Under the pieces are notes generated by a model. That model searched no databases. It was not told where the DNA came from and was given only the letters and a program-made list of their open reading frames with translations. A DNA stretch of 30,137 nucleotides, taken from an uncultured Acidobacteriota bacterium. Lineage in GTDB: Bacteria > Acidobacteriota > Polarisedimenticolia > J045. The stretch is taken from assembly GCA_964484415.1 (NCBI GenBank), contig CAZAHQ010000001.1, positions 1 to 30,137 of the forward strand, read 5' to 3'. The translations under genes were made by a program, and so were the position numbers. Positions within the stretch are counted from its first letter, which is position 1; every line of letters begins with the position of its first letter. Positions 1-30,137 of this stretch are shown in pieces.

Positions 1-1296
1 CGCTGCCACCGGTGAGTGGACGCTGGTCTTCATCGAGTTAGCCTCGGCATCGGTGTGGCACTCGTAGCAAACCTTGTCCTGCCTGGCTTTCATGATTGCC
101 GGCACACCGGAGCCGTGCGGGTTGTGGCAGGACAAACACATCCCCTGGCCGAACGGCATGTGCTCGACCTTCGGGGCAGGAGCGTCCTTCATCGCCGTGT
201 GACAACTAAAGCAGAGATCGTCTTCTTTCACCGCCAAGATCGCCGTGCCGAAACCTGCGTGCGGAGAGTGACACGACAGGCAGCCCTTCTCGTCGAGCAT
301 CGGCTGGTGCGGGAACGGTTGCTCTTTGACCTGCTCCTCATGGCACTCGGCACACAACAAGTTCCCGGCTTTGGAAACCAACTTCGGTTGTTGCGATGAG
401 TGCGGATCGTGACACGACAAGCACATCCCGGTTTCGAATGGAACGTGAACGGTATCGCGACCCGCGGTGAGCTTGGCCGAGTCGTGACACTCGGCACACA
501 TCTGTTCGGCATCACCCTTGAGGGTGAACGGCGTTGGCGAGGTTGCGGCTTGGTGACACTTGTCGCAGGCCGCAACCGCCACTGGGTTGTGGACGCTGGT
601 CTTCAAGAGGCCCTTGAGAGTGGACGAGTGAGGATCGTGACAGACGCTGCAGTTGGACTTCTCGACGGGGTAGCCGGCGTGCGCTCGTTTGAACGCGTCC
701 TTACCCGGCTCGTGACACGAGATGCAAAGCGCGGTCTGCGGCTTGATCAAGAGCGCCGCTTCGCTCGACCCGTGCGAGCTGTGACAGGCCGAGCAACCGT
801 CCTTGCGCAGTACCTCGTGCACGATCGGCTTTTCGAAGGCCGCCTTGGCGTGACATTCATAGCAGGACGCAGCCCCCTGTTTCTTGAGCAGGTGCGCTCC
901 ATCGGAGGCGTGCGCTTCGTGGCAGACCGTGCACTTCCCGCCCTTGAGCGCGGAATGAACGAATTTCTGGTCAAGGCCGAGTTCTGCTTTCTTGTGACAG
1001 TCAAAGCAGAGATCGTTGCCATCCTTCTTCAGGAGTAGCTTGGGTACGAGCCCGTGACGCATGTGGCAATCTTCACACTTGCCGGTCGTGACCCCCGGAT
1101 GCGCCGTCTTGGCGGCGGAATACTTGGCGGCCTCTTGCTTGTGGCATTCCAGACAACTCTTGGGTTGAAAACGCCGAGCCTCTGACCATGCCGGATGGCC
1201 ACTGACGAACAGCAGGGCAATCAGCAGCCCGAGCGGCGCACAGTGTTCAGCCAACCGTGGGAGCCACGAACCTTGGATCGGTTTGATCACGCACAT
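1..1296 (-). CDS. Multiheme c-type cytochrome, paired/doubled CxxCH type, at least 16 hemes; partial, continues beyond the left edge
   Basis: Not in the ORF track because there is no stop in the window. Manual translation from ATG 1296 gives 432 open codons: signal-peptide-like N-terminus (LGLLIALLFVSGHPAWSEA), then CLECH, CEDCH, CFDCH, CTVCH, CYECH, CSACH, CISCH, CSVCH, CDKCH, CAECH, CLSCH, CAECH, CLSCH, CFSCH, CLSCH, CYECH. Every second motif tends to be CxxCHxxH, preceded by a distal His (AHPG, VHSA, VHEV, VHNP, VHVP, EHMP). GTG 1290 is an alternative start. Confidence 0.95.
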   Translation of the reverse strand, partial: MCVIKPIQGSWLPRLAEHCAPLGLLIALLFVSGHPAWSEARRFQPKSCLECHKQEAAKYSAAKTAHPGVTTGKCEDCHMRHGLVPKLLLKKDGNDLCFDCHKKAELGLDQKFVHSALKGGKCTVCHEAHASDGAHLLKKQGAASCYECHAKAAFEKPIVHEVLRKDGCSACHSSHGSSEAALLIKPQTALCISCHEPGKDAFKRAHAGYPVEKSNCSVCHDPHSSTLKGLLKTSVHNPVAVAACDKCHQAATSPTPFTLKGDAEQMCAECHDSAKLTAGRDTVHVPFETGMCLSCHDPHSSQQPKLVSKAGNLLCAECHEEQVKEQPFPHQPMLDEKGCLSCHSPHAGFGTAILAVKEDDLCFSCHTAMKDAPAPKVEHMPFGQGMCLSCHNPHGSGVPAIMKARQDKVCYECHTDAEANSMKTSVHSPVAA

Positions 1297-1596
1297 TGTC
1301 TGGCCTGTTCCTCGGGCTGAAATCGTACGTCCATCTTACGCGAGTGCAGGATCTGTTCTCTCAGTCTGAGTTTGATCTCTTGGGTACAGTTTCGGTCAGT
1401 CTTCGTATCGCGCTGTGACCTTGGTCAAGCCTTCCGGTTGTGTCGGGACGCGACGGCGCAGCGTCCGAGACAAATCCATGTCTTTGGCCTATCCAAGGAT
1501 CGGCAACCGATCACGATCAAGGCTTGACTTGTCCCGATTGCGCACACGCGGGATACCGGTTACCGCGCTCCGAGTCGGGCACTCGGCGACGGCACG

Positions 1597-3156
1597 TCAG
1601 GCGGAGGTGGGGGCGGCAACGTGGGATTCCGCCGCTTCCTTCTTTCGGCTTCGAAACCAGGTGCGCCAGCCTTCGGTCAGCTCCAAGAAACCCCACCCGA
1701 CGATGGCCTTCACCAGCAGCTTCCCACTGGCGGGCTCCAACGAAAACCCCGGAAACAAGAACCGCTTTCCACCATTCTGTCGCCCCAACGCGCGGCGCTC
1801 ACGACGGGCACTCGCGATGCTGGCGAAGCGACGGTTGTAGCCGCGCATGAAATAGAAAAACGGTGTCGACGGCGGGGTCATGAACACCGGCTCACGCAGC
1901 GCCACCTCGCCGCGCTTGAACGGCTGCGACACGATGCCGAGGTAGAAGAACCCGAGGTCCATGGTGAACGCCAGACGCATCAGGTCGTATTCGCCGAGAT
2001 ACTCGTACTTGTCCTTGTATACGGCCTCGAACCAGCGGTCGTAGCTGCGTCGAAAATCGCGATTGTGTTTGGCCACGAGCGGCGCTACCGACTCGCCGCG
2101 TTGCTGTGCGGCGATCAGGTCGACGCTGCGGCACACCGTATAAGTGATCCAATCCATGCCAGGACTGTAGAGCGGATCCATGAATGCGGCGGCATCGCCG
2201 ACCAGCGCAAAACCGTCGCCCGCGAACTGTGTGCTCGAGTACGGCAATTGTCGTCGTACGTGCACATCGCCTTCGATCCAGGTGGCGTCGGCCAACAGTT
2301 CTTTGCCAGCCGGATGCAGCGAGAGAAAGTCCTTCAGCTTTTGTCCTTGCGAGCCACCCTTGGGCCATTCCATGCGGCGTTGGTCGTAAACGACGCCGAT
2401 GCTGACATCGCCACCCTTGAGTGGAATCCACCAGGCCCACCAACCGTCGCCGGTGAGATGGTTGGTGGCGGTGCTTCGCAGTCCAAAGGCGGCTTGGCCC
2501 CAAGCTGGGAACTTGGTCGCCAAGGCGCGGCTGTCCCAGTCCTTCACACCGCGCCAACGCGACCATACCGCGCAGGTCGGATGCTCTTCGTTGAGGCGAT
2601 GCCAGCCCTCCTGGCGGGCCAGTTGCGCCGCCAGCCCGGAAGCATCGACGACCCATCGTGCGTCGATCTGTTGAGTCTCGTCCCCATGCTGGACTGTCAA
2701 CCTCTGCTCACTGCCGTCGCACAGTTGAACGCGACTGACCTTGGCGGGGCGCATCAGCGTGATCCCCATCGCCACGGCGCGACTCAGTACTTCTTCGTCG
2801 AGCACCGATCGATCGACTTGATACGCAGGTAACCGCACCTGATAACGCGGCCCGATCTCGCTGCAATCGGCCAGCGAGTGTGCCTGTTGGTTGGAGAACC
2901 AGAAACGCATCCCCTGCTTGACCAGGTGCGATTCGTTGAGATGTTGGGTGAGGTCCAAGACACGTCCCAGGAAGAACGCGCTGACCTCGACCGTCGCCTC
3001 CCCCACCTTGCGCGTGAACTGCGTCGCCTTCTCGACTACCAAAACTCGCAACGAAGGGTTGTCGCGAAGCAAGAGGATCGCGGTGGCTGCACCGGAAAGC
3101 GAGCCGCCGATGATCGCGACGTCGTACTGCCGACGGCCTGGGTCAGGTGCGCTCAT
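1597..3156 (-). CDS. Flavin-dependent halogenase (tryptophan halogenase superfamily)
   Basis: Rossmann motif DVAIIGGSLSG, KVGEA, candidate catalytic Lys in HLVKQGMRF, halogenase WxWxIP motif (WAWWIPL), GDAAAFMDPLYSPG. Start at MSAPD (3156) preferred; ORF track start 3186. Confidence 0.85.
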   Translation of the reverse strand: MSAPDPGRRQYDVAIIGGSLSGAATAILLLRDNPSLRVLVVEKATQFTRKVGEATVEVSAFFLGRVLDLTQHLNESHLVKQGMRFWFSNQQAHSLADCSEIGPRYQVRLPAYQVDRSVLDEEVLSRAVAMGITLMRPAKVSRVQLCDGSEQRLTVQHGDETQQIDARWVVDASGLAAQLARQEGWHRLNEEHPTCAVWSRWRGVKDWDSRALATKFPAWGQAAFGLRSTATNHLTGDGWWAWWIPLKGGDVSIGVVYDQRRMEWPKGGSQGQKLKDFLSLHPAGKELLADATWIEGDVHVRRQLPYSSTQFAGDGFALVGDAAAFMDPLYSPGMDWITYTVCRSVDLIAAQQRGESVAPLVAKHNRDFRRSYDRWFEAVYKDKYEYLGEYDLMRLAFTMDLGFFYLGIVSQPFKRGEVALREPVFMTPPSTPFFYFMRGYNRRFASIASARRERRALGRQNGGKRFLFPGFSLEPASGKLLVKAIVGWGFLELTEGWRTWFRSRKKEAAESHVAAPTSA

Positions 3157-3268
3157 GCGCCGATTATTCGGAGATCCATCATGCATGGCAAACGATTTCC
3201 TCCCTGAAAAGCCCCTGGTGTTAGCATCCGAGGCTCATTCAAACCGGGCATTACAGTCAGAGGTGTCG

Positions 3269-3748
3269 ATGTCCCTGATCCAGCGCGACGTCTGTTCCCT
3301 GATCTACGAGCAGCGTTGGGCCGCACTGGCGACGACCGGCAGTGACGGGCCCACCGCATCAATGGTGGCGTATGCACCCGAGCCCGGCTTGAACGGTTTG
3401 CTGATTTACATCAGCCAGCTCGCAGCCCACACCGGTCAGTTACTCGCTCATCCCGTTTGCTCGCTGGCGATCAGCGTGCCCGATGGTGGACTCGACGATC
3501 CCCAGTTGCTCCCCAGGGTCAGCTTGCGCGGCAAGGCCACGCCGATTGCGCGCGACTCCGCCGGGTTCGCGGCGGCTGCGGCTTGCTATGTGGAACGGAT
3601 TCCGGCCGCGGCGCCGCGCTTGGCACTGACCGACTTTCAGTTGTTTCGATTCGTGTTCGAGGAAGCGCGATTCGTCGGCGGCTTCGCGCGCGCGGCGCGC
3701 TTCGAAGGCGACCCGCTGCGGATGGTTGCCGTGGAGATGGGGCTGTAG
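3269..3748 (+). CDS. Pyridoxamine 5'-phosphate oxidase-like split-barrel FMN-binding protein (HugZ/CREG-like)
   Basis: AALATTGSDGPTASMV, ISQLAAHTGQLLAHPVCSL, PRVSLRGKA, DFQLFRF...FVGGFARA. GAGGTG RBS just upstream of ATG 3269, in frame with track ORF 2891..3748. Confidence 0.85.
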   Translation: MSLIQRDVCSLIYEQRWAALATTGSDGPTASMVAYAPEPGLNGLLIYISQLAAHTGQLLAHPVCSLAISVPDGGLDDPQLLPRVSLRGKATPIARDSAGFAAAAACYVERIPAAAPRLALTDFQLFRFVFEEARFVGGFARAARFEGDPLRMVAVEMGL

Positions 3749-3807
3749 CGCGACGTTCGATCGAGTCACGAGACGGTGAGTAGAGAACACCGCGAAGGGT
3801 GCGAGTG

Positions 3808-4755
3808 CTAGCGCCGTCCACCGGATCTGCGCGCCACGGGCATCGAGTCCTTCAGCTCTGCGCGCAACATGACGTACGAGGCGTGACGCTCAGCACTCAC
3901 GCTGCCGGCGGCCACCGCCGCGAGTACAGCGCACCCCGTGTCCTTGTGATGAGCGCAATCTTGAAACCGACAGTTACCCAGACTGGGACGGAACTCGGGA
4001 AAACAGTGAGCCAGATCGTCGAGTTCGATCCCCCAAAGACCGACCTCGCGCAAGCCCGGCGTGTCGGCCACGAATCCACCGTCGGGCAGCGGAATCAGCT
4101 TGGCGCCCACCGTGGTATGCCGTCCCTTGTTGACCGACGCGCTGATCTCACCGACACGCAGATGAGTGCCCGGGTAGAGCGCGCTGAGCAGCGAAGACTT
4201 GCCGACGCCGCTCGGCCCCGACAGCGCCGATCGCCCCATGGCGAGCACACCTCGTATGGCCTCCAGACCGGCACCGATGTTGGCGCTGGTGAGGTGCACG
4301 GGATATCCAGCCGCCATGAATGGCGCCACGAAGGCGTGCGCTGAGCGTTCATCGACAAGCTCGCATTTGTTCATCACCAGGCGTGCTGCAATGCCATTCG
4401 CCTCGGCGATCACTAGGAACCGGTCGATCATGCGGGCATGCGGTTCGGGTTTGCCGAACGCAAAGACGACGATCACCTGCTCGATGTTGGCGACGACCAC
4501 GCGCGAGCTGAAGCGAGAGCGTGGGTCGCGGCGCGCCAGCGTCGATCGCCGTGGATGAATCGCGTCGATCGCCCAGCCACCGTTCGATCCGCTGCGTGCG
4601 ATCGAGACATCGTCGCCAATCGCGAGTTTGGTGGCGCCTTCGTGCTTCAGTCGTCCGCGCAAGCGTGCGTTGACGATCTCGCCTCCGGCCGTCCACACCT
4701 GCCACCCGCCACCGGTGCCTTCGAGCACGACTCCTTGCTTTGTTACTTCATCCAT
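3808..4755 (-). CDS. rsgA: Ribosome small subunit-dependent GTPase A
   Basis: Circularly permuted GTPase motifs NKCEL, GPSGVGKSSL, GRHTT, DTPG; Zn finger CRFQDCAHHKDTGC; N-terminal OB-fold-like region. Confidence 0.97.
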   Translation of the reverse strand: MDEVTKQGVVLEGTGGGWQVWTAGGEIVNARLRGRLKHEGATKLAIGDDVSIARSGSNGGWAIDAIHPRRSTLARRDPRSRFSSRVVVANIEQVIVVFAFGKPEPHARMIDRFLVIAEANGIAARLVMNKCELVDERSAHAFVAPFMAAGYPVHLTSANIGAGLEAIRGVLAMGRSALSGPSGVGKSSLLSALYPGTHLRVGEISASVNKGRHTTVGAKLIPLPDGGFVADTPGLREVGLWGIELDDLAHCFPEFRPSLGNCRFQDCAHHKDTGCAVLAAVAAGSVSAERHASYVMLRAELKDSMPVARRSGGRR

Positions 4756-4894
4756 GGGCTGTCGCTTTCAGGGTGCCTTGGTGTGACCAAGGGGACATGA
4801 CCCAGCTCGTCAGCGGGGTCGTTGCGATACCGCGCCCGACAGTGCGCCACTTTAAGCGCGGTGGCGAATGTCGATCGAGGTTTGGCCGCTGAAC

Positions 4895-5995
4895 TCAAGC
4901 GCCGAACACTTGATCGAAGAACTCCAGCACCCTCGACGCCATCCAGTTCAGGCGCCCAGGAAACGGCCCGGTGACGAATCCCACGTGCCCACCCGTCAGG
5001 GGTTGGTCCAATCTCACGGCAGGCGACACGTCAACGACACCGGGCAGATGCTCGGATGGGAGAAACGGATCGTTGTGCGCGTTCAACAGCAGTGTCGGCA
5101 GTTCGATCTCGAGCAGGCGGCGGCGTGTCGAGCATCGCGCGTAGTAATCAGCAGCACCGTCGAAGCCGTGCACCGGCGCTGTGAACGCATCATCGAAGTC
5201 GCCCAGCGTCTTTGCTGTTCGAACGCGCGCCGCATCGGCGAGTCCTGGAAACTGCTCGATCTTGCGCAGCGCAGTGGGGACGAGCGTCTTGAGAAAGTGG
5301 TGTGCGTAGAATCGATTGAATCCTCGCGCCAACGACCGGTTGGCCGCCGCCAGATCGAACGGAGTGCTCACCGCGGCGACGGCCGAAACGAGATCGTTCG
5401 CCCGCGCGCCCTGCTCGCTGAGCCACTTCACGATCACATTGCCGCCCAACGAGACACCGACGACCAAGATGGTTGCTGCGGGCCAGTCGAGGCGCAAGCG
5501 GCGCAGCACCCAGTCGGCTTCGTTTGAATCGCCAGAGTGGTATGTCCTCGGCAGCAGGTTCGGTTCGCCGGAGCAACCTCGAAAGTGAACGACCACGCCA
5601 CGCCAACCACGAGTCGCGACGGCGCTCATCAGCGTGAGCGAAGAGTGGCTCCGAGAATTTCCTTCCAGCCCATGAAACAACACGACCAGCGGAGGCTCGG
5701 ATGATTCGGCGCCGACCACGCCGATCGCCTTCTCGCGGTGGGCCTGCAACCGCGGACTGCTCGGCGCGGACGCTAGCGCCGCCGCATCGAGCCAGTCCAG
5801 ATCGATGAAGTCACCATCGGGTGTCGTCCAACGTTCCCGCTTGTATCGAATCACCGGCGCGCGGCAAACGAAGGGCCATAACGTCTGTGCGTTCCCCCCT
5901 GGCAGCCACGCTGGCGCACGATACAGGCTGCTACTCACGCTTAGTTCCCCCAAAGGCGACATGGTATGCGCAACGACTGGCTGCGAGGCGAGCAC
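4895..5995 (-). CDS. YheT-family alpha/beta hydrolase
   Basis: PAWLPGGNAQT, DGDFIDLDW, HGLEGNS, FRGCSGEPN, GVSLGG (nucleophile Ser), NDPFL (Asp), GGHVGF (His). Start could be ATG 5962. Confidence 0.9.
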   Translation of the reverse strand: MLASQPVVAHTMSPLGELSVSSSLYRAPAWLPGGNAQTLWPFVCRAPVIRYKRERWTTPDGDFIDLDWLDAAALASAPSSPRLQAHREKAIGVVGAESSEPPLVVLFHGLEGNSRSHSSLTLMSAVATRGWRGVVVHFRGCSGEPNLLPRTYHSGDSNEADWVLRRLRLDWPAATILVVGVSLGGNVIVKWLSEQGARANDLVSAVAAVSTPFDLAAANRSLARGFNRFYAHHFLKTLVPTALRKIEQFPGLADAARVRTAKTLGDFDDAFTAPVHGFDGAADYYARCSTRRRLLEIELPTLLLNAHNDPFLPSEHLPGVVDVSPAVRLDQPLTGGHVGFVTGPFPGRLNWMASRVLEFFDQVFGA

Positions 5996-6014
5996 GGTGC
6001 GCAGGATCCTCGAC

Positions 6015-7958
6015 TCAGGGTTCGGTCATCTCCGACTTCAGCTGCTCGATCAGCGATGGCAAGTGAAACCGCGACTCCGCGCTGTCAGGTGCCAATGCGA
6101 TCGCCTGCTCGAACGACTCGAGAGCAGCGTGCTTGTTGCCGATCGCCATGTACGCGAGCCCCAGCTCCACTCGCGTGTCGGCATCGCGCGGGTTGAGTTG
6201 CTGCGCGGCTTGGAGTTGCTCGATCGCCTCTTGGTTGCGCCCCAGCCGACGCAACAGCCCGCCCAGGTTGTAGCGCGCAATCACCGACTCAGGTTTTGCA
6301 GCGACACACGCCGCGTACTCGGTGACGGCCTCTTCCAACCGATCCGCTTCAGCCAGCAGACCCGCGAGCTGGAATCGATCCTCGATCGACGCGGCGCTGC
6401 TCGAGATTTTCTTGCGTAACACCTCGATCACGTCGGATGCGCGTCCTGCCGCTTGCAGCACGTCGATCAGGTTCTGCTGCAATGCCGGATCGTCCGGGCG
6501 CAGCGCTGCCGCTTCCTTCGTATCTGCGATCGCGGCCGGAATGTCGTCCTTCAGCAAATGACACCAGGCCAAGCCCAACTTGACCTCCGGCACGCCGACC
6601 AAGCCCCAACGATCGGCAAGCGAGAAGTGCTGAAACGCCGCAGCCATGGCGTTGTGGTGTCGGGCAGAGTAAGTCCGCTCTCGAAACGCGCCGCTCAACA
6701 CATCGGCGCGCGAGCTTTCGGTTTGCTCCAGGTAGTGCGCCCCGCGCGCGCGCTGCCACTGCACGAACGCGCTGTGCGCCACGAACACCATCCACAGTGA
6801 GGCCAGGCCAACAACGATCAGGGAGCGCGTCTGAACCTTTCCCGAACTCTTCAGTGTCAAGTTCTGGACTCTGACGCTGGGATCTCGAAACACTCGGAGC
6901 AGCATCAAGGCGAGAAACGCCGTGATGCCGCCAAGCCCAATCGACATCAACAGCGGCGGCCCGTCGTACAGCCCACGAAACGCGAGCGTGGCGATCGCAC
7001 ATACGATCAACACCAGCGTCTCATCGAAGACGCTGAGATCGTATCGTTTGGATCGCTCCGCGGTCGGAAGGCGCGTCAGAGCCGCGGGCCTTGCAAATGA
7101 GAAGCTGAGCGCTTCCTTCGGGCAGACACTGACGCAATCGAGGCACTTCATGCAGCCCGGATCGACCACCATGCCGTAGAGCTTGACCTCTTCGTGAACC
7201 CGCACGTTGGAGGTACAGGTTGCCGTGCAATGGCCGCACTGCTCGCACGCATCACTCACCACGATGCGTCCCGGCGACAATCGGTCCAAGCCACCGAAGG
7301 CGGCACCGTACGGACACCCGTAGGTGCAAAAACCTTTGGATCCCAAGAAGTACACCGCCGCAAAACCACACGACAGAAACGTCAGCGTTGTGAACAACGG
7401 GCCGGGGAACGTCGCCCAGAACGACGACGTCACGAGATGGTTGGTGAATCCGGGAAACGGAGGGACGGCGCTCGGCATGACGAGCCGCTTCAGGCTGGGC
7501 CAGACAAACATGTAGAGCATCAGAGCTAACGGTACGAAGGCCAGGAATCGCGAGCGAAACGGCTTGGGTCGAACACCGAGCTTCTTCATGATCCAAGCGC
7601 ACAGGTCCTGAAGTGCGACGAGGTGACAGGCCCATCCGCAGAAGAACCGGCCAAAGACCAGCGTGCCGAGCAACGTCAGCGCGAAGAAGATGAAACCGGC
7701 GTTGAGGTAGCCGAGCTCCAACGTGTACATGCTCTCCGAGGGCTCGACCGGCGAGAGCGTCTTCCCTGCGAGCATGAAGTGCGTGACGTGCGCCGCAACC
7801 AACGCGTGCACACCGACCAGCACGGCGGCGCGCCACTTGCTGTTCTTGGACTTTCGCAGCGCCGAAAGCGAACCGCGGCCAGCGACCGGGAGCATCGGGT
7901 CGCTCGGGTCGACACCGACGCTGCACCGGCTGGACTTCTGGCTCGTCGCCTTCTTCAC
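6015..7958 (-). CDS. Membrane 4Fe-4S polyferredoxin (NapH/MauN/RdxA-like core) fused to C-terminal TPRs
   Basis: Several hydrophobic helices; FFCGWACH and FCTYGCPYG motifs; two ferredoxin motifs CEQCGHCTATC and CMKCLDCVSVCP; TPR-like repeats at the C-terminus (ARYNLGGLL..LGRNQEAIEQL..A..LNP; TRVELGLAY..IGN...A...FEQAIALAP). Start GTG 7958 or ATG 7895. Confidence 0.88.
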   Translation of the reverse strand: MKKATSQKSSRCSVGVDPSDPMLPVAGRGSLSALRKSKNSKWRAAVLVGVHALVAAHVTHFMLAGKTLSPVEPSESMYTLELGYLNAGFIFFALTLLGTLVFGRFFCGWACHLVALQDLCAWIMKKLGVRPKPFRSRFLAFVPLALMLYMFVWPSLKRLVMPSAVPPFPGFTNHLVTSSFWATFPGPLFTTLTFLSCGFAAVYFLGSKGFCTYGCPYGAAFGGLDRLSPGRIVVSDACEQCGHCTATCTSNVRVHEEVKLYGMVVDPGCMKCLDCVSVCPKEALSFSFARPAALTRLPTAERSKRYDLSVFDETLVLIVCAIATLAFRGLYDGPPLLMSIGLGGITAFLALMLLRVFRDPSVRVQNLTLKSSGKVQTRSLIVVGLASLWMVFVAHSAFVQWQRARGAHYLEQTESSRADVLSGAFRERTYSARHHNAMAAAFQHFSLADRWGLVGVPEVKLGLAWCHLLKDDIPAAIADTKEAAALRPDDPALQQNLIDVLQAAGRASDVIEVLRKKISSSAASIEDRFQLAGLLAEADRLEEAVTEYAACVAAKPESVIARYNLGGLLRRLGRNQEAIEQLQAAQQLNPRDADTRVELGLAYMAIGNKHAALESFEQAIALAPDSAESRFHLPSLIEQLKSEMTEP

Positions 7959-8012
7959 AACGCCGGCGCTCGCGAACCTATCCGGCTTGCACGCGTCTCG
8001 CGCGATGCCGCA

Positions 8013-9968
8013 TCAAGGGCACGCCCGGCCGGCGATCGGTTGATTCAGCGAGCTGAAACCGAGCGGTCCCGATCCCGACGGGCAACCGTTCTTCGCACGC
8101 ACCAAGTAATGGAACGCCTGACCAGCCGCCGGGACTGTGCTGTCGGTGCCGGAAGTGTTGGACGGATTGGCCAATGTCATGCAGCTTGCGGCGGAAACGA
8201 AGTCGGCCGGATCGGGCGATCGAATCAGATCGTAGGTGACATCGATCGCACCCTTGTCGAGTGGTGGCGACCAGGAGAGGTTGGTCACGCTGCCCGACTT
8301 GGTCAGGCGCAGATCACTTGCCTCCGTCGGCTTGGCCCACACCAACGGGTCGGCATCGTTGCAATCACACGGCCGGCCGTCGCCATCGTGATCGACACCG
8401 GAGCAGGCCGCATCGATGCAGCAATCGACATCGGCACAATCGATTTGCGCGTCGCAATCGTCGTCGCGTCCGTTCTGACAGGAGAACTCGTTGGCCTGTT
8501 GCGCGCCGCAGTCGGCGGCACAGCGACACGGGTTTTCACCCACCTCGCAGGTTCCGTTACCACAGCAGCCGGTCCCTCCGCCCTGATTCGAGCAATCGGC
8601 AGGGCAATTCGTGCAGTCTTCTCCCGATTGGCAAACTCCGTCGCTATTGCATGCCGATGGAACGACCGTGTTGATTGTGAACGACGTGGGTGAGCCCGGT
8701 TTGAAGATACCTGCCGTAATTTGGAAATTGCCCGGCGGCACGTTTGCGTCGAAGCGGAAGTTGTAGAGTGTTCCCCAACGCAGCGCATTGGCGTTGGGAT
8801 TGGCTGCAAAGGTCTCGCAGTTCCATTTCACCGATGTGGCGTCGACCGTCGAACTCCAGTCGGTACCGACGAATGGCTCGCCACTGTGGTAGCTCACATC
8901 ATGAAAGCCGACGTTACTGATAGCAGCACCGGGTGGAATCGGTACGCTGAAGCTGCCGATCGCTCGGTCCGAGTTTTGGTTGTAGAACGCGTACTCGTAG
9001 CGATACTGACCACCACCCAGACTGGTGGCGCGCGCACCCAAGATCACACGCCCATCGCCAGGCACATTCGTGTTGGTGAGCGTGACACCGGGATCGATGG
9101 TCGGCCACAGTTCGATCGCAGACTTCATTCGCTGTGTGGAGCCGGTCAAAGTGATGTCGAAATTCCCCGCTGAGAGAACCGAGATCGTGATCGGTCGCAC
9201 CGAGGTGTTGTTGTTTTGGTTGTTGGCGGAGGCGTCATCGTGCGTGACGTAATGACCCTCTACCCAATACAACGCCCCCGTGTTCTGGGCCGGATCGAGA
9301 TCGACGTTCTGCACTTGAAGGCGCTTGTAAATGACGTTACCGGTTCGGCTCCCGTCGGTGGGCGGATACGGAAACGCGCCACTTTTGGGATTGACCTCGA
9401 ACTTGGGTCCCAAGCGCGTTTGATTCCCGTTGAGACTGCTGCTGTAAGGGTCGGAACAGTTCACACCCAAGCGGTCGCCGCCGTTCGGTGGAATGCAAGA
9501 CGTTGAGCAAAGCGTTTCCGCCAACGCCGTGAACCCGTGCTTCAGCCAACTCTGGCCGATCTGTTCGAACCGGCCGTTCTTCAGCCGGTACATGTTCTGT
9601 CCGATGACGGGGTGCTTAGGGTTACCGGACTCCCACTCCAACCAGCACGAGCCGATATTGCACGACGTGGTGCCCACGGAAAACGCGGTAATACCGCCGA
9701 CAGTACCCCAGCGCGTCTTGCCGGTGAGGTCACCGACGATGACATCCGGAACCTCTCCGCTGAACTGACAGGACAGCGTGCAACAGGAGTTGGCGTTGCC
9801 TGTTTCTGTACCGTCGTCGCACTGCTCGCCAGCCTCGATGACTCCGTTGCCGCAGGTGGCTGCGCGCGCCGACGTCAGCGAGGCCATAGCCAAGGCGGCC
9901 GCGAGGAGGATCCGAAACGCTACGTTTTGCCCAGTGAGATTATCTGCCGTCGTGGCGCTTGGCTTCAT
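8013..9968 (-). CDS. Secreted Cys-rich multidomain protein of unknown function (Myxococcus-type Cys-rich repeat, conserved core domain, beta-sandwich, Cys/Asp-rich linker, C-terminal FN3-like domain)
   Basis: Signal peptide (FRILLAAALAMASLTSARA); CGNGVIEAGEQCDDG repeat; core from PDVIVGDL; CGNGTCEVGENPCRCAADC; DDDCDAQIDCADVDC and DHDGDGRPCDCND Ca-binding-like motifs. ATG 9968 preferred over track start 10118 because the signal peptide follows it. Confidence 0.88.
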   Translation of the reverse strand: MKPSATTADNLTGQNVAFRILLAAALAMASLTSARAATCGNGVIEAGEQCDDGTETGNANSCCTLSCQFSGEVPDVIVGDLTGKTRWGTVGGITAFSVGTTSCNIGSCWLEWESGNPKHPVIGQNMYRLKNGRFEQIGQSWLKHGFTALAETLCSTSCIPPNGGDRLGVNCSDPYSSSLNGNQTRLGPKFEVNPKSGAFPYPPTDGSRTGNVIYKRLQVQNVDLDPAQNTGALYWVEGHYVTHDDASANNQNNNTSVRPITISVLSAGNFDITLTGSTQRMKSAIELWPTIDPGVTLTNTNVPGDGRVILGARATSLGGGQYRYEYAFYNQNSDRAIGSFSVPIPPGAAISNVGFHDVSYHSGEPFVGTDWSSTVDATSVKWNCETFAANPNANALRWGTLYNFRFDANVPPGNFQITAGIFKPGSPTSFTINTVVPSACNSDGVCQSGEDCTNCPADCSNQGGGTGCCGNGTCEVGENPCRCAADCGAQQANEFSCQNGRDDDCDAQIDCADVDCCIDAACSGVDHDGDGRPCDCNDADPLVWAKPTEASDLRLTKSGSVTNLSWSPPLDKGAIDVTYDLIRSPDPADFVSAASCMTLANPSNTSGTDSTVPAAGQAFHYLVRAKNGCPSGSGPLGFSSLNQPIAGRACP

Positions 9969-10264
9969 GAACCCTGCCTTGGTGAGGATCACAAAAAAAG
10001 TGCCGACCCTGCTCGAGAGCCGACGACCATTGACTCGGTTTGACCAGCAGCGTACCGCCCTAACAACAGACTCCCCTTCAGAGCCGCGGGAGTATACGGC
10101 GCTCCGCGAACTTGACACGATTAAAGAATGGTTAGGCTCAGGCGCCGTTCAGCAACCGCGCCTTGACTGAACTCGAGCGACCCCTCCCGGGCAGGATCGG
10201 AGCGGACGCCTGCTAGGCGCGATCGACCGGCTAACTCCCGGTTTCGCTTGGCATGCTGCCGATC

Positions 10265-10400
10265 CGCCCTTGTTCCAGACGATGGTGTATCGCCATAGCG
10301 GATGCCAATGCACCTTTGACCCGGGCAACGCCGTCTCGTACCGGTCATGGACCTCTGCCTACGTCCTGTATCGCTCGTGCGAGCGATGCTCGTGCCATAC
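10265..10400 (-). pseudogene. Possible C-terminal remnant of a class I SAM-dependent methyltransferase
   Basis: Manual translation RT*AEVHDRYETALPGSKVHWHPLWRYTIVWNK resembles the TY.E......LPG....H.LWRY..VW.K tail I recall from small methyltransferases. It has an in-frame TAG and no N-terminus. Confidence 0.3.
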
Positions 10401-10489
10401 ATCTCGCAGGGCACGACCCCCGCGAAGGCGATGGAGTACCCGCCAGACGGCGTCGCCGCTGACGAGCGCGTTGCCTCATCGATCCTGCT

Positions 10490-10868
10490 ACCGACGGCAA
10501 GCAGCTCGATGCTCGAGGGCCTAGCGGAGACACTGACGATCACGGAGTTTGCGATCGGTGAGAATCTGCGGAAGTCGATCAGCTCGAGCAACCCTCTCGA
10601 GAATCTGCAGAGGGAACTGCAACGGGTGGCCCGCAACGTCAAGCGCTGGCGCGGCGGACAGATGACGCTGCGTTGCTGCGTTGGGGAGCAACTGGACTTC
10701 AAGTGGCTGAACGTCGCTTCAGGAGGATCAAGGGTTACAGAGACATGCTCGCGCTGATCCGCGCGATCGATGCGGCCGTACGCAGGTCGATGATAGACAA
10801 CAAGAAGATGTCGCCCACAACATACCAACCACCCGCCGTTAGCTTTCAACAATCAACGGGTCATCCCC
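10490..10868 (+). mobile_element. IS256-family transposase C-terminal relic with probable right end
   Basis: SSMLEGLAETLT...LRKSISSSNPLENLQRELQRVARNVKRWRGGQM, then after a frameshift LRWGATGLQVAERRFRRIKGYRDM: the IS256 transposase C-terminus. The frameshift is an 8-bp tandem duplication CTGCGTTG (10668-10683). TTTCAACAATCAACGGGTCATCCCC (to 10868) resembles an IS256 terminal repeat. Confidence 0.8.
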
Positions 10869-10968
10869 TGAATAATCTGCATCGCTGTCGCAGCTGCCGT
10901 GCTCGCAGCCTGCCCCCAATACGATCGCGGTAGGCCCCTCGACCGCGGGCTTTGTGCCAACGAGGTCG

Positions 10969-10985
10969 CTGGCGCGCTATCTGCG
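10969..10985 (+). promoter_or_regulatory. Weak candidate sigma-54 (-24/-12) promoter
   Basis: CTGGCGCGCTATCTGCG keeps GG-N10-GC and a good -24 box, but the -12 box is CTGCG rather than TTGCW. It lies about 100 nt upstream of ATG 11087. Confidence 0.3.
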
Positions 10986-11086
10986 CCGTCGGAATGACCT
11001 GGATCATTGGGTGGCCGACGGCCACCTTCGTACAGTCTTTGCGCTGCGATCGAGGTGTCTCTGCTACGCGGCCGGAGGTTGTCCAG

Positions 11087-12196
11087 ATGCTCGCGTCACT
11101 GCTCGCAACCGTACTCATGACAGTTCCATCGGTCATCTCTCCGCAACCCCCCGTGATTCAGGTCGACTGTGACGCCGGGCAGCACCTCGACAAAGCGCTC
11201 CTTGCAGTCCGGAACTCACCTGGGGCGAGGATTCAAATCCGCGGAACGTGTGCCGGGTGGTTCGAGTTGTCCACCGACGCAGTCCGACTCGAGGCATGGT
11301 TGCCCGGACAGGCAACCCTCACGGCGCCTGATCCGGCGCAGCGCGGTAGCGTGCTCACTGTTCGAGATGCCCGTGACGTCATGATTCGCGGGATCCGGTT
11401 CCGACACGGAGGTGATATCGGGGTTGGGTTGATTTTCCTCCGAAGCCCTGGCGGTCAAGTGCTCGAGTGCGAGTTCGAACACAGCGAGGTCGGGGTCGTC
11501 TTCGAGGACTCGCACGATGGAGGGGCTTGGGATATCTGGGCCCACGACAACGATATCGGTCTGAGCAGCGAGTCCGGGGCCTTTGTCGGCATTCACCTGT
11601 CCACCTTCGAGCGGAATCGCCGGAACGGGTTGATTGCGTGGTCAGGCGGCGATCTTCTGCTCGAACGCTCCAAGATCACGGGGAACAGAGAGGCCGGGGT
11701 GGTCGTGATGTTCAACTCCCGCGCGGACGTCGTCGCGTCATCGCTGAACGACAACGGCCAAGTCCACTTGTACGATGGTTTCGCAAGTCAACTTACGGTA
11801 CGTGGCGACGTCGTTGTCGGCAGCCCAGCGGACACCACATGGTACGCGCTCGTAGTCGGTAGAAGCTCGACCTCAGATGTCGGAAACTCTACCTTCTACG
11901 GCAGCGTCCACGTGGACGACAACTCGTTCCTGGATCTCGGCGTGAGTCGTGTTTATGGTCCGATCTTGGTTCAACGATTCGGCCGCGTCTCGCTGTTCAA
12001 CGCCACGGTCACGGGCCCTGCCAACTGCGCTTCGGCCGGTGACCTGATTTGTGGCTACAACACTCATGTCGCCGTCTCGGGCTGTCCATCGGCGACAGAT
12101 TGCTCGCGGGACCTCGCCGGCGAGACGACCACGGTCGCACCAGAGCCCCACTTGATGCCGACACCCTATCAACCGTCGCCTCGTCCTCGCCGCTAG
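11087..12196 (+). CDS. Secreted right-handed parallel beta-helix repeat protein
   Basis: GGAGG RBS at 11074-11078; signal-like N-terminus; IQVDCDAGQHLDKAL...IQIRGTC cap; repeated N-x-x-x-G-I/V beta-helix rungs (DNDIGLSS, RNRRNGLIA, GNREAGVVV). Confidence 0.8.
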   Translation: MLASLLATVLMTVPSVISPQPPVIQVDCDAGQHLDKALLAVRNSPGARIQIRGTCAGWFELSTDAVRLEAWLPGQATLTAPDPAQRGSVLTVRDARDVMIRGIRFRHGGDIGVGLIFLRSPGGQVLECEFEHSEVGVVFEDSHDGGAWDIWAHDNDIGLSSESGAFVGIHLSTFERNRRNGLIAWSGGDLLLERSKITGNREAGVVVMFNSRADVVASSLNDNGQVHLYDGFASQLTVRGDVVVGSPADTTWYALVVGRSSTSDVGNSTFYGSVHVDDNSFLDLGVSRVYGPILVQRFGRVSLFNATVTGPANCASAGDLICGYNTHVAVSGCPSATDCSRDLAGETTTVAPEPHLMPTPYQPSPRPRR

Positions 12197-12246
12197 CGGA
12201 TTCGTCCTGTCAAGACGAGGTGAGCTCATCCCGAGGTGCTACCTGC

Positions 12247-12515
12247 ATCACGATGGGAGAAGCAACTGCCCCGCTGTACTTCGCCCAGAGCGCAAGGTGG
12301 AGATCACCTCCTGCCGGCGCAGCCTCATTGCGCTAGATCGTAGAAACTCTTCCGGTCATCCGAATAGGCGGGTGTGTGTCGGAGCGGCTGCGCGCGGCAT
12401 GAAGCTGCTCAACCTGGAGCGATGCGTGTACGACGTGTTCCAACTGGTCATGCTCGATACTGTCTTCACGGTGTTCACCGACGAAGCAACGGCCTGCGCC
12501 TCGTCTGGGAAATGA
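12247..12515 (+). pseudogene. Degraded STAS-domain anti-sigma-factor antagonist
   Basis: Two frames: ITMGEATAPL (cf. RITLGEG) and NSSG...GMKLLNLERCVYDVFQLVMLDTVFTVFTDEATACAS, matching the C-terminal half of STAS antagonists. No intact N-terminus; frames are discontinuous. Confidence 0.55.
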
Positions 12516-12547
12516 TCGAGGCCTAGACTGATCGCCGGGAGGTTCCC

Positions 12548-13402
12548 GTGCCGGAATCCGCTCAGAACCCGCTGGCGCGCCCACCGTCTCCTGTGGTCGC
12601 GAGCGACCTACCCGCCGAGATTCATGTCCAAGCGGTCTACTACGAAGGGCGAATCGACCTGCCGCAGTTTCGTGCACGACACCCGGAATATCCGGTGCTG
12701 TCGCTTGACCCAATGGTCGTGGAGTTGGTCGCCGGCCGTTACGTCGCACTGACGAAGTTCGGGTCTGTGATCTTCTGGAACTGCCGGCGCAGCGAGATCG
12801 ACGCCGTTCAGCACGACATCGCCGTCCTACCGGGTGCGCTCGAACGCAACCTCGAGGTGTCCGACGAGTTGGTGGTCTTGGTTGGGCAGGACACGAACCT
12901 CGTCACATTCAAGGAGGTTCGGCTGCGTCAACTGACGGTCGATCAGGTGTCGATTATCTCGCGCGCCCTCGGCCAGTCGGTGGCACTCGAGCGATTCGAG
13001 AACGACGTGCAGGCGGCACTCGCCCGCTCACAGCCAGTGGTGCAGGCGTTGCGCTCGCGCGGCGAGTTGATCCAGACGCAGCGCGAGATTCTGCAGACGA
13101 TCGGCTTCGCGCTTCACGTGCGCGCCGCCGTGCTATCGAACTTGACGCTGTTCGACTCTCCTCCAGAGGCCTGGGAGAGCGAAGCGGTCGCACACATCGA
13201 TGCGCAACTTTGGGACTACTTCGACCTCGATGAGCGATTGTCGGCGATCAACCAAAAGGTGTCGTACCTCGCCGACCTCAACGGCACGCTTACAGACCTA
13301 CTCAATCACCGCAAGAGCCAGCGGCTGGAGTGGATCATCATCGTGCTGATCGTGATGGAGATTCTCTTGTTCGTCGTGACGGAGCTGGCGCGTAGGACTT
13401 GA
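12548..13402 (+). CDS. RMD1 / DUF155 family protein
   Basis: KFGSVIFWN, ISRALGQSVALERFE, WDYFDLDERLSAINQKV, RLEWIIIVLIVMEI C-terminal TM helix. GTG start. Confidence 0.9.
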   Translation: MPESAQNPLARPPSPVVASDLPAEIHVQAVYYEGRIDLPQFRARHPEYPVLSLDPMVVELVAGRYVALTKFGSVIFWNCRRSEIDAVQHDIAVLPGALERNLEVSDELVVLVGQDTNLVTFKEVRLRQLTVDQVSIISRALGQSVALERFENDVQAALARSQPVVQALRSRGELIQTQREILQTIGFALHVRAAVLSNLTLFDSPPEAWESEAVAHIDAQLWDYFDLDERLSAINQKVSYLADLNGTLTDLLNHRKSQRLEWIIIVLIVMEILLFVVTELARRT

Positions 13403-13470
13403 GAGTTCATTGGGCGCAAGTTTATTGGGGTATCGAGTCACCGGTTCGTACACTAGGTTGCGATAGAAGA

Positions 13471-14481
13471 TCACGATCGCGCACGCCGGCGCATCTGCAA
13501 CTCGCGCCCGCCGTCTTCGTACTTCACCTCGTCCATGAACTCGTTGATCAAGAATATTCCACGTCCGCTGGTCTTCATCAGCCCTTCCCTGGCCCGCGGA
13601 TCTGGAACGGCATCGAGATCGAAACCCTGGCCGGGGTCGCGCACGACCACCAACAGCTCGCCGTCCTGTTCGACCGCGACGCAGCACTGCACGCTCTTCG
13701 TCGGGTCGTTCTTGCAGCCATGCTTGATGGCGTTGGCGATCGCTTCGTGCAGAGCGATCTCGACCTCAACCTCGTGTCCCACCGCGCACTGCTTGTCCTT
13801 GATGAGCTGCATCATTCCGGCAACGACGCCCGGCACCGCGCGCTGGTCGGCGGAGATAGTGATGTCGAGTTGGCAGGTTCTGCAGATTGGTACGAGGTTG
13901 CTCAGCTTGTGAACCTGATCGAGTGTCTCGCGAAGATCCACCACCAGCCGCTCCCGATCCAGGTCTGCCGCTTCGCGTTCCTCGAGCGCTTCACGAAGTT
14001 CGCCGAGGTTCCGCCGCAGTTTGAGTTGAGCCATGACCTGACGGCGCAGCGCTTCCAGCGCCTCCACCTGCTGCGCGGTGAGCGTTCTAGGTTGCTGGTC
14101 GATCACGCAGAGCGTGCCGAGCGCTTCGCCCTCGCGACTCAGCAGTGGAGCGCCCAAGTAGAAGCGGATGTGTGGATCGGAGGTCACGAGCGGGTTGCCG
14201 CGAAATCGTTCGTCGAGCATTGCGTCGGGGACGATGAACAGGCCGGGCTGCCGGATGGCATGCGCGCAGAAGGCGATGTCGCGCGACGTCTGGCTGGCGG
14301 AGATCCCGACGCGCGACTTGAACCACTGCCGGTCCTCGTCGACGAGGCTGATGAGTGCGATCGGCGTATTGCAGATCTGCGATGCCAGGAGCGTCAGATC
14401 ATCGAAGGCGATTTCTGGATCGGTATCGAGAATCCGATAGGCGTGCAACGCCGCCAGCCGTGCCTGCTCGCGATTGTCCAT
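13471..14481 (-). CDS. GAF-domain sensor fused to an RsbW-like (HATPase_c_2) anti-sigma Ser/Thr kinase domain
   Basis: EQARLAALHAYRILDTDPE..FDDLT.LASQIC..PIALISLVDEDRQWFKS GAF; coiled coil; IALHEAIANAIKHG (N box), VRDPGQGFD (G1), SGRGIFLI (G2). Confidence 0.9.
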   Translation of the reverse strand: MDNREQARLAALHAYRILDTDPEIAFDDLTLLASQICNTPIALISLVDEDRQWFKSRVGISASQTSRDIAFCAHAIRQPGLFIVPDAMLDERFRGNPLVTSDPHIRFYLGAPLLSREGEALGTLCVIDQQPRTLTAQQVEALEALRRQVMAQLKLRRNLGELREALEEREAADLDRERLVVDLRETLDQVHKLSNLVPICRTCQLDITISADQRAVPGVVAGMMQLIKDKQCAVGHEVEVEIALHEAIANAIKHGCKNDPTKSVQCCVAVEQDGELLVVVRDPGQGFDLDAVPDPRAREGLMKTSGRGIFLINEFMDEVKYEDGGRELQMRRRARS

Positions 14482-14770
14482 GGTGCATCCCCGGCATGCT
14501 GCCGGATGGACTGTACATGATTTCGACCCTCACGCGGCCGCGAAACGCGGCCTCTTGTCGCTCGAGCGCCTGCGCAACGTTAGGGCGGTTTCTCGACTCT
14601 CGGGGGTAGTGCTGATGGGCATGGTGCTATCGGTGGTGTTAGGAAAGCCACGGCGAAGCCGATCCTGAAAGCACGAAGGCGGGCCCCATCCAAGAGACCC
14701 GCCTCGGTAGATCTTATCGAGCGCGACGTAACAGGTTTCGCGCGTCGAACGGTTGCACTCGGTATTGCCC

Positions 14771-15214
14771 TTAGTCCTCTTCTACCTCGACCTCAGCCTT
14801 GACCCCGGGCGTCTTCTTGTCGTCGTCAGGCAGTTGACTTCCCTCGAGCTCGACCTTGTTGTCGGCGTTGTCTTCGCGTGTGATCTCGACTTCCTCGAGC
14901 TTGCCGTCGCTGTGCTGCACCACCGTCACCTCGACCTTGGCACCCTCGCGCTCGACAACCTTGATCTCCTTCACAACCACGACGTGATTGTCGTGAAGAA
15001 GTTCCCAGCCAATCGCCAGGCCGACCGGCACGACCCAGAACGGCCGCCCTGCGATCATGCGAATCGCGACGCGGCGACGATGACGCCGGCGAATGCGACG
15101 ACGCACGCGACGGCGATGCCGGCGAACGGGTCCCGCCTCCGCGTCGCCGACAGAAAACAGCGATGTCAGGCCAAGCGTGGTGGCGCAGGTCAGTACGAAT
15201 GTTCGACGATCCAT
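14771..15214 (-). CDS. Small Tat-exported protein with Arg-rich N-terminus and acidic C-terminus
   Basis: GAGGAG RBS; MDRRTFV twin-arginine motif, hydrophobic stretch and AEA cleavage site; then RRHRRRVRRRIRRRHRRR. Confidence 0.75.
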   Translation of the reverse strand: MDRRTFVLTCATTLGLTSLFSVGDAEAGPVRRHRRRVRRRIRRRHRRRVAIRMIAGRPFWVVPVGLAIGWELLHDNHVVVVKEIKVVEREGAKVEVTVVQHSDGKLEEVEITREDNADNKVELEGSQLPDDDKKTPGVKAEVEVEED

Positions 15215-15448
15215 CGGCCTCTCCTCGATCTCGACCACCCGTGTCAGCGACGACTCACTCGACCGCGTCTGGATGGCTAGCAGTCAGAAGATTGGGTCTT
15301 GGATGCACACCGATCAAGGGGGTCGAGATCGGCGGACGATCGGCCGCTTTGAGAGTCCAGGACTTTGCTCTCTGAGCTCGGGGCACGAAAGTTCAGCGGC
15401 CGGAGGCATAATCCCACCCGCCACTATGCCCGCCCGGAATGATCCGCC

Positions 15449-16831
15449 ATGAAGGCAAGCAATCGGAGTACGGCCTCGCCACGAACCATCTTGATCGTCG
15501 ACGACGATCCTGACGTGCGCTCTGTGCTCGACCAACTGCTCTCCCCGCACTTCGAGCTGCTTGGCGCCCACGATGCCGCGTCGGCGTTGATGCTCGCACG
15601 GAAACACCAGCCAGGCGTCGCCTTGCTCGACCTGCATCTCGGTGACGGACCCGATGGATTCTGGTTGCTCGAGCGACTCAAAGCGCTCGACCCCGCACTC
15701 CCAGTCGTCATTCTGTCGGTCGATCGCGATACGGAAACGATCGTGCGCGCCATGAAGGCCGGCGCTGCCCACTACATCGGCAAGACGCCGCGTTATGACG
15801 AGTTGCTCGAACGACTGCGGCTCGCGTTCGACGAACGCGGTCGAGCGATGCAACTGGAAGCGCATCGTCTGCCCGAGACGGCGGAGATTCTGGGTGACTC
15901 ACCTGGAATGATCGAGGTACGCCGACTACTCAAGCTGGCCGCCGGCTCTGAACTTCCGCTCGTGGTTTTGGGAGAGACCGGCACTGGGAAGGGTTTGGTC
16001 GCCAGGGCCACGCATCTGGCCAGCACTCGGCGCAGCGGACCGTTTCGCGATGTCAACGTCGGCGGGCTCCCGTCGTCGGTGCTCGACAGCGAGCTGTTCG
16101 GTCACGAACGCGGCGCATTCACCGGCGCCGAGCGTTTGCGCCGCGGATTGTTCGAACTCGCGGCCGGCGGAACGATCCTCTTGGATGAAATCGGCGACCT
16201 GCCACGCGATTCTCAAGTCAAGCTGCTGAAGGTCGTCGAAGAGGGGCGCGTACATCGGTTGGGCAGCGACGACGACGTGCAGACGGATGTCCGGGTCGTA
16301 GCGGCGACTCATCGTGACCTGAACACCATGATCGCGCAGGGAGCGTTTCGCGCCGACCTGTTCCACCGCTTGGCAGGCTTGGTAATCGAGATTCCGCCGT
16401 TGCGATCACGCCGCGAGGACATCCCGATCCTGACCCGTCATTTCGTGGGGGACGAGTGGGAGATCGCACCGACGGCAATCGACCAGCTCATGGCCCACGA
16501 CTGGCCCGGCAATGTACGCGAGTTGATGCATGTGATGCGCCGCGCCACTTTGTTCGCGCACGATCGCATCATCGGTGGTGAGCAGATTGCGATCCACGAG
16601 ACCGGCAAACGAAGCGATGCGGGCGCGGAACGCGCCGTCTACGCGTTGCCGTATCACGACGCGTCGAAACAAGCCCTGGACCAATTCCGTCGACGCTATG
16701 TCGAGTCGCTGTTGGAGCGCTGCGGTGGAAACGTGTCGATGGCTGCCCGCGAGAGCGGAATTTCGCGAGCCCACCTGCACGCGATGATCGCTGAACTAGG
16801 ACTCAAGTCGCGCGACGGCGATCTCGAATGA
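15449..16831 (+). CDS. Sigma-54-dependent response regulator (NtrC family; REC-AAA+-Fis HTH)
   Basis: ILIVDDD, LLDLHL (phospho-Asp), GETGTGKG, ELFGHERGAFTGA, LDEIG, FRADLFHRL, WPGNVREL, GNVSMAARESGISRAHL. Confidence 0.97.
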   Translation: MKASNRSTASPRTILIVDDDPDVRSVLDQLLSPHFELLGAHDAASALMLARKHQPGVALLDLHLGDGPDGFWLLERLKALDPALPVVILSVDRDTETIVRAMKAGAAHYIGKTPRYDELLERLRLAFDERGRAMQLEAHRLPETAEILGDSPGMIEVRRLLKLAAGSELPLVVLGETGTGKGLVARATHLASTRRSGPFRDVNVGGLPSSVLDSELFGHERGAFTGAERLRRGLFELAAGGTILLDEIGDLPRDSQVKLLKVVEEGRVHRLGSDDDVQTDVRVVAATHRDLNTMIAQGAFRADLFHRLAGLVIEIPPLRSRREDIPILTRHFVGDEWEIAPTAIDQLMAHDWPGNVRELMHVMRRATLFAHDRIIGGEQIAIHETGKRSDAGAERAVYALPYHDASKQALDQFRRRYVESLLERCGGNVSMAARESGISRAHLHAMIAELGLKSRDGDLE

Positions 16832-19800
16832 TGCGGCGAGTCGTGCTGTGGGTGATCAGCGCGGCGCTCTTGGAGTTGTGGGCCGGATCGGTGCGTGCGC
16901 GCGCAGAAGCACCGGCGCCTGCTCCCGAACGAGTCTGGGAACTCGATCTGGACGACTCGGCCGAGGCCTCACGCTGGCAGTTGCTCGATGAACCGCTCAA
17001 TCCAGGGACAATCCGCTGCCGCCACGAGTACGCCTCGCTCGACGGCAAGACGGCGACCGGCACGCTTGTATTCGAAGCAACTCCCGGCATCGGCGCGGCG
17101 AGCCTGACCACCGTCTATCGCCCGTTCCCACCCGACTTCTTTTTGACGCCCAACAACTCCTTCGTTCTGGACTGGTCATGGGAACTGGCCGACACACGAT
17201 TGTCCGATGGGGTCGCGATCGGTTTGGTGATGCAATCCGACCGCGACGGTTCGTTCGAGCGGAGTCCGGTGGCGATCAGTCATACGCGATACACGATCGC
17301 GTGGCGCGTCCTCTTCGATGCGGCCGAGACCTGGTATTCGCATCGGATCGGACTCGGTCAGGAACGGTTCGCGGCGAGTTACGCCAAGGCTCAGCGGCCG
17401 ATCGGCGTCTTCTTCGCATTTCAAGATCCGGTCGCTCAGCGCCTGCGCGTGTCCAAGCTGAGGCTTGAGGCGTGGCCGGCTGGCGCCGTCGATACCGATC
17501 CCCTGTTGGATCCACATCGATTGACTTATGACGAGCGACCTTTCACCCCTTCGATCCCCTCCACGACGACGGCGGCGACCACGCTCGCTGCGGAAGATCT
17601 GGATGGCGATGGCCTGCCCGAGCTGTTGTTGGCTCAACATCATGATTTCGTGCACGTGTGGCGCAACGACGGACACGGTGAGTTCGTCGACGACATCACA
17701 GAACCGGCGGGACTCGTCAGACGGATGATCGCTACCGGCGCGCTGTTCATCGATATCGATCGCGACGGGGACCGCGATCTGGTTCTGAGCGGGGAATTCG
17801 ATGTCCCGATCCTGTTCGAGAATCGCGGCGGTTTGCGCTTCGAGCCGGTGGCCTTGGAGAGCGATCGAGCGCTCGGTTTTTGGTATGGCTGCGCCGGATC
17901 CGATTACGACTTGGACGGCAACATCGACCTTGCGTGCACCACCGCCTTCGGTGCCCCTGGAACAACCTTGCTGCAACAAGCCGGTCCAAAGCACTGGCGC
18001 TCGATCGTACCCTCGGGGTGGGCGGGCGTTTCAACCGCAACTACCAGTGGCTTCGCCGCCGCGTGGGGTGATCTCGATGGCGATCACTATCCCGAGTTGG
18101 CGTTCGGGCGCACGTCCGTCGCGCACAATAGTGTTGGGGTTCTGCAGTCGCCTGAGATGCTCCCAACCCCCGTCACCTCACCGGAAGAAGTCGAGGGACA
18201 GGTGTTCGCCGATTTCAACGCGGATGGCACGCTCGACCTGGCGGTGCTCCGCGACATGCCTCGCAACACGGGCCAGGTCTTGATGCTGTTCAACGGCGAT
18301 GGACAGGGCGGCCTGCAGGAATCGCCGACATCGCATGAAGCGCTCGACCTGAGTGAGGCGGAAGTTCTGCTCGCGGAAGACTTCGATAACGACGGTCGAC
18401 TCGATCTGTACATCTGCCGCGAACATCTTCCCAATGTGCTGCTGTTGCAAACCGCTGCTGATGATTGGCGGGATGCCAGTGAGCTTTCGGGGCTGGCCGA
18501 TCAAGGCGGATGTGCGGGGGCGATCGCCGCCGACTTCGATGGCGATGGTCGGCTCGATGTGGCGATTGCCAGCTATGCCGAGTCGCCTCGGCTGCTTCGC
18601 AATCATCTGGCGAGTGGCCACTGGATCGGTGTGTCTGTATTCGATCGTGCGGGCGCAGACGCCGTCGGCACGCGTATCGATCTGATCGACACCGCGACAG
18701 GCAAACGACTGATGACACGTTGGCTGGAGCGAGGTCAAGGGTTTGGTTCGAACGGCCCGGCCGAGAGGCGCTTCGGCTTGGGGACGCGAACCAGCGCGCT
18801 GATTCGTGCCACGTATCCCTCGGGTGCGATACGCGAGCGCACCATCTCGGACGTCGACCAGAGCGTCACCCTTTCAGAGCCAAGCGATGGACCCCTTGCT
18901 CATGGGTGGAGCCGGCTACGCGAGATTCGCAGCGATATCACCCGCGAGTTCCGCCGGTTTGCCTTGGCCCAGCCGATGACTCGCGTCGCGATCGTGACCG
19001 TCGGACTGGTTGCCGGGTTTCTGATCGTGAGTTGGCGCCCGATGCGATGGTTTTGGTTGTCGCTGTCGGCCCTAGTGGTGGCGCTGAGTTTGATGCTGGG
19101 CTCAGTCCCGGGCCGCGGACTCGGCGGATGGGCTGCGGGGCTATGGGTTTCGGGCCAACTCCTCGGCGCCGTGATCCCGTCCCTCGCAACGATCGTGGTC
19201 CGCGGTGGGCGACGACTCTCGCGTGCCGGAGCGCGGAGTGGATCGCGCGAAGAGCTGATGCGCTGCTCGATCGATTTCCGGCATTCAGGCAGCGAGGCTC
19301 GTGCGCTGATCGCGATTACGGCTCGGCTGCAGAACCTCTTCATCGACGGACGGCTTCACGAGCAGTTCGTGATCCAGTTGCGCGAGCTGGCGGCGGCGCA
19401 CCGGCGTATGTCCATAGCGCGGCTGTCGCAACTGATCTCGCTCAGCGAGCTGGTGCTCGAGAATGCTGAAGAACCGGGCCAACTGAAACGTTCCTCGCGC
19501 CAGGTCGCCACGCTGCTCGCCGAGTTGGATTCGGAGCGACCGCGAACGGATGAGCAGTGGGGTCGCTGGCGGGCCGAGCTGCTCCCACTACTGGATACAC
19601 ATCGCGAGAATGTCGCTGCACTGCTAGCGGCGATCGACCGTCAGGCATCACTTCCGATCCTCGAGGTTCGCGACCTGGTTGAGGCCGCCTGCAAGGAGCG
19701 ACAAGCGCTGATCCCGATCGAGTTCGAGCCGGGGGCGCGGCACCAAGATCGTGCCGTGCAGGTTGTGATCTCGCCGATCGCGCTGACAACCGTGTTGGAT

Positions 19801-20127
19801 GTGTTGCTCGACAACGCGCTCGAGGCGGCACGACCAAATCAGCGGGGAGCAATACTGGTTTCGCTGACGGTCCTGCCGCGCGAGGTCGAGCTCGCCGTCG
19901 AAGACGATGGCGTTGGAATAACACCCGGCACGGAAGCGGAAGTGTTCAAGTTCGGCGTCTCGTCTCGACCTGCGGGTGGTGGGTATGGACTCCCCCGCTC
20001 GCGTGAGCTACTGGCTCATTACGGCGGGCGGCTCGAGCTACGATCGGCTACACAGCTACGCGGGGCGCGATTCATCGTGATCCTGCGTCGTAGTCTGATC
20101 GGCCCGACAGGTGTGCGGTCAACCTGA
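16828..20127 (+). CDS. Atypical membrane sensor histidine kinase: N-terminal beta-sandwich, 7 FG-GAP/VCBS repeats, ASPIC/UnbV, about 3 TM helices, HATPase
   Basis: Signal peptide; seven DxDxDG repeats (EDLDGDG, DIDRDGD, DYDLDGN, GDLDGDH, ADFNADG, EDFDNDG, ADFDGDG); ASPIC/UnbV-like LRN...HWIGV...AVGTRI...GFGSNG...RFGLG...YPSG; N box LDNALEA, G1 VEDDGVGI, F/G2 VFKFGVSSRPAGGGYGL. ATGA overlap with the regulator. Confidence 0.85.
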   Translation: MMRRVVLWVISAALLELWAGSVRARAEAPAPAPERVWELDLDDSAEASRWQLLDEPLNPGTIRCRHEYASLDGKTATGTLVFEATPGIGAASLTTVYRPFPPDFFLTPNNSFVLDWSWELADTRLSDGVAIGLVMQSDRDGSFERSPVAISHTRYTIAWRVLFDAAETWYSHRIGLGQERFAASYAKAQRPIGVFFAFQDPVAQRLRVSKLRLEAWPAGAVDTDPLLDPHRLTYDERPFTPSIPSTTTAATTLAAEDLDGDGLPELLLAQHHDFVHVWRNDGHGEFVDDITEPAGLVRRMIATGALFIDIDRDGDRDLVLSGEFDVPILFENRGGLRFEPVALESDRALGFWYGCAGSDYDLDGNIDLACTTAFGAPGTTLLQQAGPKHWRSIVPSGWAGVSTATTSGFAAAWGDLDGDHYPELAFGRTSVAHNSVGVLQSPEMLPTPVTSPEEVEGQVFADFNADGTLDLAVLRDMPRNTGQVLMLFNGDGQGGLQESPTSHEALDLSEAEVLLAEDFDNDGRLDLYICREHLPNVLLLQTAADDWRDASELSGLADQGGCAGAIAADFDGDGRLDVAIASYAESPRLLRNHLASGHWIGVSVFDRAGADAVGTRIDLIDTATGKRLMTRWLERGQGFGSNGPAERRFGLGTRTSALIRATYPSGAIRERTISDVDQSVTLSEPSDGPLAHGWSRLREIRSDITREFRRFALAQPMTRVAIVTVGLVAGFLIVSWRPMRWFWLSLSALVVALSLMLGSVPGRGLGGWAAGLWVSGQLLGAVIPSLATIVVRGGRRLSRAGARSGSREELMRCSIDFRHSGSEARALIAITARLQNLFIDGRLHEQFVIQLRELAAAHRRMSIARLSQLISLSELVLENAEEPGQLKRSSRQVATLLAELDSERPRTDEQWGRWRAELLPLLDTHRENVAALLAAIDRQASLPILEVRDLVEAACKERQALIPIEFEPGARHQDRAVQVVISPIALTTVLDVLLDNALEAARPNQRGAILVSLTVLPREVELAVEDDGVGITPGTEAEVFKFGVSSRPAGGGYGLPRSRELLAHYGGRLELRSATQLRGARFIVILRRSLIGPTGVRST

Positions 20128-20202
20128 CAGGTGAGTTCGTCGCGTCGAAACCGATCTGGTCTCTTTGCAGTGCGTTAGCAGTCGTCGCGAGCTTGATCGG
20201 AT

Positions 20203-20219
20203 ATGGCACATGGGTTGCT
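20203..20219 (+). promoter_or_regulatory. Sigma-54 (-24/-12) promoter
   Basis: ATGGCACATGGGTTGCT is near-consensus TGGCAC-N5-TTGCW. Predicted start site about 20230, immediately before RBS GAGGAGGA (20231-20238) and ATG 20245. Confidence 0.8.
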
Positions 20220-20244
20220 CTTCGCGCGTTGAGGAGGAGCCGCT

Positions 20245-20808
20245 ATGCCCAATCAGTCGAGACACAAACTCAAGGCCACGCGCGGGGCGATGATCGCGCT
20301 TTGCGCACTTGCGACCATTGTCGGCGCTGGGTCGTCAGGTTTCGCTGGGAAGTACTTCGAGGAGAAAGAGCCGGGGCAACAACTCGCGGCCAGTGAATCC
20401 GACGCCGTCGTCTACATCATCCGCAGCACGCACATGGGTGCGTTGATTCACTTCTGGACATTCGCCGATGAACAGCTCCTCGGCGTGACGCACGGCAAGT
20501 GCTGGAACGTCGCGCGGTTGCCGGCCGGAACGCACGTGCTCTGGGCCAAAGCCGAGAACGTCACAGCGATCACGCTGACGGTCGAGGCCGGTAAGGTCTA
20601 CTACATTCATCAGCTCGTAGTGCCCGGCTTCGGGCGTGCGCGCACACGACTTGCACCGATCGACGAGGCGGAAGGGATGAAGCTGCTCGCCAAGATCGAT
20701 CGTCAACTCGTGCTCACGGACGAAGCGCGAAGCAAGGGCGCCGAGATCTCCGCAGAGCACCTCGAACTGGCTCGCAAGCGAGCCGCTGCGAAGGAGCAGG
20801 ACCAATGA
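20245..20808 (+). CDS. Secreted/periplasmic DUF2846-like protein
   Basis: Strong RBS; signal peptide; VVYIIR...LLGVT...LPAGTHVLWAKAEN...LTVEAGKVYYI pattern typical of DUF2846-like beta-sandwich proteins. Confidence 0.75.
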   Translation: MPNQSRHKLKATRGAMIALCALATIVGAGSSGFAGKYFEEKEPGQQLAASESDAVVYIIRSTHMGALIHFWTFADEQLLGVTHGKCWNVARLPAGTHVLWAKAENVTAITLTVEAGKVYYIHQLVVPGFGRARTRLAPIDEAEGMKLLAKIDRQLVLTDEARSKGAEISAEHLELARKRAAAKEQDQ

Positions 20809-21434
20809 TCAGGCCGTTCCGAAACCGTCGAATCGTGCGTTACCTGGTTACCGTGTCGGCGTGCGTTGCATCGCTGGTCTCAGCCGCTCTCGCAGAAGGC
20901 GGTGTTGTGCGCTTCAGCGTGCTGCGATTCTCTCCGACCGGCGATTGGCAGGGGCGATTGATTGGCGAGAACGTCACCGTGGAAGCCGACAGCGCGGTCG
21001 GCGCAGGTTTGAGCTACGAGCTTCGTCCGACGCACCGCTGGGGTGTGGAAACCGCGATGTCGCTGGCGGACGTCGACTTCAACCTCTCGGTGAGAGGCGC
21101 TGGAAGCGCCAAACTTGGATCGGCACTGCTGCTGCCGCTGACATTCGGCTTGAATTTCCATCCCCTGCCGGCCAAATCGCGAACCGATCTGTACGTGGGC
21201 CCGATGCTCGGCTGGGTGTTCTGGGGAAATCTCAGGACCGATTCGGGAGACGTCGAGGCGGATAGCGAATTCACGCTGGGTGCACAGGTGGGCGTCGCGA
21301 TCGCGTTCTCCTCGAAGTCACGCTGGTCGTTCGACGCTGCAGTTCAGTACCTTCGCTTCCCGCTGGCTGACCAGTCGATCTCGGTCGATGTCGACCCGTT
21401 TGTTCTGCGCGTGGGGCTGGCGTCGCATTTCTGA
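20805..21434 (+). CDS. OmpW-family outer-membrane beta-barrel protein
   Basis: Signal peptide; alternating beta-strands; LPLTFGLNFHP, LYVGPMLG, LGAQVGV, WSFDAAVQY, VDVDPFVLRVG; terminal Phe. ATGA overlap with the upstream gene. Confidence 0.85.
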   Translation: MIRPFRNRRIVRYLVTVSACVASLVSAALAEGGVVRFSVLRFSPTGDWQGRLIGENVTVEADSAVGAGLSYELRPTHRWGVETAMSLADVDFNLSVRGAGSAKLGSALLLPLTFGLNFHPLPAKSRTDLYVGPMLGWVFWGNLRTDSGDVEADSEFTLGAQVGVAIAFSSKSRWSFDAAVQYLRFPLADQSISVDVDPFVLRVGLASHF

Positions 21435-21468
21435 TAGATCAACGAAGCGCGCGACCCGACGTGGTGGC

Positions 21469-21510
21469 CACCATGAGAATCGAAAGCGGGAGCTTTCGAT
21501 TTTCATGGTG
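21469..21510. terminator. Strong hairpin between convergent genes, probable terminator
   Basis: CACCATGAGAATCGAAAGC-GGGA-GCTTTCGATTTTCATGGTG: 19-bp stem (one G-T pair) and 4-nt loop, 35 nt after the OmpW stop. No clear poly-U tail. Confidence 0.6.
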
Positions 21511-21560
21511 ACGGGGTTGTGTCTTCTGCTGCACTCGGCACTCGATCCTGGCGCCAACCG

Positions 21561-21731
21561 CTAGTGAGAGTCCACCAGCGATGCGACGTTCTCGTGCGCG
21601 CTCCTCATCAACCAGACATACCCATCTTCCAGGCTCGGCCGCGCCGGCTCGGCGTTGGCGTAACCGTCCGCGCTTGGTCCCACGAGTCGAATCTGAATCC
21701 CATCGGATAGATTGAGCGCGGGAGATCCCGA
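21561..21731 (-). pseudogene. Possible C-terminal remnant of an ABC-2-type transporter ATP-binding protein
   Basis: Manual translation SDGIQIRLVGPSADGYANAEPARPSLEDGYVWLMR...* resembles the EP..PxLEDxYxxLM tail of ABC-2 ATPases. No Walker motifs remain and there is an upstream stop/frameshift. Confidence 0.4.
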
Positions 21732-22517
21732 TCAGCCCAACCACTGCTCCTGCAGCCACCGCAGCGAAGAGCTCGCTTTGCGCAGTTCCTCATCGATCGC
21801 TTCTACAGAAGCATCCGGTTCGATCGACCCTGCGTAGGCGCGGGCATACAAGATCCAGTTCGAAAGCTGATAGTGATGGAGCAAAGATCCGAATCGATGG
21901 GCCTGAAACTGCTCGAGCACGATCTGCGCCGCCTCGACGTTGGGACATCGGACCAGCGCCATGCACGCATCGAGCAATAGCGCGCGCAGATCTTCAAAGG
22001 CCTGCTCGGGATCGTTGGCGACGCTGTTCAGCAGTGCTGCAAACTGATCCTCGTCGAGACCCGCGTCGGCCGCCGCCTCACCCATGATCGGCGCCTGTGT
22101 CGACACGAAGTCCGATCCGGGAGCGCGGGCCAGCAGCTTGCCCAGCAAGTACAGATCGAACGCGCTCGCGATCGCTTCGCCGAAGAACATCGCGTGGGCC
22201 GAAGCCCGCTCGGACGCGCGCGGTGACGAAGCCAATCCCAACCGTTCGCTCGCCAACTGGTGCCACGCCACGTGCGCCACGACATCGGCAGCAATGCGTG
22301 GCTCACACAGCACGTCTGCTCCACCGCTCGGATCCCAATACGTCAGGTTGAGGAACGTCGCGCGATCCCAACTGTTGTGTGGGCCATCGCCGAGTACCAG
22401 AAATCGGCAGTCGGATTTCACGACCGCCGCCTTCAGGCGTGGGTAGACGTCAAGCGTGGCGAAGACATCCTCATCGTCGATCTCGAGCGCATCGAGTGTC
22501 ACGGATCTCAGCGGCAT
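21732..22517 (-). CDS. Conserved hypothetical protein with HxxxH (HVAWH) and downstream E-x-x-A-S motif
   Basis: 261-aa ORF with protein-like composition: ATFLNLTYW, VAHVAWHQL, FFGEAIASAFDLYLLG, LLHHYQLSNWILYARAY. Confidence 0.8.
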   Translation of the reverse strand: MPLRSVTLDALEIDDEDVFATLDVYPRLKAAVVKSDCRFLVLGDGPHNSWDRATFLNLTYWDPSGGADVLCEPRIAADVVAHVAWHQLASERLGLASSPRASERASAHAMFFGEAIASAFDLYLLGKLLARAPGSDFVSTQAPIMGEAAADAGLDEDQFAALLNSVANDPEQAFEDLRALLLDACMALVRCPNVEAAQIVLEQFQAHRFGSLLHHYQLSNWILYARAYAGSIEPDASVEAIDEELRKASSSLRWLQEQWLG

Positions 22518-22737
22518 GGATGCATCTTACACGCCGACAACCTGGCTCCCGCCCGCTGTGAGCTTCTGGTTGCAAACCGTCGTGTCGCCCGGCGGGAACC
22601 ACCTCGAGGAGCCGCTAGGAACCACTCATCGCTCCGATCCAGGCCGTACAGAGGCGATCGACCGTGATCGAGGTTCGCTTTCGGCCTCGCCCCGCGTATC
22701 GTTCCGGCGCGAGTTCGGAGCTAGGGAGGGCCACCCG

Positions 22738-22986
22738 ATGTTTCGTACGTTCCGCGCCGTGAAGTTCTTGTTCGTCGGTCCCTTGATTCTGGCGATGCTG
22801 CTCGTCATCAACCTGATGACCGAGGGGCACCTGACCTGGTTCAAGTGGGCAGCACTTGGAATTGGTATCGCGTGGGTGGTCAACCTACTGCGCGTCGCGC
22901 GTGCCGTGGTGATTGCGGGCGGGCTCACCGCCGTGCTGGCCTACTTCTACCAGCGCAGACAGCGCAACGATCAGGTGCCGCGCTGA
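22738..22986 (+). CDS. Small membrane protein (2TM-like)
   Basis: GGAGGG RBS; 82 aa; MLLVINLMT...WFKWAALGIGIAWV pattern of 2TM-domain proteins. In frame with track ORF 22456..22986. Confidence 0.75.
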   Translation: MFRTFRAVKFLFVGPLILAMLLVINLMTEGHLTWFKWAALGIGIAWVVNLLRVARAVVIAGGLTAVLAYFYQRRQRNDQVPR

Positions 22987-23039
22987 CACTGGGCTCTCAA
23001 GTCGATCGGCTGCGTCGCGTCAAGCTGCGTCGAACGGAA

Positions 23040-23220
23040 CTTGGTCCGGCCGAACGAGAGATCGAGGTCCCGGGGGATCACGCGCCATATCCCACGATCA
23101 CGATCGTGGAGTAGGTAGAAGTGGTGTCGACATTCTGGATCGTGATCGGGAGCCCATAGATCGGGAGCAGTTCATCGACATCAATGTGAGTCGACCGCCA
23201 CTCCGGCAGATCCGCCTGAC
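23040..23220 (-). pseudogene. Fragment of a CotH-family kinase gene
   Basis: Two frames joined by a frameshift: EWRSTHIDVDELL...IQNVD, then HFYLLHDRDRGIWRVIPRDLDLSFG, matching the CotH pattern HNYYLY.D...W..IPWDLDLSFG. Confidence 0.5.
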
Positions 23221-23387
23221 CGAAATGGAGCGAACCCAGGCAGGAAGTGGTGGAGCTATCTCGAGTCGATCGCCCGCTGAAGTAGTTATTTTCGCCGCGT
23301 GGCCCGGGCGCGAAGCGAGTTCACCACTGCATGCGCTCCGATGAGTCGATCCAGCACTCCAACGCGGCCGTTAGCTCGAGTCACCCT

Positions 23388-23963
23388 TTACCGCTGGACA
23401 CTATCGAGTGCCTCGAGCAGCTTCGCGCTCGGCGCCAGCCCGTAGACACGGGTCCAGTGGCCGGTCGCGAGGCTTCCCACGGTAACCAGCGCCGTGTGGC
23501 TCGCCTTCGGTCCCGTCACACCGAATGCTGCGAGAAGTTGATCGATCGCCGGGCGCGAGCCAGTTACCAAGGACCAGCGCGTTCCGGCGCGGAAGCGCAG
23601 AGCGTGCGCCTGAATTCGTTCGAGTGTATCGGTCTCCGGATCAATCGAAACCGAGATCAAGCGAACATCGCTGCGATCACCTAGATCCTCCTGAAGCTGT
23701 GAGAAGACCGCAGACAACGGCTTACAGATCGTGGTGCACGAGGTGAAGATGAATTGGATAGCGACGCGCTGCCCCTCGACAAGGTCGCTGCGGAATCGCA
23801 ACTCGCGACCGCTTTGATCGACGACCGTTACATCGGGAATCTGCGGTGCCGGCAGCGCAACCGCGTCCTGTTCTGCACCAGCCCGGGCTCGCCATGGTGC
23901 GGCGCTGAGTAGAAGTACCAATCCCGTCGTTGTTGCGCGGAGTAGAGTGCGGCGGCTCGACAT
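23388..23963 (-). CDS. SCO1/SenC copper chaperone
   Basis: PDVTVVDQSG, FIFTSCTTIC (CxxxC), LISVSIDPETDT, WSLVTG, SHTALV (Cu His). ATG 23963 gives an SRRTLL leader and avoids overlap with the oxidase. Confidence 0.93.
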   Translation of the reverse strand: MSSRRTLLRATTTGLVLLLSAAPWRARAGAEQDAVALPAPQIPDVTVVDQSGRELRFRSDLVEGQRVAIQFIFTSCTTICKPLSAVFSQLQEDLGDRSDVRLISVSIDPETDTLERIQAHALRFRAGTRWSLVTGSRPAIDQLLAAFGVTGPKASHTALVTVGSLATGHWTRVYGLAPSAKLLEALDSVQR

Positions 23964-24034
23964 CGCAGAGGCTCCTTCTCGAACTCGAAGAAGAAATGGG
24001 CCCCGAGGCGAACGCCCCGGGGCCCTTGTCGTTG

Positions 24035-27000
24035 TTACGGTGTTGCCGGTGTTGTCTGCTGCACGTCGGCCGGCTTCGTCGTTGTGACGTCGAGCACGCC
24101 CCACATGCCGCCTTCGAGTTGTGTGTCGCCGACTTCGCGCATCAACCACGAGCCGATATTGCTGTCCTTGCTTCCTGCCCCGTAGTTGATTACGAGGTCC
24201 TTGTGAATCGAGACCGATAACCCGGCGATCGCACCCAACGTCATCGAGGGTGTGAACGATGGTTCGTTCGGGAAAGTGTGGCCCGCCAGTGCGAACGAGT
24301 GCTGGCGTGCCCTACCATCCGGCTGAAGGATGCGCAGTCGAACTTTTTCACCACGCTGCGCAGTGAACTTCGGCGTCTCGGGAGTTCCGTTGAAGCTCTG
24401 GAATACGTCGCGTTGCTGTTGCAGGTTGAGCACGCAGTACGGGTCGTTCACACAACCTGCGATACGCGACCAGAACGGCTCGGTCTTGTAGCTCCAGGCG
24501 CGATTGCCTTGATCTTCGGGATCGGCCTGACGGCACGCGTTGACTCCCGGTGGAACTGGCGGGTGGAAGCCGAGGAAAACTTCGTTATCCGGAATGCATC
24601 CGCCCCCTGTGGCGTAGTTTCGTAGGTTCAGGCCGTCTTGATAGAACAGGACGAAGTCGCGGAAATCGGTATTGCCGGAGCCAAGATTGGCCTTCATCAA
24701 TACGCCCTGCCCATGCCGCGGGTAGTTCCCTCCTGGTGGATTGTCATAGCCGGGTGGTTCAAGGATCAGACCACCGATCAATCCTTGCGACCCGTGCTTC
24801 ATGACGTCGCCGTAGTCGCGTAGGTTGGCTGCACCGAGCGATTCAGGGCCGGCGACCGGAATACTTCCTGGATCGCGCGGAGCGCTGAGGTCGGTCGGCA
24901 CGTACCAGCGGTAGGTGTAAGCGTGGTTGCGCCGTACGGTCTGATCGGGATTGAAGCCGACGGCGGTCCCGTCTCCAGTGCGTACGTTGAAATCAGCCAG
25001 TTGCGGGTGGAGCGAAACACGACGCGAGGGTCGCAGGTCGTCGGCGTTCATGCTGACGATTCCCGGGAAGACTGCATCGTCATTGCGATCCGGAATATTG
25101 CGGGGCAGTCGATTGGTAAGCCTGACCGCCAGACACTCACCCGGATTGGCACGAATCACCAACGGCTCCGGTGCTTTCAGCCCAGCCTGCACCGCTGCAA
25201 CATCAGCATCCGGCACAAAGACCAGACCGGTTGGATCCTTGATGCTCTCGCGACCGTTGTACGTGATTGACTTGGCAATCGCTGTCACAGGAACTGAGAT
25301 CACCGGTGCCGTACCCGGGCACGGACTTGGATCGGTTGGGTTTGGCGACAGGCAGGAGTAGCCGGTTGATACCGGGTCTTGGTAGGGCACTGCTGGCAGC
25401 GATGCACAGGTACTCCCCGGGAGTGGTTTCAACTTGGTGTGACAGTCTTTGTACACACGGAGCATTCCCCAATCACCGTTCCACAGATCGTCTGCGGCTT
25501 GTCCGCCGAACAGATAGTCAGAGAAGCACTGCCGTCTGCGTTTGCGCTCGGTGTAGCGGTTCTCGGGATTAGGTTCACGCGCGTTCTCGTACGTATCGAC
25601 TTCATCACCAGCGTCGAGCTTGTTGAACAGCGTGCTGTCGGTGTAGATGCGGTCGACCGCCTGGTCGGCCTTGCTCACCTTGTTCACTGTGCCGTCGGGC
25701 TCGAGTTCGGTATCGAGACGCGCGTTGAGAGCCCGCTTGACCGCGTCTGGCCCAGGATCGGTCGGATCGGTAACGGCCAGGGCAGCCAAGGCACCATCGG
25801 TGGTCTTGTCAGCCGTGAACGGACCCATCAGGTCGAGGCGTGTTTCCCACGCCATCTCGTCCATCTCCGCATCCGTGATGCGGCGCGTGGCCGGGCAGGC
25901 GTAGGGTGCGCGAGCAACGAACTCGAAATGCTCCGAGATACCGACCGCTTGTGCTGCACGGTACCCTGACTTCGGTTCGCTCGGCTCGAACGGCCAGCGG
26001 AAGCCGTTGATGGCGAACGAATGCTGCTCCTCTTGAGCACCCTGAATCAGTCGGAACTTGACTGAGTCACCTTCGTAGGCCATGAACAGCGGCGTCCATG
26101 GGTCACGCCCTTGCACGCAGCTGGAGAAGACATTCGCCATGTCTCCCTTGGCGCCGCCCGCCTGGGTCGCCCCATGGTCGTTGGAGATACGCAACGGGAT
26201 TGGATCGTTGCGATAGTTGAGTAGCATCGATCCCGGGTCCTCGGACGAAAGTGCTTCGGGGACGTCGGGAGGATTGATCGGATTGCCGTTACTGTCGTAC
26301 AGCAACGCGAAATCGGCGATGGCAAGCGAGTACTCGCGGAAGTGGTCGAGTTTCTTGTCTCCGTCGATGTCACCGCTTCCACCGATGATGATGTCGGCAT
26401 CAGGACGCGTCGGACCACCGTCCGAGGCGCGTGTACCGAGCTGCGTACCGGTATACGGATCTTTCCAGATCGTCGGGGTGGCCAGGCTCGTGACCGGCTC
26501 GATGATCAGCGCGCCATAAAAGCCGTGCTGCTGAATCGTCGAAGCGCCGAAGTGATCGTGCGTGAATACGGTACGCAGAGTTCGGTCGAGACCGCCTTTG
26601 TTGAGAAGCGGATCGGCATACCAGCGCTGCACCGTCGTCTGTGCACCAAGCGCTTCCATACCGGCCAATCCCGGGAACGCTGGATTGTTGACCGGGGCAT
26701 AGGTTGGTGTTCCGAGGAATGCGTTGTAGGCATTGATCCGCTGTTGAACCTCCTCATTCGAGAAGGTGCCGTCCTCGTAGTTCCATCCGTTGCCCGATCC
26801 ATCCGACGCAGTGACATCGAACTTGACCAAGTGTATGTGCTGGCCGATGGTGTCGGTCGGTAGACAGACCTGGAAAGCATCCTCCTTGAGCTCGGTGGGC
26901 GTGAGATTGGAGTGATGGAAGTTGATGCACTCGCCTGAATTTGCGCGAATGAAGAATGGATCGGCCTTGACGGAGTCGTTCGCCGTCCAGTGCATGCGAC

Positions 27001-29101
27001 CAGCGCTCGTTCCGGCGCTCGTAACGAGAGCCGTCACGTCGTCGTTGAGAACGTTGAGGCGCCCCTGTGCGTCGTGCCACTTGTCCTCGTTGGCGCGCAG
27101 GTTGATTTGAATCGCCGCCGCACGATACTCGCGCGTTGGTGTGCCCGCTGGACAAGGATCGGCAAACGGTGCGCCGCCGATGGCCGGCCGACCGTTGACT
27201 TTGAAGATCGCTCCGGTAGTGGTGCCATTGGGATACTGCGTAGGGAAACCCGCTGCGGTAGCGTGGAAGGTCATTGCACCCTGCTCGAGCGTGGTTCCTG
27301 CGGTCGGGATCAGCTTGAGGTTGGCCTTCTCCCACGACTGACAGAACATCAGGTTCGGATCTTGCATGTTGTTTGCCGTCTTGTTTCCGCTCAGCACGAT
27401 GTGCCGCGGCAGTCCGCCGGTTTGTTCCAGATCGAGCGGAGCTTGCGGTGGACGATGGCCGGCCACAGCGCCCGCTGCACCGCCCATGAAGAACGGATAT
27501 CCCGGCACTGTCGCGGTCGGCCACGGAGCGAGCGCCACACCAGGGATCGGCATGACTGCCGGATTCGGTGTGCCGCTTGGATAGGCGACCGTATCTCCGT
27601 CGGGTAGGTTGCGCGACGCCGAGCCATCCTCGAAGACATCGTGATTGCGCCACAACTCCCACATCCCCTGGGCAAAGTGTGGATACAGATGGCAATGGAA
27701 GATCGCATCACCGACGGTTCGGTTTCTGTTGCCGCCGCCGCCCCACATGATGTCGTAGTCATACGCGGTTCCCGGCCCGACGGTTTGCGAGTCGAGGTAG
27801 GTGCTGTTGTCACCGAGTCGTTCGTGTAACCACTGATGGGCGTGCAAATGGAAAATGTGCGTTTCGAACGGACCGGCGTGGAGATTGCGGAAACGCACCG
27901 GATCGTTGATGTACGAGTGATGAACATTCGAAGGGTCGCTCGGGAACTGCGTGAGCAGCGCCGGATCGCCATTGGCCCACGAAGTCAGGAAGAACTCCTC
28001 ATAAACACATTCCGGACAGTTCTTGGCGGGCCCCGTATTGTTCATCTTCGACAGCAGGATCGGGCCGATGCCCGACGAGCCGTAGTTGATGCCGAAGCCA
28101 TCGCGCGTCGGATGGAAGCGCTTACGATTCTCTTCTGTGCAGGCAGGGATCTGACCGGCGGGATAGGGGCCGCCTTCTCCAGCCGGATTGAGTACGCAGT
28201 AGTTGTGAACCGTCTTCAACTCGTCATGGAAGATCACAACGAACTCGCGAAACTTCCCGCAGCTCGCTCCAGTCGGCACCGTCGTGCAGTCTTGGTTGAC
28301 GTTGTCGATGATGGCGTTGATCTCGGAGAATCGGATCTTGTTCGTGCCGTCGAGAATCTTGACGATCGGTTTCGAGGCCGCATCCAGCTTGTTGTAGTCG
28401 AACGAGTAGACCAGCGGGTTCTTCGTTACGAGCGTTCGCACCGAGTTCATCTCGGAGCCGGTCAACTGGCTGCGATACCAGATCGATCCCGCAGGCTCGA
28501 CCACGATGGTGCCGAACAGTCCGTGCACGGTGCTACCGCCGTCCCCTTCACCACCAGCAAGTGCCGCTTGGCTATAGACCAGGTAGCTCCCTTCCTTGTC
28601 GGCGTACCAGGAATAAGTGATCGGCGTATTGCTCGGCGCGATCGTGGTATTGGCATTGCTCCCGGCCCAGCCGCCGTCGGAAGCGGTGTCGTAGACCATG
28701 CCGTTGACGTGCATCGATGCCCACCGATCGGCGGGGGCATCGGTACTGGGTGCCGGGGACTTGAGCCAGTTGTAGAACGTGACTTGCAAGCAGTCACCGA
28801 CGTTCGCTCGCAGTACAAGCGGCCGAGGTCGTTTGCTCGAAATGAGTTTGGCGTTGCCCGGCCCGGGCACGGTGCCCGTAGCGGCAACGACGTCCTCCTT
28901 CAGGGCGTACATCATCCCGACCGGGTTGATCGATCCGTAGCGGTTGTAGGTGATCACCTGGTCGAACGCTACGACATCCGCTCTGACGGTACGCAGTGCA
29001 GAGTTGCAGCTCGCGGTGGCGGCGTGCTCGGCCGTCGTGGTCAGTCCCACGACCGCGAGTAGCCCCAGGGTCCAACGCATGATCGGTGGTCCATGGCGCA
29101 T
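24035..29101 (-). CDS. mnxG: Large multicopper oxidase, MnxG-type (putative Mn(II) oxidase)
   Basis: 1688 aa; strong GGAGGAGG RBS; signal peptide. Cu motifs HIFHLHAHQW (aa ~415), HCHLYPHFAQGM (~469), HIH (~755), FTHDH (~848), in the permuted order I recall for MnxG. Further degenerate cupredoxin motifs (MHVNG, QHSFAING, SLHPQL, QHSFALAGH). The symbol is a family-level call. Confidence 0.85.
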   Translation of the reverse strand: MRHGPPIMRWTLGLLAVVGLTTTAEHAATASCNSALRTVRADVVAFDQVITYNRYGSINPVGMMYALKEDVVAATGTVPGPGNAKLISSKRPRPLVLRANVGDCLQVTFYNWLKSPAPSTDAPADRWASMHVNGMVYDTASDGGWAGSNANTTIAPSNTPITYSWYADKEGSYLVYSQAALAGGEGDGGSTVHGLFGTIVVEPAGSIWYRSQLTGSEMNSVRTLVTKNPLVYSFDYNKLDAASKPIVKILDGTNKIRFSEINAIIDNVNQDCTTVPTGASCGKFREFVVIFHDELKTVHNYCVLNPAGEGGPYPAGQIPACTEENRKRFHPTRDGFGINYGSSGIGPILLSKMNNTGPAKNCPECVYEEFFLTSWANGDPALLTQFPSDPSNVHHSYINDPVRFRNLHAGPFETHIFHLHAHQWLHERLGDNSTYLDSQTVGPGTAYDYDIMWGGGGNRNRTVGDAIFHCHLYPHFAQGMWELWRNHDVFEDGSASRNLPDGDTVAYPSGTPNPAVMPIPGVALAPWPTATVPGYPFFMGGAAGAVAGHRPPQAPLDLEQTGGLPRHIVLSGNKTANNMQDPNLMFCQSWEKANLKLIPTAGTTLEQGAMTFHATAAGFPTQYPNGTTTGAIFKVNGRPAIGGAPFADPCPAGTPTREYRAAAIQINLRANEDKWHDAQGRLNVLNDDVTALVTSAGTSAGRMHWTANDSVKADPFFIRANSGECINFHHSNLTPTELKEDAFQVCLPTDTIGQHIHLVKFDVTASDGSGNGWNYEDGTFSNEEVQQRINAYNAFLGTPTYAPVNNPAFPGLAGMEALGAQTTVQRWYADPLLNKGGLDRTLRTVFTHDHFGASTIQQHGFYGALIIEPVTSLATPTIWKDPYTGTQLGTRASDGGPTRPDADIIIGGSGDIDGDKKLDHFREYSLAIADFALLYDSNGNPINPPDVPEALSSEDPGSMLLNYRNDPIPLRISNDHGATQAGGAKGDMANVFSSCVQGRDPWTPLFMAYEGDSVKFRLIQGAQEEQHSFAINGFRWPFEPSEPKSGYRAAQAVGISEHFEFVARAPYACPATRRITDAEMDEMAWETRLDLMGPFTADKTTDGALAALAVTDPTDPGPDAVKRALNARLDTELEPDGTVNKVSKADQAVDRIYTDSTLFNKLDAGDEVDTYENAREPNPENRYTERKRRRQCFSDYLFGGQAADDLWNGDWGMLRVYKDCHTKLKPLPGSTCASLPAVPYQDPVSTGYSCLSPNPTDPSPCPGTAPVISVPVTAIAKSITYNGRESIKDPTGLVFVPDADVAAVQAGLKAPEPLVIRANPGECLAVRLTNRLPRNIPDRNDDAVFPGIVSMNADDLRPSRRVSLHPQLADFNVRTGDGTAVGFNPDQTVRRNHAYTYRWYVPTDLSAPRDPGSIPVAGPESLGAANLRDYGDVMKHGSQGLIGGLILEPPGYDNPPGGNYPRHGQGVLMKANLGSGNTDFRDFVLFYQDGLNLRNYATGGGCIPDNEVFLGFHPPVPPGVNACRQADPEDQGNRAWSYKTEPFWSRIAGCVNDPYCVLNLQQQRDVFQSFNGTPETPKFTAQRGEKVRLRILQPDGRARQHSFALAGHTFPNEPSFTPSMTLGAIAGLSVSIHKDLVINYGAGSKDSNIGSWLMREVGDTQLEGGMWGVLDVTTTKPADVQQTTPATP

Positions 29102-29153
29102 GTTGAGTCCTCCTCCCTCTCTTCAGTTTCCTGCGCTCGGCGTGGTGGTGTTC

Positions 29154-29170
29154 TGCAACAACGATGCCCA
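29154..29170 (-). promoter_or_regulatory. Sigma-54 (-24/-12) promoter of the multicopper oxidase
   Basis: Minus strand TGGGCATCGTTGTTGCA: GGCA-N6-TTGCA with exact GG-N10-GC spacing. Predicted start site about 40 nt upstream of ATG 29101. Confidence 0.65.
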
Positions 29171-29473
29171 CGGCTCGCGCGAACCGCGCGCCGCACTCCG
29201 GATCAGCTAAGCGGCTGCAATGCCGCGGTTTGTAGACTTGGGGAAGGCAGCGGGTCGCTGCTCGAGTGCGAGTGACCTCGGGGCGCCTGGGTCGTTTCCG
29301 GCCGCACCGATCAGAGTGTTGGTCGATCTACGGCCTTCTCAACGCGCCGGCGATCAACGGCTCGTTCTTGAGAATCGATTCGCGCGTGAGCAGTTAGGGA
29401 CGTGGTTGGTGGATCGCTGCCCGAAGAGCAGCGTCGATGAGAGACAGGCCTACAGCTTGGAAATCCTGATCGA

Positions 29474-30136
29474 TCAGCGGTCGGATCTCGCCTTTGCCAC
29501 TCTTGTTTGCGCTACCGACCCCGAAGCGAGACGAGCTACATGGACTTCGCGCGCGCCGTCGTGACGGTTGGCGCTGAAAGTGATGTTCTGCCCTGAGGGA
29601 ACGGCGAAGCGTTGAAGCGTCATGAGTGCGGCGCCGAGTCGATCCGCGGTGAGCTCCCGCCCCGCTCTCCGTAACGCTTCGAGAGCGACCGCCGCGGTAT
29701 CCATCGCAAACAAGCATGTGGGCGCCTGAAGCGGCCCAAAACCCTGTGCGCGGCAAGTGCTCAACGCAGATGTGCGTCGCGCGAGATCGGGGGTGCGTTG
29801 CGATCCGGCTGAGACAACCAGTAGGTCAGGCCGCATCGTTTTGTCCGCGAGGGTACGTGCATCGAGCGAAGCTGAGAGCGTGATTGTCTGGCCGCTGAAC
29901 GCTACCCGGCGAAGCTCTCGAAGAATCTGCGATGTCACCGCCGGATCAGCGAGCAACACTACGAGACTCGGGCTGCCTGCTTGTAGCCCTGTGATCAGCC
30001 TCGCGGCGTCAAGACCCTCCGGCTCGACCTCAGTCAGCGCCCAGTCTGCTTTCGACTCGGTGGCCTCGCTTGTCAACAGGTGACGCCAGGTTTCGACCCA
30101 ACTGCCGCGCTGCGCGAGAACTGTCACGGCACCACG
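29474..30136 (-). CDS. C-terminal part of a type-1 periplasmic-binding-protein-like protein (branched-chain amino acid SBP-like); partial, starts beyond the right edge
   Basis: Frame stays open to the window edge; VALEALRRAGRELTADRLGAALMTL...ITFSANRHDG resembles the C-terminus of LivJ-like SBP domains. Confidence 0.7.
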   Translation of the reverse strand, partial: RGAVTVLAQRGSWVETWRHLLTSEATESKADWALTEVEPEGLDAARLITGLQAGSPSLVVLLADPAVTSQILRELRRVAFSGQTITLSASLDARTLADKTMRPDLLVVSAGSQRTPDLARRTSALSTCRAQGFGPLQAPTCLFAMDTAAVALEALRRAGRELTADRLGAALMTLQRFAVPSGQNITFSANRHDGAREVHVARLASGSVAQTRVAKARSDR

Positions 30137-30137
30137 C

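Follow-up and report, generated by a model that had tools for sequence, protein, structure and literature searches.

Here we show that the cytochrome gene at one end of a 30,137-nucleotide stretch of DNA from an uncultured Acidobacteriota bacterium (GenBank assembly GCA_964484415.1, contig CAZAHQ010000001.1, positions 1 to 30,137; hereafter, the window) continues beyond that end and encodes 26 heme-binding motifs, 16 of which lie in the window. Sequence comparison makes it almost certain that this gene is oscI, whose product is the cytochrome with 26 hemes encoded in the omcS-companion (osc) cluster. Both the OscI family and the osc cluster have been published already; specific to the present work are the lineage and habitat of the host, a swapped block order in the cluster and a class-wide count.

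Open frame, heme motifs and contig end

The original prediction, made from the window alone, had described a hidden polyheme cytochrome on the minus strand, with 16 CxxCH motifs in 432 residues and still open at the edge. We obtained the same count and the same frame: from position 1296 down to position 1 there are 432 codons without a stop, and the frame runs off the window. The motifs are spaced 23-28 residues apart, and in 10,000 shuffles of the same residues CxxCH occurred 0.21 times on average and at most 4 times. The repeated GTGACA, cited as the trace of the gene on the opposite strand, occurs 10 times on the plus strand. The overlapping reading frames had been taken for antisense shadows only; antisense frames are indeed present, but two off-frame minus-strand frames overlap the gene too. 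The claimed alternation of CxxCHxxH and CxxCH held for most of the array, with one break at motifs 9-10, both of which are plain CxxCH. In Pfam, the 432-aa frame matched Paired_CXXCH (PF09699), the proposed family, over eight stretches (E=2e-89), and PF02085 weakly. Among NCBIfam models TIGR01905 also matched, while the likewise proposed DmsE-MtrA model TIGR03508 gave 187.6 bits for this 432-aa part against a cut-off of 192.2. Ahead of the first motif, roughly residues 19-34 form a single hydrophobic stretch (Kyte-Doolittle maximum 2.66), in keeping with the predicted signal peptide. The pattern scan of the first 50 residues revealed no lipobox in OscI or OscJ, the start codons being uncertain. 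Upstream of oscI, scans for a sigma-70 promoter and for a terminator were empty, and no conserved sigma-54 site was found there either. The features are listed in Table 1.

Table 1. Features of the oscI region, in window coordinates
Feature	Positions	Strand	Basis
5' 432 codons of oscI (GSU2495)-type gene	1..1296	-	open frame, join with contig C420, orthologue in genome G002
Probable Sec signal peptide spanning roughly residues 1-39, with its hydrophobic core near 19-34	1180..1296	-	hydropathy, lipobox scan, model helix 10-31 of the G002 orthologue
16 heme-binding motifs, residues 48-414	55..1155	-	two-heme Paired_CXXCH units of about 48 aa; candidate distal His conserved
End overlap with contig C420	1..143	-	134/143 bases identical
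300-bp gap separating oscI from the halogenase-like gene; presumably the promoter for oscIJK and for the kinase and regulator genes	1297..1596	-	position only

The window edge is the end of contig C1 of the host genome (G000). The overlap with contig C420 contains 9 mismatches, 7 of them silent and 2 changing an amino acid. To the left of position 1, where the original prediction had suggested looking, C420 continues the frame without a stop or frameshift by 232 codons and 10 hemes, up to a stop at positions 840-842 of L001, and the joined frame encodes 664 aa with 26 CxxCH motifs. An intact oscI of 664 aa with 26 motifs is present in a genome of the same genus, G002 (97.3% identical), and in a second congener, G001 (86%). 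Besides G001 and G002, a single contig from an independent activated-sludge run (X3 record 26) bridges the break between C1 and C420. Similar near-identical overlaps of contig ends are frequent in the G000 assembly (258 pairs). The edge at position 1 is a strain-variant assembly break and no gene end; the motif count of 16 is an artefact, because the contig ends there. A 16-heme protein of the HmcA/cytochrome c3 kind was rejected on the 26 motifs of the whole protein. A wrong join was rejected as well: along most of the window, G002:C4 has the same gene order with 90-95% identity and, therefore, the contig is not chimeric.

Identity of the gene and content of the osc cluster

GSU2495 of Geobacter sulfurreducens has 26 hemes and about 70 kDa (PMC12977616, PMC2996986), and the eight-gene block GSU2500-2493 has been linked to maturation and secretion of OmcS (PMC12977616). 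GSU2495 has been named oscI and listed as periplasmic, GSU2494 has been named oscJ, and roles have been proposed for OscD-H (PMC13194489). On the Geobacter side, we used the blocks of Geomonas limicola and Malonomonas rubra as a stand-in for GSU2495. The OscI of Geomonas limicola (L061:8007-9983) aligned with the 664-aa OscI at 48.7% over 639 aa, with all 25 motif spacings equal; the 664-aa gene was its best match in G000, and the two fell in the same starred clade of the tree. All eight Geomonas genes D-K had their best G000 match on C21, C420 or C1 (53.8% for oscJ, 37% for the NHL gene oscK and 28-52% for oscD-H), and upstream in Geomonas stand gene X (40%) and OmcS-like genes.

On C420, as in G002, oscI is followed by oscJ with 16 hemes and then by the NHL-repeat gene oscK. 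C420 in turn overlaps C21, and in G002 the whole locus lies on one contig in the order halogenase-like gene, oscI, 16-heme cytochrome, NHL-repeat gene, sensor kinase, sigma-54 regulator, gene X (318 aa), hexaheme cytochrome, beta-propeller, 725-aa protein, LpoB-like, CsgG-like and SurA-type PPIase. Pfam matches for the oscD-H set (C21, G002:C4) were YNCE/lactonase, Porin_4 (weak), LpoB-like, CsgG-like (weak) and Rotamase_2. The osc cluster is complete in G000 and G002, with oscD, oscE-F-G, oscH and an OmcS-like hexaheme all present in permuted order. The redox and barrel partners that had been expected left of the window were found, namely the 16-heme cytochrome, the NHL-repeat gene, the OmcS-like hexaheme and a large beta-barrel gene. 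The hexaheme carries six CxxCH and matched OmcS (PDB 6ef8) over its full length at E=1e-110. His2, His13 and His16 of mature OmcS align in it, the last being, as we assume, the inter-subunit ligand.

In the sensor kinase, a CxxCH sits in the segment that separates the two membrane helices. A -24/-12-like sigma-54 site, TGGCACGGAGGCTGCAT, lies at L007:15370-15386 (minus strand), 29 nt before the ATG of gene X, and is identical ahead of the omcS block in the three congeners G000, G001 and G002; against this site speak its short distance of about 15 nt to the annotated ATG and the fact that -24/-12-like patterns occur on the contig at chance frequency. About 4.6 kb from oscH, on the opposite strand, is a membrane cytochrome of the NapC/NirT family, presumably ImcH-like. 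Three membrane helices are predicted for it, and of its 5-6 heme motifs one is a CxxxCH (L007:1-1020, plus strand; L023:6184-7593, minus strand). Cytochrome c assembly genes are present in G000.

Modelled structure and possible heme ligation

The AlphaFold model of the G002 OscI (97% identical) had a pLDDT of 90 and consisted of a repeating short-helix unit with an N-terminal helix. Its sole significant Foldseek match was MtrA (6r2q_A; E=2e-7, prob 1.00, TM by target 0.60), and VIA gave Z 9.2 with an rmsd of 4.4 over 222 residues. A compact c3-like fold, which the original prediction had set against an elongated heme chain, gave no significant match; HmcA (1gws) matched weakly (E=1.9, prob 0.01), too weakly to count for or against such a fold, and the HmcA NCBIfam model did not match the 432-aa window protein at E<=0.001. 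A sequence search found no solved structure of OscI. Since the heme-free model gave no length, calling OscI elongated rests on its likeness to MtrA. After the first motif there are 27 non-motif histidines in the OscI studied here and also in those of Geomonas and Malonomonas, each with 26 motifs. In 34 OscI orthologues the motif Cys and His are invariant and most of the non-motif His are conserved. Judged by this count, 27 non-motif His would be enough to provide the second ligand for all 26 hemes.

The 725-aa OscE was modelled as a large beta-barrel and ends in Phe. MtrB was its best match, with a Foldseek E of 9e-11 and a VIA Z of 16.5 (rmsd 8.9, 420 residues), and TonB-dependent receptors followed at Z 15.4; because these score nearly equal, the match to MtrB may mean just a large barrel. 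A CBM32/discoidin-like insert was seen at about residues 253-417 of OscE (L007:9235-11412, minus strand; VIA Z 11.5, rmsd 3.0 over 125 residues). Prediction of a complex between OscE (26-725) and the C-terminal part of OscJ (140-431) scored 0.00, which is no answer, neither for nor against.

Fusion of OscI and OscJ in other phyla

Among 87 longer homologues, 60 carried 42 motifs, 56 had equal break points and 53 had exactly the motif pattern of OscI followed by OscJ. The named 42-heme fusions belonged to the FCB group, Zixiibacteriota, Latescibacterota and Krumholzibacteria. Because other phyla fuse both into one 42-heme protein, OscI and OscJ most probably work as a single chain. With its constant 26+16 = 42 layout, the pair offers a concrete target for asking how electrons cross the periplasm to OmcS filaments.

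Host and distribution

All named RecA relatives were Acidobacteriota, including Ca. Polarisedimenticolaceae, and the host class is probably Polarisedimenticolia; a Gemmatimonadota host is not supported. Completeness was 82% for G000, in which rpoB was not found, and 96% for G002. Runs with at least a fifth of the sampled words came from sludge, wastewater, bioreactors or biofilters in 11 studies, and two such runs cover 29/30 and 30/30 bins. OscI was present in 32 of the 81 genomes of the class and OscE in 31 of the 81, all within those 32; no genome had OscE without OscI. A close OmcS-like gene was found in 24 genomes, and exactly these 24 carry the close type of OscI; as the 81 genomes are kin, these co-occurrence counts are a description and no test. 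The OscI tree separated two OscI types within the class, and no donor or transfer is claimed from it because its branches are long. Contigs from two RNA libraries covered 1080 and 1332 nt of the omcS-like gene, and oscI in short stretches; we do not claim expression, because contigs from RNA runs show neither strand nor level and may hold DNA. OmcS-like clusters have been reported before in Ca. Polarisedimenticola (10.1101/2020.10.01.322446). Our data show that an acidobacterium of activated sludge possesses the whole OmcS/osc system, which is common in the class (32/81 sampled); these organisms are, therefore, candidates for exchanging electrons within the flocs and biofilms of wastewater.

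Possible role of OscI and OscJ

We lean towards a reading in which OscI and OscJ form an end-to-end 42-heme periplasmic conductor that feeds the OscEFG site and the OmcS-type hexaheme, with the flow likely outward. After Sec export and heme attachment, OscI would fold into a row of MtrA-like units of two hemes each, every heme being His/His-ligated, and would join the 16-heme OscJ end to end. Electrons could then pass from quinol-oxidising cytochromes of the inner membrane through OscI/J to the OscEFG site at the outer membrane, where the OmcS-type hexaheme would be secreted and polymerised with the help of OscH and OscD. In the flocs and biofilms of sludge, the acceptors might be solid phases or partner cells. 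The kinase with the periplasmic CxxCH and the sigma-54 regulator, placed between the blocks, probably switch on omcS-oscDEFGH by redox state. If MtrA spans about 8 nm per ten hemes, as we assume, scaling would give about 20 nm for OscI and about 33 nm for OscI plus OscJ. The periplasm has been described as under 30 to over 40 nm wide (PMC10954620), and the scaled lengths would be comparable to these widths.

Outside the primary osc paper (Shen et al. 2025), our literature search found no experiment on OscI or OscJ. Two published observations speak against a wire: a Geobacter strain that had been evolved towards high current carries a frameshift in oscJ (PMC13194489), and OmcS reportedly receives its electrons directly from PpcA-E (PMC10954620). 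Whether OmcS filaments serve as conduits is itself disputed (PMC11077965), and for OmcS-like hexahemes outside Geobacter nanowire status is not callable from sequence (PMC12977616). A more far-reaching arrangement, in which the 42-heme conductor spans the periplasm, plugs into an MtrB-like OscE barrel and wires the inner membrane to OmcS-type filaments, we consider unlikely. If OscI/J did plug into OscE in this way, about 40% of the sampled genomes of this uncultured class, activated-sludge members included, would be overlooked nanowire formers.

The periplasmic wire suggested originally, possibly part of a porin-cytochrome or extracellular electron transfer system, agrees with the neighbours and with the fold; the wire function itself is likely, but as an inference, and a porin-cytochrome system is one of two published readings of the cluster. 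In the other, the barrel is a secretion channel for OmcS. Of the alternatives to our preferred reading, the porin-cytochrome conduit fares best, although we regard it as rather unlikely: OscI/OscJ would run through the OscE barrel in the way that MtrA runs through MtrB, and would thereby cross the outer membrane themselves, as in the OetABI model. The predicted barrel with MtrB as its best match, the MtrA-like model of OscI and the joint presence of OscI and OscE in 31 of 32 genomes would suit such a conduit, and periplasmic OetA, porin OetI and outer lipoprotein OetB have been proposed beside omcS-like genes (PMC10553843). However, TonB-dependent receptors resemble OscE nearly as well as MtrB does, a CBM32-like domain is inserted in the barrel, neither OscI nor OscJ showed a lipobox pattern, and according to the genetic work reviewed in PMC13194489 OscEFG serve the secretion of OmcS.

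It is improbable, in our view, that OscI/J are instead an assembly helper that sets the redox state of OmcS subunits during folding and secretion, or a periplasmic capacitor, lying off the main respiratory path. Their genes are inherited together with folding and secretion genes, the homologue P0316 fuses OscH to such a cytochrome (rotamase and Paired_CXXCH domains), and gsu2495 is up-regulated on loss of omcB (10.1101/2023.02.27.530372), all of which would fit a helper or store. Yet the heme number fixed across phyla, with its conserved break points, fits a set distance better than a store, and oscIJK stand apart from oscDEFGH in the G000 genus and are inverted in G026. The same wire might run inward, for electron uptake from electrodes, reduced minerals or partner organisms; conduction along heme chains is possible in either direction, and the window also encodes a giant multicopper-oxidase-like protein. 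Although uptake has been proposed for the homologous cluster of sulfate reducers living with methane-oxidising archaea (PMC10553843), we consider this direction very improbable here, as our data hold no sign of lithotrophy and the related cluster of Ca. Polarisedimenticola has been interpreted as serving exchange with cells, humics or metal oxides, its direction left open (10.1101/2020.10.01.322446).

Other genes of the window and the genome

Next to oscI, at 1597-3186 (minus strand), lies a flavin-dependent halogenase-like gene (Trp_halogenase, E=2e-20, below the cut-offs of named families). It stands directly upstream of oscI only in G000, G001 and G002 and is probably unrelated to the osc cluster. 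Positions 3808-5580, covering rsgA and most of the adjoining alpha/beta hydrolase gene, are unmatched in G002, in which the two flanking sequences meet; G001 has both genes, and no RsgA above the cut-off was found in the 96%-complete G002. At 6015-10852 (minus strand) is a 647-aa NapH/MauN-like polyferredoxin with C-terminal TPR repeats, preceded by genes of 701 and 243 aa with no Pfam match, all kept in G001 and G002. A 1099-aa protein at 16828-20127 (plus strand), located after a sigma-54 regulator, combines FG-GAP repeats, an ASPIC/UnbV-like stretch and a histidine kinase ATPase domain. The 1688-aa protein at 23388-29101 (minus strand) gave faint multicopper oxidase matches and is followed by SCO1/SenC.

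Elsewhere in G000, further multiheme frames on L002 (C325), L003 (C281), L004 (C24), L005 (C478) and L006 (C149) carry 23, at least 13, at least 11, 10, 9 and 9 CxxCH motifs, and one further multiheme frame has Ig, PKD and cadherin-like domains. At the OscI position of G004 (L034/L035, G004:C1, about 2497270-2500785) there is a frame of at most 1171 aa with 21 CxxCH, an apparent fusion whose start is uncertain.

Comparison with known systems

The 16-heme HmcA/cytochrome c3 type, with its hemes in class III domains, differs from OscI with 26 hemes. The decaheme MtrA/DmsE (TIGR03508; 6r2q_A) shares the Paired_CXXCH repeat and the fold with OscI but has 10 hemes instead of 26; no barrel gene directly adjoins oscI, and the TIGR03508 score of the 432-aa part falls under the cut-off. 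OetABI of syntrophic sulfate-reducing bacteria likewise brings together a barrel, OmcS-like genes and a pair of large multiheme cytochromes, and the cluster is said to have been first identified in G. sulfurreducens (PMC10553843). OetB is described as an outer lipoprotein, whereas the pattern scan found no lipobox in OscI or OscJ; the two systems are likened cluster to cluster and not gene by gene, a mapping of Oet to Osc genes not being found in the supplements. Ca. Polarisedimenticola svalbardensis AM4 (10.1101/2020.10.01.322446), probably of the same class, is also an acidobacterium in which OmcS-like hexahemes stand among genes for periplasmic cytochromes and beta-barrels, but it is a marine sediment genome with two OmcS-like genes, and its locus is likened by description only.

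The closest likeness is to OscI/OscJ/OscK of Geobacter sulfurreducens (GSU2495/2494/2493), with 26 motifs in about 660 aa, followed by a 16-heme gene and then an NHL gene. Unlike Geobacter, the host of the present cluster belongs to the Acidobacteriota, and the cluster has one OmcS-like gene as compared to three in the G. sulfurreducens operon. In the G000 genus, I-J-K-kinase-regulator stand before X-omcS-D-E-F-G-H, whereas the same-family genomes G005, G013 and G014 have X-S-D-H-I-J-K, as in Geobacter.

Follow-up and report, generated by a model that had tools for sequence, protein, structure and literature searches.

The stretch of DNA analysed here (30,137 nucleotides, hereafter the window) comes from the metagenome-assembled genome of a wastewater bacterium (845 contigs, 81.7% complete), in which it forms a single contig. 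Two genes on its forward strand form the core of the locus: an NtrC-type response regulator of 460 residues (15449–16831, assigned by Pfam and orthologue alignment) and, downstream of it, a sensor kinase of 1099 residues (16828–20127, assigned from its ORF and full-length relatives). Both are intact, and their stop and start codons overlap as ATGA at 16828–16831. ORFs, Pfam and coordinates all agree with the preliminary description of the locus, which had paired a 1099-residue sensor with an adjacent, intact REC-AAA+-HTH regulator through this overlap. From N- to C-terminus the sensor comprises a signal peptide, a β-sandwich, an FG-GAP propeller, an ASPIC β-sandwich, three transmembrane (TM) helices, a five-helix module and a HATPase domain. 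A consensus scan gave no sigma-70 promoter for the regulator-kinase operon, and no run holding the window stretch was found among the RNA runs searched. The pair probably makes up an unusual and rare type of two-component system.

The regulator consists of a receiver domain (REC, 15488–15817, + strand; Response_reg, 73.6 bits in Pfam) with the acceptor Asp61 (codon 15629–15631), a sigma-54 AAA+ domain (15887–16387, +; Sigma54_activat, 195 bits) with the GAFTGA motif at 16112–16129, a lid (16403–16591, +; AAA_lid_14, 57.7 bits) and a Fis-type helix-turn-helix (16688–16777, +; HTH_8, 27 bits), which is the make-up of an NtrC-type activator. Alignment with five orthologues (53–63% identity) shows the catalytic residues to be invariant, and D61, K112, GAFTGA (222–227) and the Walker A motif are the same in all six proteins. 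The NCBIfam models for NtrC (343 bits) and for a PEP-CTERM regulator (311 bits) both score below their equivalog cut-offs; since this holds for all of NtrC, AtoC, PrsR and ZraR, the protein cannot be equated with any of these named regulators. Asp61, the remaining REC residues and GAFTGA are all retained, so the regulator needs a phospho-donor.

The sensor begins with a predicted signal peptide or N-terminal anchor (residues 1–26; 16828–16905, +), a hydrophobic segment (4–23) followed by RARAEAP. In the AlphaFold2 model of the periplasmic part (pLDDT 89.6, pTM 0.89) it is followed by an all-β sandwich at residues ∼ 35–216 (16930–17475, +), for which the block-mean pLDDT is mostly 80–95. Seven tryptophans of this domain (W37, W50, W116, W118, W159, W169 and W216) occupy invariant columns of the alignment. 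Neither protein-atlas features nor Foldseek allowed the sandwich to be assigned to a fold family. Two leads were discarded: carbohydrate-binding-module features in the atlas scored 0.75–0.77, under the meaningful level, and a Foldseek match to galactose oxidase across sandwich and propeller superposed with an rmsd of ∼ 19 Å.

The sandwich leads into a seven-bladed FG-GAP/VCBS β-propeller (residues ∼ 250–590; 17575–18597, +), identified by Pfam (FG-GAP_3, 105 bits; FG-GAP, 53.9 bits), by its loops and by a model that matches CRTAC1 (PDB 9etn). Its seven Ca-type Asp loops are at residues 257, 309, 359, 415, 462, 518 and 569 (nt 17596–18549). The count of exactly seven DxDxDG repeats given earlier holds for the number of loops but not for their type: five of the seven follow DxDxDG exactly, and DxNxDG and DxDxDH occur once each. 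An ASPIC/UnbV C-terminal β-sandwich follows (residues ∼ 598–683; 18619–18876, +). Its Pfam match is marginal (UnbV_ASPIC, residues 612–680, 21.3 bits, short of the 23.4-bit cut-off); the family is found in 15 of 27 relatives at E ≤ 1e-3 (best 1.9e-11), and the domain is confirmed by fold, lying within a 430-residue match to CRTAC1 (model residues 213–660). The best solved match of the ectodomain is murine CRTAC1 9etn (Foldseek E 5e-23; Z 36.5, rmsd 2.9 Å, 430 residues, 20% identity), compared with Z ≤ 28 for generic propellers, and its top Swiss-Prot matches are the models of mouse, human and Xenopus CRTAC1. In the model, propeller and ASPIC β-sandwich together constitute a CRTAC1-type module, and the CRTAC1/ASPIC-type outer part proposed from sequence is borne out by fold.

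As for the signal, our leading guess is a glycan or some other macromolecule, of the envelope or a surface, that binds to the ectodomain, and Ca2+ would only hold the fold together. The propeller, which the preliminary description had binding a ligand or surface, probably with Ca dependence, is so far a candidate for the ligand-binding part. A different view is that free Ca2+ or another divalent metal would itself be the signal and that the occupancy of the seven propeller Asp loops would set kinase activity. The loops (Dx[DN]xD[GH]) have invariant Asp residues, and the closest fold relatives, the CRTAC1 and integrin α propellers, bind calcium. However, the loops are equally invariant in secreted, kinase-less relatives and hence seem to be fold-stabilizing rather than a signal; the features specific to this family lie elsewhere, in the Trp-rich N-terminal sandwich and a PGRG loop between TM helices (see below), and the OmpW-like barrel and DUF2846 protein encoded by the probable output genes suggest no link to metal homeostasis. 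We therefore regard a metal signal as unlikely.

The ectodomain is connected to the membrane by a stalk helix (residues 689–714). The ∼ 3 TM helices noted earlier are recovered as hydrophobic segments at 717–737, 742–762 and 772–791, and stalk and TM helices together (18892–19203, +) are supported by the model and by conservation. The invariant PGRG loop (761–764) joins TM helices 2 and 3. At the other end of the protein lies the catalytic ATP-binding domain (19648–20097, +), assigned by Pfam (HATPase_c, 50.6 bits, residues 983–1087), conservation and fold. The preliminary description had called it complete, and all four boxes are indeed present and conserved: N (N996), G1 (D1026xGxG), F (F1040) and G2 (GxGxGL, 1050–1055), with ATP-binding residues invariant across the 30 relatives aligned. 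The fold superposes on the catalytic domains of solved kinases with Z ∼ 18–19 and an rmsd of ∼ 2 Å. In sequence the domain is most like those of DcuS/MalK, PrsK, AtoS and ZraS, with ZraS as the best solved match. With its boxes intact, this is not a dead ATPase.

The segment between membrane and ATPase is where the sensor departs from the usual rule that the phospho-histidine sits in the hairpin immediately preceding the ATPase. A model of the cytoplasmic monomer (pTM 0.85) has five helices packed against the ATPase. A first hairpin (residues 795–876; 19210–19455, +) continues directly from TM3 and consists of a helix (795–820), a Ser-Gly kink and two further helices (822–835 and 845–876); it carries DFRH819SG (nt 19273–19290, His819 codon 19282–19284). 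A second hairpin (882–939; 19471–19644, +), defined by model and alignments, occupies the place where ordinary kinases have their DHp and H-box, and contains no conserved histidine. Across 30 diverse relatives, down to ∼ 20% identity and including a subfamily with Reg_prop ectodomains, His819 is the only invariant histidine, which settles the conservation check that had been proposed for it; F817, N836 and L837 each recur in at least 90% of the same sequences. The earlier view of His819 as a lone candidate phospho-histidine outside a canonical H-box also stands. No H-box family (HisKA, HisKA_2, HisKA_3, His_kinase or SPOB_a) matched the sensor in Pfam at E ≤ 1, the helical modules of ten members, searched at E ≤ 10, matched no Pfam phospho-acceptor family, and NCBIfam yielded no family for the module. 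The residue following His819 is not acidic (H-S/A-G), and His819 is separated from the N-box Asn by 177 residues; in well-known kinases this distance is roughly 105–120. In alignments with ordinary kinases, their H-box histidine falls at profile positions 85–102, 60–75 residues downstream of His819, where the sensor family has no histidine. Because His819 itself is at position 26, it is not in the homologous H-box place. A shape search of the ESM Atlas with the cytoplasmic model returned only ordinary HisKA kinases (TM-score ∼ 0.5 over 160–194 of 306 residues) and no large cluster with the whole module.

Conservation and modelling point to His819, on the helix continuing from TM3, as the most likely phospho-acceptor. 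The predicted complex of two kinase cytoplasmic parts with REC scored 0.57 (best control 0.00), which the tool rates as weak support: 58 out of 80 solved complexes attain its mark, as do 2 out of 110 mismatched pairs, scores that reach the mark at ≤ 0.60 belong to seven of the 80 solved complexes and to both passing mismatches, and the score may reflect memory of solved kinase-regulator structures. In this weakly supported model REC would contact kinase residues 824–847, just below His819, through helix 1 (20–30), residue 91 and loop 112–116. REC docking below the phospho-histidine is the layout of known kinase-regulator complexes.

Alternatively, the sensor might not be a histidine phosphorelay kinase at all. 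After loss of the canonical H-box it would serve either as a pseudokinase or a binder akin to phosphatases, or else as a Ser/Thr kinase (PDK/BCKDK or anti-sigma type), and would control the regulator or another target without phospho-histidine, His819 being structural. The missing H-box match, the empty canonical position and the packing of all five helices on the ATPase in the monomer model are what such a protein might display, and PDK4 and BCKDK are among the fold matches, with 227–229 residues aligned for PDK4. A PDK/BCKDK-like bundle of four helices packed intramolecularly on the GHKL domain is nevertheless unlikely: the ATPase domains superpose with Z ∼ 17, but alignments that include the helices have an rmsd of 13–14 Å, so the ATPase domain alone truly matches. 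Against a sensor without phosphorelay are also the invariance of His819 across two ectodomain subfamilies, the complete phospho-acceptor pocket kept by the partner regulator, the ATP-binding boxes and, weakly, the predicted REC docking site next to His819. We consider this alternative rather unlikely, and phosphorylation of His819 the better reading.

An artefact, either a chimeric assembly or the loss of a stop codon that once separated a gene for a secreted CRTAC1-like protein from a kinase gene, would be a concern for any contig of so fragmented a metagenome assembly. Yet the architecture recurs, at 1041–1198 residues, in many independent samples; a 96%-identical copy (P0003) comes from another assembly; and the junctions from propeller through TM helices to kinase are spanned, free of indels or joints, by contigs of three studies. 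As far as the sequence data go, misassembly and a lost stop codon are refuted, and we give an artefact practically no credence; ∼ 25 relatives and the junction-spanning contigs agree on a genuine, conserved fusion. Seven relatives are full-length (36–96% identity), and the cytoplasmic module is represented in full by ∼ 25 clusters (50% identity); a sister subfamily of the transmitter module carries Reg_prop propellers. A scan of one genome per species with two peptide patterns gave, among the matches listed, a single full-length relative, from an Acidobacteriota metagenome-assembled genome, and a sample of 400 genomes from the phylum to which the window belongs contained no full module. The impression that the architecture was undescribed is shared by the literature searched, in which no FG-GAP/ASPIC protein with a kinase is described; the single mention of FG-GAP in the CrdS/CrdA paper concerns a neighbouring gene.

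The claimed pairing of the kinase with a sigma-54 regulator is conserved, the regulator being adjacent in 11 of 12 loci examined; the relative P0008 has no adjacent regulator. Downstream of the kinase gene lies a predicted sigma-54 promoter (TGGCAC-N5-TTGC, 20204–20218, +), an exact motif match with GG at −24 and GC at −12 and the only zero-mismatch site in the window. It begins 77 nt past the kinase stop codon and ends 26 nt before the next ATG. Wherever the intergenic spacer downstream of the pair was recovered at a locus with the regulator, it contains GGCAY-N5-TTGC. Two direct copies of CCYGACAGGTG, 20 nt apart (20103–20133, +), straddle the kinase stop codon and form a candidate enhancer for the regulator; relatives have CCTGACA-N2-4-TGTCAGG ∼ 70–100 nt upstream of their promoter. 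The promoter faces a probable output operon (20245–21434, +; from Pfam and translations) of a gene for a DUF2846-like protein (20245–20808) and one for an OmpW-like outer-membrane β-barrel (20805–21434), which overlap by 4 nt. The same pair is downstream in L005/L006 and L065/L066; in L009 a DUF2846 gene follows and the contig ends there, and L018 has ORFs that correspond in size. Judged from these sequence features, the regulator most likely switches on the two neighbouring outer-membrane genes.

We propose, and consider probable, that the locus encodes a working two-component system with a periplasmic CRTAC1-type sensor, His819 as phospho-acceptor, an NtrC-type partner and a sigma-54-driven DUF2846/OmpW output. 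A signal perceived by the ectodomain would pass through the stalk helix and the three TM helices to the five-helix cytoplasmic module and the intact ATP-binding domain. Phosphorylation would then occur at His819 rather than at the histidine-free position before the ATPase that usually holds the H-box, and the phosphate would be transferred to Asp61 of the adjacent regulator. The CCYGACAGG repeats, a putative enhancer located where the kinase gene ends, may be recognized by the regulator, which would then activate the promoter at 20204–20218 and so turn on the DUF2846-like protein and the OmpW-like barrel. We further speculate, at somewhat less than even odds, that the five-helix module is a separate transmitter class, in which the acceptor histidine has moved from the DHp hairpin to the membrane-proximal helix and a histidine-less DHp remnant is left before the ATPase, and that modules of this kind work exclusively with sigma-54 activators and with propeller ectodomains of very large size, either CRTAC1-type or Reg_prop.

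Proteins of the CRTAC1 type, which combine FG-GAP with ASPIC, occur widely in both bacteria and animals, and we know of no biochemical function established for them. The sensor couples such an ectodomain to a kinase and, together with the regulator, to a defined promoter, so that the ligand could be sought with a genetic read-out; if the separate transmitter class is real, this would be the first setting in which binding by a CRTAC1-type propeller can be read genetically. If His819 is the acceptor, it widens what counts as a histidine kinase and would explain why domain annotation sees a bare HATPase_c. The output wiring also gives uncharacterized envelope proteins, DUF2846-like and OmpW-like, a regulatory context.

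What the outer part of the sensor shares with CRTAC1/ASPIC proteins is a seven-bladed FG-GAP propeller, bearing Asp loops of the Ca type, and an ASPIC β-sandwich after it. CRTAC1 and most of its bacterial FG-GAP/UnbV_ASPIC relatives are secreted and lack a membrane span or a kinase, whereas the sensor adds an N-terminal β-sandwich, three TM helices and a kinase and is not a secreted soluble protein. Propeller-type periplasmic sensors on histidine kinases are already known in the Reg_prop form. The Bacteroides hybrid systems (BT4663, PDB 4a2m) likewise use a large periplasmic β-propeller as kinase input, and 4a2m is among the Foldseek matches, although poorly superposed (rmsd ∼ 28 Å); the double propellers of the BT4663 type belong to another propeller family, without FG-GAP loops and without ASPIC. 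In the BT4663-type hybrid, HisKA, REC and the AraC output are on one chain.

The pair as a whole can be compared with the NtrB/NtrC class (ZraS/ZraR, AtoS/AtoC, PrsK/PrsR), with which it shares a similar ATPase domain, an NtrC-type regulator and a sigma-54 promoter beside the pair. Kinases of that class have a HisKA H-box right before the ATPase and PAS or other small sensor domains. In the sensor, by contrast, the H-box position is empty, the conserved histidine is 60–75 residues upstream and the ectodomain is a β-rich structure of 690 residues. CheA provides a precedent for a phospho-histidine located elsewhere than in the hairpin just ahead of the ATPase, and the corresponding hairpin of the sensor is likewise DHp-like and without histidine, a parallel that we use as a working analogy only. 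Pfam found no Hpt, H-kinase_dim or CheW domain in the sensor and, unlike in CheA, the helices that bear the histidine run unbroken from the membrane span into the remainder of the module.

The window makes up one 30.1-kb contig of a fragmented metagenome-assembled genome (845 contigs, 81.7% complete), and its DNA was found repeatedly in activated-sludge and wastewater runs. Two forward-strand genes exactly fill the interval given in the preliminary description: the regulator (460 aa) at 15449–16831 and the sensor (1099 aa) at 16828–20127. Because the sensor start overlaps the regulator stop (ATGA), the regulator is the upstream gene. Two ORFs without Pfam match, 13399–14520 (373 aa) and 14753–15280 (175 aa), lie directly 5' of it, and a right-handed β-helix protein (NosD-like, 414 aa) is encoded at 10952–12196, 3 kb upstream of the pair.

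The fusion of propeller and kinase, and with it the unusual sensor class that had been proposed, is genuine, since relatives have the same architecture and independent contigs bridge the junctions. Seven relatives carry every domain of the sensor at full length (1087–1106 aa, 36–96% identity). The domain junctions are bridged, free of indels and joints, by contigs from three different studies, at 17784–19208 (propeller to TM), 18355–19663 (propeller through TM to the helical module) and 18817–20300 (end of ASPIC to kinase). An exhaustive search with residues 790–1099 yielded 44 proteins at E ≤ 1e-10, ∼ 25 of which cover the entire cytoplasmic module; among 27 whole-module proteins, FG-GAP_3 was present in 18 and UnbV_ASPIC in 15. 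A subfamily of the module with the motif EFGHSG carries Reg_prop propeller repeats in place of FG-GAP; as the module occurs with both, it is older than either fusion. The family is rare: 400 genomes sampled from the phylum to which the window belongs contained no full module, and a one-genome-per-species scan with two peptide patterns gave, among the matches listed, at least one full-length relative (from an Acidobacteriota metagenome-assembled genome).

The sensor matches FG-GAP_3 (105 bits) and FG-GAP in Pfam; UnbV_ASPIC, at 21.3 bits, is slightly below its cut-off of 23.4. An AlphaFold2 model of residues 27–715, built from an alignment of 27 relatives (pLDDT 89.6, pTM 0.89), consists of an N-terminal β-sandwich (35–216), an all-β propeller (250–590), a C-terminal β-sandwich (598–683) and a long helix that runs into the membrane (689–714). 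Its top match among solved structures is the murine CRTAC1 crystal structure 9etn (Foldseek E 5e-23), which superposes on model residues 213–660 with Z 36.5 and an rmsd of 2.9 Å over 430 residues; generic seven-bladed propellers (LGI1, integrin α chains) reach Z ≤ 28. Mouse, human and frog CRTAC1 are the top three matches among reviewed UniProt models. The label 'CRTAC1/ASPIC-type', originally given from sequence, therefore holds at the level of the fold. Seven Ca-type loops follow one another at ∼ 50-residue spacing (residues 257, 309, 359, 415, 462, 518 and 569), five with exact DxDxDG, one with DxNxDG and one with DxDxDH. Secreted relatives without a kinase keep these Asp loops just as invariantly, so the loops are probably structural. 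Ca-dependent ligand binding would be a candidate role. The N-terminal sandwich has seven tryptophans that are invariant within the close family; a weak resemblance to carbohydrate-binding modules (scores 0.75–0.77) is the sole lead to its fold family, which is left unassigned.

Three hydrophobic segments follow the ectodomain (residues 717–737, 742–762 and 772–791). Arg-rich stretches come after the first and third, which places the C-terminal part of the sensor in the cytoplasm. The short periplasmic loop between TM2 and TM3 contains PGRG (residues 761–764, window 19108–19119), invariant in the close family.

No phospho-acceptor family was matched in Pfam by the whole sensor, nor, at E ≤ 10, by the helical modules taken on their own from ten members. 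His819 is nevertheless the sole invariant histidine when 30 diverse cytoplasmic modules are aligned (30/30, down to ∼ 20% identity), in the motif [DE]-F-x-H-[SAG]-G; Asn836-Leu837 are kept in at least 90%. In the AlphaFold2 model of residues 794–1099 (pLDDT 89.4, pTM 0.85), helix 795–820, a continuation of TM3, has His819 at its end. After it come a Ser-Gly kink, helix 822–835, a short loop, helices 845–876, 882–901 and 908–939 and finally the ATPase domain. The latter superposes on solved kinase CA domains (Z ∼ 18–19, rmsd ∼ 2 Å) with all ATP-binding boxes conserved, and Asn996 lies 177 residues from His819. The DHp domains of ZraS and FixL align to the 870–940 region of the family profile. 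Of 56 ordinary kinases, 19 gave alignments that reached the H-box; in all 19 the histidine fell at profile positions 85–102 and never at position 26, that of His819. His819 is thus 60–75 residues upstream of the canonical position, which falls where the third helix meets the fourth and holds no conserved histidine in the family. The preliminary description was right about a lone histidine without a canonical H-box, but had only touched on this displacement. The upstream displacement of the sole conserved histidine, which leaves behind what appears to be a DHp remnant without His, is to us the most interesting point.

The regulator matches Response_reg, Sigma54_activat (195 bits), AAA_lid_14 and HTH_8. 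Five orthologues from other samples (53–63% identity) all retain Asp61, Lys112, the Walker A motif and GAFTGA. The NtrC, AtoC, PrsR and ZraR models score well, yet under every equivalog cut-off; by these matches it is classed as an NtrC-class activator that is none of the named ones. A complex predicted from two copies of the cytoplasmic part of the sensor and regulator residues 1–135 scored 0.57 versus 0.00 for the best control, which the tool rates as weak support. Among solved complexes, 58 of 80 passed the mark for this score, as against 2 of 110 among mismatched pairs; only seven of the 80 passed with scores ≤ 0.60, yet both passing mismatches did. Predicted contacts join REC helix 1 (20–30), residue 91 and loop 112–116 to kinase residues 824–847, the stretch directly past His819 and the start of the next helix. 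Such a layout is that of known kinase–regulator complexes, and the prediction may be mere recall of them. With the acceptor pocket of the regulator intact, His819 the only invariant histidine and the docking result as it is, we consider His819 the likely, though by no means assured, phospho-acceptor.

A σ54 regulator adjoins the kinase in 11 of 12 distinct loci, the exception being that of the relative P0008. It lies upstream, overlapping or abutting the kinase, in the window and on the relatives' contigs L001/L002, L005/L006, L007, L008, L009, L018, L065 and L067, and downstream in L064 and L063 (a Reg_prop member). The only zero-mismatch σ54 site of the window, TGGCAC-N5-TTGC at 20204–20218, starts 77 nt past the kinase stop, with 26 nt between its end and the next ATG. 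The intergenic spacer after the pair holds GGCAY-N5-TTGC in all loci with a regulator for which that spacer could be recovered. Relatives share CCTGACA-N2-4-TGTCAGG upstream of these promoters. The window has instead two direct copies of CCYGACAGGTG (at 20103 and 20123), which we read as a candidate enhancer.

The genes behind the promoter differ by locus and mostly encode envelope or secreted proteins: a DUF2846-like protein and an OmpW-like barrel in the window (20245–20808 and 20805–21434), L005/L006 and L065/L066; a DUF2846 gene before the contig end in L009; ORFs with the sizes of this pair in L018; unknown proteins of 307–361 and 800–850 aa in L007 and L008; an RHS/YD-repeat protein in L001/L002; and a β-helix protein, as also encoded upstream of the window's pair, directly behind the promoter in L067. 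The target at L001/L002, the locus of the relative P0009, is a TIG and RHS/YD-shell repeat protein of 1910–1928 aa (L001:11466–17198, L002:8374–14160). As this is not DUF2846/OmpW, the secreted cargo driven by one type of sensor–regulator pair seems to differ considerably between lineages.

Other arrangements were also seen. L064 has two tandem FG-GAP and HATPase_c kinases (778 and 1081 aa, 2540–8246) ahead of a single σ54 regulator, and a GGCAC-N5-TTGC site ahead of a stand-alone receiver gene at 10144. Convergent with P0008 is an eight-gene operon (L003:11252–19045) with GGCAY-N5-TTGC and a small receiver-like gene at its start and an OmpW-like barrel at its end; genes for a PmrAB-like OmpR pair and an EptA-type transferase are situated upstream. 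In the window, a second site, GGCAT-N5-TTGC (29155–29168, minus strand), precedes a 1688-aa gene without Pfam match (24035–29101, minus strand).

Where database names exist for the family, they read only 'signal transduction histidine kinase', and a literature search for this architecture found no description. Propeller sensors on kinases were known before, but in another form than the CRTAC1-type sensor.

Follow-up and report, generated by a model that had tools for sequence, protein, structure and literature searches.

The locus analysed here raises the question of whether a very large multicopper oxidase, MCO1, oxidises Mn(II) in a bacterium that belongs neither to Bacillus nor to Pseudomonas, the sources of the two MnxG-family enzymes which, to our knowledge, are the only ones assayed. 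Multicopper oxidases are promiscuous, and the family also occurs in organisms not known as Mn oxidisers, e.g., Nitrospira and Sorangium. Bacterial Mn oxides scavenge metals and micropollutants, and the removal of Mn is a goal of water treatment. The gene lies in a stretch of 30,137 nucleotides, referred to below as the window, in which a preliminary description had recognised a putative Mn oxidase accompanied by a SCO gene and a binding-protein-like gene. On the whole, we lean modestly towards the reading in which the locus is one of two MnxG-family clusters of its genome, driven by sigma-54 and encoding an exported enzyme whose activity would most likely be Mn(II) oxidation.

The MCO1 protein, its copper ligands and its domains

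The features of the cluster are listed in Table 1. A ribosome-binding site, GGGAGGAGG, is read in the sequence immediately upstream of the MCO1 start. The open reading frame and a regular-expression search of its translation both agree with the preliminary description, which had reported an exported oxidase of this length carrying four copper motifs in the order found in MnxG; the motif coordinates coincide exactly with those it gave. The ligand set of the T1 copper and the trinuclear cluster is complete in the translation and in the alignment, and the whole translation contains no HxH or HCH motif besides L1-L4. In a phmmer search against the PDB, motif L3 aligns with the HVFHYHVHQW stretch of Bacillus MnxG (PDB code 9bxa), while H475 aligns with position 340 of the same structure, the site of the H340A variant. 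All 13 copper-motif residues are invariant in an alignment (A1) of 15 sequences sharing 41-87% identity.

Table 1. Features of the MCO1 cluster, with positions numbered along the window
Feature	Position	Strand	Evidence
MCO1, exported six-domain multicopper oxidase, MnxG family	24035..29101	(-)	open reading frame of 1688 aa, translation
Predicted Sec signal peptide, MCO1 residues 1-30, ATA/SC cleavage	29012..29101	(-)	MRHGPPIMRWTLGLLAVVGLTTTAEHAATA then SC, read by eye
Motif L3, H415-I-F-H418-L-H420-A-H422-Q-W, domain 2, T1/T2/T3 His	27830..27859	(-)	regular expression on translation
Motif L4, H469-C470-H471-LYP-H475-FAQG-M480, T1 Cys, His and Met plus two T3 His	27662..27697	(-)	regular expression
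Motif L1, H755-I-H757 (HIHLVKFD), domain 3	26831..26839	(-)	regular expression, alignment, 9bxa match
Motif L2, H848-D-H850 (THDHF), domain 3	26552..26560	(-)	regular expression, alignment, 9bxa match
Clade-specific 133-aa insert, MCO1 residues 1062-1194, junction of cupredoxin domains 4 and 5, predicted helical sub-domain	25520..25918	(-)	length comparison and model
SCO1/SenC copper chaperone, 191 aa, SRRTLL signal, C76-TTI-C80 motif, conserved His	23388..23963	(-)	Pfam PF02630
Type-I periplasmic binding protein, C-terminal 220 aa, truncated by contig end	29474..30136	(-)	Pfam PF13458 (Peripla_BP_6)
Sigma-54 -24/-12 promoter-like site, tGGGCAT-N5-TTGCA, about 55 nt 5' of the MCO1 ATG	29154..29170	(-)	motif search
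12-bp GC-rich hairpin plus T-rich tract, gap between MCO1 stop and SCO start	23998..24025	(-)	sequence

The six cupredoxin domains that had been anticipated from degenerate motifs are supported by colinearity with all of Bacillus MnxG, by Foldseek searches with both half-models of MCO1 and by cross-matches between the thirds of the protein. Chain A of 9bxa is the top PDB match of MCO1 in the phmmer search (E 1.3e-129), with five colinear stretches extending over residues 7-1203 of 1227, and the next match is a two-domain laccase at 5e-5. Similarly, the same chain is the first Foldseek match for each half-model (E 1.5e-36 and 7.4e-39, TMq 0.55 and 0.62), with ceruloplasmin and factors V/VIII far behind. 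The AlphaFold model of MCO1 has a mean pLDDT of only 66 and is weakest at the copper site, where model residues 382-459 score below 50. As judged from its sequence, MCO1 is an MnxG-type six-domain multicopper oxidase, with the predicted T1 and trinuclear ligands divided between domains 2 and 3.

The segment linking domains 4 and 5 measures 133-145 aa in MCO1 and in two homologues only, L012, its same-genus orthologue, and L010, compared with a median of 15 aa among 96 homologues. The insert is modelled by AlphaFold as helices, with a pLDDT of 73-92 in parts. Besides the window protein and its orthologue from the same genus, the MCO1 subclade so far comprises the L010 protein (P0005), which is 51% identical, and three metagenome proteins of about 50% identity. 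It seems unlikely that this subclade constitutes a distinct and self-contained type of the family, in which the helical sub-domain would assume a role that separate partners fulfil elsewhere, for example by capping or gating the product channel in the manner of the MnxE3F3 ring of Bacillus, or would confer a different substrate.

Position of MCO1 within the MnxG family

With respect to the profile NF041487 (NCBIfam), an equivalog for MnxG of the Pseudomonas type, MCO1 scores 711.5 bits, below the curated cut-off of 3100 bits. None of 400 sampled genomes from the class of G001, a metagenome-assembled genome labelled Gammaproteobacteria, yielded a match reaching this cut-off, so that P. putida MnxG is absent from the trees and is represented by a proxy (L097, from genome G048) scoring 2414 bits over its full length. 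In trees built from a MAFFT FFT-NS-2 alignment, with Bacillus-type MnxG as the root, MCO1 groups with L012 and L010 in a small and distinct deep clade (support 100), which falls outside a clade of 37 rows (support 98) holding both the proxy and a second MnxG-family protein from the same genome as MCO1. Forcing MCO1 into the Pseudomonas-type subclade costs 22.6 log-likelihood units (AU p 0.025). In this respect, the grouping with MnxG expected in the preliminary description stands for the wider family spanned by both validated enzymes, and does not stand for either of the two validated subclades.

Owing to its NF041487 score, to its own deep clade and to the lack of a MnxE/F match in its genome (see below), MCO1 is not, on sequence grounds, an orthologue of either Bacillus or Pseudomonas MnxG. 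It attaches, however, on the path leading from the Bacillus-type MnxG to the subclade with the Pseudomonas-type proxy, and since this path joins their types, MCO1 is bracketed by both validated Mn oxidases. This bracketing makes Mn(II) oxidation by MCO1 likely. Other types of Mn oxidase, namely MofA, McoA and MoxA, share only a low homology with MnxG (10.1101/2022.11.10.515945). At least 589 confirmed stretches homologous to MCO1 are distributed among the Acidobacteriota, Myxococcota, Nitrospirota, Planctomycetota, Gemmatimonadota and others, and members of the family from outside Bacillus and Pseudomonas were already catalogued in 2013 (PMC3600357); a host belonging to neither genus is thus unsurprising.

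Host and organization of the gene cluster

That the host is neither a Bacillus nor a Pseudomonas, as first surmised, agrees with the RsgA check, in which all the named top matches belong to the Gemmatimonadota, probably the phylum of the host. The absence of MnxE/F-like genes noted for the window likewise holds, and extends to the 4.6-Mb genome (82% complete), in which tblastn with the MnxE/MnxF pair of a Priestia locus, whose MnxF matches 9bxa_E at 1.8e-17, found no MnxE/F (best E 4.8).

Downstream of MCO1, the SCO gene reported earlier matches PF02630 with 62.5 bits (5.3e-17) against a cut-off of 22.8, contains CTTIC at residues 76-80 and is 77% identical to the SCO located 3' of the L012 orthologue. 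Its start is the ATG at 23963, preceded by a GAAGGAG ribosome-binding site; an alternative GTG at 24149 was ruled out, as it lacks a ribosome-binding site and would give an overlap of 115 nt with the oxidase gene. Upstream, the gene previously compared to PBP1 is indeed of the Peripla_BP_6 type, with only its tail present before the contig end intervenes. This tail (38.2 bits against 31.7 for PF13458) shares 51% identity with the C-terminus of its L012 counterpart, which possesses CADCH at residue 63, and its relatives are fusions of a monohaem cytochrome c (single CxxCH) to Peripla_BP_6. The corresponding gene in P. putida is gene 5 of the mnxG operon (PMC11409713 Table 4), the first five genes of which encode MnxG, a YVTN propeller, two successive SCO1 proteins and a binding protein that includes a cytochrome c domain (PMC11409713 Table 4; PMC13689576). 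Both accessory gene types that had been likened to those of P. putida, SCO and binding protein, are accordingly found in the window.

These genes are only part of the cluster. Another contig of the same genome, C296, carries a kinase, a sigma-54 regulator, a propeller and a SCO gene in an array running off the contig end, and its propeller and SCO are 76% and 67% identical, respectively, to their L012 counterparts. From synteny, the window cluster probably continues on C296, and its binding-protein gene is probably the end of a propeller, SCO and cytochrome c/binding-protein trio extending onto that contig. The cluster would then be a permuted mnxG operon, with this trio located 5' of the oxidase and not 3', an order which also occurs in three homologous loci (L048, L060 and L063). 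In addition, contig C7 of the same genome contains the second MnxG-family paralogue (707 and 584 bits on NF041487, in two stretches), within a cluster whose first five genes match the P. putida operon order and which, by this comparison, is more Pseudomonas-like than that of the window. The preliminary description had therefore captured the SCO and binding-protein genes correctly, and had missed both the part probably lying on C296 and the second cluster.

The same cassette is widely conserved. In a tblastn search of 80 homologous loci, the propeller was detected in 66 and SCO in 56, while 49 loci encode the binding protein and 30 a sigma-54 activator. Most of the loci, drawn from at least seven phyla, carry the four-gene assembly in which the oxidase is accompanied by the propeller, SCO and cytochrome c/binding protein. 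As for the promoter-like site, the motif GGCAY-N5-TTGCW occurs twice in the window versus 0.19 expected, both times upstream of operons. Of 91 homologous loci, 16 have it close to the start of the oxidase gene, L012 among them, compared with a background frequency of 0.8%. A sigma-54 regulator/kinase pair encoded in the window itself (15449-20127) was rejected as the primary analogue of MnxR/MnxS, because its regulator is less similar to that of the L012 cluster than the C296 regulator is (34% vs 46%) and has its own target promoter nearby at 20205, whereas the C296 regulator stands directly 5' of the propeller gene. The hairpin situated between MCO1 and SCO could possibly act as a partial terminator or attenuator, a role that can only be surmised since shuffles of the region yield about one such site.

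Elsewhere in the window, the ORFs at 21434-23388 gave no Pfam matches and displayed no link to the MCO1 cluster, and no copper-resistance genes (copA/B, cusF) occur adjacent to MCO1. The contig of the window also carries a gene for a 16-haem cytochrome, 23 kb from MCO1, and nothing links the two.

Proposed function and comparison with known systems

MCO1 would be exported via the Sec pathway and would probably acquire its copper in the periplasm, aided by the adjacent SCO1/SenC proteins. It would then function as a classical multicopper oxidase, taking single electrons from its substrate at the domain 2 T1 copper (H415, C470, H475, M480) and conveying them across the His-Cys-His bridge. At the trinuclear cluster, placed between domains 2 and 3, these electrons would reduce O2 to water. 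Mn(II) ranks as the most likely substrate and would be converted into Mn(III) and then into Mn oxide outside the cell, as by the MnxG of Bacillus and Pseudomonas. Transcription probably starts from the sigma-54 promoter, the likely activator being the response regulator paired with the C296 kinase.

The family and its chemistry could nevertheless serve another physiological substrate, such as Fe(II) in a ferroxidase, Cu(I) in a detoxification process, or the phenolic and humic compounds of sludge. We consider this possible though clearly less probable than Mn(II), given that all characterised six-domain members of the family are Mn oxidases, that the accessory cassette is the same as that of P. 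putida mnxG (PMC11409713) and that copA/B and cusF are missing from the vicinity of MCO1 in the window. In its favour, MCO1 belongs to a deep clade apart from both validated enzymes, scores under the equivalog cut-off and contains a clade-specific insert; the 16-haem cytochrome on the same contig hints at a general metal redox metabolism, and a survey cautions that homology to Mn oxidases does not equate with Mn oxidation (10.1101/2022.11.10.515945).

Another proposal places the oxidase within an electron-transfer module, in which the cytochrome c/binding-protein fusion, together with the propeller, would connect the oxidase to the respiratory chain by relaying electrons or substrate; metal oxidation would thereby conserve energy. 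The maintenance of the single-CxxCH fusion beside the oxidase across phyla, the dependence of pseudomonad Mn oxidation on cytochrome c maturation genes (PMC11409713) and the polyhaem cytochrome gene in the window all agree with it. However, the O2-reducing trinuclear site is complete and invariant, which argues for a direct electron route to O2, the polyhaem gene is remote from the MCO1 cluster, and no energy-conserving MnxG is known; the proposal appears improbable. Still less probable is that the cluster represents an accessory island, acquired recently, expressed poorly or in decay, and devoid of any current role. Such an island would account for the patchy distribution of MCO1-type genes, detected in one of the two other genomes from the genus and absent from all 38 additional genomes searched at the family and class levels, for the hairpin between the oxidase and SCO genes, and for the absence of any RNA run containing the gene among those listed. 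Yet the 5-kb reading frame is intact with every ligand conserved, the orthologue of 87-88% identity keeps both the downstream SCO and the sigma-54 promoter motif, and metagenomes of sludge and bioreactors from 13 studies contain the population.

On the Mn(II) reading, a recurrent activated-sludge bacterium, probably of the Gemmatimonadota, joins the list of likely Mn oxidisers, with two diverged mnxG-type clusters in one genome and a four-gene cassette of broad distribution. The addition is incremental, since the family, the operon and its sigma-54 control have been published and the cluster type is widespread.

Among the uncharacterised relatives, the 'copper oxidase' or 'manganese oxidase' genes of Pyrinomonadaceae, Myxococcota, Nitrospira and others encode proteins 44-50% identical to MCO1. 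They share the oxidase, propeller, SCO and binding-protein cassette, often with a sigma-54 activator upstream, but belong to the large clade excluding MCO1 (support 98) and are devoid of the domain 4-5 insert. The Mnx complex of Bacillus sp. PL-12 (MnxE3F3G, PDB code 9bxa) is colinear with MCO1 across the six domains and presents T1 and trinuclear ligands at equivalent positions; a Km of 0.116 mM is quoted for Bacillus Mnx (10.1101/2022.11.10.515945). In contrast, its MnxG of 1227 aa resides on the spore surface and needs MnxE and MnxF, for which the MCO1 genome has no match, the inter-domain linkers measure 74, 25 and 8 aa as compared with 128, 89 and 133 aa in MCO1, and the Bacillus-type loci contain no SCO, propeller or binding-protein genes.

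P. putida GB-1 MnxG, with 1944 aa (PMC3600357), is longer than MCO1 and lacks the predicted helical sub-domain found at the domain 4-5 junction of MCO1. Its operon, under sigma-54/MnxS1S2R control, comprises two SCO1/SenC genes and a SurA-domain protein (PMC11409713 Table 4), whereas no SurA-domain gene was seen with the MCO1 cluster, whose accessory genes are probably located 5' of the oxidase, with one more SCO 3' of it. The two systems nonetheless have in common a large exported six-domain oxidase with an identical order of copper motifs and, provided that C296 adjoins the window, probably accessory genes of the propeller, SCO and cytochrome c/binding-protein types. In P. putida, mnxG possesses sigma-54 sites and requires MnxR and RpoN (PMC13689576); the MCO1 cluster shares the sigma-54 promoter motif, probably together with the kinase and the sigma-54 response regulator encoded on C296.

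The MCO1 oxidase and its structural kinship

The MnxG-type feature in the window is real, and the preliminary description had judged its protein well: the four copper motifs which it had placed in the order L3, L4, L1, L2 were borne out by a pattern search of MCO1, the 1688-aa multicopper oxidase, and the same search of the whole translation found no HxH or HCH beyond these four. All 13 copper ligands (13/13) are invariant in an alignment of 15 sequences sharing 41-87% identity with MCO1. A strong ribosome-binding site occurs ahead of the start, and the N-terminus reads as a predicted Sec signal peptide.

Among all PDB sequences, the best match of MCO1 is 9bxa_A, the MnxG of the Bacillus sp. 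PL-12 Mnx complex (E 1.3e-129), aligned in five colinear stretches over residues 7-1203 of 1227, while two-domain laccases rank second at 5e-5. Two AlphaFold models, one spanning residues 30-1075 and the other 1000-1688 (pLDDT ~66; pTM 0.71 and 0.73), with confidence lowest right at the copper motifs, both gave 9bxa_A as the top Foldseek match (1.5e-36 and 7.4e-39), with ceruloplasmin and factors V/VIII far below. The T1 histidine of MCO1, H475, aligns with position 340, the residue replaced in 9bxa, which is the H340A variant. The Pseudomonas-type MnxG model NF041487 also aligns along MCO1, but at 711 bits it stays below its cut-off of 3100. The segment between cupredoxin domains 4 and 5, with a median of 15 aa across 96 homologues, carries an insert only in MCO1 and in the other members of its small clade, L012 and L010; in MCO1 this insert is predicted, with fair confidence, to form a helical sub-domain.

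Features of the window related to the MCO1 cluster, in forward-strand numbering
Feature	Position	Strand	Basis
MCO1 ORF, 1688 aa	24035-29101	minus	translation
Copper motif L3, HIFHLHAHQW	27830-27859	minus	pattern search of translation
Copper motif L4, HCHLYPHFAQGM	27662-27697	minus	pattern search of translation
Copper motif L1, HIH	26831-26839	minus	pattern search of translation
Copper motif L2, HDH	26552-26560	minus	pattern search of translation
MCO1 insert, residues 1062-1194, 133 aa, between cupredoxin domains 4 and 5	25520-25918	minus	length comparison
Strong 12-bp GC-rich hairpin and T-tract, immediately following MCO1 stop codon, ahead of SCO ribosome-binding site	23998-24025	minus	
Peripla_BP_6 protein, C-terminal 220 aa, interrupted by contig end, upstream of MCO1	29474-30136		
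Second consensus sigma-54 promoter, ahead of DUF2846/OmpW operon	20205-20219	plus	motif GGCAY-N5-TTGCW

Phylogenetic position

The Bacillus type was represented by a Priestia plasmid locus, whose oxidase reaches 1705 bits against 9bxa_A and whose small upstream ORF matches MnxF, together with a B. mycoides plasmid copy; the Pseudomonas type was represented by a proxy, the best full-length NF041487 match (2414 bits) in a sample of 400 genomes from a single class. Trees built under LG+G4 (96 rows) and under a C20 mixture (47 rows) are concordant. A small clade (support 100) unites MCO1 with L012 and L010; it branches close to the base of the Gram-negative-type radiation and lies outside a clade (support 98) that comprises the Pseudomonas-type proxy, nearly all Acidobacteriota and Myxococcota sequences, and MCO2, the paralogue of MCO1 in the same genome. 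When MCO1 is constrained to the Pseudomonas-type subclade, a group chosen after the tree had been seen, the log-likelihood drops by 22.6 units (AU p 0.025). The two validated Mn oxidases thus bracket MCO1, which is the orthologue of neither. The grouping with MnxG that had been proposed at the outset holds to the extent that both validated types flank the protein, but it does not extend to the Pseudomonas-type subclade.

Organization and regulation of the gene cluster

Directly downstream of MCO1 lies a SCO1/SenC gene with its true start at ATG 23963, preceded by a GAAGGAG site; the hairpin separating the two genes is possibly an attenuator setting the oxidase:SCO ratio. The motif GGCAY-N5-TTGCW occurs at 2 sites in the window versus 0.19 expected. 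One of them precedes the MCO1 start by 55 nt and parallels the sigma-54/MnxR control under which P. putida mnxG is placed (PMC13689576); of 91 homologous loci, 16, L012 included, have the motif close to the start of the oxidase gene, against a background of 0.8%. The second site lies directly downstream of a propeller-sensor kinase and sigma-54 regulator pair (15449-20127). The contig also carries a polyhaem cytochrome (1-1296, minus strand; Paired_CXXCH_1, E 2.4e-89), open at the contig edge, and a likely small membrane protein with two helices (MFRTFRAVKFLFVGPLILAML...; about 22740-22986, plus strand) that is nested within a longer mechanical ORF and gave no family match.

The window is an entire contig of a metagenome-assembled genome of 4.6 Mb (845 contigs, 82% complete), and another contig, C296 (2-5378), probably holds the upstream half of the cluster that the window lacks. 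It encodes a histidine kinase, a sigma-54 response regulator, a 643-aa YncE/YtkA-like propeller and an SCO of at least 295 aa, which runs off the contig end in the orientation needed to abut the partial binding-protein gene of the window. The closest MCO1 relative, 87% identical, occurs on the Logan contig L012 in the order propeller, SCO, cytochrome c/binding protein, sigma-54 regulator, oxidase, SCO; the C296 propeller and SCO are 76% and 67% identical to their L012 counterparts. With the join between the two contigs inferred, the full cluster is therefore likely to read kinase, sigma-54 regulator, propeller, SCO, cytochrome c/binding protein, sigma-54 promoter, MCO1, SCO.

A second mnxG-type cluster of the same genome, on contig C7 (5945-19369), consists of a LuxR-type regulator, a PAS hybrid kinase, MCO2 (1908 aa, 38% identical to MCO1), a 657-aa beta-propeller, two SCO genes and a monohaem cytochrome c/Peripla_BP_6 fusion. 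In L012, the oxidase-SCO pair is followed by a LuxR regulator (79% identity with its C7 counterpart), a PAS kinase (67%) and then an SCO 70% identical to the second SCO of C7, MCO2 being absent there. Either the two clusters were formerly united in a single island, or L012 has lost one of the oxidases.

Distribution and comparison with known systems

The named top matches of RsgA are all from Gemmatimonadota (60-65% identity), in agreement with the earlier view that the host is neither Bacillus nor Pseudomonas. Among 40 host relatives, an MCO1-type gene occurs in a single genome of the same genus (88% identical) and an MCO2-type gene in a single genome of the same family, which marks the trait as accessory and patchily distributed. 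The MCO1 gene is present in activated-sludge, bioreactor and wastewater metagenomes (13 studies), and no RNA run figures among the sequencing runs listed for it.

One protein search returned more than 3771 matches to MCO1; many of the matches listed, from Pyrinomonadaceae and Myxococcota, are named "copper oxidase" or "manganese oxidase". Species-representative genomes contain at least 599 homologous stretches, at least 589 of them confirmed, and the best 80 belong to Acidobacteriota, Myxococcota, Planctomycetota, Nitrospira, Gemmatimonadota, Pseudomonadota and MAGs labelled Bacillota. With the accessory proteins of the window genome as tblastn queries, the loci of these best 80 stretches yielded a propeller in 66, an SCO in 56, a binding protein in 49 and a sigma-54 activator in 30. 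Most often the oxidase gene is followed by those for the propeller, the SCO and the binding protein, in that sequence; L048, L060 and L063 share the permuted arrangement of the window.

Other arrangements were also observed. Two or three tandem MnxG-family oxidase genes precede one propeller/SCO/binding-protein set in L028, L029, L031, L034 (Sorangium), L086 and L089, and the Pyrinomonadaceae proteins P0011-P0036 (2400-2840 aa) fuse an MnxG-family oxidase to Ig-like, PPC and peptidase/Tol-type beta-propeller domains. The oxidases of L061 (Planctomycetota MAG) and L075 (Bacillota MAG) are near-identical, with end branches of 0.026 and 0.04; this likeness across bins of different phyla reflects either faulty binning or a gene transfer that happened very recently.

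The host phylum is already known to carry such genes. A 2013 survey reported MnxG-like six-domain oxidases in Geobacter, Leptothrix, Nitrosomonas, Sorangium, Stigmatella, Planctomyces and haloarchaea (PMC3600357), and mnxG annotation in MAGs is routine in metagenome papers (PMC10367259). Judged by homology and gene context, the best-supported function of MCO1 would be Mn(II) oxidation, a reading held with slightly better than even confidence.

The mnxG operon of P. putida GB-1 comprises mnxG, a YVTN propeller, two SCO1 genes, a binding protein with a cytochrome c domain and, as sixth gene, one encoding a SurA-domain protein (PMC11409713 Table 4; PMC13689576). From MCO2 onward, the C7 cluster reproduces the first five of these genes in the same order, and the window cluster is a permuted member of this known MnxG-type operon family. 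In the Pseudomonas-type proxy locus the propeller immediately follows the oxidase, whereas the Bacillus-type loci are devoid of propeller, SCO and binding-protein genes.
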